A stretch of DNA of 64,000 nt from an uncultured Planctomycetales bacterium. Lineage in GTDB: Bacteria > Omnitrophota > Gorgyraeia > Gygaellales > Profunditerraquicolaceae. The notes beneath the pieces were generated by a model. It did not search any database. It had not been told where the DNA came from and saw nothing but the letters and a program-made list of their open reading frames with translations. Shown one piece after another: positions 1 to 64,000 of the stretch (positions are counted from its first letter, which is position 1; each line of letters starts with the position of its first letter). Made by a program: the position numbers and the translations under genes. The stretch is taken from the NCBI GenBank assembly GCA_964545575.1, contig CAZJFL010000009.1, positions 19,574-83,573 on the forward strand. Reading direction: 5' to 3'.

Positions 1-447
1 GTTTTGGTAGGCTCGATAGCGTTGCTTGCTGATTGGACCAGGCGGTCACTTTTTTTCGGAAACCGGCGCTCCAGCCGCCGCAGCGAAGGCGGAGGCGGTT
101 ACATTGCCTTGGTGATATTGGCAATTTGGCTGATTACCGTGATTTTGGCTCCGATATTGTCGCAGCTAATGGCAATGTGTGTTTCGCGTAAGCGCGAATA
201 TTTAGCCGATGCTTCCGGAGCAGAGCTGACACGTAATCCTCTGGCATTAGCCAGTGCCTTAGAAAAAATCAGCTCTCATGAGGGCCCCACGCGCTCGATT
301 AATCAGGGCACTGCGCATTTATGTATCTGCGACCCCAAAGGCACGGCTCTTGGGATGAAAGAGGGGGGGATGGCGAATTTATTCGCTACCCATCCGCCGA
401 TAGATAAGCGGATAGAGGCATTGCGGCAAATGGCTTATATAAAATAA
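1..447 (+). CDS. htpX: HtpX-like M48 zinc metalloprotease, C-terminal part (5' end lies outside the window)
   Basis: The translation contains REYLADASGAELTRNPLALASALEKI and FATHPPIDKRI, which match the conserved C-terminal HtpX motifs. The reading frame is open from base 1. Confidence 0.7.
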   Translation, partial: VLVGSIALLADWTRRSLFFGNRRSSRRSEGGGGYIALVILAIWLITVILAPILSQLMAMCVSRKREYLADASGAELTRNPLALASALEKISSHEGPTRSINQGTAHLCICDPKGTALGMKEGGMANLFATHPPIDKRIEALRQMAYIK

Positions 448-458
448 CGGAGGTTAAT

Positions 459-1337
459 ATGTTTAAAGGCTCAATTGTAGCCATAGTCACGCCATTTCGA
501 AACGGTAAAGTTGATGAGCAAAAATTAAGAGACCTGATTGAATTCCAGATTAAAAATGGGACTTCCGGAATTGTGCCTTGCGGAACGACGGGTGAGTCGG
601 CAACGCTCTCTTTTGCTGAGCATGACCACGTCATTGAAGTTACCATCGATCAGGTTAAAAAAAGAGTCCCGGTAATTGCCGGTACCGGTTCTAACTCTAC
701 CGAAGAAGCCATCATGCTCACTAAACATGCGGAAAAAGCCGGAGCGGATGCGTCATTACAGGTTTCTCCGTACTATAACCGGCCAACGCAAAAAGGCCTC
801 TATGAGCATTTTAAAGCTATTGCCGCTGCAGTAAAAATACCGATTATCCTTTATAATATTGCTTCACGCACCGGAGTGAACATTGAGCCGGAGACCATTG
901 CCAGATTATCCCGTGACTGCAAAAATATCGTGGGCGTAAAAGAGGCATCCGGCAGCCTTGACCAGATGGCGCGCATTAAACAATTATGCAGTCCGGATTT
1001 TCAGCTGATTTCCGGTGATGACAGCCTTACCCTTCCGGTATTGGGTATCGGAGGTATAGGGATTATTTCGGTTGTGGCCAATATCGCCCCGCGCGACGTA
1101 GCAAATTTAGTGGCGGAATTTGAAAAAGGAAATATCAAAAAGGCGCAGGAGTTACACTATAAATTATTACCCTTGATCAAAGCAGTATTCCTGGAGACTA
1201 ATCCTATTCCGGTGAAGACCGCGATGGGTTTAATGGGTATGTGCGAGCCGGATCTAAGGCTGCCGATGTGCTCAATGCTACCGGAGAATCTGGAGAAACT
1301 CAAAATTGCATTGAAAAATTACGGACTATTGAAATAA
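459..1337 (+). CDS. dapA: 4-hydroxy-tetrahydrodipicolinate synthase
   Basis: 292 aa. The N-terminus GSIVAIVTPF...GTTGE and the YNxP..R and KEASG motifs are typical of DapA. It lies directly upstream of dapB. Confidence 0.9.
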   Translation: MFKGSIVAIVTPFRNGKVDEQKLRDLIEFQIKNGTSGIVPCGTTGESATLSFAEHDHVIEVTIDQVKKRVPVIAGTGSNSTEEAIMLTKHAEKAGADASLQVSPYYNRPTQKGLYEHFKAIAAAVKIPIILYNIASRTGVNIEPETIARLSRDCKNIVGVKEASGSLDQMARIKQLCSPDFQLISGDDSLTLPVLGIGGIGIISVVANIAPRDVANLVAEFEKGNIKKAQELHYKLLPLIKAVFLETNPIPVKTAMGLMGMCEPDLRLPMCSMLPENLEKLKIALKNYGLLK

Positions 1338-1415
1338 AACCAGCCTCTGGCGTATTGGTTTTATTTCATCCCGAGCTTTTGCAGAGGGACTACCGAAATA
1401 AAAAGCGAGGATTAT

Positions 1416-2129
1416 ATGATTAAGCTTGGAATTGCCGGTGTTTGCGGAAAAATGGGCAGGCGTATTTATGAATTAGCCTCTCGTGATAAAGATTTCGAGG
1501 TGGCCTTAGCTTTGGAGAAAAAAGGCACGCCTGTGATCGGGAAAGAATTAGGAAAAATTAAAGTTTCCTCTAGCCCGGACGGATTGTTTCTGGTGGATGT
1601 ATTCGTGGATTTTACGGCACCCGAAGGGACGGAGGTAAATTTAGACTATGTAGCAAGGTATAAAAAAGCGCTGGTGTTAGGTACCACCGGCTTAAGCGAA
1701 GCACAGATTCAGAAAGTCGAAGATATCGCAAAAATCGTGCCGGTAGTGTTTTCTCCTAACATGGCGATCGGAGTGAATGTATTATTTGCCATGCTGCCGG
1801 AAATCGCCAAAAGATTAGGCCCGGATTATAGTATTGAAATAGTAGAGGCGCACCACAGGGGCAAAAAAGACGCGCCTTCTGGTACGGCGAAAAAATTCTC
1901 CCAGATTTTAGCTGATACTACCCGTAAAGAAATCCCGACACACGCGATTAGATTAGGGGATATCGTGGGAGATCATACGATTATCTTCTGCGGTAATTCC
2001 GAGCGCATTGAGATCAAACATCAGGCGCATACGCGGGATTTGTTTGCGCTGGGGGCATTGAAAGCAGCAAAATGGATTATGGGTAAGCAGCCGGGATTAT
2101 ATTCGATGCAGGATGTGTTGAAAGGATAA
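1416..2129 (+). CDS. dapB: 4-hydroxy-tetrahydrodipicolinate reductase
   Basis: 237 aa. It has the GIAGVCGKMG NAD(P)-binding N-terminus and the EIVEAHHRGKKDAPSGTA motif. The order dapA-dapB-dapL supports the call. Confidence 0.85.
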   Translation: MIKLGIAGVCGKMGRRIYELASRDKDFEVALALEKKGTPVIGKELGKIKVSSSPDGLFLVDVFVDFTAPEGTEVNLDYVARYKKALVLGTTGLSEAQIQKVEDIAKIVPVVFSPNMAIGVNVLFAMLPEIAKRLGPDYSIEIVEAHHRGKKDAPSGTAKKFSQILADTTRKEIPTHAIRLGDIVGDHTIIFCGNSERIEIKHQAHTRDLFALGALKAAKWIMGKQPGLYSMQDVLKG

Positions 2130-2131
2130 AA

Positions 2132-3289
2132 ATGTTTAAGCCCTCGAAAAAATTACAATCGCTGCCGCCGTATTTGTTTGTGGAGATTGATAAGGCCAAA
2201 AGGAAAGCGCGCGCGGAAGGAAGAGATATTATTGATTTAGGGATTGGCGACCCGGATCTGCCGACGCCGCGACATATTATTGAGGCGCTTTATCAGGCAG
2301 CGCAGGATCCGGCCACGCACCGCTATGCCTTGGATCAGGGGATGCCGGCGTTACGCCGCACTATCGAAGGCTGGTATCAGCGAAGATTCGGCGTCAATCT
2401 TAATCCGGATACGGAAATTCTTCCTTTAATCGGCTCAAAAGAGGGAATCGCGCATTTTTCTTTAGCATTTTTAAATCAAGGAGATTATTCCCTGGTGCCT
2501 GATCCCTGTTATCCGCCTTATAAAGGTGGAACGATTTTAGCCGGAGGCAGGCCGTATTCTATGCCCCTTTTACCAGAAAATGAATTCCTGCCGGACTTAA
2601 GAAAAATTCCTTTGATCATACGTAAAAGAGCAAAAATAATTTACATTAATTATCCTAATAACCCCACTTCGGCAACTGCCGAAATTGATTTTTACCGCCG
2701 GGTGGTGGAATTTGCCCAAAAAAATAAGCTGATTGTGATTTCTGATTTGGCTTATTCAGAGATGAGCTATGACGGCTACCAGCCATCGAGTTTCCTGGAG
2801 GTTGAGGGCGCCAGAGAAGTGGGTATCGAGTTTCATTCGCTTTCTAAAACCTATAATATGACCGGTTGGCGCATCGGTTGGGCTTGCGGCAATGCTAATT
2901 TAGTGGCAGCCTTAGCAAAAGTCAAATCTAATGTCGACTCCGGGATATTTTCTGCTGTGCAGCTGGCAGGTATTGCTGCTTTGGAAGGCCCGCAGGATCA
3001 CCTGCATAAAATGTGCGAGATTTATCAGGAAAGGCGGAATATTCTCGTAGAGGGCTTGAAATCTTTGGGCTGGCATGCTGAAAAACCAAAAGCCACATTT
3101 TACGTTTGGATTAAAACACCTAAAAGCTCGCATTCCATACACTTTGCGCAAACCTTACTGGATAAAGCTAATATTGTGGCAACACCCGGAGTGGGCTTTG
3201 GCAGATTTGGCGAAGGTTACATCCGCATGGCTCTGACCGTGCCAAAAGAAAGAATCAAAGAGGCGGTGGAGCGGATCAGGAAATTATGA
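2132..3289 (+). CDS. dapL: LL-diaminopimelate aminotransferase (class I PLP aminotransferase)
   Basis: 385 aa. The N-terminus LPPYLFVEIDK...IDLGIGDPDLPTP and the SKTYNMTGWR PLP-lysine region fit class I aminotransferases. Its position after dapA and dapB suggests the DapL bypass of the lysine pathway. Confidence 0.7.
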   Translation: MFKPSKKLQSLPPYLFVEIDKAKRKARAEGRDIIDLGIGDPDLPTPRHIIEALYQAAQDPATHRYALDQGMPALRRTIEGWYQRRFGVNLNPDTEILPLIGSKEGIAHFSLAFLNQGDYSLVPDPCYPPYKGGTILAGGRPYSMPLLPENEFLPDLRKIPLIIRKRAKIIYINYPNNPTSATAEIDFYRRVVEFAQKNKLIVISDLAYSEMSYDGYQPSSFLEVEGAREVGIEFHSLSKTYNMTGWRIGWACGNANLVAALAKVKSNVDSGIFSAVQLAGIAALEGPQDHLHKMCEIYQERRNILVEGLKSLGWHAEKPKATFYVWIKTPKSSHSIHFAQTLLDKANIVATPGVGFGRFGEGYIRMALTVPKERIKEAVERIRKL

Positions 3290-3687
3290 CCGTCTGTTTT
3301 TTAGGTATAGGTTCAAATTTGGGCAACCGCTATAAAAATATAAAATTGGCACTAGAAAAAATCAACCGTTTGAAAGATACACAAATCCTGGAAAGTTCCC
3401 GGATTATCGAAAGCGAGCCTGTGGGCGGCCCGCTTGAGCAAGGTAAATTCCTTAACGCTGTTTTAAAGATGAGGACAGCGCTCTCGCCGTCCCTCCTCCT
3501 TAAAAAATTAAAAAATATCGAAAAGGAATTGGGCCGTATTAAGTCGGTACGTTTCGGACCGCGCGCGATTGATTTAGATATTTTATTATACGGTGATAAG
3601 ATTCTTAAAAATAAGAAATTAGAGATTCCCCATCCGCGGATGTTTGCGCGGGATTTTGTAATCACGCCACTTTTAGAGATATTATGA
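3286..3687 (+). CDS. folK: 2-amino-4-hydroxy-6-hydroxymethyldihydropteridine pyrophosphokinase (HPPK)
   Basis: 133 aa. It contains IGSNLGNR, GPRAIDLDILLY and PHPRM, the typical HPPK motifs. The start overlaps the dapL stop by 4 nt. Confidence 0.85.
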   Translation: MTVCFLGIGSNLGNRYKNIKLALEKINRLKDTQILESSRIIESEPVGGPLEQGKFLNAVLKMRTALSPSLLLKKLKNIEKELGRIKSVRFGPRAIDLDILLYGDKILKNKKLEIPHPRMFARDFVITPLLEIL

Positions 3688-4529
3688 AAATAATCCGCAG
3701 CATCAAACAGATGCAACAGGTTTCCCGCAAGATTCGGCAGGAGGGCAAAGCAATCGGTTTTGTGCCGACTATGGGCGCAATGCACGGGGGGCACTTAAGT
3801 CTGATCCGCCGGGCGCGTAAGGATAATGATATTGTAGTAGTTAGTATTTTTGTCAACCCCACCCAGTTCGGGTCAGGAGAAGATTTTAAAAAATACCCCC
3901 GGGTTTTTAAAAAGGATGCGGCACTGTGTAAAAAAGAAGGCGTAGATTTAATTTTCTCGCCCTCTACAGAAGCAATGTATACGCAGGATCACAAGACCCA
4001 TGTTTACGTCGAACATTTAAGCGACCGTTTATGCGGTAAATTTCGGCCCGGGCACTTCCGCGGCGTGGCAACGGTGGTAAAAAAACTTTTTAATATCGTC
4101 CGTCCCGACGTAGCTTATTTCGGCCAAAAAGATGCCCAGCAGGCAATCATCATTAAGAAGATGGTAGAGGACCTGAATATGCCGCTGGAAATAAAAGTAC
4201 TACCGACGGTGCGCGAAGAGAACGGCCTGGCGATGAGCTCGCGCAATAAATATTTATCCGCCAAAGAGAAGAGAGATGCCGTAGTTTTGTATCAGGCCTT
4301 GAGGCTGGCAGGCAGGTTGATTAAGAAGGGAAATAGAAATTACCTGGGTATTATTAAGCAGATGCGCCAGCTTATCGCTGGAAAGAAAAACATCTCGGTG
4401 CAATATATTTCAATCGTCAACTTAGAAGACTTTTTACCGGCAAAGAGGATAAAGGGTAAAATTTTAATTGCTTTAGCAGCGCATATAGGTAAAACCAGGT
4501 TAATCGATAATATAATAGTAAATGGCTAA
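3684..4529 (+). CDS. panC: pantoate--beta-alanine ligase
   Basis: 281 aa with the PTMGAMHGGHLSLI HIGH-type motif and FVNPTQFG. Confidence 0.9.
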   Translation: MKIIRSIKQMQQVSRKIRQEGKAIGFVPTMGAMHGGHLSLIRRARKDNDIVVVSIFVNPTQFGSGEDFKKYPRVFKKDAALCKKEGVDLIFSPSTEAMYTQDHKTHVYVEHLSDRLCGKFRPGHFRGVATVVKKLFNIVRPDVAYFGQKDAQQAIIIKKMVEDLNMPLEIKVLPTVREENGLAMSSRNKYLSAKEKRDAVVLYQALRLAGRLIKKGNRNYLGIIKQMRQLIAGKKNISVQYISIVNLEDFLPAKRIKGKILIALAAHIGKTRLIDNIIVNG

Positions 4530-5340
4530 ATTAAGGATAGGCATTGTCGGTTGCGGGGCAATAGGCTCTTCTTTGGCGAAGGTTATCTCTTTGGATTTAT
4601 CGCAGAAAGCCGAATTATGCGGATTATGCGATATAAATAGAGAGAGCGCTTTAAAGTTAGCGGTCAAAGTCGGCAATCCCAAACTAGTGATGCCGGATTT
4701 AAGGGCGTTGGTTAGAAGATCGGATTTAATCATCGAGGCGACAAAGGCAGCTTTTGCTTTTGATATTGCCAAGCAGGTTTTATCAGCAAAAAAAGATATC
4801 ATGGTGATGAGCGTAGGTGGCCTGCTCGATCGCTATAAAAAGCTTATTGAACTGGCAGAGAAAAATAAGGCTAAAATTTTTATACCTTCGGGGGCGATAT
4901 GCGGGATAGACGGGCTGAAAGGGCTATCCTCGGCAAAGATTAAAAAAGTTACTTTAACCACTAAAAAACCGCCCGAAGCATTCGCAGGTGTCGATTATAT
5001 TAAGGAAAAGAATATAAAATTAGACGGTATTACCGGTGATATGGTTATTTTTGAAGGGACTGCGGAAAACGCGGTATCGGCTTTTCCGCAAAATATCAAT
5101 GTCGCCGCTACCTTAAGCATGGCCGGTATCGGCGCCAAAAATACCGTGGTGCGTATCGTAGCTTCGCCTGGAGCCAAGAGGAATATCCACGAGGTGGAAA
5201 TAGATTCCGACGCCGGTAAAATCGTTGCCCGCACGGAAAATGTAATCCATCCGGATAATCCCAAAACCAGTTACCTGGCGGTTTTATCGGCGGTTGCTGC
5301 GCTAAAAGGGATTTTAAGTCCGATCAAAATCGGAACTTAA
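4522..5340 (+). CDS. nadX: L-aspartate dehydrogenase
   Basis: 272 aa. It has the IGIVGCGAIGS Rossmann N-terminus and a C-terminal aspartate-dehydrogenase domain (NVAATLSMAG, HPDNPKTS). Confidence 0.65.
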   Translation: MAKLRIGIVGCGAIGSSLAKVISLDLSQKAELCGLCDINRESALKLAVKVGNPKLVMPDLRALVRRSDLIIEATKAAFAFDIAKQVLSAKKDIMVMSVGGLLDRYKKLIELAEKNKAKIFIPSGAICGIDGLKGLSSAKIKKVTLTTKKPPEAFAGVDYIKEKNIKLDGITGDMVIFEGTAENAVSAFPQNINVAATLSMAGIGAKNTVVRIVASPGAKRNIHEVEIDSDAGKIVARTENVIHPDNPKTSYLAVLSAVAALKGILSPIKIGT

Positions 5341-5407
5341 GTGAGGACATAAGTTATGGAGAATATAAATTTAAATGTAACCGACATAACTTATAAGTCC
5401 GAACTTA

Positions 5408-5505
5408 CACCGTTACCCGGCGCTTATGAAGCGAGGTAACGGTGTTAATTCGCGCATATAACTTACGTCGTGCTTCGCACTCCGTAAGTTATGCGCTCAT
5501 TAAAA
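5408..5505 (+). promoter_or_regulatory. Structured 5' leader, copy A, of a conserved multi-stem RNA element. Stem 1 pairs caccgttac with gtaacggtg. It is followed by conserved single-stranded TTAATTCGCG, a stem pairing ATAACTTAC with GTAAGTTAT around a small hairpin, then conserved CGCTCATTAAAA and the ribosome-binding site.
   Basis: The same architecture and conserved linkers occur at 11298-11460 with compensatory base changes in both stems (seen in sequence). Confidence 0.55.
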
Positions 5506-5527
5506 ATGAAAGGGGGTGAAACAAAAT

Positions 5528-5767
5528 ATGGCAGAGAAAGTAATGAAACTGGGAATCAAGAGAGTGAAAGGTAGCCTCTATTACCTGGACAAGAAAGGCG
5601 ATGTTTCCTGCGCCAAGATGGCCAGAGGCAAGAAAAAAGGAGGTAGCCCGAAAAAGGTAGCCAAATGCGGTATCAAGAGGAAAAAGGGTTACCTTTATTT
5701 CATTGACAAGAAAGGCGATGTCTCCTGCGCCAAGATGAAAAGAGGCGGAAAGAGAAAGAAAAGATAA
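5528..5767 (+). CDS. Small Lys-rich protein built from two tandem copies of a ~33-aa repeat, G-I-K-R-x-K-G-x-L-Y-[YF]-x-D-K-K-G-D-V-S-C-A-K-M; function unknown
   Basis: The ORF is preceded by GGGGGTG. The internal duplication is evident in the translation. I cannot assign it to a named family with confidence. Confidence 0.55.
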   Translation: MAEKVMKLGIKRVKGSLYYLDKKGDVSCAKMARGKKKGGSPKKVAKCGIKRKKGYLYFIDKKGDVSCAKMKRGGKRKKR

Positions 5768-5853
5768 CCGTCTCTATCAAAAAAGTGAGCCCCTGTAAAA
5801 TGGCTTTATCTTTATTTTGCAGGGGCTAACTTTTCCGCTATAATTTTTACCCT

Positions 5854-6585
5854 ATGGAAGACAATATCATAATCAGAGGCGCTAAAGAGCATAACCTCAA
5901 AAATATAAATCTGAAGCTTCCCCGTAACAAGCTGATTGTAGTCACCGGGCTGTCCGGTTCCGGCAAGTCCAGCCTCGCCTTTGATACTATTTATGCCGAA
6001 GGCCAGCGCCGCTACGTGGAGAGCCTCTCTAGTTATGCCCGCCAGTTTCTGGAACAACTGCAGAAGCCCAATGTCGAATCCATAGAAGGCCTCTCTCCGG
6101 CAATCGCCATCGAGCAGAGGGCTGCGGGAGGAAATCCGCGTTCTACCGTTGCCACCCAGACAGAGATCTACGATTATCTGCGCCTGCTTTTTGCGCGTAT
6201 CGGAAGAGTAAGCTGCTATAAATGCGGCCAGCCGATAGAGCGCCAGAGCTCCCAGGAGATAGTAGGGCAGGTAATGCATCTTGCGCCGGGCACAGATATT
6301 CAGATATTAGCGCCGCTGGTCAGCGGAAGAAAAGGCGAATACCGCGAAATCTTCGGCTCAATTCAGAAATCCGGTTTTGTCAGGGTGCGCGTGGACGGCA
6401 AGATTCATGAACTGCCGGTTAAATTGAAACTGGCAAAATACAAAATCCACAATATTGAAGTGGTGGTAGACAGGCTCACCGTAAAACCAGAGATCAAAAA
6501 AAGGCTTACCGACTCGATAGAGACCGCCCTTAAAGTAGGCAAGGGCACCGTGATTGTGGCATATCGCATATCGCATATCGCATAA
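5854..6585 (+). CDS. uvrA: Excinuclease ABC subunit A, N-terminal fragment; ends at an in-frame TAA (6583-6585)
   Basis: It has the [28 protein letters not shown] Walker A region of UvrA. The next ORF continues UvrA in the same reading frame. Confidence 0.8.
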
Positions 6586-6631
6586 CGCAAAACAGAAAAT
6601 GCGATTAGCGATAAGCGATTAGCGATAAGCG
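6561..6631 (+). repeat. Short tandem repeat insert inside uvrA: three copies of ATATCGC, then GCGATTAGCGATAAGCGATTAGCGATAAGCG, which is roughly the inverted complement. The insert carries the in-frame stop.
   Basis: Seen directly in the sequence. Confidence 0.8.
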
Positions 6632-6633
6632 AA

Positions 6634-8700
6634 ATGATATTCAGCGAGCAATACGCCTGCGCCAAATGCGGTATTAATTACTCGGAGGTAGAGCCGCGTA
6701 TTTTTTCCTTTAATTCTCCTTATGGCGCTTGCCCCGAATGTAACGGCCTGGGCACAAAATTTGAGTTTGACCCGGATTTAGTGGTGCCGGATAAATTCAA
6801 ATCCATCAATGCCGGCGCCATCGAGGCCTGGAAACGCGGAGGGCGGGGCTACATTCTTTATTACCGCTGGCTGATCAGGGAATTGGCAGCGGCGCTTAAT
6901 TTTGATTTAGATGCGCCGTTTAAGGTCTTAAGCAAGGAAATCCAGCGCGCCATACTTTACGGTACGGATGAAGAAGTCAACGGCAAGCCTTTTGAAGGGG
7001 TAATCCCGCACCTGGAGAGATTATTCCGCCAGACGAAAAGCGACTATCTAAAAGAGGAGATTTCCCGCTTTATGTCCAGCCTCCCCTGTCCTGCCTGCAA
7101 AGGCGCGCGCTTGAAAAAAGAGAGCCTTGCCGTTACCGTTGGCGCTAAAAATATCTGGCGTCTCGCGCAGATGTCGGTAAAAGAGAGTTACGAGTTTTTC
7201 GAAAGTATTAAATTAAACGAAAGAGAAAAGCTTATTGCGCACGACGTATTAAAAGAGATTATCCGTAAGCTAAAGTTCTGCATAGATGTGGGCCTTAATT
7301 ATCTGACTTTGGACCGCCGGAGCTCGACGCTTTCCGGAGGCGAAGCTCAGAGAATCCGCCTGGCAACGCAGGTGGGCTCGGGATTAGTCGGCGTATTATA
7401 CATTCTGGATGAACCCAGCATCGGCCTGCATCAGAGAGACAACGCCAAATTAATCAACACGCTTCTAACCTTGCGCGACTTAGGCAATACCTTAATTGTG
7501 GTGGAACATGACGAATACACTATCCGCGCCGCAGATTATATCGTGGACTTAGGCCCTGCTGCCGGAAGGCACGGCGGAGAGATCGTTTTTGCCGGATGGC
7601 AGAAGGATTTATTGGCGCAAAAAAGTTCTCTCACTGCAAAGTACCTGCGCGGGGAGCTTAAGATAGAAGTACCTAAAATACGCCGGCCCTGGAAAGAGAA
7701 AAAATATTTAGAGATAAAAGGAGCCGGAGAACATAATCTTAAAAGTATAGATGTAAAGTTCCCCTTAGGAACGTTTATCTGCGTTACCGGAGTGTCCGGT
7801 TCAGGAAAGTCTACGTTAATTGATGAGATACTTTACCGGGGCCTGGCCCAGAAGCTGTATAAATCCAAGGATAAGCCGGGAGCGCACAAAAAAATACAGG
7901 GCGTCGAGAATATCGATAAGGTCATTGTAGTTGACCAGTCGCCGATAGGCAGGACCCCGCGCTCGAATCCGGCGACTTACACCGGAGTATTTAGCCAGAT
8001 CAGGGATATTTTTAGCCGCTTGCCCGAGGCAAGGCAGCGCGGTTATAAAGCCGGCAGGTTCTCTTTCAATCTTAAAGGCGGACGCTGCGAGGCCTGTCAG
8101 GGAGACGGGATCAAAAAAATCGAGATGCATTTTCTGCCGGATGTCTACGTCAAATGCGATGTCTGCAGAGGCGAACGTTTCAACGAAGCAACTCTGGAAG
8201 TAAAATACAAGGGTAAGTCTATCGCTAGCGTTCTGGATATGACAGTTGAGGAGGCGCTCGGCCTTTTCCAGAATATCCCCCGGATAAAAAATATTCTCCG
8301 CACACTTTATGATGTGGGCTTAGGTTATATTCAGTTAGGGCAGTTCGCCACCACCTTATCGGGAGGCGAGGCGCAGAGAGTAAAGCTATCTTCGGAATTA
8401 AGCAAGCGCGCAACCGGAAAGACCCTCTATATTCTGGATGAGCCGACCACGGGTCTACATTTTGCAGACGTGGAAAAACTGCTTGCGGTGCTGCAGAGAT
8501 TGGTGGATAAAGGTAATACCGTGATTGTCATTGAACATAACTTAGAAATAGTCAAATCCGCCGATTTTATTATAGACCTGGGGCCTGAAGGCGGAGACAG
8601 AGGCGGAGAGCTGGTGGCAAGCGGCAGCCCCGAGGATATTATTCAGAGCAGGCGTTCTTATACGGGTGAGGTTTTAAGAAACGTGTTGAAGAAGGATTAG
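6634..8700 (+). CDS. uvrA: Excinuclease ABC subunit A, remainder (zinc-finger region and second ABC domain), in the same frame as 5854-6585
   Basis: It contains [33 protein letters not shown], the UvrA zinc-finger region, a second Walker A ([11 protein letters not shown]) and the LSGGEAQR signature motifs. Confidence 0.85.
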
Positions 8701-8732
8701 AGTAGTGGTATAGTAAATAACAAATAATAGTC

Positions 8733-11285
8733 ATGTATAAATCCGAAATCCGAATCCATAAATCCAAAACAAATCCAAAATCCAAAATCCAAAATCCAAA
8801 AAACAGAAAATTTTGGTTTTTGGTTATTGGATTATTGGTAATTGTTTGTAATTTGGCACCTGGTGCTTTGAACTTTAATTCATACGCCTATGCCCAGGGC
8901 GCCAAGGAAGAAGAAGCGCTTTTTATCGCCAAGAAGGCCTTTGAAGACGGTTTTTATGATGTCAGCCTCGGGCTTCTGGAGCGCTTCTTAAGGAATTACC
9001 CCAATACCGCAAAAATTCAGGAAGTAAATCTTCTCATCGGAAGGTGTTATTTCCAGCAGGGCAGGTTTCTGGACGCCCTGAATAAATTCGAGGAATTGCT
9101 AAACCAGCCCCAGGCTAAGAATATAAAAGACGCGGTTATTTACTGGATTGCCGAAGTACATTTCCGCGGCAATAACTTCAGCAAATCCGCTTCTTACTAC
9201 AAAATGATTATCGATGATTTCCCCGTTTCTGCGTATGCGGTTTCCGCTTACTATTCTTTAGGCTGGTGTTTATTCCAGGAGCGTAAGTTCGACGAAGCCC
9301 TCAGGTTTTTTAAGGCTACAGAGGAAAAGTTCCCCAAAGAGCCGCTGGCGCAGGACGCCTCTTTTAAGATAATTGAATGCCTTTATAATTTAAAAGATTA
9401 CTCCGGCATAAAGGAGAGGATTAAATTGTATCTAAAGATATACGCCAAGGACCCGGATAAACTTTATTACCTCTATTTTTACCTGGCGGAAGCGGATTAC
9501 TACCTGAATAATTTCCAGGAGGCTATCGACGAGTACGCCAAGGTCATTGTAAACAGCCGCGACGAGAAAACTCAAGGGCTATCCCGGCTCGGCACGGGCT
9601 GGGCTTTTTTGAAATTAAAGCGTTATCAGGAGGCAGAAAACACCTTCGCCGGCATTAAAGCCGAAACCCTTGAGAAGGCCAGTCGAGATGCGCTGTATCT
9701 GGGCAAAGCGATATTAATGGCTGAAACTAAAAGGTTCGATGAAGCCAAAGGCGCCTACGCCGCATTACTGGCCACTACCGAAGACCCGGTAGTTTTAATC
9801 CAGGCTTATATCGGCAGAGCCGATGCCTTTTATAATCTGGCCGACTATCAGGAGGCAATCGCAGTATATAAAGAAGCTGCGCAGAAAATATCGGGATCCG
9901 TTCCACAGGAGGTCGCCGATAAATTACACTACGGCCTGGCCTGGGCGCTTTTGAAAGAGGGTGAGTTTAAGGAGGCGATAGACGAATTCCAGAAGATCGC
10001 CAAACATACGGAAGATAAGATTATCAAAGTAAGCGTCCTCTGCCAGATCGGAGATACCTATCAGGATTCCGGCGATTACGCCAAGGCCGCCGAGTCCTAC
10101 GATGTCATCTTAAAAGATTATCCTGACAGTTTATACAGCGATTACGTCCAGTATCAGCTGGGCATTACGTTACTGAAAGCCTCTAAATATGACGGGGCGA
10201 TCCTGGCCTTCCAGAATCTTAAGGCCAAGTTCCCCGATTCTAAATTGCTGGATGATGCCTCCTACGCTTTAGGCTTATCTTATTTCCAGAGGGAGGATTA
10301 TAATGCCAGTAAAGAAATCTTTGAGAAGTTTACCCAGGAATATAAGGATGGCAGTTTAACGCCGCAGGCGACTTATCTATTGGGGACCAGTTTCTATAAC
10401 CTGGGAAAATATGCCGAGGCCATAGAGGTATTTAAGAATATTATCCGGATGTACGGCCAGGATGAAGAGCTCGTCCAGAAGGCAGAATACGAAATAGCCG
10501 ATTGCTATTACCAGCTGGGCAATGAGCAGGAATCCCTGAACAGGTTTAAGACACTGCGTTCTAAATACCCGGATTCTAAACTTACCCCGGAGGTAATCTG
10601 GTGGCTGGGCGAATATTATTACCGGCGTAATGAGCTAAGCATTGCGCGCCGGTATTTTACTTCCCTGATCCAGGATTTTCCCAAGAGCGCTCTGACCGCG
10701 TCGAGTTTCTACGCCGTAGGCTCTACTTACGCGGAGGAGTCTAATTATCAGGAGGCGATAAATAATTTCCAGAAAGTCATGGAGTTGGATAAGGCAGACC
10801 TTGCGGGGCAGGCAGGGGTGGCCATGGGAGATATCTACCTTAAGCAGGAGAAGCCGGATTTAGCGCTTGGGGCTTATAAGGATGCCGTGGCAGAACACGC
10901 AAATCTGGATAACCTGGTCTATCCTAAAATCGCGGATGTCTATAGCAAGCTGGGCGATTATGACCAGGCGATTGATTTTTACGAGAAGGGTTTAGCGGTC
11001 GTGCCTTTGCGCCAGATGAGCGATATCCAGTTTAAGATAGCCGAAGCCCGTCAGGCTAAAGGCGCGCTCGCGGAGGCTATCGAGGACTATTTGAAGGCGA
11101 CCTACCTTTATGCGGATAATAATGATCTGACCGTCAAAGCCCTGTTAAGAGTAGCGGCGATTTATGAGAATAAAGAAAACTTTAAAGAGGCGCTGAATAT
11201 TTATAAGCGCATTGCCGCGATGAATGTAGAAGAGGCAAAATACGCGCGCGAGCGCATGGACTGGATCAGAGTAAATATAAAATGA
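8733..11285 (+). CDS. Large TPR-repeat protein with an N-terminal signal or transmembrane segment (YbgF/CpoB-like tetratricopeptide repeats)
   Basis: 850 aa. Repeated A-x-x-x-Y...G-x-Y-x-x-A TPR-like units run through the whole protein. It lies upstream of the exbB/exbD/tonB-like genes. Confidence 0.7.
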   Translation: MYKSEIRIHKSKTNPKSKIQNPKNRKFWFLVIGLLVIVCNLAPGALNFNSYAYAQGAKEEEALFIAKKAFEDGFYDVSLGLLERFLRNYPNTAKIQEVNLLIGRCYFQQGRFLDALNKFEELLNQPQAKNIKDAVIYWIAEVHFRGNNFSKSASYYKMIIDDFPVSAYAVSAYYSLGWCLFQERKFDEALRFFKATEEKFPKEPLAQDASFKIIECLYNLKDYSGIKERIKLYLKIYAKDPDKLYYLYFYLAEADYYLNNFQEAIDEYAKVIVNSRDEKTQGLSRLGTGWAFLKLKRYQEAENTFAGIKAETLEKASRDALYLGKAILMAETKRFDEAKGAYAALLATTEDPVVLIQAYIGRADAFYNLADYQEAIAVYKEAAQKISGSVPQEVADKLHYGLAWALLKEGEFKEAIDEFQKIAKHTEDKIIKVSVLCQIGDTYQDSGDYAKAAESYDVILKDYPDSLYSDYVQYQLGITLLKASKYDGAILAFQNLKAKFPDSKLLDDASYALGLSYFQREDYNASKEIFEKFTQEYKDGSLTPQATYLLGTSFYNLGKYAEAIEVFKNIIRMYGQDEELVQKAEYEIADCYYQLGNEQESLNRFKTLRSKYPDSKLTPEVIWWLGEYYYRRNELSIARRYFTSLIQDFPKSALTASSFYAVGSTYAEESNYQEAINNFQKVMELDKADLAGQAGVAMGDIYLKQEKPDLALGAYKDAVAEHANLDNLVYPKIADVYSKLGDYDQAIDFYEKGLAVVPLRQMSDIQFKIAEARQAKGALAEAIEDYLKATYLYADNNDLTVKALLRVAAIYENKENFKEALNIYKRIAAMNVEEAKYARERMDWIRVNIK
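8739..8838 (+). repeat. Hexamer microsatellite of AAATCC-like units followed by its inverted complement (TTTTGGTTTTTGG...)
   Basis: Seen in sequence. The repeat encodes the low-complexity N-terminus KSKTNPKSKIQNPKNRK and the start of the transmembrane helix. Confidence 0.6.
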
Positions 11286-11297
11286 GGATCAAATTTG

Positions 11298-11460
11298 CTC
11301 CGTTGCCCGGAATTATAACGTAAGGCAACGGAGTTAATTCGCGGACGCCCGCCGCAAAGATTGGCGGGCTACAACTTACATTCGCTTGCCGCAGAAGCGG
11401 CACACCGGCTGTTCCAATACAGCCGGGTGTTTCGCTCTGTAAGTTGTCCGCTCATTAAAA
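11298..11460 (+). promoter_or_regulatory. Structured 5' leader, copy B, of the same multi-stem element as 5408-5505. Stem 1 pairs ctccgttgcc with ggcaacggag. It is followed by TTAATTCGCG, a stem pairing ACAACTTAC with GTAAGTTGT around variable hairpins, then CCGCTCATTAAAA and GGAGG.
   Basis: Both stems carry compensatory changes relative to copy A. It sits directly upstream of exbB. Confidence 0.55.
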
Positions 11461-11470
11461 GGAGGATTAC

Positions 11471-12103
11471 ATGGATCTTTATAAGATGAGTCTATGGCAG
11501 GTGTTTTCAGCGGGCGGGCCGGTAATGTGGCCGATACTTTTATGTTCTATTTTTGCTCTGGCGATAATAATCGAGAAGTCCTGGCACTTGCACAGGATAA
11601 AGATAGACATGCAGGAATTCCTGCGTAATATCCTCGATAATATGAAGAGGCATCAGACTAAAGAGGCGTTACAGATTTGCGAAGCCACCAAGAGCCCTAT
11701 CGCCCATATTTTGAAGGCGGGAATTTTAAAATACGACCGCACGCGCGACCAGATCAAAGAAGCGATAGAAGACGCTTCTTTATATGAAATACCGCGCTTA
11801 GAGAAAAATCTTACGGCCCTGGCTACCATTGCGCATGTCTCTCCGCTTTTGGGGCTTTTAGGAACAGTGACCGGAATGGTCAGGGCCTTTCAGGTCATCC
11901 AGGCTAAAGCCACCAGTTTCCATCCGGTTTCTCCCGGAGACCTCGCCGGCGGCATCTGGGAAGCTTTGATTACTACGGTAGCAGGTTTAATTGTAGCCAT
12001 ACCGACATTCGTTGCCTATAACTATCTGGTCAGCCGCATCAATAATTTCGTATTAGAGATGGAGAAGGCGGCTACGGAATTAGTCAATTTTCTGACGGAG
12101 TAG
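11471..12103 (+). CDS. exbB: MotA/TolQ/ExbB proton-channel protein
   Basis: 210 aa with three transmembrane segments and the conserved LGLLGTVTGM region. It is followed by exbD. Confidence 0.8.
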   Translation: MDLYKMSLWQVFSAGGPVMWPILLCSIFALAIIIEKSWHLHRIKIDMQEFLRNILDNMKRHQTKEALQICEATKSPIAHILKAGILKYDRTRDQIKEAIEDASLYEIPRLEKNLTALATIAHVSPLLGLLGTVTGMVRAFQVIQAKATSFHPVSPGDLAGGIWEALITTVAGLIVAIPTFVAYNYLVSRINNFVLEMEKAATELVNFLTE

Positions 12104-12113
12104 GAGGGCGCCC

Positions 12114-12515
12114 ATGTATTTCAAACGACATATGGAATTAGAGCACGGCCTGCGGCCGATAGATATCGCGCCTTTAATAGACATAGTATTCCAGCTTTTG
12201 ATATTTTTTATGCTTACCTCCAGCTTCATCATGCAGCCGGGGATCAAGGTTAATCTTCCCAAGGCGGTTACCAGCGAAGTGGTCAAATATGAAAACATAG
12301 AAATCATTGTCTCCGGAGAAAACGTCACCTATTTTAACGGCAAAGTGGTGACTACCCAGGAATTGAATAAATTGCTTAAGCAGGCGGCTAAAAGGGACCA
12401 ATTTGTACTGATTAAAGCGGACCGGCGTGCCTCCTTAGGCAGGGTTGTGGAAATCTGGGATACCTGCAGGGACTTAGGCATAACCCAGATCAATATCGCC
12501 ACTAATCAGGAATGA
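12114..12515 (+). CDS. exbD: ExbD/TolR biopolymer transport protein
   Basis: 133 aa with a single N-terminal transmembrane segment and the ExbD fold pattern. It is translationally coupled to exbB. Confidence 0.8.
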   Translation: MYFKRHMELEHGLRPIDIAPLIDIVFQLLIFFMLTSSFIMQPGIKVNLPKAVTSEVVKYENIEIIVSGENVTYFNGKVVTTQELNKLLKQAAKRDQFVLIKADRRASLGRVVEIWDTCRDLGITQINIATNQE

Positions 12516-13138
12516 TCAGCTCAATTTTAAAGAAAGCCCTGTTGATTTCCGTAATCGGGCACCTCGCCGTGTTTGGTATCTTTAGTTTTTCTTTCGGCCG
12601 CAGGATACCCGCAGGAAACTACGCTGACATATCTTTTCAGGGCGCGATTTTAAACAGCTACGACCTGATAAATACTTCGCCTATTAATAAGATAAAAGAA
12701 ATTTTTCTCAAGAAACCGGATACTTCCGTCCTGAAGAAGAAAAACATAATTTACCCTGTGATAGCGGATTATTATTTTAAGCCGCAGGTGAATCTGGCGC
12801 AAAATGAAGAGAAGGCGTCTTTTATCCTGAAGCAGGGATTAACACCGCCTCTTTTGCCTAAGAAGGAGTCGGTGATTATGTTTTACCCGCCGTTGCCGTA
12901 TCACTTCATGCTCTATTTTAAAGACCGGCAGGCCGTGCATATGGAGATTATGTTTAACATTACACCCCTAGGCGATACGAATTCCATTGAAATCAAGAGA
13001 AAGATTTCTTCGGGAAACCTGGAAGTCGACCTTTTGAGCATGCGCTATCTTAACCCCTATTTATTTATACAGCAGAAGAGGTTTACTCCCAACAGCTGGC
13101 ATACGGTTAAGATAGACCTTTCCCCCAAGAATGATTAA
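12512..13138 (+). CDS. Membrane-anchored protein in the TonB/TolA position of the operon (putative energy transducer)
   Basis: It has an N-terminal transmembrane anchor and follows exbBD with a 4-nt overlap. No clear Pro-rich linker is present, so the call is tentative. Confidence 0.35.
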   Translation: MISSILKKALLISVIGHLAVFGIFSFSFGRRIPAGNYADISFQGAILNSYDLINTSPINKIKEIFLKKPDTSVLKKKNIIYPVIADYYFKPQVNLAQNEEKASFILKQGLTPPLLPKKESVIMFYPPLPYHFMLYFKDRQAVHMEIMFNITPLGDTNSIEIKRKISSGNLEVDLLSMRYLNPYLFIQQKRFTPNSWHTVKIDLSPKND

Positions 13139-13373
13139 TCTAGACTTCTCTTTAGCCGTATCCCTGTATCTGTTTATCGCGATCACGGCGATGTTTATCT
13201 TTTGGCTCTCCGGTAAAAAGCAGAAAGATAAGGACCTTTCGCTGGATGAGCGTTTTATCTGGTTTTGCTCAGTCTGCACCTACACCTATGTCAACACTAA
13301 AGAAGAGTCAATCTCTACCTGCCCGCGTTGCGGCAGCTATAATAAAAAGGCCCCTCCACCGATCAATCCTTGA
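13131..13373 (+). CDS. Small membrane protein with a C-terminal CxxC...CxxC zinc ribbon
   Basis: 80 aa with an N-terminal transmembrane segment and the CSVC...CPRC motifs. It overlaps the previous gene. Confidence 0.45.
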   Translation: MINLDFSLAVSLYLFIAITAMFIFWLSGKKQKDKDLSLDERFIWFCSVCTYTYVNTKEESISTCPRCGSYNKKAPPPINP

Positions 13374-13420
13374 CCCCGCCCTTCATTCAAATATAATATA
13401 GCATTGGATGAAGAGCGGGG

Positions 13421-13449
13421 TTGACCTGCGATATTTTCAGTGGTATAAT
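13421..13449 (+). promoter_or_regulatory. Sigma70-type promoter: TTGACC, a 17-nt spacer, then TATAAT. The -10 ends 9 nt before the nadE ATG, so the transcript would be leaderless or nearly so.
   Basis: The -35 box is at 13421-13426 and the -10 box at 13444-13449. Both are consensus-quality, with an optimal spacer. Confidence 0.6.
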
Positions 13450-13458
13450 TCCAAAGAT

Positions 13459-14175
13459 ATGAAAAAGAAGATCACTGGCTGGATCAAAAAACAGCTTAAG
13501 CAGGCGCAAGCTAAAGGCATAGTTTTAGGCCTTTCCGGAGGGGTGGATTCTGCGCTAGTAGCAGCCCTGGCAAAAGAGGCAGCGGGAAGTAAGCGGGTCT
13601 TAGGCTTATTTATGCCTGTGCATAGTCATAAACAGGACCTGCGGGATGCTATGCTTGTGGCGCGCAAATTAGGCATCAAGACCAAACTCATCGATTTATC
13701 GGCGATATATGATGCTTTGATCAGGATCCTTCCTCCGGCAGGGAGAAAGGCAGAGGCAAATCTTAAGCCGCGCCTTAGGATGGCGGTCCTTTATTACTTT
13801 GCCAACAAGCTCAATTATTTAGTCTCTGGCACAGGGAATAAATCGGAATTAATGGTGGGTTATTTTACCAAGCACGGAGACGGGGCAACAGACATCTTGC
13901 CGATAGGCGATTTACTGAAGAAAGATGTAAGAAGTTTAGCCCTAAACTTAAGGATTCCGCGGCATATTATTGCTAAGCCTCCCACTGCCGGCCTTTGGCA
14001 GGGCCAGACTGATGAAGGCGAGATGGGGATAACTTATCCTGAGTTAGACGCTATACTGGAGGGTTTGGAAAGCAAGAAAAAGCAGGTAGTTACTAGAAAA
14101 AAGGTAGCTAAAGTTAAGGCGATGATAAAGAAATCGGAACACAAAAGGCAGGGTCCGAAAATCTGCTCTATCTAA
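13459..14175 (+). CDS. nadE: NH3-dependent NAD+ synthetase
   Basis: It has the GLSGGVDSALVAALA PP-loop. The 13408 start in the ORF track runs through the promoter. The ATG at 13459 is therefore preferred. Confidence 0.85.
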   Translation: MKKKITGWIKKQLKQAQAKGIVLGLSGGVDSALVAALAKEAAGSKRVLGLFMPVHSHKQDLRDAMLVARKLGIKTKLIDLSAIYDALIRILPPAGRKAEANLKPRLRMAVLYYFANKLNYLVSGTGNKSELMVGYFTKHGDGATDILPIGDLLKKDVRSLALNLRIPRHIIAKPPTAGLWQGQTDEGEMGITYPELDAILEGLESKKKQVVTRKKVAKVKAMIKKSEHKRQGPKICSI

Positions 14176-14190
14176 AAACCGGAGGTAAAG

Positions 14191-14676
14191 ATGGATGAGA
14201 TATTAGAGGTACTGGCAAAAGACGCGCGGATCAGCCCGCAGGATTTGGCAAAGATGCTCAGGAAGAAGCCGGATGCGGTTAAACAGGCAATCAGGAAATA
14301 CGAAAAAGAAGGGGTGATCTTAAAATACAAGGCAGTGATCAATCAGGAACTGGTTAAAGACGCTCAGTCAAGCGTGCGCGCTTTAATTGAAGTAAATATT
14401 GCGCCGCAAAAGGACGTCGGTTTCGATAAGATTGCCGCACGCATCTATTCTTTTGCCGAAGTCTCAAGCTGTTATCTGATTTCGGGGACCTATGATTTGC
14501 TTTTAATTGTGGAGGGCAAAGACCTGCATACCGTCGCCAGTTTCGTCGCCGAAAAATTAGCCCCTTTAGAGAATGTCAAAGGCACGGCCACGCATTTCTT
14601 GCTGAAAAAATATAAAGAGGACGGGGTCATCTTGAAGCATAAAGAGGAAAATAAGAGGATAGCAATATCATATTAA
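14191..14676 (+). CDS. Lrp/AsnC family transcriptional regulator
   Basis: 161 aa with an N-terminal helix-turn-helix (ISPQDLAKML) and a C-terminal RAM domain pattern. Confidence 0.75.
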   Translation: MDEILEVLAKDARISPQDLAKMLRKKPDAVKQAIRKYEKEGVILKYKAVINQELVKDAQSSVRALIEVNIAPQKDVGFDKIAARIYSFAEVSSCYLISGTYDLLLIVEGKDLHTVASFVAEKLAPLENVKGTATHFLLKKYKEDGVILKHKEENKRIAISY

Positions 14677-14717
14677 ATCCTAAATCCGAAATTCGAATTT
14701 AACTTCTAAAAACAGAT

Positions 14718-15884
14718 ATGAAAAATGTAATTTCTAAAAAAGTAATGGAGATGCAACCTTCCGGGATCAGGGCCTTCTTTGACCTGGTGCTCGGAATGAA
14801 GGATGTCATCTCCCTGGGCGTAGGAGAGCCGGATTTTGTCACCCCCTGGCAGATACGCGAGGCAGGGATTTATTCTCTGGAAGAGGGTTTTACCTCTTAC
14901 ACCTCCAATAAGGGGCTCTATAAATTACGTTTAAGTATATCCCGTTACTTAAAAAATAGATACGGTTTGGAATATTGCCCCGATGAAGAAATCCTGATTA
15001 CCGTGGGCGTCAGCGAAGGCTTTGATCTTACCTTGCGCGCGCTGATCAACCCCGGCGATAAAATATTGATCCCTGAGCCCTGCTATGTTTCTTACGGGCC
15101 GCTGGTAGATTTAGCAGGGGGGATGCCGGTCTATATAGATACGCGCGATGAGGATTTTAAGATTACGCCCGGCAAAATTAAAAAGTTCATTGATAAGAAA
15201 ACCAAGGGGATCATCCTGAATTATCCTACCAACCCCACGGGAGTTTCTTATACCAGAAAAGAACTGGAGGCGATTAATAAAACCGCTCTTCAGCATAAAT
15301 TAATCGTAATATCCGACGAGATATACGGGGACCTGACTTACGACTTTGAACATACGCCGTTTCCTACGCTTAGCGGCGCCAGGAATAATACCGTCTATCT
15401 TAACGGATTTTCCAAGAGCTATGCCATGACCGGCTGGCGCGTGGGTTTTGTCTGCGGCAATAAGGATATCATCGCCGCGATGACTAAGATCCACCAGTAT
15501 ACTATCATGTGCGTTCCGATTACTTCGCAAATGGCAGCTTGCGAGGCTTTGCAGGCAGGGCGTAAATCAGTAGAAGAGATGAAGCGCGAATATAGAAGGC
15601 GCCGGGAGCTGATCATAACAGGGCTAAATGGATTAGGTTTAGAATGTAAAACTCCCGAAGGCGCATTCTATGCTTTCGTAAACATCAGAAAAACCGGGCT
15701 TAGCTCGCTTGCCTTTGCGCAAAAATTGCTTAAAGAACAGAAAGTAGCGGTTGTCCCGGGGACTGCTTTCGGCAGGGGTTACGATGATTATCTGCGCATC
15801 TCGTATGCTTCTAGTACCGATAACCTGAAAGAAGCTTTAAACAGGATAGAGGTTTTCTTAAAATCAATCCGGAGGAAAAAATGA
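14718..15884 (+). CDS. Class I/II PLP-dependent aminotransferase (aspartate/aromatic aminotransferase family)
   Basis: 388 aa with GEPDF near the N-terminus and the SKSYAMTGWR PLP-lysine motif. Confidence 0.8.
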   Translation: MKNVISKKVMEMQPSGIRAFFDLVLGMKDVISLGVGEPDFVTPWQIREAGIYSLEEGFTSYTSNKGLYKLRLSISRYLKNRYGLEYCPDEEILITVGVSEGFDLTLRALINPGDKILIPEPCYVSYGPLVDLAGGMPVYIDTRDEDFKITPGKIKKFIDKKTKGIILNYPTNPTGVSYTRKELEAINKTALQHKLIVISDEIYGDLTYDFEHTPFPTLSGARNNTVYLNGFSKSYAMTGWRVGFVCGNKDIIAAMTKIHQYTIMCVPITSQMAACEALQAGRKSVEEMKREYRRRRELIITGLNGLGLECKTPEGAFYAFVNIRKTGLSSLAFAQKLLKEQKVAVVPGTAFGRGYDDYLRISYASSTDNLKEALNRIEVFLKSIRRKK

Positions 15885-17218
15885 GCAAGGCAAAGCCAAA
15901 AACGGCATCTGAGTTGATGAAATTAGTAAAAGAAAAAAAGGTTAGATACATCAGGCTTTGGTTTACCGATGTGCTGGGTTTCTTAAAAGGTTTTACCATC
16001 ACCATTAATGAACTGCCTCGTGCCTTAGAAGACGGGATGGGGTTTGACGGCTCATCAATCGAGGGTTTTGCGCGGATCGAGGAATCGGATATGATCGCCA
16101 GGCCCGATATCAGGACCTTTGCAATACTGCCCTGGGAGTCAAAGGATGAGCCTGTGGCGAGGATGTTCTGCGATATCTACAAGCCCGACGGCAGGCCCTT
16201 TGAAGCCGATCCCAGATATGTCTTGAAGAAAAATTTAGAGCGTGCCAAGAAACTAGGCTTTATTTATTACGTGGGGCCTGAGCTGGAATACTTTTATTTC
16301 AACAACCCCAAGAATACAATTATTCTGGATAAAGGCGGATATTTTGATCTTACGCCGCTAGATGTAGCGCAGAGCGTCAGGAACGAAACCGTTTCCAGCC
16401 TCGAAGACTTAGGGATTATCGTCGAATACAGCCATCATGAAGTCGCCTCCAGCCAGCATGAAATCGACTTAAGATACAGCGATGCGCTCTCCATGGCAGA
16501 TAACGTCATGACCTATAGATTAGTAGCCAAAGAAATTGCCCAGGCAAAGGGCCTGCACGCCAGCTTTATGCCCAAACCGGTCTTTGGGATTAACGGTTCG
16601 GGAATGCATACGCATCAGTCTTTGTTTAAAGGTTCAGCTAATGCCTTCTTCGAGAAAGGCGGACAATACCATCTTTCCAAGGTTGCGCAGCAGTTTATCG
16701 CCGGGCTGCTGAAGCACGCGGTGGAGATAACTTCGGTGACCAATCAGTGGGTCAACTCTTACAAGCGTCTTGTCCCCGGATATGAAGCGCCGGTTTATAT
16801 CTGCTGGGCGCAGATGAACCGTTCGGCGCTGATCCGCGTGCCGATGTATAAGCCGGGAAAAGAAAAAGCGACCCGTATTGAATACAGGTCTCCGGATCCG
16901 GCCTGTAACCCTTATTTGGCATTTTCGGTGATGTTAGCTGCCGGCCTGGAAGGCATTAAGAATAATTATAAGCTGACTGAGCCAGCCAATGACAATATCT
17001 ATCATATGGGCGAAGAGCAGCGGGACAGGGTCGGGATAAAATCGCTTCCCGAAGACCTGCTGGAGGCGATTAAAATTACCGAGAAAAGCAAATTAGTGCG
17101 GGAGTGCCTGGGGGATAAGGTGTTTGAGTATTTCATCCGTAATAAGAAGGTGGAATGGGATGAATATAAGGCGCAGGTCACCCAGTACGAAATAGACAGG
17201 TACCTGCCGATACTCTAG
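15881..17218 (+). CDS. glnA: Glutamine synthetase family protein (type I-like), copy 1
   Basis: 445 aa with a GS beta-grasp N-terminal domain and a catalytic domain (GPELEYF, NGSGMHTHQS, RVP). Confidence 0.8.
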   Translation: MSKAKPKTASELMKLVKEKKVRYIRLWFTDVLGFLKGFTITINELPRALEDGMGFDGSSIEGFARIEESDMIARPDIRTFAILPWESKDEPVARMFCDIYKPDGRPFEADPRYVLKKNLERAKKLGFIYYVGPELEYFYFNNPKNTIILDKGGYFDLTPLDVAQSVRNETVSSLEDLGIIVEYSHHEVASSQHEIDLRYSDALSMADNVMTYRLVAKEIAQAKGLHASFMPKPVFGINGSGMHTHQSLFKGSANAFFEKGGQYHLSKVAQQFIAGLLKHAVEITSVTNQWVNSYKRLVPGYEAPVYICWAQMNRSALIRVPMYKPGKEKATRIEYRSPDPACNPYLAFSVMLAAGLEGIKNNYKLTEPANDNIYHMGEEQRDRVGIKSLPEDLLEAIKITEKSKLVRECLGDKVFEYFIRNKKVEWDEYKAQVTQYEIDRYLPIL

Positions 17219-17229
17219 GGTTAAAGGCT

Positions 17230-17955
17230 GTGGCAAAAAAAGGCAAATATCAGATTTACATAAAACAGATAGAGGCCCTTTCCAAGATAGCAAACCTCAT
17301 CACTTCCGGACTGTACTTAGAAGAGCTGTTGCGCCTTATCGTGCAGGTCACCTCCGAAATTATGAACTCCAAAATTTCTTCTTTGATGCTGGTTGACCCG
17401 GACAAGAAAGAGCTGGTGATTAAGGCTACACAGTCTATTTCGGAGGCCTATAATAAGAAACCTAACCTTAAATTAGGGGAAGGGGTATCCGGTATAGTCG
17501 CCAAAGAAAATAAACCGATCTGCGTTCTGGATGTCAAAGAAGACAGCCGTTACTTAAACAGGGATGTAGCTAAAAAAGAGGGGTTATGTTCTTTAGCCAG
17601 CGTTCCTTTGGCGGTAAAGGGGAGGGTGATCGGGGTGCTTAATTGTTATACTTCTGCTAAGCATAAATTTAGTAAAAATGAACTGGATATCCTGACCGCT
17701 TTAGCTAACCAGGCGGCATTGGCTATAGAGAACGCGGAGTTAGATTTAAGGGTGCGCACTGCCGAAGAGGCCCTGACTACCCGTAAGCTTATCGACCGCG
17801 CAAAAGATGTCCTTTCGCGCGAGGCGAATATTCTGCCCTCTGAGGCCTACCGGTTGATTCAAAAACAAAGCATGGATAGCCGCAAATCCATGCGCGAGAT
17901 TGCCGAAGCGATAATTTTAACCAAAGATATCAAAGATAAGCAAAGAGAAAAATAA
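17230..17955 (+). CDS. GAF-ANTAR RNA-binding antiterminator regulator, copy 1
   Basis: It has an N-terminal GAF domain and the C-terminal ANTAR motif EALTTRKLIDRAKDVLSRE...SMREIAEAII. It lies directly downstream of glnA copy 1. Confidence 0.75.
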   Translation: MAKKGKYQIYIKQIEALSKIANLITSGLYLEELLRLIVQVTSEIMNSKISSLMLVDPDKKELVIKATQSISEAYNKKPNLKLGEGVSGIVAKENKPICVLDVKEDSRYLNRDVAKKEGLCSLASVPLAVKGRVIGVLNCYTSAKHKFSKNELDILTALANQAALAIENAELDLRVRTAEEALTTRKLIDRAKDVLSREANILPSEAYRLIQKQSMDSRKSMREIAEAIILTKDIKDKQREK

Positions 17956-17960
17956 TCCCG

Positions 17961-18656
17961 ATGAAAAAAGAGATAGCTCATCTAAGATTAGCAAATTGCC
18001 AGGTTTTCTTTGACTTCGATAATACTATTACTACTTTTGACGTGCTGGACGATATCATCAGGCGTTTTGCGGTAAACAAAGACTGGATAAAGATCGAAAG
18101 GGATTGGCAGCGGGGTAAAATCGGCTCCCGGGAATGCCTGAAGAGGCAGATGAAGCTGGTCAAAGTAGATAGAAACAGGCTGCTGGCTTATCTTTCTGGA
18201 ATCAGGGTAGACCCTTATTTTAAAAAAATATTGGTTAAACTTAAAGCAGGCGGGGTGAAGCCCGTTATAGTGAGCGACAGTTTTTCTTTTGTAATAAATA
18301 ATATACTGCGTAACAATGCCATCCGGGGGATCAAGGTTTATTCCAATCAGCTCAATTTTTCTAATGGCGGGTTCTCTTTATCCTTTCCTCACCGGGATAA
18401 AAAATGTTGTTTATGCGCGCACTGCAAGAAAAACAGCTTGTTAAGAAAAGGCGGGGATGCTAAAATTAAAATATATGTAGGGGACGGGGCGTCGGACCTC
18501 TGCGCGGCTTTGCATGCGGATCTGGTGTTTGCAAAAGGAAGATTGCGGGATTACCTGCGCCGCAGAAAAAGAAGCTGTATCCCCATAAAAAGCCTGAAAG
18601 AAGTCTATCTTTATTTTAACGGAGCCGGAACCCATGGTACGCAAAGAAAAAGTTAA
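17961..18656 (+). CDS. HAD-superfamily phosphatase (MtnX-like)
   Basis: It has the FFDFDNTIT motif I and VGDGASD motif IV. Confidence 0.6.
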   Translation: MKKEIAHLRLANCQVFFDFDNTITTFDVLDDIIRRFAVNKDWIKIERDWQRGKIGSRECLKRQMKLVKVDRNRLLAYLSGIRVDPYFKKILVKLKAGGVKPVIVSDSFSFVINNILRNNAIRGIKVYSNQLNFSNGGFSLSFPHRDKKCCLCAHCKKNSLLRKGGDAKIKIYVGDGASDLCAALHADLVFAKGRLRDYLRRRKRSCIPIKSLKEVYLYFNGAGTHGTQRKS

Positions 18657-20046
18657 AATTAGCAATAGGCAAAGCAAAGGCAGGCAGGAAGAGTTGCGGG
18701 ATTTAGAAGCGAAATTCTGTTCCTGGGGGGATACCGTGCATTATGCCAAGAACCCCAAAATATTTTCCCGCGCCGAGGGGTGCTATCTTTATGACCGGGA
18801 GGGCGTTGCGTATTTAGACCTGCAGATGTGGTATTCGGCGGCCAATTTTGGCTATAAGAACAACAGGTTAAATCAGGCGCTGAAAGACCAGATCGATGAG
18901 CTTCCGCAGCTTGCCTGTCAGTACCTCCATGAAGAAAAGATTGCACTCGCCGCCAAGATCGCCCAGCGCATAGAATTGACTTTTGAGGAAAAAGGAAGGG
19001 TGCATTTTAATGTCGGCGGTTCCGCGGCGGTGGAAGATTCCTTAAAATTAGTCCGCAACCATACGGGCAAGAACCTGGTCTTTGCCTTTATGGGCGGTTA
19101 TCACGGAAGGACCTTGGGCGCCTCCGCCATTACCTCCAGTTACCGCTACAGGGAAAAGTTCGGGCATTTTTCAGACCGGGCGCATTTTATTCCCTACCCC
19201 TATTGTTTCCGCTGCCCTTACGGAAAAAGAAAAGAATCCTGCGAATTGTATTGCCTGAAACAATTCGAGCGCCTTTTTGAGAGCGAGTATTATTCGGTAT
19301 TAAACACCAAGACCAACAAATGCGAATTCGGGGCTTTCTATATAGAGGCGGTGCAGGGGACAGGCGGCTACATCATCCCTCCGCGCGAATATTTTTCCAA
19401 ATTAAAAGAGATACTGGATAGATATAATATACTCCTGGTGGATGATGAAGTTCAGATGGGATTTTTCCGGACCGGAAAGTTCTGGGCGATAGAACACTTT
19501 GATGTGGTGCCCGATATTATCGTATTCGGTAAAGCCCTTACCAACGGCCTTAACCCGCTTTCGGGGATCTGGGCTAAAGAGAATCTTATTTCTCCCGAAG
19601 CATTCCCTGCCGGATCTACCCATTCCACATTTTCTGCTAATCCTCTGGGCACAGCCGTAGGTCTGGAAACGATGAAACTGATAGAAGAATCAAAGTTCGC
19701 CGCAGAAATACCCGAGAAGGGAGAGTATCTGGTATCCAGATTTAAAAATCTGCAGAAGAAATACCGCCAGATAGGGGATGTCGACGGGTTGGGCCTGGCC
19801 TTAAGGATAGAAATCTGTTATGAAGACGGCTTTACCCCCAATAAAGAACTGACCGACGCCATAACCGATATCGGCCTTGAGGGAAAACTTTCTTATCAAG
19901 GCAAAAAGATGGGATTAGTCTTGGATGTCGGCGGCTACTATAAAAACGTCTTTACCATTGCGCCCTCATTCTATATTTCAAAGGAAGAAATGGATCTTGC
20001 CGTTGAACTCTTCGAAAAGGCTTTGCAGCTTGCGCTTAAAATTTAA
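18634..20046 (+). CDS. Class III PLP-dependent aminotransferase
   Basis: 470 aa with GGYHGRT, DEVQMGFFRTG, FGKAL and THSTFSANP motifs. Confidence 0.75.
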   Translation: MVRKEKVKISNRQSKGRQEELRDLEAKFCSWGDTVHYAKNPKIFSRAEGCYLYDREGVAYLDLQMWYSAANFGYKNNRLNQALKDQIDELPQLACQYLHEEKIALAAKIAQRIELTFEEKGRVHFNVGGSAAVEDSLKLVRNHTGKNLVFAFMGGYHGRTLGASAITSSYRYREKFGHFSDRAHFIPYPYCFRCPYGKRKESCELYCLKQFERLFESEYYSVLNTKTNKCEFGAFYIEAVQGTGGYIIPPREYFSKLKEILDRYNILLVDDEVQMGFFRTGKFWAIEHFDVVPDIIVFGKALTNGLNPLSGIWAKENLISPEAFPAGSTHSTFSANPLGTAVGLETMKLIEESKFAAEIPEKGEYLVSRFKNLQKKYRQIGDVDGLGLALRIEICYEDGFTPNKELTDAITDIGLEGKLSYQGKKMGLVLDVGGYYKNVFTIAPSFYISKEEMDLAVELFEKALQLALKI

Positions 20047-20112
20047 TCCCCGTAGTCATTAAAAGTCCGGCAGTAAAACCCCGATAAAACTTTATATTTA
20101 GTATTTTTGTGT

Positions 20113-20118
20113 TATAAT
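20113..20118 (+). promoter_or_regulatory. Extended -10 element (TGTGTTATAAT) ending 10 nt before the ATG at 20129, a possible leaderless promoter
   Basis: TGn-TATAAT is seen in sequence. The -35 box is weak. Confidence 0.35.
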
Positions 20119-20128
20119 ATTTCCCCAT

Positions 20129-20974
20129 ATGGAAAATAACCATAAGGAAAACGGTATTTTTTTAAAAGGTAACGATAAAGCAGTCCTGCTGATTCACGGC
20201 ATCACCGGCACCCCGGCGGAAATGAACTATATCGCTCGGGCTATCCATAAGGCAGGTTATACGGTCATCTGCAATACCCTTCCGCATCACTGCAGCAGCC
20301 TTAGTGAGTTAAAAAAGGTCACCTGGCAGGAGATTCTCCAGTTCTGTAAAGACGACTTAGAGAAGCTTAAAAAACAGTATTCCCGGGTATTTGTGGGAGG
20401 GCTTTCCATGGGCGCCTTAATCAGTATGCACCTTGCCTATAAGTTGCCGCAGGAAGTCCGAGGTATCATCGCCCTTTCCCCGACTCTCTTTTATGACGGA
20501 TGGGCGATACATAAAGGGCAGGCGCTGATGCCCCTGGTTTGGCACATTCCTTTTTTAAGGAAGGCAATTAATATCCGGGAAAGCTCTCCCTACGGGCTGA
20601 AGGATGAATTTTTAAGAGAAAATATCCGTAAGTTCTACAGCAGGGCAAAAGTAAATGATGCCAGCGGAAAAACCGTTATGTTTGGCAGCCCGTTTTTCCC
20701 ACTCGCCTGCCTTTACCAGCACAGCCTGTTTGTAAAAATAATAAAGAAGGAACTAAGCTGTATTAAATCCCCTGTTATCATCTTGCACGCCCGCCAGGAT
20801 GATATGACCAGCCTCCGTAATGCCCAGTATATTTTTGAGCACATCGGCTCAGAAGATAAAGGCTTAGTCGTCTTGGAAGATAGCTACCACATGATTATTA
20901 TCGATAAAGAAAAGGAAAAGGTAGCGCAGGAAGTGGTTAAGTTTCTGGACAGGCTTTCAAATTCAAGAACTTAA
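20129..20974 (+). CDS. Alpha/beta-hydrolase fold esterase/carboxylesterase
   Basis: It has the GLSMGA nucleophile elbow (GxSxG) and a His near the C-terminus. Confidence 0.7.
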   Translation: MENNHKENGIFLKGNDKAVLLIHGITGTPAEMNYIARAIHKAGYTVICNTLPHHCSSLSELKKVTWQEILQFCKDDLEKLKKQYSRVFVGGLSMGALISMHLAYKLPQEVRGIIALSPTLFYDGWAIHKGQALMPLVWHIPFLRKAINIRESSPYGLKDEFLRENIRKFYSRAKVNDASGKTVMFGSPFFPLACLYQHSLFVKIIKKELSCIKSPVIILHARQDDMTSLRNAQYIFEHIGSEDKGLVVLEDSYHMIIIDKEKEKVAQEVVKFLDRLSNSRT

Positions 20975-21346
20975 AGCCACCAGCGTTATTCCTATCACAA
21001 TAAGGACCGTGCCCAGCCAGCGTAAAATTCCCACCCTTTCTTTCAAAATAATACGCGAAGCAAAGGCAATAAATATATAATGCATGCTATCCACCGAAAA
21101 AGCAAAGTTCAATTCGGCTTTTGAAAGCACAAACAGCCAGACTGCCAGAGAGACTATGCAGAATAAGAAACCCGCCCAGACACGCGGGATGACTACTAGC
21201 CTGATAATAGAGGATATTATTTTCTTAATGCCTCTGGTGCTAAACCCTACGGAATTGATCGAGGATTTAAGCATCAGTTGGCTTATCGTATCGAATAAAC
21301 TGGTAACTACAATCAGGGATATAAGGAAGAGGCCTCCTTGTTTCAT
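20963..21346 (-). CDS. EamA/DMT-family transporter, C-terminal half (4-5 TM)
   Basis: Hydrophobic 127 aa. It overlaps the upstream half-gene by 4 nt (ATGA). Together the two halves equal a full two-domain EamA protein. Confidence 0.5.
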   Translation of the reverse strand: MKQGGLFLISLIVVTSLFDTISQLMLKSSINSVGFSTRGIKKIISSIIRLVVIPRVWAGFLFCIVSLAVWLFVLSKAELNFAFSVDSMHYIFIAFASRIILKERVGILRWLGTVLIVIGITLVALSS

Positions 21347-21825
21347 GAATGCGCATCCCTCTTTTCCCGGCTGCTAAAGGAAACGGATATTACCCCCAGG
21401 ATTATAAAAAATATACCGCCCCACCTTAACCAGGTGACCTTTTCTTTTAAGAATACTATAGAGACCAGCGGCACAAGGATGTAACTAAAACTTGCTATGG
21501 GAACGGCAATGCTTAAGTCAATTTTGGAAAGAACGCTTGACCAGATAATAAATAATATGAATACCGCCACAAAGGCTGACCAGAGAAACAGGGAAAAAAA
21601 GTTTAGCTTAAAGAATAGCGCGAGGGTAGAGAAAGACTTTATTTCTATGCCACTTCCTGACAGCGCGCTCTTTTTAAAGCAGAACTGCGCGACGGTCTCC
21701 AGGATATCCGTAGATATCAGCAAGAGGAGAATTTTTGGGGTCAGTTTATTTTTAGACATTTTGGCTTGATTGGTAAAGTATTCTATCATAAAATAAGCCG
21801 CAAGAGTAAGAAAAAATGAGCGCAT
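21343..21825 (-). CDS. EamA/DMT-family transporter, N-terminal half
   Basis: 160 aa with multiple transmembrane segments. It is paired with 20963-21346. Confidence 0.5.
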   Translation of the reverse strand: MRSFFLTLAAYFMIEYFTNQAKMSKNKLTPKILLLLISTDILETVAQFCFKKSALSGSGIEIKSFSTLALFFKLNFFSLFLWSAFVAVFILFIIWSSVLSKIDLSIAVPIASFSYILVPLVSIVFLKEKVTWLRWGGIFFIILGVISVSFSSREKRDAHS

Positions 21826-21882
21826 CGCTAGCGTAAAAACCGTTGCTGCCGGTTAGGTCTTATGGTAAAATAAACCTTTACG

Positions 21883-22287
21883 ATGACTATTCTTAAGAAG
21901 ATACCTTCCAGCTTAGAGCTAGTCCACGGATTTATTTCCCGTTTTATGAAAGAAATAAGGATCCTTTCCTTGGGGCATAATGATATTTTTGATATAAAAT
22001 TGTCTCTGGAGGAAGCCCTGGTTAATGCCATAAAGCACGGCAATAAAATGGATCCCGGGGCGTTGGTAGAATTCCGGGCCGATATTGAAGACGGCAAACT
22101 GACCATGGAAGTGACAAACGCAGGCCCCGGTTTTGATTACCAGAGCATTCCCGACCCCACGGCGCTGGATAAATTGCAAAGGACTTCCGGCCGGGGGATA
22201 TTTTTGATTAAAAAGCTGATGGATAGGGTGGAGTTTTCTGATTGCGGGCGCACCATAAAAATGATAAAATTTATACATAAGGTTTAA
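21883..22287 (+). CDS. Anti-sigma-factor-type serine kinase (RsbW/SpoIIAB-like HATPase_c)
   Basis: It has the EEALVNAIKHGN (N-box) and TNAGPGFD (G-box) motifs. Confidence 0.75.
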   Translation: MTILKKIPSSLELVHGFISRFMKEIRILSLGHNDIFDIKLSLEEALVNAIKHGNKMDPGALVEFRADIEDGKLTMEVTNAGPGFDYQSIPDPTALDKLQRTSGRGIFLIKKLMDRVEFSDCGRTIKMIKFIHKV

Positions 22288-22427
22288 CACCCAATCTTAT
22301 AGGATAGATTGGTGTGCACTTACTGTGTAACACCCAAACATATAGGATTGTTTGGTATACACTAACTGTGTTAACGCCCGAACATATATGATTGTTCGGC
22401 GTACGCTTACTGCGTAAGGAGCTAAAA
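22286..22427 (+). repeat. Three tandem copies of a ~45-nt structured unit, with the unit boundaries falling at 22286-22328, 22329-22372 and 22373-22420. Each unit reads AAC-R-CCC, then a 7-bp stem, a TATNNGAT loop, the stem complement, and a small hairpin with a TTACT-type pentaloop. The last unit ends in AAGGAG, which serves as the ribosome-binding site for the STAS gene.
   Basis: The stem sequences differ between units but stay complementary: ccaatct/agattgg, ccaaaca/tgtttgg, ccgaaca/tgttcgg. Confidence 0.7.
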
Positions 22428-22760
22428 ATGAAGATAGCCCAAGAGAAACACAATGATGTAGTCGTCTGCATATTAGACGGCGAGATCGATATCAATACTT
22501 CTCCTGAATTAAGAAAGGCCTGCGAGGTGCTCAGCAAAAATAACGAGAAGAAGGTGCTCATGGATTTATCCGGAGTTACCTATATCGATAGCTCAGGGCT
22601 GGCTACGCTTATTGAGATGTTCCAGCGCCTTAAAAAGATAGGCGGGCGCCTGCGTTTAAGCAATTTAAACGAAAAAGTCAGGAATGTTTTTGAGATCACC
22701 AAGCTTTACAAATTATTCGAGATTTTCGATACGCGCGACAGCGCATTAAGGGAATTTTAA
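22428..22760 (+). CDS. STAS-domain protein (anti-sigma-factor antagonist RsbV/SpoIIAA-like; MlaB-like position)
   Basis: It has a DLSGVTYIDSSGL phosphorylatable-serine region. The 22392 start in the ORF track only translates the upstream repeat, so the true start is the ATG at 22428. Confidence 0.75.
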   Translation: MKIAQEKHNDVVVCILDGEIDINTSPELRKACEVLSKNNEKKVLMDLSGVTYIDSSGLATLIEMFQRLKKIGGRLRLSNLNEKVRNVFEITKLYKLFEIFDTRDSALREF

Positions 22761-23548
22761 TGATCTGGCGCTTAGGAAAACTAGTCATTGATACCGTAAA
22801 GGGTATCGTTGGGGTATTTGGCCTTTTTTTTAATATCCTCTACTGGATATTTATCGGGCCGTTCAAAGGAAAATTCTCCCGGCGCCAGAGCATTTTCCAT
22901 CAGATGGTTTTTGTGGGCCTAAGTTCTATGCTGATAGTCTTTTTCGTCTCGATATTTACCGGCGTAGTGCTGGCAATGCAGTCTGCTTATCAGCTGGAAA
23001 AGATGGGGGCGGTTTTGTATGTCGCATCGCTAGTAGCGATTTCATTATGCCGCGAATTAAGCCCGGTGCTGACTGCGCTGGTAGTCGCCGGAAGGGTGGG
23101 TTCGGCATTCGCCGCGGAGTTAGGCACGATGAAAGTGAGCGAACAGATAGAAGCGCTGGATACCATGGCCATAAATCCGGTGCGTTTTCTGGCCGTGCCG
23201 AGGTTCCTGGCCTTATTTTTCATGCTGCCCTGCCTTACGGCGCTGGCAGACCTTTCGGGTATTTTAGGCGGGTATCTGGTGGGGACGAACAGCCTGGAAA
23301 TTAACCCGGATTTATACATGCAGACTACTTTTAAATACCTGGAATTGAAGGATATCAATACCGGGCTGCTAAAGGCTTTTGTCTTTGCTATCATCATCGC
23401 CCTGATCGGTTGTTACGAGGGCTTAAATACCAAAGGCGGCGCCGAAGGCGTAGGCAAGGCAACTACTAAAAGCGTCGTCACAAGCTTCATCCTGATAATC
23501 CTGGCTGACTGCGTCCTGACAGCCATATTTTATTTCTCCAAAGTATAA
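22760..23548 (+). CDS. mlaE: MlaE-family ABC transporter permease
   Basis: 262 aa with the polytopic MlaE/Ttg2B pattern. It is followed by mlaF and mlaD. Confidence 0.8.
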   Translation: MIWRLGKLVIDTVKGIVGVFGLFFNILYWIFIGPFKGKFSRRQSIFHQMVFVGLSSMLIVFFVSIFTGVVLAMQSAYQLEKMGAVLYVASLVAISLCRELSPVLTALVVAGRVGSAFAAELGTMKVSEQIEALDTMAINPVRFLAVPRFLALFFMLPCLTALADLSGILGGYLVGTNSLEINPDLYMQTTFKYLELKDINTGLLKAFVFAIIIALIGCYEGLNTKGGAEGVGKATTKSVVTSFILIILADCVLTAIFYFSKV

Positions 23549-24351
23549 TGCAAAACGAAAAAGAAGTGGTAATTTCGCTAAAGAACGTCTCCAAGTCTTT
23601 TCAGGGGAAAAAAATCATTAACAACGTCAGCTTTGATATTTTAAGGGGGGAAACCTTTGTGATTATGGGCTGCTCCGGTTCGGGCAAGAGCACCTTGCTT
23701 AGATTAATGAACGGCGCAATCAAACCGGATGAAGGCAGCATTTTTATCAAGGGTAAAGACATCACCCAGATATCTTCAGAAGGGCTGGATGAGGTTAAAA
23801 TTAGCTTCGGGATGCTTTTTCAGTATTCGGCTTTATTGGATTCTTTAAGCGTCGAGGAAAATGTAGCCCTGCCCTTAAGGGAACATACGAAATTGGCCGA
23901 GGATATCATCGGCATAATTATCAAGATGAAGCTTTCTCTGGTAGGCCTGCGCGGGTTCGAGAAACATTATCCTGCGCAGATCTCCGGAGGCATGCGTAAG
24001 CGCGTCGGCCTTGCCCGCGCCATCGCCCTTGACCCGGATATTGTCTTTTATGACGAGCCTACTTCCGGGCTTGACCCCGTAGTCGGAGGGGTAATCGATA
24101 AATTGATCAAAGATTTAAGCTCGAAGCTCTTGATTACTTCCGTAGTGGTCACCCACGATATGCAGAGCGTCTTTAATATTGCCGATAAGGTGGCCATGGT
24201 GCATAAGGGGGAACTGGTGGAGGTGGATACTCCCGAGAGGATCAAGGCCTCCCCCAATCCCTACATTCAGCAGTTTATTCACGGCAGCCCCGTTGGCCCG
24301 ATAGATTTCTTTAAGGAAGATATAGGAATAATAGAAGCGTTAGGTTTATAG
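23548..24351 (+). CDS. mlaF: MlaF-family ABC transporter ATP-binding protein
   Basis: It has Walker A (GCSGSGKST), LSGGMRKR and Walker B (FYDEPTSGLD) motifs. Confidence 0.85.
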   Translation: MQNEKEVVISLKNVSKSFQGKKIINNVSFDILRGETFVIMGCSGSGKSTLLRLMNGAIKPDEGSIFIKGKDITQISSEGLDEVKISFGMLFQYSALLDSLSVEENVALPLREHTKLAEDIIGIIIKMKLSLVGLRGFEKHYPAQISGGMRKRVGLARAIALDPDIVFYDEPTSGLDPVVGGVIDKLIKDLSSKLLITSVVVTHDMQSVFNIADKVAMVHKGELVEVDTPERIKASPNPYIQQFIHGSPVGPIDFFKEDIGIIEALGL

Positions 24352-24363
24352 CGAGGTGAGAAA

Positions 24364-25005
24364 ATGAAAAAATACGGCAATGAGTTTAAGGTCGGCTTAT
24401 TTGTTATTCTCTGCGTGTGCATATTTTTTTATCTTATTTATAGCACCGGTAAGCTTAATATCAAAAAGGAGGGTTATTATATTTATGTCGTCTTCGATGA
24501 TATCGCCGGTTTAAGCAAAAAAGCGCCGGTGATGTTAAACGGCATAGAAATAGGCAAAGTTGACAGCATGAAATTTGCCTACGATAATGAGCAGACCAAG
24601 ATTATGCTTAAGCTGTGGCTCGGTATAGATGCCAAGGTCAGGGATAATCCCGTAGTTTCGATTAAGACTTTGGGGCTGATGGGGGAAAAATACATCCAGA
24701 TAGCTTCTGTCCAGGGAGGCGGGTTTATCGCCCCTGAAACAATCCTCGCCGGCAAGTCCTACAAGGATTTAGATACCCTGACAGACCAGGCTGAGATTAT
24801 CACTAAAAACGTAGACAGCCTGGTCCTGGAGTTGAAAAAACTGGCCGCAAACCTTAACTATACCGTAGACGGCAATAAAGATAAGATTTCCCAGACTATT
24901 GCCAATTTAGAGGCAGCCTCCAAGAACTTCGAGGAGTTTAGCGACGATATTAAGCGGCACCCCTGGAAGCTACTTTTTAAAGGCAAAGAGGCTAAAACTA
25001 AATAA
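24364..25005 (+). CDS. mlaD: MlaD-family MCE-domain protein
   Basis: It has an N-terminal transmembrane segment followed by an MCE domain. Confidence 0.75.
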   Translation: MKKYGNEFKVGLFVILCVCIFFYLIYSTGKLNIKKEGYYIYVVFDDIAGLSKKAPVMLNGIEIGKVDSMKFAYDNEQTKIMLKLWLGIDAKVRDNPVVSIKTLGLMGEKYIQIASVQGGGFIAPETILAGKSYKDLDTLTDQAEIITKNVDSLVLELKKLAANLNYTVDGNKDKISQTIANLEAASKNFEEFSDDIKRHPWKLLFKGKEAKTK

Positions 25006-25018
25006 AGGGAGGGTAAAG

Positions 25019-25786
25019 ATGAAAAGGGCTTTTAATTTTTTAGTTTTTACGGCAGTAGTATTATTATTTTCCTCTTCTGTTTTTGCCCAGAGCGTAAAGA
25101 TCGTTGATTTAAAAGGCAAGGTCTTGGTTAAAAAAGAGCCTTCCGCTGATTGGCAGAAGGCTAAGGTCAATATGCTTCTTGAGAGCAGCGCAGAAATTAA
25201 GACGGATAAAAAAGCTATCTGCACCCTGGCGTTCGACGAAGAATTAAAAAATATCATGACCATAAAAGAAAATTCACAGGTAAAATTAGAGAGTATTGTT
25301 CCGGCGCAGGTCTTTCTTCCCGAAGGAAGGGTGTTTTCTTTGATTGAGAATTTATCGGCGATCGAAAAATTTGAAGTCCGCACCCCCACTGCCATCGCCG
25401 GCGCCCGCGGTACGGGTTTTTCAGTGGAAAGCCTGAACGGCCAAACATTAGCCTCATGCTATAAAGACTTTGTTTATGTTATGGGCTTGGATAAACAGGG
25501 TAATACCGGAGAGGCTAAGGAATTAGCGGAAAAGTTCGGTATTACTATAAACCCGGATGGTTCCTGGGATGGCCCTTTTGGCTTAAGCCCGGAGGCGATG
25601 AAAGAATGGCAGGATTTTATAGGTTATTTGGAAAGTTTAAGAGGCGATGGGCAGGATGAAGGAGATTCTTTGCAGGGCTTGCAGGATGAGAGTAAAGAAT
25701 CCCTCGGGGACAGCCTCTATCAGAATCGTCGGGCAGAAGAAGAGGGCAGGGAGCCGCCGGGAGATGGAACAGGAGACGGGCTTTGA
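25019..25786 (+). CDS. Secreted FecR-domain-like protein
   Basis: It has a signal peptide and a FecR-like beta-rich domain. It sits adjacent to a CHASE2 sensor, which is a recurrent pairing. Confidence 0.4.
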   Translation: MKRAFNFLVFTAVVLLFSSSVFAQSVKIVDLKGKVLVKKEPSADWQKAKVNMLLESSAEIKTDKKAICTLAFDEELKNIMTIKENSQVKLESIVPAQVFLPEGRVFSLIENLSAIEKFEVRTPTAIAGARGTGFSVESLNGQTLASCYKDFVYVMGLDKQGNTGEAKELAEKFGITINPDGSWDGPFGLSPEAMKEWQDFIGYLESLRGDGQDEGDSLQGLQDESKESLGDSLYQNRRAEEEGREPPGDGTGDGL

Positions 25787-25829
25787 TAACCGCCCGGTTA
25801 ATTTTATTGTAACGAAAAGGGGGAGCACG

Positions 25830-26837
25830 ATGAAGCATCTACTATTTTCAAGAAGTACGATAATTTTCGCAGCCTGTTTTTTGATTACCGGCAGCGCATT
25901 CGCTCAAGCCCAAGTTAGGGAAGAAAAAGAGGAGCGCCGCCTGCAACAGGTTCCGCTGGAGAAGAAATTCCTTCCGCCGGGATTAACCGCCAAAGCTTCG
26001 GTATTTGCCGGATATGACAGCAACGTAAACTTAAGCCCCTTAAAAAAAGGCGATATTTTTGAGGAGTTTTTATTTAATTTAGGTTACGGTAAACGGCTGC
26101 TGAATAAGCTGCGTTTCAGTTTTAACTATGATTTAGACGTATTGAACTATAACGAAATCACCAGCGCCTCGACTATCTTAAACCACCTGCGCTTCGGGCT
26201 GCACGATAAAATATCGATTTTTAAGGTCGGCGCAGGGTATGATTTGGCGATAGTCTATTTCAGGAATAACGACGATGATTTCTTTTTCCACAAAGGGTTC
26301 GCCTATATCGGCCAGGACCTCACCAGAAAAATCTACCACCAAGTACAGTTTGAATACGGGCTCAAAGCTTACACCGATCAAAAAGCGCTTGCCGGCGCTA
26401 TCGCCACTTATCAGGATAAGGATCGAGTTGACAGAAGATACAGCGGTATTTATAGCCTCGACTTTGCCTTGACCCCTAAGCTTAGTATGGGGTTTTTAAC
26501 CAGGTTTTCCGCTAATGAATCTAATACTATGTATCAGAGATTCTACGATTTCAAGTCCTATCAGGGTTCTCCATACTTAAGTTATTCTTTTACCAAAAAG
26601 CTGCAGGGATTGGTAAATTTTTCCTATACCCGCAAGAACTACGATAAGCGCCGGGTGACACTGGGGACGGATAAAGAAAAGGATAACTTTTACGTGGCCA
26701 GGACCGGTATCAGGTACGCTTTGAACAAAAATAATTCCCTAGCCTTGTCTTATACCTACCGCGATAACTCTTCCAATGATGACCTGGAAGAATATATGGA
26801 GAACGTATTCAGCGCAAGCTGGCAGTATAAGTTTTAG
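25830..26837 (+). CDS. Outer-membrane beta-barrel protein
   Basis: It has a signal peptide (MKHLLFSRSTIIFAACFLITGSAFAQA), alternating beta-strand pattern and a C-terminal F. The 25647 start in the ORF track overlaps the previous gene and is rejected. Confidence 0.6.
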   Translation: MKHLLFSRSTIIFAACFLITGSAFAQAQVREEKEERRLQQVPLEKKFLPPGLTAKASVFAGYDSNVNLSPLKKGDIFEEFLFNLGYGKRLLNKLRFSFNYDLDVLNYNEITSASTILNHLRFGLHDKISIFKVGAGYDLAIVYFRNNDDDFFFHKGFAYIGQDLTRKIYHQVQFEYGLKAYTDQKALAGAIATYQDKDRVDRRYSGIYSLDFALTPKLSMGFLTRFSANESNTMYQRFYDFKSYQGSPYLSYSFTKKLQGLVNFSYTRKNYDKRRVTLGTDKEKDNFYVARTGIRYALNKNNSLALSYTYRDNSSNDDLEEYMENVFSASWQYKF

Positions 26838-26849
26838 CGGGTGGGTTAG

Positions 26850-28760
26850 TTGAAAAAAAATACTTTAGGCCTCTGGATATTTTCCTGCCTCATTTTTTCC
26901 ATTCTTACCTTTTCTTATCTTAGGGTATTTAATAATTTCGAGTTGGCAACTTACGATTTAAGGTTCAAGATCAGGCCGCCGTTATCGGTGTCTTCCGATA
27001 TAGTCCTTATCGAAATATCCGATGACACTTTAAAAAACTTAGGCAAATGGCCGCTGCCGCGCGATTTTCACGCCAGTTTAATCCGGGTCTTAAGCGAATA
27101 CCAAGCACGGGAAATAGTCTTTGATATCCTCTTTAGCGAGCCCACCCTTTACGACGAAATATTTTCTCAGGCTGTCCGGGATGCCGCAAATGTTTATTTT
27201 CCTTTGGCGTTTTATCTTAACCCCCGGCTGAATAATAAATATCTTTCCGCTTCAAGCGATAAGATCCTCGGCGGTTTATGCCCGAGCCTCCAAACATACG
27301 CCGCAGGCAGTGGCCAGATCAATACCTTCGTAGATAACGACGGGAAAATCAGAAGGATACCCTTATGCATCCGCTATAACAATTCCCTATTCCCCAACTT
27401 AGGCCTTCTGGCCGCCTGCAAATCGTTGGGGCTTAACCCCGGCAAGTTAGAGTTTAAAAAAAGCAAGGTCATCATTGACCGAAGGCTCTCTCTGCCGGTC
27501 GGCCCCAATGCCTCTTTCCTGGTTAATTATCCGGATAAATGGCAGAAGTCGTTTTTACACCTTTCTTATTTTGAGGTGCTTAAGTCATACAGCGATATGA
27601 AAAAGGGCCTCAGGCCAAAAATAGATTTATCCCTGCTTAAAGATAAGGTCTGTTTCGTAGGGCTCACCGCCACCGGAACCTCTGATTTAAGGGCGACGCC
27701 TTTAGAGAATATCTATCCGATGCTGGGCTTACAGGCAAGCGTTTTTAATAGCGTAATTCAGCGCAAGTTTATCACAGATGCTGGCCCCCTTGCCAATACC
27801 GCGATCAATATCTTTATTTTCCTGCTTAGCTTTATCATCTGTATCCGCTTCAGGCCGTTAGTATCTTTTTTACTGAGTTTAACTGCGGCAATACTTTATT
27901 TTTCAGGCGCCACAGCCTTATTTATATCCAGCGGCTTATGGATAGATTTATATTTGCCTCTCTTGATTATTTTTCTCGCCTACGTCGGTTCCCTGCTTTA
28001 CAGGTTTCTGGACGAATTAAGGAAGAGGGAGCTTATAGAGAAAGAACTGGATATTGCCCGCACCATACAGAACAGTTTCTTGCCGCAGGAACTGGAGGAA
28101 TTCGCCGGCATCCGGATTCATGCCTTTATGCAGCCGGCCAAGTTCGTAGCCGGGGATTTATACGATATCGTGGCTATGGATGATAAGCGGCTGGGTGTTC
28201 TTATCGGAGACGTTTCGGGAAAAGGGGTACCGGCTGCGCTGATTATGGCCCAGACCATATCCCTATTTAGGGTTTTTTCCCGGCAATACCCGGATTGTTC
28301 TGAGGTCCTGAAGAGGATAAATAAGGAGCTCTGCGGTAAATTTGCCGGGAGGTTTGTCACCGCGCTGTATATGCTGATAGATACACAGAAGCATAGCGTG
28401 CGGGTTTCCTCGGCAGGGCAGGCGCCGCTATTGCATTTTATCGGGGGCCAGGGAAAGATCCGGGAAGTAGATTTACCTCAGGACCTGCCTTTAGGCATTA
28501 TGGAGGGGGCAGAGTATCTTGAGGCGATATTTAACATAGAAGAACTAGATAAACTCATTGTTTTTACCGACGGGGTGCAGGAGGCGCGTAATAAAGGCGG
28601 AGAAGAGTTCGGGATAGATAAGATCAAAAAGATAATTCTGGATAATCCCCGCCTTAAACCGGATGAATTGGCCGCGGTTATCAGAGAGAGCATCTTACGG
28701 TTTTCCCGCTCCTGCCCGCAGCACGACGATATTACCCTGATTATATTGGGAGGGTCTTAA
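26850..28760 (+). CDS. Membrane sensor with an N-terminal CHASE2 domain and a C-terminal PP2C/SpoIIE-type serine phosphatase (RsbU-like)
   Basis: It has a CHASE2 periplasmic domain (LIEISDDTLKNLGKWPLPRDFHASLI), transmembrane segments, and the PP2C motifs GDLYD, GDVSGKG and FTDGVQEA. Confidence 0.75.
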   Translation: MKKNTLGLWIFSCLIFSILTFSYLRVFNNFELATYDLRFKIRPPLSVSSDIVLIEISDDTLKNLGKWPLPRDFHASLIRVLSEYQAREIVFDILFSEPTLYDEIFSQAVRDAANVYFPLAFYLNPRLNNKYLSASSDKILGGLCPSLQTYAAGSGQINTFVDNDGKIRRIPLCIRYNNSLFPNLGLLAACKSLGLNPGKLEFKKSKVIIDRRLSLPVGPNASFLVNYPDKWQKSFLHLSYFEVLKSYSDMKKGLRPKIDLSLLKDKVCFVGLTATGTSDLRATPLENIYPMLGLQASVFNSVIQRKFITDAGPLANTAINIFIFLLSFIICIRFRPLVSFLLSLTAAILYFSGATALFISSGLWIDLYLPLLIIFLAYVGSLLYRFLDELRKRELIEKELDIARTIQNSFLPQELEEFAGIRIHAFMQPAKFVAGDLYDIVAMDDKRLGVLIGDVSGKGVPAALIMAQTISLFRVFSRQYPDCSEVLKRINKELCGKFAGRFVTALYMLIDTQKHSVRVSSAGQAPLLHFIGGQGKIREVDLPQDLPLGIMEGAEYLEAIFNIEELDKLIVFTDGVQEARNKGGEEFGIDKIKKIILDNPRLKPDELAAVIRESILRFSRSCPQHDDITLIILGGS

Positions 28761-28818
28761 TAAAAGCTATTGCTTAAAATACGGTATTGTGTTAAAATTT
28801 ACTTTATAAGCATAGAAT

Positions 28819-28957
28819 AACACCCGGCCTTATACCCACCCCACCATATCGGAGTGATGGGTACGCCGCCTTCTGCGGCGGGATAGGCCGGTGTGCGCTT
28901 GCTGTCTAACACCCAATCTTATCGGATATATTGGTGTGCGCTTGCTGCGCAAGGAGG
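28819..28957 (+). repeat. Two copies of the same structured unit family. The first unit (28819-28907) carries a nested insertion inside its TATNNGAT loop, and that insertion itself resembles a mini-unit. The second unit (28908-28957) ends in AAGGAGG before the ATG at 28964.
   Basis: Seen in sequence. The outer stem cacccggcc/ggccggtgtg encloses ttata[insert]ggata. Confidence 0.65.
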
Positions 28958-28963
28958 CTAAAG

Positions 28964-29302
28964 ATGGAAAAAAAGGATTTAGGCAAGACTTCGACCGGCA
29001 TGCAGGCTAATGTGGCGGCACTCTTAAGCTATCTCTTGGGGTTCGTCACCGGGATTATTTTCTATCTCATTGAAAAAGATAACAAGTTCGTAAGATTCCA
29101 TGCCATGCAGTCGATTGTGACGTTTGGCGCCCTCTTTATCTTAGGGTTCGTCTTTGCAGTGATACCCGTGATCGGCTGGAGCCTGATGCCGGTTTTGTGG
29201 ATAGTGGAAGTAGTCCTTTGGATACTGCTGATGATCAAGGCTTATCAGGGAGAACTTTTTAAGCTTCCTGTTGCCGGAGATATAGCAGAGAAGAATTCCT
29301 GA
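28964..29302 (+). CDS. Small membrane protein (DUF4870-like, 3 TM)
   Basis: 112 aa with three transmembrane helices. The 28931 start in the ORF track translates the repeat. The AAGGAGG at 28951-28957 supports the 28964 start. Confidence 0.5.
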   Translation: MEKKDLGKTSTGMQANVAALLSYLLGFVTGIIFYLIEKDNKFVRFHAMQSIVTFGALFILGFVFAVIPVIGWSLMPVLWIVEVVLWILLMIKAYQGELFKLPVAGDIAEKNS

Positions 29303-29405
29303 TCATAAAAAGGGGCCTGCCGATAAAAATTATTGACAAAAGATTTTTTTATATTATCATCTATTTAATATAAATAGGGTATAGAAAAGATAGGAGTGGA
29401 AGACA

Positions 29406-29448
29406 AAGACGTCTGGAATTCTTGCAGGACGTCTTTTCTTTTTTAAAG
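29406..29448 (+). terminator. Terminator-like hairpin (aagacgtc, 14-nt loop, gacgtctt) plus a U-run, abutting the ATG at 29449 with no Shine-Dalgarno; possible attenuator
   Basis: Seen in sequence. Confidence 0.4.
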
Positions 29449-30288
29449 ATGAAAATATTGCATAAAGAAATTCTAGGTCAAACGCAGGATACCAGGCTTA
29501 CTAAAATAGAGGTGAGCGCGCCTGATATTGCTGCTTCTGCCTCACCCGGCCAGTTTGCGGTGTTGATGGTCAGTGAAGAAGGGGAAAGAATACCTCTGAC
29601 TATCGTGGATTGCGATAAAAATAAAGGCATAATTACTTTTATCTTTCAGGAGGCAGGCCTGACCACTAAGCTTTTAGGCAAATTAAATCAAGGGGATTCG
29701 CTGTATGCTTTGGCCGGCCCCTTAGGCCATCCTACTGAGATTAAAAATTACGGGCAAGTTATTTTAGTAGGCGGGGGGGTGGGTATTGCCGAATTATACC
29801 CCGTAGCTAAAGCTTTAAAGGGGGCAGGTAATCAGGTAGTGACCATATTGGGGGCGCGGACTAAAGAATTATTGATCCTGGAAAAAGAATTAAAGAGCGT
29901 GTCTAGTGAATTACACATTACTACCGATGACGGCTCTTACGGCAGAAAGGGTTTTACTACTGATGTCTTAAAAGAATTACTAAACAACGAACAACGAACT
30001 ATGAACTATGAACTAGTGTATGCGGTAGGTCCCATTCCGATGATGCGTAAGTGCGCTGCAGCGACCCAAGAATTCAAGGTAAAAACTTTAGTTTCTTTAA
30101 ATGCCCTGATGGTGGATGCCACGGGTATGTGCGGCTGCTGCCGGGTAGAAGTAGGCGGGAAAACCAAATTTAGCTGCGTGGACGGCCCTGAATTCGACGG
30201 CCATTTAGTGGATTGGGACGGTCTGACCAAAAGAAATGCCGTATATCTGGAACAAGAAAAACATATCTGTAACTTGATGCCTAAATGA
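29449..30288 (+). CDS. FAD/NAD(P)-binding oxidoreductase with a C-terminal 2Fe-2S site (NfnA / sulfide dehydrogenase beta / PyrK-like electron-transfer subunit)
   Basis: It has an FNR-like FAD/NAD fold and the C-terminal CGCCRVEVGGKTKFSCVDGPEF cysteine cluster. It is paired with the GltD-family gene that follows. Confidence 0.65.
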   Translation: MKILHKEILGQTQDTRLTKIEVSAPDIAASASPGQFAVLMVSEEGERIPLTIVDCDKNKGIITFIFQEAGLTTKLLGKLNQGDSLYALAGPLGHPTEIKNYGQVILVGGGVGIAELYPVAKALKGAGNQVVTILGARTKELLILEKELKSVSSELHITTDDGSYGRKGFTTDVLKELLNNEQRTMNYELVYAVGPIPMMRKCAAATQEFKVKTLVSLNALMVDATGMCGCCRVEVGGKTKFSCVDGPEFDGHLVDWDGLTKRNAVYLEQEKHICNLMPK

Positions 30289-31703
30289 AAAAAGAACCGC
30301 TGGAAGCAAAAGAAAGAGACGTCTCGCAAAGGGTAAACAGCTTTGACGAGGTAGTCTTTGGTTATAGTGAGGAAGAAGCGTTGAGCGAAGCTAGCCGCTG
30401 CCTGCAGTGCAAAAACCCGGTCTGTATTTTGGGCTGTCCGGTCGGCATAGATATTAAGAAATTTATTTACCAGGTTTCCCAGAAGGATTACAAAGGTGCT
30501 TATTTTACTATCCGCCAAAAGAATGATTTTCCTTCGATCTGCGGCAGAGTTTGTCCGGCAGAGTACCAGTGCCGAAAGACTTGCATATTAACTAAAAAAG
30601 GTTCGCCCTTTGCCGCAAAAGAGGCGATAAATATCCATTTTTTGGAAAGGTTCGTAGGCGATTACGGAATGAGGAATAATCTATCAGTCCCCCCGGGAAA
30701 ATGCGCGGGCGCCGCAAAAATAAAAGTCGCGGTGGTGGGTTCCGGACCTGCCGGGATATGCTGCGCCGGAGAATTAGCGCGTAAAGGGATTAAGGTGGTC
30801 GTTTTTGAAAGTTTACATAAATTAGGCGGGGTTTTACGTTACGGGATTCCCCCTTTCAGGCTGCCGCGGGATATTCTGGATTATGAAATAGATTATTTAA
30901 AGAAGCTGGGGGTAGAATTCGTACCTAACTGTATTATAGGTAAGGCCAAGACCCTAGACGGGCTATTGAAAGAGGGTTTTGCTGCGGTATTCTTGGGTTT
31001 AGGCGCGGGTACGCCTTCATTTCTGGGAATACCGGGAGAAAATCTCTGTAATGTTTATTCTGCCAACGAGTTTTTAACCCGGGTAAACCTGATGTCTGCC
31101 TATGAGTTCCCCAAATTTCATACTCCGGTCAACATTGGAAAACATGCCATTGTGATCGGGGGGGGGAATACGGCTATGGATGCAGCCAGAGTAGCTTTGC
31201 GCCTGCAAAAGATGAACGGACTTGCCCCGGACACCACCATTCTTTACCGGCGTTCGGAAGTAGAGATGCCGGCGAGAAGACTGGAGATAGAGCATGCTAA
31301 AGAAGAGGGGATTAAATTTAAACTTTTGGTTAAACCGGAAGAGTTTTATGCAGACAAAAACGGCTTTGTGCAGAAAATAAGATGTCTGGAGTGCCGGCTT
31401 GGCGAACCGGACAGTTCAGGCAGAAGAAAACCTATTCCTGTGCCGGGGAGTGATTTTAAAATGCCTTGCGATTTAGCGATTATTGCTGTAGGATTACAGG
31501 CAAATCAGATTTTGACTAAAGCCACCCCGGAAATCAAAGTAGATGAATGGGCAGATGTGGTAGTGGATCCGGAAACTATGGAGACTTCAGTAAAAAAAGT
31601 TTTTGCAGGAGGTGATATTGTCGGAGGAGAAGGAACGGTAATTGAGGCTATGGGGATGGCCAAAAAAGCCGCAGAGGCTATATTAAAATCGTGCTCGGCG
31701 TGA
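30285..31703 (+). CDS. GltD-family NAD(P)H-dependent FAD/Fe-S oxidoreductase (NfnB / archaeal-type glutamate synthase small-chain-like)
   Basis: 472 aa with an N-terminal 4Fe-4S cysteine pattern (CLQCKNPVCILGCPV) and two GxGxxG Rossmann motifs (VVGSGPAG, VIGGGNTAMD). Confidence 0.7.
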   Translation: MKKEPLEAKERDVSQRVNSFDEVVFGYSEEEALSEASRCLQCKNPVCILGCPVGIDIKKFIYQVSQKDYKGAYFTIRQKNDFPSICGRVCPAEYQCRKTCILTKKGSPFAAKEAINIHFLERFVGDYGMRNNLSVPPGKCAGAAKIKVAVVGSGPAGICCAGELARKGIKVVVFESLHKLGGVLRYGIPPFRLPRDILDYEIDYLKKLGVEFVPNCIIGKAKTLDGLLKEGFAAVFLGLGAGTPSFLGIPGENLCNVYSANEFLTRVNLMSAYEFPKFHTPVNIGKHAIVIGGGNTAMDAARVALRLQKMNGLAPDTTILYRRSEVEMPARRLEIEHAKEEGIKFKLLVKPEEFYADKNGFVQKIRCLECRLGEPDSSGRRKPIPVPGSDFKMPCDLAIIAVGLQANQILTKATPEIKVDEWADVVVDPETMETSVKKVFAGGDIVGGEGTVIEAMGMAKKAAEAILKSCSA

Positions 31704-31732
31704 GAGCGCAAGAAATAAAACTAAGTTAGTTA

Positions 31733-31826
31733 AGCGCCCGAACATATATGATTGTTCGGCGTGCGCTTACTGCGCTAACGCCCGAACATATCTGATTGTT
31801 CGGCGTGCGCTTACTGCGCAAGGAGG
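31733..31826 (+). repeat. Two tandem copies of the structured unit (31733-31776, 31777-31826). The second ends in AAGGAGG before the gdhA ATG at 31832.
   Basis: They are near-identical to the third unit at 22373-22420 (gcccgaaca, loop, tgttcggc, then gcgcttactgcgc). Confidence 0.7.
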
Positions 31827-31831
31827 ATAGG

Positions 31832-33169
31832 ATGTCAAAAAAGGTGGAAGAGTTTATGAGCAAGGTAGCGGCAAGAAATCCGGGAGAGCCGGAATTTCAT
31901 CAGGCAGTGCGCGAAGTTGTAGAGTCAGTAATGCCTTTTATTGAAGAGAACCCGAAATACCAAAAAGCCAAAATATTAGAAAGAATAGTGGAGCCGGAGC
32001 GCGTATTGATGTTTCGCGTTCCCTGGTTTGACGACAAAGGAGAGATTCAGGTAAACCGCGGCTACCGTATAGAAATGAGTAGCGCCATCGGCCCCTACAA
32101 AGGCGGTTTGCGTTTCCATCCTACCGTGACTTTAAGTATTTTAAAATTTTTGGCTTTTGAGCAGGTGTTTAAGAATAGCCTTACCACCCTGCCCATGGGC
32201 GGCGGCAAGGGCGGTTCGGATTTTGACCCCAAAGGTAAATCCGATAATGAGGTGATGCGTTTCTGCCAGAGTTTTATGACCGAATTGCAAAGGCATATCG
32301 GCCCGGATACGGATGTGCCTGCCGGAGATATCGGCGTAGGCGGACGCGAAATCGGATTTTTGTTCGGACAATATAAGAGGCTGCGTAATGAGTTTAGCGG
32401 CGTGCTTACCGGCAAAGGCCTGAACTGGGGCGGAAGCTTGATCCGTCCGGAAGCCACTGGTTACGGCTGTGTTTATTTTGTCCAGGAGATGCTTAAAACA
32501 AAAGGCGAGTCGTTAAAAGGAAAAGTCTGCGCTGTTTCCGGTTCCGGCAATGTCGCCCAGTACACCGTAGAAAAGCTTCTGGATTTAGGGGCAAAGGTGG
32601 TGACTTTGTCAGACTCCAACGGTTACATTTACGATAAAGGCGGCATTGATAAGAAGGAACTGACTTGCGTGATGGATCTGAAAAATATCAAGCGCGGCCG
32701 GATCAAGGAATGTGCTAAGGAATTCAACTGCGAATATTTCGAGAATAAGAATCCCTGGAGCGTAAAATGTGACATAGCTTTCCCTAGCGCTACGCAAAAC
32801 GAGATAGACGAAAACGATGCTAAGATGCTGGTGAAAAACGGCTGTATTGCGGTAGGGGAAGGCGCGAACATGCCTACTACGCCTGAAGGTGTAGAGGTTT
32901 TTCAAAAAGCAAAGATTCTCTACGCTCCCGGTAAGGCTTCTAACGCTGGAGGCGTGGCTACTTCGGGCTTGGAGATGTCTCAGAATAGCCAGAGGCTTTC
33001 CTGGACGCGCGAAGAGGTAGATAGAAGGCTGCATGACATCATGATCGCCATACATGAGCAGTGCGTCAAATACGGCAAGGAGGGTAATTATATCGATTAT
33101 GTCAAAGGCGCCAACATCGCCGGGTTTGTCAAGGTGGCCGATGCGATGATAGACCAGGGGTTAGTTTAG
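31832..33169 (+). CDS. gdhA: NADP-specific glutamate dehydrogenase
   Basis: It has the GDH hallmark FKNSLTTLPMGGGKGGSDFDPKGKSDNE and a GSGNVAQY Rossmann motif. The 31796 start only translates the repeat. Confidence 0.9.
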   Translation: MSKKVEEFMSKVAARNPGEPEFHQAVREVVESVMPFIEENPKYQKAKILERIVEPERVLMFRVPWFDDKGEIQVNRGYRIEMSSAIGPYKGGLRFHPTVTLSILKFLAFEQVFKNSLTTLPMGGGKGGSDFDPKGKSDNEVMRFCQSFMTELQRHIGPDTDVPAGDIGVGGREIGFLFGQYKRLRNEFSGVLTGKGLNWGGSLIRPEATGYGCVYFVQEMLKTKGESLKGKVCAVSGSGNVAQYTVEKLLDLGAKVVTLSDSNGYIYDKGGIDKKELTCVMDLKNIKRGRIKECAKEFNCEYFENKNPWSVKCDIAFPSATQNEIDENDAKMLVKNGCIAVGEGANMPTTPEGVEVFQKAKILYAPGKASNAGGVATSGLEMSQNSQRLSWTREEVDRRLHDIMIAIHEQCVKYGKEGNYIDYVKGANIAGFVKVADAMIDQGLV

Positions 33170-33182
33170 TCAAAAAATACTC

Positions 33183-33211
33183 TTGACAAATCAGCGATCG
33201 CATGTTATAGT
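33183..33211 (+). promoter_or_regulatory. Sigma70-type promoter: TTGACA, a 17-nt spacer, then TATAGT
   Basis: The -35 box is at 33183-33188 and the -10 box at 33206-33211. Confidence 0.6.
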
Positions 33212-33217
33212 TTAGTA

Positions 33218-33298
33218 GAAATATAAATTAAGGGCACAAGGTTTGTGCTAGAAAGAAAGGACAAGGGTGTTCGTGGAAACGAGCACCCTTTTTATTTT
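33218..33298 (+). ncRNA. Short promoter-proximal transcript or leader of about 80 nt. It has a hairpin gcaca...tgtgc, a second hairpin ggac[AAGGGT]gttc whose 3' arm overlaps the 5' arm of an intrinsic terminator (gggtgttcg-tggaaa-cgagcaccc plus UUUUU), matching the geometry of an ANTAR target.
   Basis: Seen in sequence. The second hairpin and terminator resemble the element at 38672-38706. Confidence 0.5.
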
Positions 33299-33395
33299 AC
33301 CTTTCTTGATTTTCTGCGTCAGAAAAAATAAGGAGTGTTTCCTTAATATTTTAGCAATGTCCGCTAAGTAACAAGGGCATTCCTTTTAAAACGAT

Positions 33396-33440
33396 GGCGT
33401 TTTATGCCGATATTTTACTGCGGCGTAAAACGCCTTTTTT
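33396..33440 (+). terminator. Second terminator-like hairpin (ggcgtttta...taaaacgcc plus UUUUUU) in the leader of the GAF-ANTAR gene
   Basis: Seen in sequence. Confidence 0.45.
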
Positions 33441-33446
33441 GTTTAT

Positions 33447-34187
33447 ATGCGGCATAAACCTATGCAAAACACGCTTTTTGAAGAGCAGGTAAAGGCTTTA
33501 GTTAAGATCAGCAAGGCCATAGCTTCAGACCTCTATCTGGAGGATATTTTGCGCCTGATAGTTACCGTTACCGCGGAGGTGATGGGTTCGAATATTTGTT
33601 CGTTGATGCTGATTGACGAAAAGAAAAAAGAGCTGGTAATCAGGGCTACCCAGAGTGTCAGCGAAGAATATAATCAAAAGATACCTTTAAAGATAGGTGA
33701 AGGCATTGCCGGAAAGGTTGTGGCGCAGAATAAGCCGATTACGGTTAAGGATGTGACCAAAGAGAAAGAATATAAATATCAGGATATTGCCAGGAAAGAA
33801 GGGTTATGTTCGCTTCTTTGCGTACCTCTGGCGGTAAAAGGAAAACCTATAGGAGTATTGAATTGTTATACTTCTAAACCCCATGATTTTAGCGAAACCG
33901 AAATTGAGATATTGATGTCTATAGCCAATCAGGCGGCAGTGGCGATTGAGAATACGGAGTTGCTGGTAAAAAGTAAAATCATCCAGGAAGAGCTGGAGAC
34001 GCGCAAAAGAATAGAGCGCGCCAAGGGAATCATCATGCATGGCGAAGGGTTGACCGAAGAAGAGGCATATTTAAAGATCCGCAAATACAGTATGGATAAC
34101 CGCAAGACTATGCGCGAAGTTGCCGAAGCGATTATCCTGTCTGATGAGATGAAGAAATTAACAGGTAAAGCGGCCCCGCGCTCATAG
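33447..34187 (+). CDS. GAF-ANTAR RNA-binding antiterminator regulator, copy 2 (alternative ATG at 33462)
   Basis: It has a GAF domain and the C-terminal ANTAR motif EELETRKRIERAKGIIMHGEGLTEEEAYLKIRKYSMDNRKTMREVAEAIIL. It is a paralog of the 17230 gene. Confidence 0.75.
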   Translation: MRHKPMQNTLFEEQVKALVKISKAIASDLYLEDILRLIVTVTAEVMGSNICSLMLIDEKKKELVIRATQSVSEEYNQKIPLKIGEGIAGKVVAQNKPITVKDVTKEKEYKYQDIARKEGLCSLLCVPLAVKGKPIGVLNCYTSKPHDFSETEIEILMSIANQAAVAIENTELLVKSKIIQEELETRKRIERAKGIIMHGEGLTEEEAYLKIRKYSMDNRKTMREVAEAIILSDEMKKLTGKAAPRS

Positions 34188-34258
34188 GGCCAAGGTACCT
34201 TAATCCCAATGTCAGGGAAAATTAAGAACATGAGCAAACAGAAAAAGGAGGAAGTGCG

Positions 34259-35911
34259 ATGAATTTGCAAAGGCCGAACGCAAATGACGCGACTGGGACG
34301 TTTAACCGTTCCAAGAACGTGGTACCGGGTTCTGGTATCTGTTCTCGGTGTGTGGATGGGTGTAAAGGTAACTGCGAAGTCTTCAGGGCGACTTTCCGGA
34401 GCCGCGAGGTTATTTATCCGGGCCCTTTCGGAGAAGTAACTGCTGGAGCGGATAAGGATTATCCCGTGGATTACTCTCACCTAAATATCCAGGGCTATGC
34501 CTTGGGTGCTAAGGGTCTGCCGCAAGGCACAGAAGGTAATCCTGATACGACCAAATTCCCCGATGTGAATACCGAGGCCGAGTACGGCTGGAACTCAAAG
34601 GTAAAAATGAAAGTTCCTATTTTTACCGGAGCTTTGGGCTCAACGGAAATCGCCAGAAAAAACTGGGAGCATTTTGCCGTGGGTGCAGCAATTTCCGGCA
34701 TTACCCTGGTGTGTGGCGAAAATGTCTGCGGTATTGACCCCGGGCTGGAATTGGATAGTAACGGCAAGATCAAGAGTTCGCCCGACATGGACAGGCGTAT
34801 CGAGACTTATAAAAGGTTCCACAACGGCTGGGGAGAGATTTTGGTCCAGATGAACGTGGAAGATACGCGCTTGGGTGTTGCCGAATACGTCAGGAAGAAG
34901 CATAAACTTGACGCTATAGAGTTGAAATGGGGGCAGGGCGCTAAATGTATCGGCGGTGAGATAAAGGTAAAGAGCTTAGAAAGAGCTTTGGAATTACAGA
35001 GGCGCGGTTATATCGTTACTCCTGATCCCTCTCAAGAGGCGAACCAGAGAGCCTTTAAAGACGGCGCAATAAAAGAGTTTGAGCGCCATTCCCGCTTAGG
35101 GTTTGTTTCAGAAGAGGCATTTTTGGCAGAAGTCAAGCGCTTAAGAGGCTTAGGGTTCAAGCGTATTACCTTAAAGACCGGCGCTTATGCCATGCGCGAG
35201 CTGGCCATGGCGATAAAATATTGTTCCCTTGCCGGTATCGATCTTTTGACTATAGACGGTGCACCCGGCGGGACAGGAATGAGTCCTTGGAGGATGATGG
35301 AAGAATGGGGTATCCCTACCTTTTATCTGGAGGCGCTGGCCTATGAGTTCTGCCAGGAATTAGCCAAGAAAGGGATGCGTATTCCGGATATAGCCATAGC
35401 CGGAGGTTTTTCCAGCGAGGACCACGTTTTTAAAGCCTTAGCCATGGGCGCGCCATACGTCAAGGCAGTCTGTATGGGAAGATCCCTGATGATACCCGGC
35501 ATGGTGGGAAAGAATATTGCCAATTGGCTAAAAGAAGATAATCTTCCGCCTACCGTATCAGCTTACGGCAAGACAGAAAAAGAAATTTTTGTCTGTTACG
35601 AAGAGCTGCTTGAGCGATACGGCAAGGAGATGAAAGATATACCCTTGGGTGCGGTGGGGATATATTCTTTTGTGCAAAAGTTAAGGGTTGGTCTGCAGCA
35701 GCTGATGGCCGGTAGCAGGAACTTTAGGCTGAGCGCTATCTCCCGCAATGACCTGATGGCCTTGACGGAAGATGCGGCCAAGGTTTCAGGCATTCCTTAT
35801 GTAATGGATGCCTATCGCAAAGAAGCAGAGGCAATACTTAACGGTAAGGAAACAGTAAGGTTAGAAAACAATTTTAATCACCGTAGGGCCAAGGTAGCGG
35901 TGGGGAGGTAA
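34259..35911 (+). CDS. Stand-alone glutamate synthase FMN-binding domain protein (archaeal-type GltB domain 2) with an N-terminal Cys cluster
   Basis: 550 aa with the N-terminal CSRCVDGCKGNC motif and a TIM-barrel FMN domain with the GAPGGTG and IAGGF motifs typical of GltB-like proteins. Confidence 0.6.
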   Translation: MNLQRPNANDATGTFNRSKNVVPGSGICSRCVDGCKGNCEVFRATFRSREVIYPGPFGEVTAGADKDYPVDYSHLNIQGYALGAKGLPQGTEGNPDTTKFPDVNTEAEYGWNSKVKMKVPIFTGALGSTEIARKNWEHFAVGAAISGITLVCGENVCGIDPGLELDSNGKIKSSPDMDRRIETYKRFHNGWGEILVQMNVEDTRLGVAEYVRKKHKLDAIELKWGQGAKCIGGEIKVKSLERALELQRRGYIVTPDPSQEANQRAFKDGAIKEFERHSRLGFVSEEAFLAEVKRLRGLGFKRITLKTGAYAMRELAMAIKYCSLAGIDLLTIDGAPGGTGMSPWRMMEEWGIPTFYLEALAYEFCQELAKKGMRIPDIAIAGGFSSEDHVFKALAMGAPYVKAVCMGRSLMIPGMVGKNIANWLKEDNLPPTVSAYGKTEKEIFVCYEELLERYGKEMKDIPLGAVGIYSFVQKLRVGLQQLMAGSRNFRLSAISRNDLMALTEDAAKVSGIPYVMDAYRKEAEAILNGKETVRLENNFNHRRAKVAVGR

Positions 35912-35913
35912 CG

Positions 35914-36087
35914 GTGGAAAAAAAGGGGTTATGTATTACCTGTGTTCAGTCTGCAACCTGCATCTTTCCTAAGGAGCCGCCGGTATGGCAGTGCGAAGAA
36001 TTTTCTAACGGCAATCACGTGCCTGTGAGAGGCAGGCAGGCAAAGGTTAGGCAGGTTGTATACGAGCAAGTGACCGAAAGCGAATAA
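35914..36087 (+). CDS. Candidate small ORF (57 aa, GTG start) with four Cys (CxxC-x5-C-x10-C). It lies 3 nt after the FMN-domain gene and is preceded by GGAGG.
   Basis: It is not in the ORF track because it is under 60 aa. The frame is open from GTG 35914 to TAA 36085-36087. The Shine-Dalgarno spacing is good. Confidence 0.3.
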   Translation: MEKKGLCITCVQSATCIFPKEPPVWQCEEFSNGNHVPVRGRQAKVRQVVYEQVTESE

Positions 36088-36144
36088 AAATAAATAGCAG
36101 ATCAGCAAGCAAAGGACTAAGGCGTCCGATATCCAAAGCTGGAT

Positions 36145-36164
36145 AAAGGGCGCCTTTGTTTTTT
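36145..36164 (+). terminator. Intrinsic terminator (aaagg-gcgc-ccttt hairpin plus GTTTTTT)
   Basis: Seen in sequence, downstream of the FMN-domain operon. Confidence 0.5.
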
Positions 36165-36258
36165 AATGAGGGCACAATTTACGGAGCATAAGCGACGTAA
36201 ATTGTATGCCCGAATTAATCCCGCACTTACGCATAAGTGCGGGATAAGAGGTAGGCAG

Positions 36259-36786
36259 ATGACATTCGAGGTATTATTAAAAAGAATATCACCGAAGTTA
36301 AAGGGTATAGCCTATAAATTAAACGGCCGTTATTCTTTTTTTAATGACCAGGATTTATTTCAGGAAGCCTTACTGCACCTCTGGCAGGAGTTTGGGGCAG
36401 GAAAATTAGAGGATAAGACCGATAGCTATATCCTGCAGGGCTGCTATTTTCATCTTAAAAACTATATCCGTAAGACAAATACAAGAAGCAAGGTAGTGAG
36501 CCTCCAGGCGTTTATCGATAATGAAGAGGACTTAAAATTAGAAGAGACGCTATTATTGCAGGACTGTGATCCCCAAGATTATTTCGATTCCTTAAACAGT
36601 AAATTATTGGTAGAAACTATCCACAATAACGGTTTTACGGAAAGAGAAAAGAATATACTTACGCTATATGCGGAAGGACTTACTACCAGAGAGATCGGTT
36701 CCAGGCTTGGGGTTTCGCATGTCAGAGTGGTTAAGCTAATGAGCCGCATCAGAGAGAAGTCAAAAATTTATCTGGATAATTTTTAA
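36259..36786 (+). CDS. Sigma-70 family RNA polymerase sigma factor (ECF-like, regions 2 and 4)
   Basis: Region 2-like FQEALLHLWQ and a C-terminal helix-turn-helix LTTREIGSRLGVSHVRVVKLMSRIR. The start is chosen at ATG 36259 because the 36166 start runs through terminator and hairpin sequence. Confidence 0.5.
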   Translation: MTFEVLLKRISPKLKGIAYKLNGRYSFFNDQDLFQEALLHLWQEFGAGKLEDKTDSYILQGCYFHLKNYIRKTNTRSKVVSLQAFIDNEEDLKLEETLLLQDCDPQDYFDSLNSKLLVETIHNNGFTEREKNILTLYAEGLTTREIGSRLGVSHVRVVKLMSRIREKSKIYLDNF

Positions 36787-36813
36787 ACAGGCGTTACCAA
36801 AACAATCGGTTTT

Positions 36814-36945
36814 CCACTTGTAGTGGTATAAGGCACATTGAAGTGTAGCCGGATAAAGGCGTCTTTTGCCCAGCAAGGGCACACCAAACAATCCGATATG
36901 TTTGGGTGTTTCCAGCGTTGGGTTAGCGGACGCTTTTTTGTTTTT
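36814..36945 (+). promoter_or_regulatory. amtB leader. It has hairpins ccac-ttgta-gtgg and gcac[ATTGAA]gtgt (a hexaloop with A at position 1 and G at position 4), a long hairpin acaccaaaca-atccgata-tgtttgggtgt that resembles the repeat-unit stem, and then a terminator (agcgt...acgct plus UUUUUGUUUUU) just before the ribosome-binding site and ATG.
   Basis: Seen in sequence. The hexaloop hairpin is nearly identical to the first hairpin of the glnA copy 2 leader (gcac[ATTGTA]gtgc). Confidence 0.45.
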
Positions 36946-36952
36946 AGGAGGG

Positions 36953-38188
36953 ATGAAAATGATGAATAGCGGTGATACTGCTTGGGTCTTGGTTTCATCG
37001 GCTTTAGTCCTGCTGATGACTCCTGGCCTGGCATTCTTTTACGGAGGGATGGTTAGGAAGAAAAACGTTTTGAGTGTTTTAATGCAGTGTTTCATTATTA
37101 TGTGCGTTTTAAGTATCCAGTGGGTACTCTTTGGCTACAGCCTTTCGTTTCATCCGGGAAACGGATTCTGGGGCGGTTTTGGATGGTTGGGTTTAAACGG
37201 TGTGGGCTTTGAGCCTTACGCAGATTACGCGGCTACTATTCCGCATCAGGCATTTATGATCTTTCAGGCGATGTTTGCGATTATCACACCCGCATTGATT
37301 ATCGGCGCATTTGCTGAGAGGATGAAGTTTTCCGCATTTTTGTTATTTACGGTGCTTTGGGCGACGTTTGTATACGATCCTTTATGTCACTGGGTCTGGG
37401 GCACGGGAGGATTTTTAAAGAATTTAGGCGCGCTTGATTTTGCCGGTGGAACAGTGGTACATATTAATGCCGGGATTGCTGCTTTGGTCACGGCGATAGT
37501 CCTAGGCAAGAGATCAAACTTAAACGGAAATGTGCCTACTCCGCACAACATGCCTTTGGTGGTCTTAGGTACAGGATTATTATGGTTTGGTTGGTTTGGT
37601 TTTAATGCCGGAAGCGCTCTTGCTGCCAATGGGTTAGCGGTAAACGCATTTGTCGTAACCAATACCGCAGCTGCCGCGGCAGGATTAAGTTGGGCTTTGA
37701 TTGAGTGGTGGCGTAACGGCAAGCCTACGATTTTCGGCTTATGTTCCGGAGCTGTCGCAGGCCTCGTTGCAATTACGCCTGCTGCCGGATTTGTAGGTGT
37801 TATACCGGCGATAATCATCGGCCTATTAGTCAGCGTTTTCTGCTTTATTGCGGTAACGCTGATTAAGCCGAAATTCGGTTATGATGATTCGCTGGATGCC
37901 TTTGGAGTGCACTGCATAGGCGGTATCTGGGGAGCTTTGGCTACCGGGCTGTTTGCTTCTAAGGTAATAAATTCCGCCGGCAGCGATGGGCTATTTTTCG
38001 GCAACCCGAAGCAGTTTTTAGTGCAGCTGGCAGCCGTAGCAGTGACGATTATCTACACGGGAGTCGTTACATTGATTATCTATAAACTCGTAGACGTGTT
38101 CGTGGGTATACGGGTTGATGAAAAATCAGAGGCAATGGGGTTAGATTTGACGCAGCATCATGAAAGGGCGTATACGGTATTGGAGTAA
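36953..38188 (+). CDS. amtB: Ammonium transporter
   Basis: It has the Amt signature near the N-terminus (DTAWVLVSSALVLLMTPGLAFFYGG), 11 transmembrane segments and DFAGGTVVHI. GGAGGG lies 8 nt upstream of ATG 36953. Confidence 0.9.
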   Translation: MKMMNSGDTAWVLVSSALVLLMTPGLAFFYGGMVRKKNVLSVLMQCFIIMCVLSIQWVLFGYSLSFHPGNGFWGGFGWLGLNGVGFEPYADYAATIPHQAFMIFQAMFAIITPALIIGAFAERMKFSAFLLFTVLWATFVYDPLCHWVWGTGGFLKNLGALDFAGGTVVHINAGIAALVTAIVLGKRSNLNGNVPTPHNMPLVVLGTGLLWFGWFGFNAGSALAANGLAVNAFVVTNTAAAAAGLSWALIEWWRNGKPTIFGLCSGAVAGLVAITPAAGFVGVIPAIIIGLLVSVFCFIAVTLIKPKFGYDDSLDAFGVHCIGGIWGALATGLFASKVINSAGSDGLFFGNPKQFLVQLAAVAVTIIYTGVVTLIIYKLVDVFVGIRVDEKSEAMGLDLTQHHERAYTVLE

Positions 38189-38206
38189 ATATCCAAGGAG
38201 GCTTAG

Positions 38207-38548
38207 ATGAGACTGGTTATCGCAATAATACAGCCGCACAGACTAGAGGCGGTGAAAGAAGAATTGTATAAGGCAGAGGTTAATCTTTTGACCGTAAGTG
38301 AAGTCTTAGGCCACGGCCGGCAAAAAGGCATTACCGAAGTCTACCGCGGAGCAAAAGAAACAGGGAATCTTCTGCGCAAGGTCAGGCTTGAAATTGCGGT
38401 CAATGATAATTTCCTTGAGCCGACTATAAGAGCGATTGTTAAAGGTGCCAAGACCGGTGAGACCGGAGACGGAAAGATTTTTGTGCTGGATCTTAAGGAG
38501 TGTATCCGTATCCGCACCGAAGAGCGCGGCGGCGTAGCCATAGGTTAA
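38207..38548 (+). CDS. glnK: PII nitrogen regulatory protein (GlnK, amtB-linked)
   Basis: 113 aa with a T-loop containing the [12 protein letters not shown] region. The overall PII signature is present. It directly follows amtB. Confidence 0.9.
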
Positions 38549-38633
38549 GGAGGGAAGGGAAAGCCTATAAAAAGGTTACCAAAATAGGCTTTATTTTACT
38601 TGTATATAGAGAAGTAGGAAGCTTAAAATTTAG

Positions 38634-38706
38634 GCACATTGTAGTGCGAAAATAAAATATTTGCCTTAAGGGAACATGGGCGTTCTTCGAAAAGAACGCC
38701 CTTTTT
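38634..38706 (+). promoter_or_regulatory. glnA copy 2 leader, an ANTAR-type terminator/antiterminator switch. Hairpin 1 is gcac[ATTGTA]gtgc (38634-38647). Hairpin 2 is gaac[ATGGGC]gttc (38672-38685), and its loop plus 3' arm overlap the 5' arm of the intrinsic terminator gggcgttcttcg-aaaa-gaacgccc plus CUUUUUG (38678-38706).
   Basis: Both hexaloops have A at position 1 and G at position 4. Forming hairpin 2 and forming the terminator are mutually exclusive. Two GAF-ANTAR proteins are encoded in the window. Confidence 0.55.
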
Positions 38707-38725
38707 GTTTAAAAAGGAGGAAGTA

Positions 38726-40234
38726 ATGCCTAAGAGAGAGATAAAAAAGACCAAGGGAGTAAAGACCAAAAATCCTTTGGTTAACGGTTCTTTTGACGAA
38801 AAAGCGGCCCGGGATGTGATGAAACTGGTCAAAGAAAGCAATATCCAAATTATAGATTTGAAATTCAATGACCTTCCCGGCCTCTGGCAGCATTTTTCCA
38901 TACCTGCCTCAGAATTGAAAGAGATGGACGATATCACCCGTTCTATCTGGGTGGATGGCATCGGTTTTGACGGTTCCTCCATCCGCGGTTTCCAGAAGAT
39001 ACAGGAATCGGACATGATTTTGATTCCCGACCCCTCCACGGCGATTATAGATCCGGTGTGCGAGGTTCCTACTCTAAGCATCATCTGCGATATTTATGAC
39101 CCGCTTACCCGTAAAGCCTACACCCGCGACCCGCGCTATATAGCAAAAAAAGCCGAAAAATACCTTAAAGATTCGGGGATCGCCGATACGGTTTATTTCG
39201 GCCCAGAGGCGGAGTTTTTTATTTTCAATGATGTGCGTTTTGACCAGACTGAAAATTCCGGGTATTACTTTATTGATTCAGACGAGGGTGACTGGAATAC
39301 GGGAAGGGAAGAAAATCCAAATTTAGGTTATAAGGTGCGCTATAAAGAAGGTTATTTCCCGGTTCCTCCGCACGATTCTCTGCAGGATTTAAGAAGCAGG
39401 ATAATTCTGAAGATGAAAGAGGCGGGCATTAATGTGGAAGTGCACCACCATGAAGTGGCTACGGCCGGCCAGTGCGAAATTGATATGAAATTCGACAAAC
39501 TTACCAAGATGGCCGATAACCTCTTGCTTTACAAATACATAATCAAAAATATGGCTAAGAAGAATAACATGGTAGCTACTTTTATGCCTAAGCCTCTCTT
39601 TGCGGATAACGGCTCGGGTATGCACTGCCACCAGAGCCTGTGGAAAGGCGGGAGGAACCTGTTCTACGATAAAAACGGCTATGCGCTCTTAAGCCAGGCG
39701 GCAAAATACTATATCGGAGGCTTGTTAAAGCATGCGCGCAGCTTGATGGCTTTTTGCGCTCCCACTACCAATTCCTATAAGAGATTAGTTCCCGGTTATG
39801 AGGCGCCGGTAAACCTGGTATATTCTGCGCGCAACCGTTCAGCAGCGGTAAGGGTTCCCATGTATTCGGACAATCCCAAATCTAAAAGAATAGAATTCCG
39901 CCCGCCTGACCCGGCCTGTAACGGGTATTTGGCATTCAGCGCCATGCTTTTGGCCGGACTTGACGGCATACAGAATAAAATCGATCCCGGTAAACCCATG
40001 GATAAAGATCTATTCGAATTAAGCGAAGAAGAATTAAAAACCATACCTACCGTTCCCGGGTCGCTTTATACCGCGCTCAACGCCCTTGAAGCAGACCATG
40101 AATATCTTTTAAAAGGCGGCGTATTTACTCAGGATGTTTTGGATATCTGGCTGGAGTATAAGCGTAAAAAAGAGATAGACGCAGTGAGGATGCGCCCGCA
40201 TCCCTATGAGTTTTATCTTTATTTTGATATTTAA
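38726..40234 (+). CDS. glnA: Glutamine synthetase type I, copy 2
   Basis: It has a GS N-terminal beta-grasp domain and a catalytic domain ([30 protein letters not shown]). AAAAAGGAGG lies 6 nt before ATG 38726. The 38705 start is a TTG inside the terminator U-tract. Confidence 0.85.
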
Positions 40235-40239
40235 AATCA

Positions 40240-40321
40240 GGGACTGTCCCCTTAGGTCTACGGGAAGGCACCCAAACCTATCTGATGGTTTGGTGCCCCG
40301 CTTTCTGCGGGGACTGTCCCT
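40240..40321 (+). promoter_or_regulatory. A single copy of the structured repeat unit (ggcacccaaacc-tatctgat-ggtttggtgcc, then ccccgc-tttct-gcgggg, 40267-40312), flanked by two copies of the perfect palindrome GGGACTGTCCC (40240-40251, 40309-40320)
   Basis: Seen in sequence, about 50 nt upstream of the Fis-like/gltB operon start. Confidence 0.5.
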
Positions 40322-40367
40322 AAAATTTTATCCGGCGGTGCTTAATTTTTAGGCAAGAGGGATAATC

Positions 40368-40616
40368 ATGCCAGAGACGGTTGATTTAGAGGATAAGATT
40401 ATAGAGCTGGGAGATTCGCTGTACCAGCAAAAAGAAGGCGCATTATACAGGTTTATTCTGGAGATTATCGAAAGGCCTTTGCTTGAGCGCGTGTTGGAGC
40501 GCACGGAAGGAAACCAGCTTAAAGCGGCAAGGGTATTGGGGATTAACCGTAATACCATGCGCGCCAAGATAAAAAAATTAGGCATTAATGTAGAAAAATG
40601 GAAGGGTTTAAAGTGA
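40368..40616 (+). CDS. Small Fis-family helix-turn-helix DNA-binding protein (resembles the C-terminal HTH of NtrC)
   Basis: 82 aa with GNQLKAARVLGINRNTMRAKIKKLGI, a Fis/NtrC-type helix-turn-helix. It overlaps the start of gltB. Confidence 0.55.
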   Translation: MPETVDLEDKIIELGDSLYQQKEGALYRFILEIIERPLLERVLERTEGNQLKAARVLGINRNTMRAKIKKLGINVEKWKGLK

Positions 40617-43600
40617 AATATACGCATTTACCCGAAGCCCAGGGCTTATACGATCCGCGCTTTGAGCATGATTCCTGCGGCGTGGGTTTTGTCTGTAATA
40701 TCAGGGGTAAAGCTTCTTATGGTATTGTCAGGCAGGGTCTGGAGGTGCTTAACCGGCTTTCTCACCGCGGCGCAACCGGCTCAGACCCTAAGACTGGAGA
40801 CGGGGCAGGGATACTCATTCAGATTCCCCATGAGTTCTTTGCCAAAGTTTGCCGCAGGTCCGGGATCGGGTTGCCGCCAAAGGGAAAGTACGCAACGGGA
40901 ATAGTATTTTTACCTGCCGATTCTAAAGAGCGGGCTTTTTGTAAAGCAGTTTTTGCCCGGCTTATCAAGGAAGAAAAACAGATCTTTTTAGGTTGGCGGG
41001 AGGTTCCCGTGGATGATACTTGTATCGGAAGGACCGCTCGGGAGACAAAGCCTGCGATGGAACAAGTTTTTATCGCCCAAGATAAATCAGAATCAGATGA
41101 GTTGAATTTTGAAAGAAAGCTCTACCTGATTCGAAAGAGGATAGAGAATGTTATCCGCGCCAGCTCCCTTAAGCAGAAGGCCTTTTTCTATATTACTAAT
41201 CTCTCAAGCAGGACTTTCTCTTACAAGGGTTTGTTGATGCCTGGACAGGTGGGCAAGTTTTTCCTTGACCTAAAGGATCAAGACCTTAAAAGCGCGATAA
41301 GCCTCGTGCATTCGCGTTACTCAACCAATACCTTCCCGACCTGGGATTTGGCGCAGCCCTTCAGGTTCCTGGCGCATAACGGAGAGATAAATACTTTAAG
41401 GGGCAATATCAACTGGATGCAGGCAAGGGAGAGTTTGTTAGCCGATAAATTCTTCGGTGAAAAGATCAAAGATATATTGCCGGTGATTGTGCCCGGAGGC
41501 AGCGATTCCGCAACTATAGATAATGTTTTTGAACTTCTTCTATTATCCGGTAGGTCTTTGCCTCACGCGATGATGATGCTTATCCCGGCGGCCTGGCAGC
41601 AGGATAAGCTTTTATCCGAGAAGGTAAAAAGTTTTTACCTTTACCATGCCTGCTTAATGGAGGCCTGGGACGGCCCGGCGGCAATCGCCTTTACCGACGG
41701 AACCCGCGTAGGCGCGGTTTTAGACAGAAACGGCCTGCGGCCGGCAAGATATATCATTACTAAAAACGATACCGTAGTCATGGCCTCTGAGGTAGGGGTA
41801 TTGGATATTCCTCCTTCCGATATTTTAGTTTCTGGCAGGCTTGAGCCGGGCAGGATATTCTTTATCGATACACAGGAAGGCCGTATTGTAGATGATGCCG
41901 AAATTAAGAAGGCGATGGCAAACAGCCGGCCTTATAAAAGCTGGCTTAAAGAAAATATGCTGGAATTAAAAAACGTGCGTCCTGCGGCGGTTGAGTCCGG
42001 GATACGCAAGGAGGAAGTCCTGACGCTGTTAAAGGCATTCGGTTATACGCGCGAGGATTTAAAATTTATCCTCAAGCCGATGTTAGAGCATGCGCAGGAG
42101 CCGACAGGCTCAATGGGTAATGATGCTCCCCATGCGGTTTTATCTGGAAAACCGCAACTGCTCTATAATTATTTTAAGCAATTATTTGCGCAGGTCACTA
42201 ATCCCGCGATTGACCCTATCCGCGAAGAGCTCGTAATGAGCTTAGAAAGCTACGTAGGGCCGGAAAGGAATATGCTGGATGAGACCGCTAAACATTGCCG
42301 TAAATTAAGGGTGAGGCACCCGATTCTTAGCAATGATGACTTAGCTAAGATCGCCAAGATAAGAGAAAATAGTTTTAGAACTAAGACCATCTCTTTGCTC
42401 TTTAAGGCGCAGGATGAGAAAGATTTTTTAGCGACGCTGGAGCGGGTTTGTAAAGAGGCGGTCTCCGCCATAAAAGAGGGTTATACCTTTATCATCTTAA
42501 GCGACCGGGGCGTAAGCCGGGATTATGCGGCTTTGCCCTGTTTATTAGCCACCGCTACGGTGCATCACTATTTGGTAAAGAAGGCCCTGCGCACGCAGAT
42601 CGGGATAATTTTGGAGACCGCAGAGCCCAGGGAAGTGCATCATTTTGCCCTGCTTTTTGGTTACGGCGCAGATTGCATTAATCCGTATCTGGCCTTTGAA
42701 GCGGTCAAATATCTCTTAACAGAAGAGAAGATGGATTTAGGGCCGGATATTGCCTTAGATAATTATATAAAAGCAATAGATAAGGGGATCTTAAAGATTC
42801 TTTCCAAAATGGGCATCTCTACTCTGCAAAGCTACCGCGGCGCGCAGATTTTTGAAGTTTTAGGATTGAGTGAAGAGGTTATCCGATATTCTTTTAGCGG
42901 CACTCCCTCAAGGATCGGTGGAGCGGGATTTGCGGTTATTGCGCAAGAAACTATCCTGCGGCATAAAGAGGCATATAATAAGATGGTCGCGCAGGAACCT
43001 TATTTAGCTACCGGAGGCCTCTATCAATGGAAGAGGGACGGAGAGTTTCATTTATGGAACCCTGATACTATTGCCCTGCTTCAGGATGCGGCTTGGAATA
43101 ACGATTATCAGAAATACAAAGAGTTTGCCCGGCTGATTAATGATCAGTCCGCTAACCCCGTTACTTTGCGTAGCCTCTTTAAGTTCAAAACGGCCAAATC
43201 TATTCCTACAGAAGAGGTGGAGCCCGTAGAGAGCATCTTGCGCCGTTTTGCTACCGGAGCGATGAGTTTCGGTTCAATAAGCAAGGAAGCGCATGAGACT
43301 ATCGCCGTTGCCATGAATAAAATAGGCGGCCGCTCCAATAGCGGGGAAGGAGGAGAGGACCCAGAGAGATTTCAAGCTGCGGATAACGGAGAGTGTAAGC
43401 GCAGCGCTGTAAAACAGGTTGCTTCCGGAAGGTTCGGCGTGACCTCTTATTATCTGATGAATGCCGATGAATTACAGATAAAAATCGCCCAGGGTGCCAA
43501 GCCCGGCGAAGGAGGGCAGCTTCCCGGCTATAAGGTAAGCGCTGTTATTGCTAAAACGCGCCACACCACGCCGGGGGTGACTTTGATTTCTCCGCCTCCG

Positions 43601-45145
43601 CACCATGATATCTATTCTATCGAAGACCTTGCCCAGCTGATTTTTGATTTAAAGAACGCCAATCCTGGCGCGCGTATCAGCGTAAAGCTGGTTTCCGAAG
43701 TGGGTGTAGGCACTATCGCGGCAGGAGTAGCTAAGGCTCACGCGGATATGATTCTTATTTCCGGAGGAGACGGAGGGACAGGCGCTTCACCTTTAGGTTC
43801 AATAAAGCATGCGGGTCTACCCTGGGAATTAGGGCTTTCTGAAACGCATCAGACGCTCCTGCTCAATGATTTGCGCAGCCGCGTGCGCCTGCAGACAGAC
43901 GGACAGATGCGCACCGGACGCGATGTAGCCATAGCCTGTCTTTTAGGAGCCGAGGAATTCGGTTTCTGCACCGCTGTTTTGATTGTTTTGGGTTGCGTGA
44001 TGCTAAGGCATTGCCATCTGAATAATTGCTCGGTGGGCATTGCGACACAGGAAGCGTTGCTTTGCGGCAGGTTCAAAGGCAAGTCCGAATACGTCGTAAA
44101 TTATTTTAACTTTGTAGCGCGGGAACTGCGCGAGATTATGGCAGGATTAGGAGTAGGAAGCATGGATGAACTGGTGGGCAGGGCTGAATTTTTAAAACTA
44201 AGAAAAGAAATTCTTCCCTGGAAAGCGAAAGGAATCGATTTCTCAAAGGTCCTCTATAAACCAAAGGTCGGTACTAACGTAAAGACCCATTGCACGATAG
44301 CTCAAGAGCACGGCACAGAGAAGTCGCTGGATTTAAAGCTGATAGAGTTAGTCAAAGACGCCCTGGATAACCGCCAGCCGGTGAGGATAGAGCTGCCGGT
44401 TGAGAATACCAACCGTACCCTGGGTGCAATGTTAAGCGGAAAACTCTCTCAGGTTTATGGAGAAGAAGGTTTAGGGGAAGATACCATCAGTTGTAAGTTC
44501 AAAGGAGTCGCGGGCCAGAGCTTCGCCGCATTTTTAGCTAAAGGGATTACTTTTGAGCTGGAGGGGATGAGTAACGATTACGTGGGTAAGGGTTTATGCG
44601 GCGGAAAAGTTATAATTTATCCGGATAAAGAGTCTTCTTATCAGGCGGATAAAAATATTATTATCGGAAACACCGGCTTTTACGGAGCAACTTCCGGCGA
44701 GGCTTATATCCGGGGAGTCGCAGGGGAAAGGTTCTGTATCAGGAACTCCGGACTAAATGCTGTCGTCGAAGGCGTAGGCGATCACGGTTGCGAATATATG
44801 ACCGGAGGAAGGGTAGTGGTAATAGGCGCGACCGGAAGAAACTTTGCCGCTGGCATGTCCGGAGGCATTGCCTATGTTTTTGACGCAGAGAGCAATTTTA
44901 AATACAAATGCAATACAGAGATGGTGGTGCTGGAGGAGGTTAATCACGAAGACGCTGAAACCATCAGAAATCTTTTAACTAACCACTATAAATATACCTA
45001 TAGTCAGGCCGCCAAAGAGATACTTGATGATTTTAACCTCAGCGAGAAAAAGTTCGTCAAAGTCATGCCTTTGGAATATAAAAATATTCTTCAGAATATC
45101 AAGACAGGCAAAAAGCCGGAATTGACAGAGGTATCCGATGGGTGA
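40598..45145 (+). CDS. gltB: Glutamate synthase large subunit
   Basis: 1515 aa. It has an N-terminal Ntn amidotransferase domain (CGVGFV with Cys1 after processing), a central domain, an FMN domain and a C-terminal GXGXG domain. Confidence 0.9.
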   Translation: MEGFKVKYTHLPEAQGLYDPRFEHDSCGVGFVCNIRGKASYGIVRQGLEVLNRLSHRGATGSDPKTGDGAGILIQIPHEFFAKVCRRSGIGLPPKGKYATGIVFLPADSKERAFCKAVFARLIKEEKQIFLGWREVPVDDTCIGRTARETKPAMEQVFIAQDKSESDELNFERKLYLIRKRIENVIRASSLKQKAFFYITNLSSRTFSYKGLLMPGQVGKFFLDLKDQDLKSAISLVHSRYSTNTFPTWDLAQPFRFLAHNGEINTLRGNINWMQARESLLADKFFGEKIKDILPVIVPGGSDSATIDNVFELLLLSGRSLPHAMMMLIPAAWQQDKLLSEKVKSFYLYHACLMEAWDGPAAIAFTDGTRVGAVLDRNGLRPARYIITKNDTVVMASEVGVLDIPPSDILVSGRLEPGRIFFIDTQEGRIVDDAEIKKAMANSRPYKSWLKENMLELKNVRPAAVESGIRKEEVLTLLKAFGYTREDLKFILKPMLEHAQEPTGSMGNDAPHAVLSGKPQLLYNYFKQLFAQVTNPAIDPIREELVMSLESYVGPERNMLDETAKHCRKLRVRHPILSNDDLAKIAKIRENSFRTKTISLLFKAQDEKDFLATLERVCKEAVSAIKEGYTFIILSDRGVSRDYAALPCLLATATVHHYLVKKALRTQIGIILETAEPREVHHFALLFGYGADCINPYLAFEAVKYLLTEEKMDLGPDIALDNYIKAIDKGILKILSKMGISTLQSYRGAQIFEVLGLSEEVIRYSFSGTPSRIGGAGFAVIAQETILRHKEAYNKMVAQEPYLATGGLYQWKRDGEFHLWNPDTIALLQDAAWNNDYQKYKEFARLINDQSANPVTLRSLFKFKTAKSIPTEEVEPVESILRRFATGAMSFGSISKEAHETIAVAMNKIGGRSNSGEGGEDPERFQAADNGECKRSAVKQVASGRFGVTSYYLMNADELQIKIAQGAKPGEGGQLPGYKVSAVIAKTRHTTPGVTLISPPPHHDIYSIEDLAQLIFDLKNANPGARISVKLVSEVGVGTIAAGVAKAHADMILISGGDGGTGASPLGSIKHAGLPWELGLSETHQTLLLNDLRSRVRLQTDGQMRTGRDVAIACLLGAEEFGFCTAVLIVLGCVMLRHCHLNNCSVGIATQEALLCGRFKGKSEYVVNYFNFVARELREIMAGLGVGSMDELVGRAEFLKLRKEILPWKAKGIDFSKVLYKPKVGTNVKTHCTIAQEHGTEKSLDLKLIELVKDALDNRQPVRIELPVENTNRTLGAMLSGKLSQVYGEEGLGEDTISCKFKGVAGQSFAAFLAKGITFELEGMSNDYVGKGLCGGKVIIYPDKESSYQADKNIIIGNTGFYGATSGEAYIRGVAGERFCIRNSGLNAVVEGVGDHGCEYMTGGRVVVIGATGRNFAAGMSGGIAYVFDAESNFKYKCNTEMVVLEEVNHEDAETIRNLLTNHYKYTYSQAAKEILDDFNLSEKKFVKVMPLEYKNILQNIKTGKKPELTEVSDG

Positions 45146-46556
45146 TGTCAGAGGTTTCCTGAAAACTAAACGCCGGGCCTGCCGCTATAGGCCGGCGAGA
45201 GAGCGGGTAAAGGATTTTTGCGAGGTAGCGCTTTTACCGCAGGCAAAATGTTCCCGCCAACAGGCCTCGCGTTGCATGGATTGCGGCACGCCGTTCTGCC
45301 ATTGGGGCTGCCCCGTGGCTAATTATATCCCGGAATGGAACGACTTGCTCTTTCAGGGGCAGTGGGAGCGGGCCGCAGAGTTACTTTTAGCCACCAATGA
45401 TCTGCCTGAGATCACCGGAAGGTTATGCCCGGCTCCCTGCGAATTTTCCTGTGTCTTAAGTATTAACGATGACGCGGTTACTATACGGGAAAATGAGTTA
45501 GCGATTATCGAGCAGGCTTTTAAAAAAGGTTGGGTGAGGGCACAGTCTCCTTTAGAGCGTAGCGGTAAAAGAGTAGCCGTTATCGGTTCCGGCCCGGCAG
45601 GGCTTTCTTGCGCAGCACAGCTGAATAAGGCCGGGCATAAGGTAGCGGTTTTTGAGCGGGATGATAAAATCGGAGGAATCTTAAGATACGGCATACCGGA
45701 TTTTAAATTGGAGAAAAGTATTATTGACCGGCGCCTGAAGATTTGGGAAAAAGAAGGTATTGAATTTAAAACAGGTATAGATGTGGGTAAAGGTTATCCG
45801 CTAAGAAAATTATTCAAGGAATTTGACGCGGTATGCCTGGCCGGAGGAAGCCGCGTTCCCCGGGATTTAAATATACCGGGGAGGCAATTGAAAGGGATTC
45901 ATTTTGCGATGGATTATCTCATTCAGGCAAATAAGAGCTCAGCAGGGGAGAATATAAAGGATAGCAAAGTTATAAACGTAAAAGGAAAATGGGTAGTGGT
46001 TATCGGAGGGGGAGATACGGGGGCTGATTGTGTAGGCACAGCGCACAGGCAAGGAGCAAGTTGTGTTGTTCAAATTGAGCTTTTATCCAAACCTTCAGAA
46101 AACCGCGCGCAGGATTCCCCCTGGCCGGAATATCCGGCGTTGCTTAAAACATCTACCAGCCATCAGGAGGGCGGAGAGCGCCGCTGGCAGGTTTTAACTA
46201 AACGTTTTACCGGAGAGAGCGGTTGGGTGAAAAAGCTTTCTTGCGTTCGGGTAGATTCTTCATGCCAGGAATTGCCCGGTAGCGAATTTGAAATTAAAGC
46301 GGACCTGGTAATTTTGGCTTTGGGGTTTTTGCATCCCGAAAAGAAAGGATTGCTTGAGGAGGGAGGTTTTGCGCTTGATTCCCGCGGAAACGTCAAAACA
46401 GGCGTCGGCCTCAGGACTTCAGTCAAAGGGGTATTTTGCGCAGGAGATATGCATAGAGGCCAATCTCTGGTTGTCTGGGCGATTTCCGAAGGAAGGCGCG
46501 CAGCCTATTATATTGATAAATATTTGATGGGCGAAAGCGATTTGCCGTTTATCTAA
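45138..46556 (+). CDS. gltD: Glutamate synthase small subunit
   Basis: 472 aa with Fe-S cysteine motifs (CMDCGTPFCHWGCPV) and two Rossmann motifs (VIGSGPAG, VIGGGDTGAD). Confidence 0.85.
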   Translation: MGDVRGFLKTKRRACRYRPARERVKDFCEVALLPQAKCSRQQASRCMDCGTPFCHWGCPVANYIPEWNDLLFQGQWERAAELLLATNDLPEITGRLCPAPCEFSCVLSINDDAVTIRENELAIIEQAFKKGWVRAQSPLERSGKRVAVIGSGPAGLSCAAQLNKAGHKVAVFERDDKIGGILRYGIPDFKLEKSIIDRRLKIWEKEGIEFKTGIDVGKGYPLRKLFKEFDAVCLAGGSRVPRDLNIPGRQLKGIHFAMDYLIQANKSSAGENIKDSKVINVKGKWVVVIGGGDTGADCVGTAHRQGASCVVQIELLSKPSENRAQDSPWPEYPALLKTSTSHQEGGERRWQVLTKRFTGESGWVKKLSCVRVDSSCQELPGSEFEIKADLVILALGFLHPEKKGLLEEGGFALDSRGNVKTGVGLRTSVKGVFCAGDMHRGQSLVVWAISEGRRAAYYIDKYLMGESDLPFI

Positions 46557-46631
46557 GCGAGAGACGGTTTTACATTGACATCATCCTAAAATATGTTAAA
46601 CTTTTTAGTAGTCCACAGTAGAACTACTGTA

Positions 46632-46672
46632 AACAAAACAATGGCGTTTAGAGGCCGAATTGTCGGCGCTAA
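46632..46672 (+). terminator. Intrinsic terminator or attenuator (ggcgtttag...ctaaacgc around a nested hairpin gccga-attg-tcggc, then UUUUUUU). It lies between a promoter-like element and pyrG.
   Basis: Seen in sequence. The T-run ends about 20 nt before the pyrG ATG. Confidence 0.55.
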
Positions 46673-48292
<1,620 letters not shown>

Positions 48293-48293
48293 T

Positions 48294-49385
48294 ATGGAAG
48301 CAATATTAGCCTTAGAAGACGGTAGAATCTTTAAGGGCGAGTCTTTCGGCGCAACAGGCGAAAGCTCAGGCGAAGTCGTCTTTAATACCAGCATGACCGG
48401 CTACCAGGAGATCCTCACTGATCCTTCCTACAAAGGTCAGATCGTAACGATGACTTATCCTTTGATCGGCAATTACGGTATCAATAAGGAAGATGTAGAG
48501 TCGCGGGGGGTTTTCTTGGAAGGCTTTGTAGTAAAGGAATACAGTAAAATCGCCAGTAATTGGCGCAAAGATAAATCACTGGGGGAATATTTAAAAGAAA
48601 ACGGCATCTTAGGCATTGAGGCAATAGATACGCGGGAATTGACTTTACATATACGTAAAGCAGGTGCGATGAAAGCAATTTTATCTACGGAGGATTTAGA
48701 TGAAAGGAGCTTAGTTAAAAAAGCTATAAGCTCACCCGGATTAATTGGTGTTGATCTAGTTAAAGAAGTTACTAGCAATCACAAATATGTGTGGGATAAA
48801 GCCAAAGAGAGTAAATATAGGGTGGTAGTTATTGACTGCGGGGTAAAATATAATATCTTAAGGGAACTGTTAAAGCATAAATGCGAAGTAGTCGTTGTGC
48901 CGGCAGATACTGACAGCAAGGAAATTTTAAAAATTAAGCCTGGCGGCCTGCTGCTTTCTAACGGGCCGGGCGATCCCGAACCGGTAAAATACGTTATCGA
49001 AACCACCAGAAACTTAATTGGCAAATTGCCTATTTTCGGGATCTGCCTGGGACAGCAAATACTGGGTCTGGCTTTGGGGGGTAAGACCTATAAACTTAAA
49101 TTCGGCCATCACGGCGCAAATCATCCGGTTAAAGACTTGAAAACAGGTAAAGTTTCTATCACGGTTCAGAACCACGGTTTCTGTGTAGACATAGATTCCT
49201 TAAATAAGAAAGAAATAGAAATTACCCATATCAATTTAAACGACCAGACCTTAGAGGGAATGCGGCATAGAAAATTGCCAATATTTTCTGTGCAGTTTCA
49301 CCCTGAGGCTTCTGCCGGCCCGCATGATGCTAAGTATTTATTCGCAAATTTTATTGAGATGATGAAAAATGCCAAAAAGAACTGA
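48294..49385 (+). CDS. carA: Carbamoyl-phosphate synthase small (glutaminase) subunit
   Basis: It has a class I GATase (GICLGQQ) and the HPE motif. Confidence 0.9.
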
Positions 49386-51012
49386 TATAAAAAAGATTTT
49401 AATCATCGGCTCCGGCCCGATCATCATCAGCCAGGCCTGCGAATTCGATTATTCCGGCACCCAGGCTTGCAAGGTCTTAAAACAGGAGGGTTTTGAAGTA
49501 ATCCTAGTCAATTCTAATCCGGCCACGATTATGACTGACCCGGATCTTGCAGATAAGACTTATATCGAACCGATCACTCCGGAAATCATAGAAAAGATAA
49601 TCGCCAAAGAGCGGCCGGATGCGCTTTTGCCTACACTCGGCGGCCAGACCGCTCTAAATACCGCAGTGGCCTTGTCAGAGAGAGGGATATTGAAGAAATA
49701 TAAAGTAGAGACTATAGGCGCTAACATCAAAGCTATTAAGAAGGGGGAGGATAGGCAGCTATTTAAAGAGGCGATGCAGAGGATCGGCCTGGATTTGCCT
49801 AAAAGCGACAGGGCCTATAGCTTAAAAGAGGCGACGGAGATTACGCAAAGGATAGGTTTTCCTTTAATTATCCGTCCCAGTTTTACTTTAGGCGGCACAG
49901 GGGGCAGCGTGGCTTACAATATAGAAGAATTCAAAGAGCTGGCTAAGCATGGCCTTGAATCCAGCATGATCGGGGAAGTCTTGATCGAAGAATCCGTAAT
50001 CGGCTGGAAAGAGTTTGAATTAGAGGTGATGCGGGATATAAAAGATAACGTAGTGATCATCTGCTCTATCGAGAATTTTGATCCGATGGGAGTCCATACC
50101 GGAGACAGTATTACCGTAGCGCCTATCCAGACATTGACCGATAAAGAATATCAGAAGATGCGCGATGCGGCAATTGCCTGTATCAGGGAAATCGGAGTGG
50201 AAACCGGCGGGTCGAATATTCAGTTCGCCGTGCATCCGGAAAGCGGGCGCATGGTGATTATCGAAATGAATCCCAGGGTTTCCCGTAGTTCAGCCCTCGC
50301 CTCTAAAGCTACCGGTTTTCCCATTGCCAAGATTGCCGCGAAATTAGCAGTAGGCTACACATTGGACGAAATCCCAAATGATATTACTAAAAAGACGCCC
50401 GCATGCTTTGAGCCCACCATTGATTACTGTGTAGTTAAGATTCCCCGTTTTACCTTCGAGAAATTCGCATCGGCTGACCCTACGTTGACCGTATCCATGA
50501 AATCGGTAGGCGAAGTAATGGCCATCGGCAGGACTTTTAAAGAATCCCTGCAGAAGGCTTTGCGTTCTTTAGAAATCGGCCTTGCCGGGCTGGATGATTT
50601 AAAATATCCGCCTAGCGAAGATGAATTAAAAAATAATTTAAGGATCCCTAATGCCTTAAGGATCCTTTATATAAAAGAGGCCTTTAAAAGAGGCTATCAT
50701 ATTAATGAGATTTATAAGATGACCAAAATCGACCCCTGGTTTTTAGAAAATATCCGGCAGATTATTGAATTGGAAAAACGGATAAAAATAAAACTAAGGT
50801 TAAGCTCCGAGAAGAGCTCGGTTGATTTACTAAGGAAAGCCAAAGAATCCGGTTTTTCAGATGTGCAGCTGGCCCGTTTATTGAATCAGACGGAAGATGC
50901 CATCAGAAAGTGGCGTATAGAGTCAGGGATAAAGCCGGATTATAAACTTGTAGATACTTGCGCTGCGGAGTTTGAAGCCTTTACTCCTTACTATTATTCT
51001 ACCTATGAATAG
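49369..51012 (+). CDS. carB: Carbamoyl-phosphate synthase large subunit, N-terminal half only (split carB)
   Basis: 547 aa covering the first ATP-grasp and oligomerisation domains. It then stops, and the next gene is purF. Confidence 0.8.
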
Positions 51013-51023
51013 GAGGAATGAGC

Positions 51024-52394
51024 ATGTGCGGAATATTCGGAATATACCCACATAAAGACGCGGCAAACCTGGCTTGTCTTGGTCTTTATGCGCTGCAGCA
51101 TAGAGGCGAAGAATCCAGCGGAATAATCACGCGTAATGGTAAGAGGGTCTATTTACATAAAGCCCTGGGGTTAGTCAGCGATGTTTTTAATGAAAAAATT
51201 ATTCGTAGCCTCCGCGGGGAAATGGCGGTGGGGCATGTGCGCTATTCTACTACTGGAAGTAGCAATATCAAGAATACCCAGCCTTTTTACGTAAAATCAA
51301 AGATCGGCGATATCGCTATTGCCCATAACGGAAATCTTACCAATACCTTAAGCCTGCATAGGGAACTAGAGAACAACGGCGCCTTATTTCAGACCAGCAT
51401 GGACTCAGAAATTATCGCGCATCTGTTAGCGCATAGTTGCAGTGATAATTTCCAGGATATGATCATTCGGGCACTTTCTAAGTTGGAAGGGGCTTATTCC
51501 TTGGTGTTAATGCTCAACGATATCCTGATCGGCGCAAGAGACACATTTGGCTGGCGGCCGCTGTGCCTGGGCAGATTAGACGCAGCATATGTATTAGCCA
51601 GCGAGACCTGCGCTTTGGATTTAATCGGCGCGCAGTATATCCGGGATATCGAACCGGGAGAGATTGTATTTATTTATAAAGATAGGATAGAATCGGTCAA
51701 GCCTTTTGCCCGCACCCGCTGTGCTTTTTGTATTTTTGAATATATTTATTTTGCCCGCCCGGATAGCGATATTTTCGGAAATAATGTTTATCTGGCGCGC
51801 CGCAGATTAGGCGAACAGCTGGGGCGGGAGTTCCCGGTGCCAGCAGATATAGTCATGCCGATCCCTGACTCGGGCACCTGCGCTGCCTTAGGTTTTTCTC
51901 AGGTCTCGGGTATTCCTTTTGAAATGGGGATGGTGCGTAACCACTATATCGGCAGGACTTTTATCCAGCCGAGCCAATTGGTGCGCGACTTCAGGGTTAA
52001 GGTCAAGCTGAATCCGGTGAAAAAAGTTTTATCCGGCAAGCGCATTGCGCTTATAGAAGATTCGATTGTGCGCGGGACTACCAGCAGGGCGCGGGTAAAA
52101 ACGGTCAGAGAAGCCGGAGCAACAGAAGTACACATGCGGGTCAGCTGCCCGCCTTTAAGGTTCCCCTGTTTTTACGGAATAGATTTTCCTACCAAGAAGG
52201 AGCTCGTAGCCGGAAAACACGATATTGAATGGATCCGCGATTTTATCGGTGCGGATAGTTTAGAATACTTAAGCCTCGAAGGTATGCTTAAATCCATGCC
52301 CATCCCTAAAGAAAATTTCTGCACTGCTTGCTTCACAGGCAAATACCCCATTAAACACGCATGCCACCTATCTAAGAACATTTTGGAAAAATAA
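51024..52394 (+). CDS. purF: Amidophosphoribosyltransferase
   Basis: MCGIFGI, with the Cys1 nucleophile after Met removal, plus a PRTase domain. Confidence 0.9.
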   Translation: MCGIFGIYPHKDAANLACLGLYALQHRGEESSGIITRNGKRVYLHKALGLVSDVFNEKIIRSLRGEMAVGHVRYSTTGSSNIKNTQPFYVKSKIGDIAIAHNGNLTNTLSLHRELENNGALFQTSMDSEIIAHLLAHSCSDNFQDMIIRALSKLEGAYSLVLMLNDILIGARDTFGWRPLCLGRLDAAYVLASETCALDLIGAQYIRDIEPGEIVFIYKDRIESVKPFARTRCAFCIFEYIYFARPDSDIFGNNVYLARRRLGEQLGREFPVPADIVMPIPDSGTCAALGFSQVSGIPFEMGMVRNHYIGRTFIQPSQLVRDFRVKVKLNPVKKVLSGKRIALIEDSIVRGTTSRARVKTVREAGATEVHMRVSCPPLRFPCFYGIDFPTKKELVAGKHDIEWIRDFIGADSLEYLSLEGMLKSMPIPKENFCTACFTGKYPIKHACHLSKNILEK

Positions 52395-52414
52395 AATTCC
52401 TATCCAAATATTCT

Positions 52415-52435
52415 CCTGTACGCACAGGGTTTTTT
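52415..52435 (+). terminator. Intrinsic terminator (cctgt-acgc-acagg, then GUUUUUU) ending the pyrG-carA-carB-purF operon
   Basis: Seen in sequence. Confidence 0.6.
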
Positions 52436-52531
52436 ACATTCAAAATTTTTAGTCTGAATGGTAGGTAACACTTTAATCTTCTTGAGGTTAGAATTTGGAG
52501 ATGGTAAAATAAGAACTTGGAGTTGATAATT

Positions 52532-53563
52532 ATGCAAAAGACAAAGACTATCCGAAACAAAATTTATCCTTACCTGATAAGCATAGGGCTTGTTTTCATC
52601 ATGACTTTGTTGGGCGAATTTGTCAAAAGAAGGCTTGAGCCGACAAATATTGTGATGTTTTATCTTTTGGCCGTAGTAATAGCTGCTATTCGTTGGGGGC
52701 AGGGGCCAGCGATCGTAACTTCTGTATTGAGCGTCCTTGCATTTGACTTCTTCTTAGTCCCGCCGTATCTTACCTTGAATGTTCACGATTTCGAGTATCT
52801 TTTTACCTTTGCGGCTTTTCTGGTAGTTGGCCTTATTGTGAGTACGCTTACTTCAAAAGTTAGAGCGCAAATTATCCAAAAACAAACAGAGAAACTTCAT
52901 TCAGCGCTTTTAAACTCAATTTCCCATGATTTAAAAACACCACTTGTATCGATTACTGGGATATTGAGTGCTCTTTTAGATAGCAGATCAAAGCTTGACG
53001 AGCAGCAAAAAAACGACCTTTTGCAAACGGCTCGTAGTGAATCTGAGAGGTTGAATCGCATAGTAAATAATATTCTGGATATGACTAGGACAGAATCCGG
53101 AGTGTTGCGAATTTCTAAGAAACCATGCGATTTGAGGGATTTCGTAGGAGCGTGTCTTGAGCAGCTAAAAGATAAGATAGGCAGCCGGAACATAAAAATA
53201 AACATCCCAAAAGATATACCCGAAGTGTCCGTAGATTTTCAGTATATGCTCAAGGCGTTTTTGAATGTTATGGATAATGCTTTAAAGTATTCGCCTGATG
53301 GTTCTCCGGTTGAAATTGAGGCTTCTTGTATTGGCAATAAGGTACGCGTTTCTGTGCGGGATTACGGTTACGGGATTCCTAAGGAAGACCTGGGGCGTAT
53401 TTTTGACAAGTTCTACCGGGTCCAGCGCGCTCAAAATGTACTGGGAACCGGTTTGGGCTTAAGTATTTCAAAAAATATTATTGAGGCTCACGGCGGCCAT
53501 ATCAACGCAGAAAGCATTCTTGGCAAAGGCGCTACGTTTATTATAGAGCTTCCGGTGGAGTAA
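52532..53563 (+). CDS. Sensor histidine kinase (HisKA plus HATPase_c; KdpD C-terminal-like)
   Basis: It has two N-terminal transmembrane segments, an H-box SHDLKTPL, and N/G boxes (NALKYS, GTGLGLSI). Confidence 0.8.
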   Translation: MQKTKTIRNKIYPYLISIGLVFIMTLLGEFVKRRLEPTNIVMFYLLAVVIAAIRWGQGPAIVTSVLSVLAFDFFLVPPYLTLNVHDFEYLFTFAAFLVVGLIVSTLTSKVRAQIIQKQTEKLHSALLNSISHDLKTPLVSITGILSALLDSRSKLDEQQKNDLLQTARSESERLNRIVNNILDMTRTESGVLRISKKPCDLRDFVGACLEQLKDKIGSRNIKINIPKDIPEVSVDFQYMLKAFLNVMDNALKYSPDGSPVEIEASCIGNKVRVSVRDYGYGIPKEDLGRIFDKFYRVQRAQNVLGTGLGLSISKNIIEAHGGHINAESILGKGATFIIELPVE

Positions 53564-53570
53564 ACGCGTA

Positions 53571-54272
53571 ATGGCAGAACAGAACAATTTAAGAATTCTT
53601 GTTGTAGATGACGAAAAATCCATACGTAGTTTTCTTAAGACATCTCTTTCGGCGTACGGTTACGGCGTCTTTGAAGCAACAAAAGGCAAAGAAGCCTTAA
53701 CCGAGTCGGTTAGTGTTCATCCGGATGCCATCATTCTTGATTTGGGGCTTCCTGATATGGATGGAAGAGAAGTCATTGCGAGAATCCGTAAACGGACAAA
53801 AACCCCAATAATCATTTTATCGGTAAGGGATGATCCCCTTGAGAAGATCGCTGCGCTTGATGCCGGAGCAGATGACTATCTTACTAAGCCTTTTTCTGTC
53901 GGAGAGTTGCTGGCGCGCTTGAAGGCGGTTATGAGGCGCCTTCTGCCGGATGAAAATGAGAAAATATTAAGTTCCGGCAAGCTTGCGGTAGATATTACGA
54001 ATCGCCAAGTAACTCTCGCTGATAAAGAGATCAGCTTATCGCCTACGGAATACGATATTCTTAAATTATTGATTTTTAATGCCGGCAAAGTAATTACCCA
54101 TAAACAAATTCTTCGTGAGGTATGGGATAAAACAGAAGATTATGAGGGCATCTTACACCTTTTACGCGTAACGATGAGTAATTTGCGCAGTAAAATTGAA
54201 CCTAATCCGGATCGCCCCATGTACATACTTACGGAGCCAGGTGTAGGCTACCGTCTGCGTTCTGATGATTGA
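53571..54272 (+). CDS. OmpR/KdpE-family response regulator
   Basis: It has a REC domain (ILVVDDE, DLGLPDMDG) and a winged-helix trans_reg_C domain. Confidence 0.85.
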   Translation: MAEQNNLRILVVDDEKSIRSFLKTSLSAYGYGVFEATKGKEALTESVSVHPDAIILDLGLPDMDGREVIARIRKRTKTPIIILSVRDDPLEKIAALDAGADDYLTKPFSVGELLARLKAVMRRLLPDENEKILSSGKLAVDITNRQVTLADKEISLSPTEYDILKLLIFNAGKVITHKQILREVWDKTEDYEGILHLLRVTMSNLRSKIEPNPDRPMYILTEPGVGYRLRSDD

Positions 54273-54527
54273 CTCCTCGTTTTGACCTTTTTTTGACTTG
54301 CCTTCCTTATTTACTAAGCGTATCGTAAGTTATTAGAATAAATACAAAGATAAGTTAAATTTTACACAGTGCCAGAGTGCTTTATTCTCTGGTTTTTTGT
54401 TGATGAATGCTATGAAGAAAATTGCTGTTTTTTATACTGTTACACTAGGAATATTTTGGGAAGCGGTCTATGTAATGATAATTATCGGCGTAGGTTCACT
54501 ATTTGCATTAGCAACGCAATATATACG

Positions 54528-56033
54528 ATGATACTTAAGCCTCAAGTAAACGATATTAAGAACATCGGCTATTATTTGGGAAAAATAATACTCGGTATTG
54601 GCCTGACAATGTTTTTGCCGTTTATTACGGGACTTGTTTTATTTAGAGAATCTAATCCTGCTTTGGATTTCTTGATAAGCGCTAATATTGCTATATTTAT
54701 CGGTGTGGCTTTGAGCTGGCTGTGTAAAACTGATAAGGAGCTACATACCGGTCCGGCAATGGTTGTTATTGCTCTTTCATGGTTGGCCGCGATGGCGCTT
54801 AGCGCTATACCGTTATTATTAAGCGGTCATTATAAGTCGTTTCTTGATGCTTGTTTTGAGACTATGTCTGGTTTTACCACAACTGGATTGACGCTTGTGC
54901 AGGATTTGGATCATCTTTCCCGAACTCATAATTTATGGCGTCACTTAGGGCCTTTCCTTGGAGGGCAGGGGATCGCTATTATTGCGATTTCATTCTTGGT
55001 CAGGGGCACCGGTGGTTCGCTTAATCTGTATCTTGGGGAAGGGCGCGATGAGAAGTTAGTCCCCAACGTTATGCATACGGCGCGTTTTATTTGGGCTATT
55101 AGCATAGTGTACTTGATTCTCGGCACCATTGTGTTAGGTCTGGTAGGGATGTCTATAGGATTAAAGCCTCAAAGCGCATTCTTTAACGCTGTCTGTGTTT
55201 TTATGGCCGGATTTGATACTGCAGGTTTTGCTCCGCAATCACCGAATATTCTTTACTATCACAGCTTGATGTTTGAAATTGTTACGATTTTCTTTATGGT
55301 AGTCGGCTCATTCAATTTTAATTTGCATTATCAAATCTGGAATGGAAATTTTAAAGAAATTTGGAAGAATATCGAAACGCGGACTCTCTTGTTTGTTATT
55401 ATGATTGTTACTTTGATTACGATGGCGGGTTTAAGGCACTGGGGTGTTTATTCGGATGGAGCGATACTTTTCCGCAAGGGATTCTTTCAGATCATCTCAG
55501 GACAAACCACAACCGGATACATGACAATATATGCGCAGCAGTTTATTAAGGAGTGGGGGGATTTAGCCTTAACTGGGATTATCATCTCCATGGCTCTGGG
55601 AGGTTGCGCTTGTTCTACAGCCGGGGGTATTAAAATGCTGCGCGTGGGCATTATCTATAAAGCATTTAGGCAAGATATAAAAAGCGTTTTGCTTTCACCT
55701 AGCGCTATCGTAGTGCAAAAATTCCATCACATAAAAACAATGTTTATCGAAGATAAGCAGGTGCGAGCAGTCCTGATTGTTACTTTGGGATATTTTTTCC
55801 TTTACGGATTGGGTACTCTTGTGGGGGTAGGATTAGGATATCCGTTTTTAAATGCTCTTTTTGAATCGACTTCTGCGGCTGGCAACGTTGGACTTTCCTG
55901 CGGGATAACCGATGCAAGTATGCCGGCAATATTAAAAGTGACCTATATAATAGAAATGTGGGCAGGAAGGCTTGAGTTAATGTCGGTTTTTGCGCTATTT
56001 GGTTTTTTTGTAGCGTTTGTGAAAGGTAGATAA
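54528..56033 (+). CDS. trkH: TrkH/KtrB-family potassium transporter
   Basis: It is polytopic with repeated M-P-M segments. It follows the KdpDE-like pair. The 54369 start is rejected as an N-terminal over-extension. Confidence 0.7.
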   Translation: MILKPQVNDIKNIGYYLGKIILGIGLTMFLPFITGLVLFRESNPALDFLISANIAIFIGVALSWLCKTDKELHTGPAMVVIALSWLAAMALSAIPLLLSGHYKSFLDACFETMSGFTTTGLTLVQDLDHLSRTHNLWRHLGPFLGGQGIAIIAISFLVRGTGGSLNLYLGEGRDEKLVPNVMHTARFIWAISIVYLILGTIVLGLVGMSIGLKPQSAFFNAVCVFMAGFDTAGFAPQSPNILYYHSLMFEIVTIFFMVVGSFNFNLHYQIWNGNFKEIWKNIETRTLLFVIMIVTLITMAGLRHWGVYSDGAILFRKGFFQIISGQTTTGYMTIYAQQFIKEWGDLALTGIIISMALGGCACSTAGGIKMLRVGIIYKAFRQDIKSVLLSPSAIVVQKFHHIKTMFIEDKQVRAVLIVTLGYFFLYGLGTLVGVGLGYPFLNALFESTSAAGNVGLSCGITDASMPAILKVTYIIEMWAGRLELMSVFALFGFFVAFVKGR

Positions 56034-56035
56034 AA

Positions 56036-56515
56036 GTGAGAAGTTTATTCTTATGCTTAATATTATGCTTTGTATCGATTATTTCTAACTGTTACGCTCA
56101 GCCATCTACGAGTTCGGATTTGTTAAATAATGCCAAACAATATGACGGCAAAACTATCAGCTACAAAGGAGAGGTCATTGGAGAGATTATGATCCGCGGA
56201 GATCACGCATGGCTGCATGTGAATGACGGCATTATTGCGATTGGTATTTGGGCTCCAAAGACGATGATTCAAGATATTGGCTATATCGGAGATTATCATA
56301 AAAAAGGGGATATCGTAGATGTTTCCGGAACGTTTCATCGAAGCTGTTTGGAGCATGGGGGTGATTTGGATATTCATGCCTCTGAAATAAAGAAAATAAC
56401 TTCGGGAAGTCCGGTTATCCAGCCTATCAGCACAAAAAAAGCTTACCTTGGAGTTTATTCTTTAATACTCGTTTTGTTATTCTATGCATTAAAGAAATTT
56501 TTTCAGCACAGATAA
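56036..56515 (+). CDS. Hypothetical secreted protein with a C-terminal membrane anchor
   Basis: It has a signal peptide and a C-terminal hydrophobic helix. Confidence 0.4.
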   Translation: MRSLFLCLILCFVSIISNCYAQPSTSSDLLNNAKQYDGKTISYKGEVIGEIMIRGDHAWLHVNDGIIAIGIWAPKTMIQDIGYIGDYHKKGDIVDVSGTFHRSCLEHGGDLDIHASEIKKITSGSPVIQPISTKKAYLGVYSLILVLLFYALKKFFQHR

Positions 56516-56666
56516 CGTTAATATTTGGATTTGATCCTTCCTGTGTCCGCATTAATGAAGTAGGCATCGCGTAATCTTCACAAAACGCCATCCTTCGGAT
56601 AGCAAGTAAACATCTTTACAAAGCCGTTTAACTATAATATAATATTGCCTAATAATTAGGCAGAAG

Positions 56667-58193
56667 ATGACTAAGAAAATCGGTTTTGATAACGAAAAAT
56701 ACCTCAAAGAACAGACTCAAGCGATTGTTGAAAGAGTCAAGAAATTCGGCAATAAGCTGTATCTGGAATTCGGCGGAAAACTCTGCTTCGATTACCACGC
56801 CGCGCGCGTCCTTCCCGGTTACGATCACAACGTAAAAATAAGATTATTGCAGGAGTTAAAAGATAAAATAGATATCGTCCTGTGCATTTACGCCGGAGAC
56901 ATCGAAAAGGGCAGGGTCAGGGGTGACTTCGGCATCACCTATGACGCCGCAACCCTAAAACTTATAGATGATTTAAGGAAGTGGGGCTTGGACATACTGG
57001 CGGTAGTGATTACGCGTTTTACCAACCAGCCTACGGCAGTAATGTTTAAAAATAAACTGGAGCGGCGCGGGGTAAAAGTTTACCTGCATTACCCCATTGA
57101 AGGTTATCCGGTTAATGTGGATTTTGTGGCCAGCGACGCCGGGTTCGGTAAAAACGATTACATCAAGACCAAAAACCCCATCGTGATTATTACCGGCCCC
57201 GGCCCGAATAGCGGAAAATTAGCTACCTGCCTTTCTCAGCTATATCATGAACATAAACTTAAAATCAACGCCGGCTACGCCAAGTTTGAGACTTTCCCTA
57301 TCTGGAACCTGCCGCTTAAGCATCCGGTTAATGTCGCTTATGAGGCAGCTACTGCCGATATCCAGGATTTCAATCTGGTGGATCCCTTTCACTTGAATAA
57401 ATACAACAAGGCCGCGATTAATTATAATCGCGATGTGGAGTGTTTCCCGATATTAAAGTTGATTTTGACCAGGATCATCGACCCTGCAGGTACTTTGCCG
57501 ATGTATAATTCTCCCACCGACATGGGCGTAAACCGGGCGGGCTTTGGTATAGTGGATGATAAAACAGTGCAGGAGGCGGCAAAGCAGGAATTAATCCGCA
57601 GGTATTTCAGGTATAACAGCGAATACGTTCTGGGAATCGAGAGGAAAGAGACAGTGGACAGGGTGATGCTGTTAATGGAAGAATTACAGGTGAAGGTGAG
57701 CGATAGGGCGGTGGTCGAGCCTGCGCGCGCCGCGGCTGAAGAGGCCGAGAAAAAAGAAAAAGGCCATGCCGGAATATTTTGCGGAGCAGCCATACAGTTA
57801 AACGACGGGCAGATTATTACGGGTAAAAACTCCGCGTTGATGCATGCTGCTTCTAGCCTTATATTGAACGCCATAAAAATACTTGCGCATATCCCGGATG
57901 AGATTCTCCTGCTTTCGCCCAACATCATCAACCAGATCGCCAAGCTTAAAGAAGGCATCTTGGACACAGACTCCGAAAGCCTGGACTTAGAAGAAACCCT
58001 GATCGCCCTTTCTATCAGCGCCACCACCAATCACACCGCAGAATTAGCGATGAAGAAATTAATGGAGCTCAGGGCCTGCGAAGTGCACATGACCCATATC
58101 CCCACCCCCGGAGATGAGGTAGGTTTAAAAAGGCTAGGCGTGAATCTCACTACGGACGGAAAGTTTTCTTCCCGCAATCTCTTCGTCACCTAA
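56667..58193 (+). CDS. Conserved protein of unknown function (DUF1846-like)
   Basis: 508 aa. The domain assignment is from memory of the family and is uncertain. Confidence 0.4.
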   Translation: MTKKIGFDNEKYLKEQTQAIVERVKKFGNKLYLEFGGKLCFDYHAARVLPGYDHNVKIRLLQELKDKIDIVLCIYAGDIEKGRVRGDFGITYDAATLKLIDDLRKWGLDILAVVITRFTNQPTAVMFKNKLERRGVKVYLHYPIEGYPVNVDFVASDAGFGKNDYIKTKNPIVIITGPGPNSGKLATCLSQLYHEHKLKINAGYAKFETFPIWNLPLKHPVNVAYEAATADIQDFNLVDPFHLNKYNKAAINYNRDVECFPILKLILTRIIDPAGTLPMYNSPTDMGVNRAGFGIVDDKTVQEAAKQELIRRYFRYNSEYVLGIERKETVDRVMLLMEELQVKVSDRAVVEPARAAAEEAEKKEKGHAGIFCGAAIQLNDGQIITGKNSALMHAASSLILNAIKILAHIPDEILLLSPNIINQIAKLKEGILDTDSESLDLEETLIALSISATTNHTAELAMKKLMELRACEVHMTHIPTPGDEVGLKRLGVNLTTDGKFSSRNLFVT

Positions 58194-58874
58194 ATGAACC
58201 CTAGGCTTAAGTTTCTGGTTTTAATCATTTCCGTATTCCTTCTTTGGTATCTGGCAAGATATTTTCATCTGGACATAGAAGCCTTAGAGGCGTATTTTAA
58301 AAAGATCCCGCTAATTTTATCCGGGATAATTTTTGTTTTTCTTTACTGCCTAGTTACTTTTTTTCTCTGGTTTTCTAAGGATATATTCAGGTTTGCGGCT
58401 GCCCTTTTATTCGGGGCTTATTTAAGCACGGTTTTTATTTTTATCGCCGAAATCATCAATGCCTTTATCCTCTTTCATCTCTGTCGTTTCCTCGGCCGGG
58501 CTTTTGTCGAGGATTCCCTAAAAGGTAAATACGCCGCACTTGATCAGGGCCTGGGCAAGATAAGCTTTACCTGGCTTTTTCTTTTTCGCGCCACCCCGCT
58601 TATACCTTTTAGGTTTCTGGATTTAACTTGCGGGCTTACCCGCATATCCTTTAAGAGGTACCTCTTAGCGGTTATCTTGGGCTCGCCGCTACGCATATTC
58701 TGGGTGCAATATATTTTGGCGGGGGTGGGGACGAGCATTTTAAGCCGGCCGGAAGCCCTGGCTAATTATTTGCTCTTCAACAAACCGGCGTTTATCTTTA
58801 GCCTGATTTATTTTGTTTTAGTGATAATGGTAGCATGGAAATTAAAACCAGGGAGCAGGGTGCATGGCGGTTAA
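58194..58874 (+). CDS. DedA/TVP38-like integral membrane protein
   Basis: 226 aa with multiple transmembrane segments. It is translationally coupled to the flanking genes. Confidence 0.4.
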   Translation: MNPRLKFLVLIISVFLLWYLARYFHLDIEALEAYFKKIPLILSGIIFVFLYCLVTFFLWFSKDIFRFAAALLFGAYLSTVFIFIAEIINAFILFHLCRFLGRAFVEDSLKGKYAALDQGLGKISFTWLFLFRATPLIPFRFLDLTCGLTRISFKRYLLAVILGSPLRIFWVQYILAGVGTSILSRPEALANYLLFNKPAFIFSLIYFVLVIMVAWKLKPGSRVHGG

Positions 58875-60258
58875 GATAAAGTTTTTAGGCGGGGTAAGGA
58901 CGGTCACCGGCTCAAGCCACCTCGTTTCAACCGATAAATCCGAAATACTGCTCGATGCCGGGCTATTCCAGGGGCACCGTAACGAGTTTTACCGCGTCAA
59001 CACCGCCTTTAATTATAACCCGCATAAGCTCGACGCCTGCATTTTGTCCCACGCCCATATTGACCACTGCGGCAATATACCAGGCTTAATCAAAAAGGGG
59101 ATACGTTGCAATATCTATACCACTTCCGCCACCAAAGATTTATGCCGGGTGATGCTGGAAGATTCGGGCAAGATACAGGAAGAAGACGCAAAGTACGTCA
59201 ATAAAATTAACCGGAGGCTCGGGCTGCCCCTGGCAGAGCCGCTGTATACCAGAAAAGACGCGCTGAAAGCCGCCAGGAGGTTCCGTTCGATTTCTTACGG
59301 GCAAAGATTCTGTGTGGCTAAGGATGTTTTTGTGACCCTCTATGACGCCGGCCATATTCTTGGCTCAAGCATCATTGTTTTGGATATAAAGGACGGCTTA
59401 AAGAATATCCGTTTAGGCTACGCTGTGGATCTGGGGAGAAAGAACTTGCCTTTATTGAATGACCCGGTGGTGCCCTCGGGGCTGGATTATCTGATTCTGG
59501 AGACTACTTACGCAGATAGGGTGCATGCGCCCATCGAGGAAGCAAAGGGGAGGTTACGTGACGCCATAAACAAGACCGTGGAGCGCAGAGGCAAAGTGAT
59601 CATTCCTTCCTTTACCCTGGAGCGCACCCAGGAGGTAATTTATTTTTTAAACGCGCTGATTAGAGAAAAGGCCATCCCTTCCATTCCCGTATATGTGGAT
59701 AGCCCCATGGCTACGGATATTACCGATATCTTTAAGTACCATACTGCTTTTTTAGATGTTCAGACCCGCCGGGAGATAGAGCAGGGCAATGATCCTTTTG
59801 AATTCCTGAACCTGCGCTATATCCGCGACCAGAATGAATCCAAGAGCCTCAATACCGATAAGCGGCCGATGATTATTATTGCCGGCTCCGGCATGTGCGA
59901 ATCCGGGCGCATCCTGCACCACCTGAAAAATAATATTGAGGATACCAGGAATACCATCCTCGTGGTGGGTTATATGGCCAAAGATACTCTGGGCAAAAGA
60001 ATAGTTGACCAGGTGCGCATCGTGCGCATATTCGGGGTGGAATATGAGCTGAATGCAGAGGTCGTCGTGATTAACGCCTTTTCGGGCCACGCGGATAAAA
60101 ACGAATTAAATGATTTTATTACCGCTTGCCTCCCCCTGGAGCGTATATTCTTAGTCCACGGAGACGAAGAAAAAACCTTAGCCTTTTGCGACAACCTTTC
60201 CCGGGCGGGCCTGGCCGCCTATGTCCCGCATAAAAGCGAAGAAGTCTTGCTAGATTGA
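58864..60258 (+). CDS. MBL-fold beta-CASP ribonuclease (RNA-metabolising metallo-beta-lactamase)
   Basis: It has the HAHIDHCG metal motif and beta-CASP motifs. Confidence 0.75.
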   Translation: MAVKIKFLGGVRTVTGSSHLVSTDKSEILLDAGLFQGHRNEFYRVNTAFNYNPHKLDACILSHAHIDHCGNIPGLIKKGIRCNIYTTSATKDLCRVMLEDSGKIQEEDAKYVNKINRRLGLPLAEPLYTRKDALKAARRFRSISYGQRFCVAKDVFVTLYDAGHILGSSIIVLDIKDGLKNIRLGYAVDLGRKNLPLLNDPVVPSGLDYLILETTYADRVHAPIEEAKGRLRDAINKTVERRGKVIIPSFTLERTQEVIYFLNALIREKAIPSIPVYVDSPMATDITDIFKYHTAFLDVQTRREIEQGNDPFEFLNLRYIRDQNESKSLNTDKRPMIIIAGSGMCESGRILHHLKNNIEDTRNTILVVGYMAKDTLGKRIVDQVRIVRIFGVEYELNAEVVVINAFSGHADKNELNDFITACLPLERIFLVHGDEEKTLAFCDNLSRAGLAAYVPHKSEEVLLD

Positions 60259-60302
60259 AGTTTATATGTTAATATAAGTCCCTAATTAAGGAGGCTCTAA
60301 AA

Positions 60303-60536
60303 ATGATAGGCGGATTTTCTACACCAAAAAAAGACAGGATGATCAAGGTTTCTAACGGCGAGTGCGTCAAAACCGGCCAGATCCTGGTCAGGGGGATGAG
60401 TATTTACAAGCCGGGCGTAAACGTCAGGGGGCTCAATACCCTGCAGGCGCTTTGCGACGGACACGTTTCTTTTTCCAAAAAAAAGACGCCTTACGGTAAG
60501 GTCAGGACCTTTATCAGCGTCCTACCGAAGAAGTAG
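60303..60536 (+). CDS. rpmA: Divergent ribosomal protein bL27-like
   Basis: The core aligns with L27 (ILVRGMSIYKPGVNVRGLNTLQALCDGHVSF against [34 protein letters not shown]), but the N-terminus is atypical. Confidence 0.5.
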   Translation: MIGGFSTPKKDRMIKVSNGECVKTGQILVRGMSIYKPGVNVRGLNTLQALCDGHVSFSKKKTPYGKVRTFISVLPKK

Positions 60537-60555
60537 ATAACCCCGATAGCCACTA

Positions 60556-61695
60556 TTAAGCTCTGTTTATAAAATTGATTATAATACGGGCAGCGCCTGA
60601 GGCGGCGCCTTTTTCTCCGAGCGAGGATTTGACGCCGGCGAGGTCGTTCTTCATACGCTCTAATTCTTGCGGATTATTGAGGATCTTTAAGGTTGCCTGG
60701 GCTATTTTTTGCGGGCGAGCTTGAAACTGGATGAATTCCGGAATAATCTTTTTTCCTGCCACTATATTTACCATGCCGATATAAGGGACCTTTACCTGCG
60801 GCCGGTAGAACAGGTAATTCAAGAGGCCCATTTTGTAAATCACTACAAACGGCTTTTGCATAATTGCAGTTTCCAGAGTCGCCGTCCCTGAGCAGACCAA
60901 ACAGAAATCCGCGCTGTTGAGGCAATCGTAAGTTTTTCCCTCGATGATTTTTAAGTCTAAGTTAAAATTTTTAATGATGCGGTTATAAATATCCAGCTCG
61001 ACCTGATGCGGTTTAGCAACCACAAGCTGTGTATTTTTTATTTCTTTCTCTATGAGTTCTGCCGCGCCCAACATCACCGGCAAAATATTCTTAATCTCTG
61101 CTTTACGCGAGCCCGGCAGGAGCGCAATCGTGGTTTTCGATTCCGCAAGGCCGTATCTCTTTAAAAAAACACTTTTTTCCATATCGGGCCGGGCAATATC
61201 CAGCAGCGGATGGCCTACAAAATCCGCAGCCACGCCGTATTTTCTATAAAATTCCTCCTCGAATTTAAAGAGTACAATCATCTTATGGATAAAATTTTTT
61301 ATAGTTTTGACCCTACCCGGGCGGGACGCCCAGACCTGGGGGCTGACATAGTAGATAGTCGGTATGCTTTTATTGATTTTTTTAGCCAGGCGCAGGTTAA
61401 AACCGGAAAAATCCACCAGAATTACAGCCTGCGGTTTATCCTTTTTTATTTTGTTCAGGATTAGTTTTTGTAAGGTAAAGAACCGGGGCAACTTTAGGAA
61501 TACGTCGAATAGCCCCATCACGGCGAGCTCTTTTATATTATAGATAATTTCCGCCCCTGTCCGGGCCAGGTATAAGCCGCCTACCCCGGAAATCTTCATT
61601 TCGGGATTTATGGCTAAAATTGCCTGGGCAAGATTTGCCGCCTGCAGGTCTCCGGACGGTTCGCCCGAGACGATCAGGATATTTTTTTGCGCCAT
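60556..61695 (-). CDS. lpxB: Lipid-A-disaccharide synthase
   Basis: 379 aa with the ILIVSGEPSGDLQAANLAQA N-terminus and GT-B fold. Confidence 0.85.
   Translation of the reverse strand: MAQKNILIVSGEPSGDLQAANLAQAILAINPEMKISGVGGLYLARTGAEIIYNIKELAVMGLFDVFLKLPRFFTLQKLILNKIKKDKPQAVILVDFSGFNLRLAKKINKSIPTIYYVSPQVWASRPGRVKTIKNFIHKMIVLFKFEEEFYRKYGVAADFVGHPLLDIARPDMEKSVFLKRYGLAESKTTIALLPGSRKAEIKNILPVMLGAAELIEKEIKNTQLVVAKPHQVELDIYNRIIKNFNLDLKIIEGKTYDCLNSADFCLVCSGTATLETAIMQKPFVVIYKMGLLNYLFYRPQVKVPYIGMVNIVAGKKIIPEFIQFQARPQKIAQATLKILNNPQELERMKNDLAGVKSSLGEKGAASGAARIIINFINRA
60597..60625 (+). terminator. Putative terminator for the bL27-like gene (gcgcc-tgaggc-ggcgc, then CUUUUUC), embedded in the 3' end of the convergent lpxB
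   Basis: Seen in sequence. The stem is short. Confidence 0.3.
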
Positions 61696-62600
61696 ATCTG
61701 ATTTTGAATTTCCAGGGCTACCTTTACCGCTTCCCGGGCAACCCGGCCTGAGACTAAAGGTTCTTTGCGGGTTAAGACGCAGTCGATAAAAGATTCCAGT
61801 TCTTTTTGCAAAGGCTGCTCTTTTTCAATCGGAAGGTTGTTTTTGGTGATGGTCGAGCCGTCACGTTTATACACCGATGCCTGGGCCTCTTTGTAATCCA
61901 GGGATATATAGGTATCCTTCTGGAAGATCCGGATTTTACGCATTACCTCCTCGGATACGCGGCTGGCGGTCAGGTTGGCGACGCAGCCGTTCTTAAACCT
62001 GATGCGGGCATTGGCAATATCTTCCAAGGATGTCAGGACGCTTACGCCCACGGACTCTATTCTTTTTATTTTTGAAGAGACCAGCCCTAAGACGATATCG
62101 ATATCGTGGATCATGATATCCAGTACCGCTCCCACGTCTTGCGAGCGGTTAGGGAAAGGGCTCAAGCGGTGGCATTCGATGAACCTGGGCTCTTGAATTA
62201 TTTTTTTGGTGGCGGCGAAGGCAGAGTTAAACCTTTCGATGTGGCCTACCTGCAGGATGACATTATTTTTCTGTGCTCTTTTAATCAGGGAGTCCGCTTC
62301 TTTGAGGCTAGTAGTAAAGGGTTTTTCCACCAGCAGATCTATTTTGTGGGCGATGAAGTCAGCGCTAATTTGATAATGCAGCTTGGTAGGGGCGGCGATA
62401 CTTACCGCATCCACTTTATCGAAGAGGTCTTTATAATCCAGGTAGCCGGGGATGCCTAATTGCTGAGAAATCTGCTCTAAACGGCCTTTATCTATGTCGC
62501 AGACAGCCGCGAGAGTGCAATTCGGGATTTCTTTGTAGATTTTAGCGTGGATACTGCCCAAATGCCCCACGCCTACAACGCCGACTTTTACTTTATCCAT
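61674..62600 (-). CDS. Gfo/Idh/MocA-family NAD(P)-dependent oxidoreductase
   Basis: It has the VGVVGVGHLG Rossmann N-terminus. The start is chosen at the MDKVK ATG (62598-62600). Confidence 0.7.
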   Translation of the reverse strand: MDKVKVGVVGVGHLGSIHAKIYKEIPNCTLAAVCDIDKGRLEQISQQLGIPGYLDYKDLFDKVDAVSIAAPTKLHYQISADFIAHKIDLLVEKPFTTSLKEADSLIKRAQKNNVILQVGHIERFNSAFAATKKIIQEPRFIECHRLSPFPNRSQDVGAVLDIMIHDIDIVLGLVSSKIKRIESVGVSVLTSLEDIANARIRFKNGCVANLTASRVSEEVMRKIRIFQKDTYISLDYKEAQASVYKRDGSTITKNNLPIEKEQPLQKELESFIDCVLTRKEPLVSGRVAREAVKVALEIQNQIWRKKIS

Positions 62601-62825
62601 AGCAAGAATAATAGCAGAGTAGTCATCGCCTTGCAACTAAAATTTTCTTCACGATATTTTGCGGGTCCCTGCCTGCCGGCAGGCAGGCTGTCTTGGCTAT
62701 TTTCTCGCAGGAGTATCTTTTGGGATTGACAAGGATTTTATCCGGCGTAGAATAGCGTTGTGGGGACAGTTCTGTCAGAACCCATTGCGGATAAGCAGGT
62801 AAAATAGAAACGGTCTAGAAAGCCA

Positions 62826-63074
62826 GTGGAAGAAAAGCGCCCGGAGGATAAGCGGTATTTTAAAACTTACTGGATAGTTATTGCTTTCCTGTGCGTAGGG
62901 CCGCTGGCTTTGCCGTTGGTCTGGTTCAATCCTCGTTTTAGCCGGAAAACGAAGGTAATTGTAACTATAGTAATTCTTATTTTAACCTATTATTTAGGTT
63001 CTTTCCTGATGAATTCCCTGCGCTCGATAAAAGAATATTACGGCATAATCTTTAAATCCTCAGACCGTTTCTAA
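62826..63074 (+). CDS. Small membrane protein (2 TM), function unknown
   Basis: 82-aa ORF with two hydrophobic helices. There is no other support. Confidence 0.3.
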   Translation: MEEKRPEDKRYFKTYWIVIAFLCVGPLALPLVWFNPRFSRKTKVIVTIVILILTYYLGSFLMNSLRSIKEYYGIIFKSSDRF

Positions 63075-63182
63075 GTAACCCCCAACTAGTAAATTACTTC
63101 TGTTTACCTAAAAGGCTCGACAAAAGCCGATGAATATGATATCATTTAACTTTAAACCCATACCAGAAAAAGGGATACCTTT

Positions 63183-64000
63183 ATGAAGGATTACCGCAAG
63201 TTATTCCGCTTCGCCGAGCCTTATTACAGGGAGCTTGTCTTATCCGGCATCCTGATGGCCGTAGTTACTTTCTTTGATATCTTCCGTTTAAGCGCCATCG
63301 TGCCCATCGTGGACAGGGTCTTTACCAATAAGCCTATCACCCTTGTCCATGCTAAGCTTCCTCCCTTTGTGGAGAATATCCTGAATTGGCTCAATACCCA
63401 AGAGCCAATAAAGGTGCTGTACGTGATGCTGATCGTAGTGCCCGTCGCTCTAATCATCAGGGCCGGTGTTGATTTCCTGCAGTCATATATGATGTCCGGT
63501 GTCGGCCAAAAGGTGATCCGGGACGTCAGGACCCTGATTTACGACAAACTGCAGAGCTTATCCCTGGATTATTTTACCCATAAAAGAAGCGGTGAGCTTA
63601 TCTCGCGCATCACCAATGACGTCAGGATGATAGAAAATGCCGTATCCTATGCGCTTACCGACCTGGTCTATCAGTCATTTGAAGTCGTCGCCTATGCAGC
63701 GGTTTGCGTGATCATCAACTGGAAGATGGCCCTGGGTGCGCTGATAGTCCTACCTCTGGTAGCCGTCCCGATGATCATGGTCGGCAAAGTATTGCGTAAA
63801 TTAAGCAAGAGATCGCAGGAGAAAATGGCGGACATCAATTCTTTGCTGGTTGAGACTTTCACCGGCGTCAGAATCGTACGGGCATTCTGCGCCGAAGAAA
63901 TAGAAGTGGATAAATTTAAAAAACAGAACCACGAGTATTATAGAATCGCCATGAAATCCATAAAACGCATGCTGATTTTAGGAAATGCTACGGAATTTAT
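63183..64000 (+). CDS. msbA: Lipid A export ABC transporter MsbA-like, N-terminal transmembrane domain (3' end outside window)
   Basis: It has an ABC exporter transmembrane-domain pattern. The frame is open to the window end and follows lpxB in an LPS context. Confidence 0.7.
   Translation, partial: MKDYRKLFRFAEPYYRELVLSGILMAVVTFFDIFRLSAIVPIVDRVFTNKPITLVHAKLPPFVENILNWLNTQEPIKVLYVMLIVVPVALIIRAGVDFLQSYMMSGVGQKVIRDVRTLIYDKLQSLSLDYFTHKRSGELISRITNDVRMIENAVSYALTDLVYQSFEVVAYAAVCVIINWKMALGALIVLPLVAVPMIMVGKVLRKLSKRSQEKMADINSLLVETFTGVRIVRAFCAEEIEVDKFKKQNHEYYRIAMKSIKRMLILGNATEF

Follow-up and report, generated by a model that had tools for sequence, protein, structure and literature searches.

Probable ANTAR-type transcription attenuators in the leaders of glnA and other nitrogen-assimilation genes of an Omnitrophota bacterium

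Introduction

The best-described RNA targets of ANTAR proteins are the eut leaders of Enterococcus faecalis, on which EutV acts by dual-hexaloop antitermination; in the EutV–RNA structure, base-specific contact is made through the G in position 4 of the loop (G4), and the linker between the two hairpins ranges from 5 to 12 nt, with linkers of 3 or 14 nt, or extended by 20 nt, impairing antitermination (Ramesh 2012, PMC3369931; Walshe 2022, PMC8934654). ANTAR regulons for nitrogen genes have been predicted in Firmicutes and Deltaproteobacteria, with Desulfotomaculum acetoxidans, D. reducens and Clostridium thermocellum amtB among the examples and with the glutamine synthetase (GS) gene Amet_3386 of Alkaliphilus metalliredigens lying beside the ANTAR gene Amet_3385 (Ramesh 2012, Fig. 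9, Table S2, PMC3369931). A further system is the GnfL/GnfM and GnfK/GnfR cascade of Geobacter sulfurreducens (Ueki and Lovley 2010, PMC2995071). Here we describe a glnA leader in a 64-kb stretch of DNA (the window) from a Candidatus Omnitrophota metagenome-assembled genome. This leader is probably a transcription attenuator of the ANTAR type, with several others of its kind in the same window.

Architecture of the glnA leader

The leader is located between glnB (end 38548) and glnA copy 2 and comprises two hairpins, P1 and P2, followed by an intrinsic terminator (Table 1). A at position 1 and G4 are present in both loops (ATTGTA and ATGGGC), as an earlier note made from the sequence alone had stated and as can be read directly from positions 38634–38685. 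The 5′ arm of the terminator begins at P2 loop position 3 and contains the whole P2 3′ arm (overlap at 38678–38685), so the two structures are mutually exclusive; the folding energies, −2.6 kcal/mol for P2 alone versus −16.7 kcal/mol for the terminator, bear out this second claim of the note, and the minimum free energy (MFE) fold of the leader consists of P1 plus the terminator (z=−3.07). The note had also set the terminator directly on the glnA ribosome-binding site, which has to be corrected, as the terminator ends 12 nt upstream of AAAGGAGG.

The site is among the two best terminator-like sites of the 28–46 kb region and scored 52.9–54.6 bits with a covariance model from orthologous leaders (E about 4e-12 for the window); together, these two results argue that the element did not arise by chance. 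A strict motif scan (stem length 3 bp or more, ANNGNN hexaloops, linker of 3–30 nt, terminator overlap) recovered the glnA site only and was thus too strict for variants, so covariance models were used instead. No Rfam family reached its gathering score in the whole 64-kb window, and the search of 33100–38800 gave only noise at E values up to 5, with no curated family fitting the leaders.

Table 1. Positions of the predicted leader elements and associated genes in the window
Feature	Position	Strand	Description
P1 hairpin of glnA leader (candidate recruitment hairpin)	38634..38647	+	gcac[ATTGTA]gtgc, 4-bp stem, 6-nt loop
P1–P2 linker of glnA leader	38648..38671	+	24 nt
P2 hairpin of glnA leader (candidate antiterminator)	38672..38685	+	gaac[ATGGGC]gttc, 4-bp stem, 6-nt loop; G4 at 38679
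glnA intrinsic terminator	38678..38710	+	GGGCGTTCTT-cgaa-AAGAACGCCC at 38678–38701; 10-bp stem (38678–38687 with 38692–38701), cgaa loop; U-run TTTTTgTTT at 38702–38710; overlaps P2
glnA ribosome-binding site	38713..38720		AAAGGAGG; ATG at 38726
glnA copy 2	38726..40234	+	Glutamine synthetase, 502 aa; gene predicted to be regulated by the leader
glnA promoter-like motif	38575..38609	+	GTTACC-N15-TTACTTGT, then ATATA
GAF-ANTAR protein 1	17230..17955	+	Directly 3′ of glnA copy 1 (15881–17218)
GAF-ANTAR protein 2, candidate antiterminator	33447..34187	+	Pfam GAF_2 1e-26, ANTAR 4e-21
ECF-type sigma-70 family factor	36259..36786	+	175 aa; TIGR02937 64 bits, cutoff 42.9
amtB-glnB leader	36793..36945	+	Promoter-like motif 36793–36821, P1, P2, split terminator
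amtB P1	36833–36846	+	gcac[ATTGAA]gtgt
amtB P2	36851–36864	+	ggat[AAAGGC]gtct
amtB terminator			Long-range stem 36855–36864 with 36928–36937, U-run to 36945
First attenuator, GAF-ANTAR2 operon	33183..33298	+	Sigma70-type promoter TTGACA-17-TATAGT at 33183–33211, P1, P2, terminator 33263–33290, U-run
P1, first GAF-ANTAR2 attenuator	33234–33248	+	gcac[AAGGTTT]gtgc, 7-nt loop
P2, first GAF-ANTAR2 attenuator	33259–33272	+	ggac[AAGGGT]gttc
Second attenuator, GAF-ANTAR2 leader	33387..33440	+	taaaac[GATGGC]gtttta 33387–33404, 14-bp terminator 33396–33434, U-run
Attenuator-like module before ECF-type sigma gene	36114..36164	+	ggac[TAAGGC]gtcc 36114–36127, terminator 36119–36156, U-run
Leader of FAD/NAD-binding subunit and GltD-like protein operon (GDH downstream)	29333..29444	+	Promoter TTGACA-16-TATCAT; agac[AAAGAC]gtct 29401–29414; terminator 29405–29436, U-run
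pyrG (CTP synthase) leader	46575..46684	+	Promoter TTGACA-16-TAAACT; P1-like gtcc[ACAGTA]gaac 46611–46624, one mismatch; P2 aaac[AATGGC]gttt 46636–46649; terminator 46643–46677, U-run

Conservation of the leader in related loci

The comparative set consisted of 80 related loci (1.1 Mb), and two covariance models were employed: R1, from 32 orthologous glnA leaders with the window copy among them, and R2, built on 52 model matches with no terminator in the model. In the search of the related loci that the earlier note had proposed, all 59 model matches with E<1 lay on the gene strand. The note had also named loss of the hairpins from orthologous leaders as a finding that would speak against it; this check did not go against the note. 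Among 53 glnA orthologues sharing 77% identity or more, 33 are preceded by the element and 20 lack it, though a GAF-ANTAR protein is encoded in some of the loci without it. Co-occurrence of GAF-ANTAR genes with the glnA attenuator was tried as a test and proved uninformative, because lineages with another glnA leader also encode GAF-ANTAR beside a GS gene.

Hexanucleotide loops and 4-bp stems of P1 and P2 hold for most of the 52 model matches, and in matches with cleanly aligned loops G4 is invariant in both hairpins; position 1 is A in most matches and G in nearly all others, and positions 2 and 3 vary freely. The consensus of the orthologous P1 hairpins is gcac[(A/G)NNG(T/A)N]gtg(c/t). Stem cells were paired in 99.3% of cases, with compensatory changes in four of the eight pairs, a result that beats all 500 shuffles. 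This covariation is modest and the stems are near-invariant in sequence, so that on its own it would also be compatible with conservation of P1 at the DNA level. A terminator starting within the P2 loop and ending at a U-run was present in 52/52 matches versus 3.5% of random positions, and compensatory changes in the terminator stem occur at loop positions 5 and 6.

Matches other than those of glnA were located upstream of amtB, PII-like genes, GDH, glutamate-synthase-domain genes and GAF-ANTAR, and also upstream of a Fis-HTH/gltB operon, carA, pyrG and an ECF sigma gene. Overall, the structures are conserved and gene-associated in about 30 species.

Further attenuators in the window

R1 and R2 both matched the window sites on the sense strand in intergenic leaders, namely those of glnA (E=4e-12), the site at 33230 (8e-5), amtB (0.0035) and pyrG (0.022). 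In addition, seven of the seven intergenic plus-strand terminators between 29.4 and 46.7 kb were associated with a P2-type hexaloop hairpin bearing G4.

For amtB, the earlier note had reported a first hairpin and a terminator; the model derived from the glnA leaders and their relatives recovered this element (R2, 19.4 bits) and revealed that P2 is present too. The long-range stem of its terminator, which is formed in the RNAfold structure of the leader (−45 kcal/mol, z=−4.06), encloses a 63-nt structured insert, and a similar long-loop terminator was seen in an amtB leader of the related loci (L072). The hairpin within this loop (36880–36908) was considered as a homologous regulatory hairpin and rejected, being an inserted member of a repeat family that also lies upstream of unrelated genes (STAS/Mla, DUF4870), in the opposite orientation at amtB.

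Upstream of the second GAF-ANTAR gene, where the note had described a second hairpin with a terminator behind a consensus promoter, both the promoter and the element were found again (R2, 25.6 bits), accompanied by a P1 whose 7-nt loop is closed by RNAfold into a 7-bp stem with a triloop; an orthologous leader (L020) has the same P1 type. The second attenuator of this operon, at 33387, showed no clear P1 and a weak R2 score (7.4 bits); tandem attenuators also precede the GAF-ANTAR2 orthologue of another locus (L017).

No clear P1 was seen either in the module before the ECF-type sigma gene (36114; R2, 13.1 bits) or in that of the GltD-like operon (29401; weak R2 score, 8.9 bits), and at these sites and 33387, which thus have no convincing P1, two of the three loops begin with G or T, not A. 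The hairpin GGAC[TAAGGC]GTCC with a terminator recurs before the orthologous sigma gene in four loci (L017, L018, L026 and L027), with a related form having a 7-nt loop in a fifth (L042), and the orthologue of the GltD-like operon leader in L038 carries ggac[AAAGAC]gtcc with a terminator. P2 and the terminator of pyrG (R2, 16.4 bits) are conserved in L007, L011 and L014, and probably in L028. The pyrG leader is probably under the same attenuation logic as glnA; more tentatively, the same may hold for the ECF-sigma gene and the GltD-like/GDH operon, for which only the half consisting of P2 plus terminator is evident.

The GAF-ANTAR proteins

The two GAF-ANTAR proteins that the earlier note had recognized (17230–17955 and 33447–34187) share 56% identity and are both supported by Pfam, the ANTAR domain (PF03861) being matched at 74.9 bits (E=4.2e-21) and 61.9 bits (E=4.9e-17), above the cutoff of 27.3. 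PDB matches of GAF-ANTAR2 include Rv1626, EutV and NasR (4akk, E about 1e-7). As in EutV, the residues that contact G4 and the Met plug are kept: EutV R142, K149, E160, Y164 and M172 correspond to R186, K193, E204, Y208 and M216. Among the RNA-contact residues, R142, K143, K149, E160, Y164, M172 and R175 are identical, and the changes are K147 to R, N173 to D and R177 to T, the last of which is also T in Rv1626. The ANTAR literature consulted names no characterised GAF-ANTAR member.

The GAF domain of GAF-ANTAR2 is nearest to those of PtsP/EI-Ntr (NCBIfam, E=1.7e-20) and NifA (E=1.6e-17), with PDB matches 3trc/3ci6 (E about 5e-16). The GAF domains of PtsP and NifA are reported to respond to glutamine and/or 2-oxoglutarate. 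The same metabolites of nitrogen status are the most likely signal for the GAF-ANTAR proteins, which we offer only as a lead.

GAF-ANTAR genes with at least 57% identity occur within the 10-kb flanks of 16 related loci; these flanks also contain one copy truncated by the end of its contig and three more distantly related genes. From their proximity and the loop signature, the GAF-ANTAR proteins are probably the regulators of the leaders.

A promoter-like motif and an ECF-type sigma factor

In the window, exact matches to GTTACC-N15-TTACTTGT were limited to the glnA and amtB leaders, and the motif is found upstream of 43 of the 52 model matches with an invariant 15-nt spacer; across the related loci it was counted 67 times on the plus strand and 0 times on the minus strand. 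The gene preceding the amtB-glnB leader (36166/36259), first read from Pfam as a LuxR-type regulator, was reassigned to an ECF-type sigma factor on the basis of its TIGR02937 match, which covers residues 3–168 of 175; the Pfam region 2 match alone is weak (E=0.0035). The motif is present in all 18 loci that have the sigma gene, and the gene was never seen in a locus lacking it (Fisher 1e-6, phylogeny ignored). The motif may well be the promoter that the sigma factor encoded at 36259–36786 recognises, and this co-occurrence, along with the position of the sigma gene behind an attenuator, suggests a feed-forward cascade. A literature search on ECF sigma factors combined with an antitermination nitrogen system returned nothing relevant.

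Proposed mechanism

In the proposed model, glnA transcription would start at the conserved promoter about 25 nt 5′ of P1, and in the default state the RNA would fold into P1 and the 10-bp terminator, halting RNA polymerase 20 nt before the glnA start codon. An active GAF-ANTAR protein would bind the P1 hexaloop first and the P2 hexaloop second, with a flipped-out G4 as the base-specific contact; the weak P2 hairpin, once held, would sequester GGGCGTTC of the terminator 5′ arm and permit read-through into glnA. The amtB-glnB leader would follow the same antitermination logic, and the GAF-ANTAR2 operon would be subject to positive autoregulation via its two tandem attenuators. The ANTAR protein would also gate the sigma factor, and sigma factor and ANTAR protein would then jointly gate amtB and glnA, forming the feed-forward cascade. 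We infer nitrogen limitation as the inducing condition, as well as a pairing of each GAF-ANTAR paralogue with particular leaders; GDH, pyrG and carA do not belong to the classic nitrogen-limitation genes, which makes it doubtful that all members of the set are switched in one direction.

The earlier note had envisaged a nitrogen-responsive regulon controlled by antiterminators rather than, or alongside, NtrC/sigma54, and this suggestion is refined rather than confirmed: the switches are accompanied by a promoter-like motif that co-occurs with the ECF-type sigma gene. A wider reading, possible but one that we would sooner doubt than rely on, is that the lineage runs its nitrogen-assimilation set without NtrBC/sigma54, through a GAF-ANTAR pair and an ECF-type sigma factor in a feed-forward cascade. 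The set would comprise AmtB, PII, two GS genes, GOGAT, GDH, CarA and PyrG; glutamine or 2-oxoglutarate would be sensed directly by the PtsP(Ntr)/NifA-like GAF domain; each paralogue would have its own P1 class, with hexaloop ANNGTA versus 7-nt ARKGTTT; and the ANTAR-attenuated sigma factor would act at the GTTACC-N15-TTACTTGT promoters in front of amtB and glnA, whose transcripts would be ANTAR-gated again.

As the target RNAs lie beside the regulator gene, purified protein and short RNAs would suffice for a direct test of the system, which could reveal the ligand of a GAF-ANTAR protein.

Alternative explanations

Genuine attenuators could have their antiterminator stabilised by something other than a GAF-ANTAR protein, namely a different RNA-binding protein, an RNA fold that binds a small molecule, or a leader peptide being translated. 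We consider this improbable, though of the alternatives it fares best. In its favour, the GAF-ANTAR assignment is by association, several modules have no P1 and the linker lengths differ from those of the eut system. Hexaloops that open with a purine and keep G4 invariant, however, are a specific ANTAR signature, and the cluster contains two ANTAR genes, one of which follows its own attenuators. The leaders are also too short, and too variable beyond the two hairpins, for a ligand-binding fold, and match no Rfam family. As to a leader peptide, an ATG in the P2 loop of the window (38676) opens a 16-codon frame ending at the glnA start, but this ATG is absent from the orthologues (loops AGAGGC or ATAGGC); the peptide is therefore not conserved, and attenuation by its translation was ruled out.

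It is also very unlikely that P1 and its flank (TTAGGCAC-N6-GTGC) act at the DNA level and not as a hairpin in the RNA, for instance as a sigma54-type −24/−12 promoter or an operator, possibly bound by the small NtrC/Fis-type HTH protein encoded near glnA copy 2 (40368), with the terminator controlled otherwise or not at all. GGCAC does fit the −24 element of sigma54, the P1 stem sequences are nearly invariant, and the flank TTAGGCA is conserved past the P1 stem, recurs in the linker of many orthologues and forms a half-site of the palindrome TGCYTAA-N3-TTARGCA found upstream of other nitrogen genes. The sigma54 consensus is TGGCAC-N5-TTGC with fixed spacing, however, and in P1 the GG-to-GC spacing is one base longer; furthermore, 14 matches with ACAC...GTGT, ATAC...GTAT or similar have lost the GG/GC dinucleotides and kept the pairing. 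On this spacing and the compensatory ACAC/GTGT variants, the sigma54 promoter was rejected. Nor does sigma54 explain why G4 of the loop is the base that never varies; at a fixed distance 5′ of P1 there is a conserved promoter-like motif of its own, and P2 is left unaccounted for by this reading.

That the terminator merely closes the amtB-glnB operon on its 5′ side, with incidental hairpins, as its location between glnB (end 38548) and glnA might suggest, can be given almost no credence, since glnB and P1 are separated by a conserved promoter-like motif, the 15 nt from the end of the U-run to the glnA ATG leave no room for a downstream promoter, the same module follows sigma70-type promoters at 33183, 29333 and 46575, and P1 and P2 are conserved where the linker and the terminator loop vary.

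Comparison with known systems

Antitermination by an ANTAR protein thus remains by far the preferred reading of the glnA leader, and the earlier note's appeal to the published architecture of ANTAR targets holds good: the hexaloops with A1 and G4, the mutually exclusive P2 and terminator and a nearby ANTAR gene are all present, in a form conserved in dozens of genomes. The leader resembles those of eut in its two short hexaloop hairpins with A1/G4, the overlap of P2 with the terminator and termination by default. EutV depends on a kinase and on phosphorylation of its receiver domain, whereas the Omnitrophota protein would be a one-component protein that senses through GAF, and its targets concern nitrogen assimilation rather than ethanolamine use. 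Loop position 1 is sometimes G and some modules have no evident P1, again unlike eut. The linker of 24 nt in the window leader and of 1–31 nt in the orthologues departs from the 5–12 nt range of eut, which is a genuine difference; the short linker, established for EutV only, was regarded as peculiar to that system and not as defining for the ANTAR-target family.

A close likeness also exists to the nitrogen regulons predicted in 2012, which share the motif with an overlapping terminator before GS, ammonium transporter/PII and glutamate synthase genes, several attenuators per genome and an ANTAR gene adjoining a GS gene. ANTAR control of GS, AmtB, PII and GOGAT leaders had thus already been predicted in Firmicutes, and the Omnitrophota case adds a phylum and not a mechanism. 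To our knowledge, no Omnitrophota were available in 2012. The present set, computational as is the earlier one, differs in phylum, in having pyrG, carA and an ECF sigma gene among its targets and in the coupling of the attenuators to a dedicated promoter-like motif. It represents ANTAR attenuation backed by comparative genomics in a candidate phylum without cultured members. The promoter motif, with the ECF-type sigma factor, points to a possible wiring of nitrogen control in Omnitrophota.

In the Gnf cascade, as in the one proposed here, nitrogen genes are doubly controlled: a master regulator governs transcription initiation, an ANTAR antiterminator works at leader terminators in a subset of these genes, and the antiterminator's own expression depends on the cascade; the Gnf layers are two two-component systems (a sigma54 enhancer-binding protein and REC-ANTAR), whereas those of the Omnitrophota would be an ECF-type sigma factor and a one-component GAF-ANTAR protein. 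PtsP (EI-Ntr) and NifA, whose GAF domains are the best sequence matches to the sensor of the GAF-ANTAR proteins, have a phosphotransferase or a sigma54 AAA+ activator as output in place of ANTAR. Finally, NasR at nasF of Klebsiella and AmiR at amiE of Pseudomonas provide examples of a one-component or pseudo-receiver ANTAR protein relieving the leader terminator of a nitrogen-source operon, with NIT (nitrate) or AmiC sequestration in the sensing role that GAF would take in Omnitrophota, and with one operon each in contrast to the multi-operon set in Omnitrophota.

Gene neighbourhood and structure of the glnA leader

Genes for nitrogen assimilation are densely clustered in the window (see table). 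The glutamine synthetase (GS) encoded by glnA copy 2 is present in identical form on several metagenome contigs, and its nearest relatives (77-91% identity) are nearly all from Candidatus Omnitrophota MAGs. The glnA leader contains two small hexaloop hairpins, P1 and P2, joined by an A/U-rich linker of 24 nt and followed by a terminator, the 5′ arm of which starts at P2 loop position 3 and takes in the entire P2 3′ arm, so that P2 and the terminator are mutually exclusive. RNAfold returned P1 plus the terminator as the fold of the leader (-26.3 kcal/mol, z = -3.07) and, taken separately, -16.7 kcal/mol for the terminator against -2.6 kcal/mol for P2; the RNA without help would thus terminate. 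The dual hairpins and their exclusivity, as proposed in the earlier note, were therefore borne out by sequence and folding; its placement of the terminator on the ribosome-binding site was slightly off, the U-run stopping ~3 nt before AAAGGAGG. A 16-codon frame runs from an ATG in the P2 loop to a TAATG that shares bases with the glnA start codon; it is absent from orthologues and probably fortuitous.

Features of the window, with R2 covariance-model matches and P2-type loops
Feature	Position	Sequence or P2-type loop (position, strand)	R2 bits	R2 E-value
GS copy 1, GAF-ANTAR1 directly 3′	17230-17955 (GAF-ANTAR1)			
FAD/NAD-binding subunit, GltD-like protein, GDH	29449-33169			
GAF-ANTAR2, then glutamate-synthase-domain protein and 57-aa ORF	33447-34187 (GAF-ANTAR2)			
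57-aa ORF	35914-36087			
ECF-type sigma factor	36259-36786			
amtB-glnB, next GS copy 2	after ECF-type sigma gene			
PII gene	38207-38548			
glnA copy 2 (GS, 502 aa)	ATG at 38726			
Small Fis/NtrC-type HTH protein, then gltB, gltD	after GS copy 2			
pyrG, carAB	after gltB, gltD			
glnA leader region	38549-38725			
glnA P1	38634-38647	gcac[ATTGTA]gtgc		
glnA P2	38672-38685	gaac[ATGGGC]gttc		
glnA terminator	38678-38701	GGGCGTTCTT-cgaa-AAGAACGCCC, then TTTTTgTTT		
AAAGGAGG	38713-38720			
16-codon frame	38676-38725			
glnA attenuator		ATGGGC (38672, +)	52.9	4e-12
Attenuator	33230-33275	AAGGGT (33259, +)	25.6	8e-5
amtB attenuator	36829-36866	AAAGGC (36851, +)	19.4	0.0035
pyrG leader	46596-46652	AATGGC (46636, +)	16.4	0.022
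Candidate	36047-36130	TAAGGC (36114, +)	13.1	0.16
Candidate	29368-29417	AAAGAC (29401, +)	8.9	2.1
Candidate	33365-33405	GATGGC (33387, +)	7.4	5.3
amtB terminator stem	36855-36864 with 36928-36937			
Promoter-like motif, glnA	38575-38603			
Promoter-like motif, amtB	36793-36821			
Palindrome family	22290-22399, 28912-28934, 31737-31803, about 40270-40300			
Palindrome family, opposite orientation, in amtB terminator loop	36880-36908			
17-bp palindrome	40339-40355, 56646-56662			
AATGAGCGGACAACTTACRGAG-type repeat	5341-5853, 11286-11470, 36156-36175			

Conservation across related loci

Conservation of the leader, on which the earlier note had staked its reading, was evaluated by comparing the 230 nt 5′ of glnA in 80 related loci, and the same leader was found in about 30 species, with the consensus TTAGGCAC-ANNGTA-GTGC, a variable linker, GAAC-ANRGGC-GTTC and then a terminator varying widely in loop and length. 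A covariance model (R1) built from 32 glnA leaders, its structure limited to the P1 and P2 pairs with no terminator, gave 59 matches at E<1 in 1.12 Mb of related loci, all on the gene strand, and matched 33 of the 53 closest glnA orthologues. The other 20 have a leader of another type, many with TTTAACAT-type repeats and without a terminator. This second type, with two direct repeats (A/T)TTTAACAT ~20 nt apart near the ribosome-binding site, occurs in eight loci of other Omnitrophota lineages (L016, L034, L036, L037, L040, L048, L051 and L058), in whose upstream regions neither terminator nor dual hairpin was found; several loci with it still encode a GAF-ANTAR protein 3′ of another GS-like gene.

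In the alignment of 52 R1 matches, G at loop position 4 (G4) is invariant in both hairpins, position 1 is mostly A with G in nearly all others, and positions 2-3 vary freely. Stem cells are 99.3% paired with compensatory changes at four of eight pairs (GCAC/GTGC becomes ACAC/GTGT, for example, and GAAC/GTTC becomes GGAC/GTCC or AAAC/GTTT). Neither any of 500 column shuffles nor any slid register reached these values; because the alignment had been fitted to the model and most of the stem sequence does not vary, this covariation alone is modest evidence. Stronger and independent evidence comes from terminator overlap: all 52 matches have a terminator whose 5′ arm begins at most 3 nt from G4 and whose 3′ arm abuts the U-run, and in 51 of them the stem reaches 9 bp or more, as against 3.5% (at least 7 bp) and 0.9% (at least 9 bp) of random positions in the same loci under the same procedure. 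Loop positions 5 and 6 covary with the terminator 3′ arm (GGC/GCC, GGT/ACC, GAC/GTC).

Other probable attenuator copies in the window

A second model (R2), built from the 52 matches, was run over the window without filters, and terminators were scanned independently of it. All seven intergenic + strand terminators at 29.4-46.7 kb overlap a hairpin whose hexaloop has G as its fourth base, compared with only three chance overlaps among the other 50 terminator-like sites of the window, mostly in coding sequence. Both further elements proposed earlier were recovered. At 33230, before the second GAF-ANTAR gene and 3′ of a sigma70-type promoter (11/12), both hairpins are present: the P1 loop has 7 nt (gcac[AAGGTTT]gtgc), and P2, ggac[AAGGGT]gttc, is followed by a 12-bp terminator; a P1 of the same form occurs in the orthologous leader of L020. 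In the amtB leader, P1 is gcac[ATTGAA]gtgt and P2, previously overlooked, is ggat[AAAGGC]gtct; the terminator closes a structured insert of 63 nt (RNAfold -45 kcal/mol, z = -4.06) that includes one copy of a repeat family. Since six further copies recur in the window in opposite orientation, 5′ of unrelated genes, the repeat is an insertion in the terminator loop, outside the switch; the amtB leader of L072 has a comparable long-loop terminator.

A convincing P1 was sought at 29401, 33387 and 36114 and not found, and these modules are retained as candidate attenuators. The orthologous sigma gene is preceded by GGAC[TAAGGC]GTCC plus a terminator in L017, L018, L026 and L027 and by a related form in L042; L007, L011, L014 and probably L028 share the pyrG module, and the 29401 module recurs in L038 with its outer pair compensatorily changed. 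The FAD/NAD-binding subunit gene was called from TTG 29422, inside the terminator 3′ arm; translation more probably starts at the in-frame ATG 29449, just past the U-run. The conserved 57-aa ORF, which separates the glutamate-synthase-domain gene from the attenuator before the sigma gene, has no Pfam match; gene calls on two independent contigs, L001 and L002, include it too.

GAF-ANTAR proteins and proposed mechanism

GAF and ANTAR domains pass Pfam in both GAF-ANTAR proteins, which are 56% identical, and the ANTAR domain of GAF-ANTAR2 gives gap-free alignments with Rv1626, EutV and NasR. In EutV, R142, K149, E160 and Y164 touch G4, and M172 is the plug (Walshe et al. 2022). All five are identical in GAF-ANTAR2 (R186, K193, E204, Y208 and M216), as are EutV K143 and R175; K147, N173 and R177 are replaced by R, D and T, respectively. 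The family is abundant (>7,800 relatives at E<=1e-10), and named relatives among the top matches are mostly labelled Omnitrophica. The GAF domain best matches the N-terminal GAFs of PtsP/EI-Ntr and of NifA, which are reported to respond to glutamine and/or 2-oxoglutarate; this likeness offers a lead towards these as the possible ligand.

Standard ANTAR antitermination is the best-supported reading of these leaders. Termination would be the default state; an activated GAF-ANTAR dimer would bind P1 and next P2, holding P2 long enough for polymerase to clear the U-run (successive-binding model). Two attenuators in tandem would precede the GAF-ANTAR2 gene itself, implying positive autoregulation. 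The assignment of paralogues to leaders, the ligand and the condition inducing read-through are all three what we infer. What was noticed earlier is confirmed as an observation, its interpretation being supported as far as sequence analysis reaches: the window leaders are very likely ANTAR-type attenuators, and we are less sure of the three P2-only modules, the ligand and the sigma-factor link.

This RNA motif was defined by Ramesh et al. (2012), whose covariance search with a terminator filter predicted ANTAR regulons targeting PII, ammonium transporter, glutamine synthetase and glutamate synthase genes, among them 13 elements in Desulfotomaculum acetoxidans and, in Alkaliphilus, a GS gene paired with an ANTAR gene. 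As ANTAR control of nitrogen genes was already predicted there, the present switch is a further case of a known mechanism. It differs from known cases in phylum (Omnitrophota), in a GAF one-component architecture treated as uncharacterised in the ANTAR literature consulted, in a linker of 1-31 nt versus the 5-12 nt constraint measured for EutV, in having pyrG, carA and a sigma-factor gene among its targets, and in an associated promoter motif.

Promoter-like motif and ECF-type sigma factor

The motif GTTACC-N15-TTACTT(G/A)T precedes 43 of the 52 matches, those at glnA and amtB of the window among them, 14-30 nt upstream and with an invariant spacer. Its only exact matches in the 64-kb window are those of glnA and amtB, and related loci (L006-L085) have 67 sites on the gene strand and none on the other. 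The gene directly 5′ of the amtB promoter encodes a full-length ECF-type sigma-70 family protein (TIGR02937, 64 bits versus a cutoff of 42.9), and a LuxR-like assignment was dropped. The motif occurs in 18 of 18 loci with the sigma gene, and no locus has the gene without it (10-kb flanks, kinship ignored), which suggests that this factor may drive these promoters. Because the sigma gene itself is downstream of ANTAR-type attenuators, the arrangement would be a feed-forward cascade, formally resembling the GnfM/GnfR cascade of Geobacter, though its components are not the same.

Repeats and palindromes

An intergenic palindrome family (CRCCCRAWC, ~9-nt TATnnGAT-like loop, GWTYGGYG, one bulged C) occurs in 1-3 tandem copies, often trailed by a short hairpin GCRC-TTACT-GYGY, 5′ of unrelated genes (STAS/Mla ABC, DUF4870, GDH). 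Its copies differ by compensatory changes, other Omnitrophota loci have related yet distinct versions, and it looks like a REP/MITE-like element. The 17-bp palindrome TGCYTAA-N3-TTARGCA, with 23 sites in related loci, shares the TGC-N11-GCA layout of NtrC sites. In the window it immediately precedes a DUF1846 gene and the small Fis/NtrC-type HTH_8 gene with gltB; GDH, glutamate-synthase-domain and GltD-like genes of other species have it between the attenuator terminator and their start codon. TTAGGCA, its half-site, is found beside P1 as well and again within the P1-P2 linker of many glnA orthologues; the palindrome may be either a DNA operator or a hairpin in RNA. Another repeat with long inverted termini, roughly AATGAGCGGACAACTTACRGAG ... 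CGTAAGTTRT...CGAATTAAC, is also present in L012, L018, L030 and L032, often directly 3′ of terminators.
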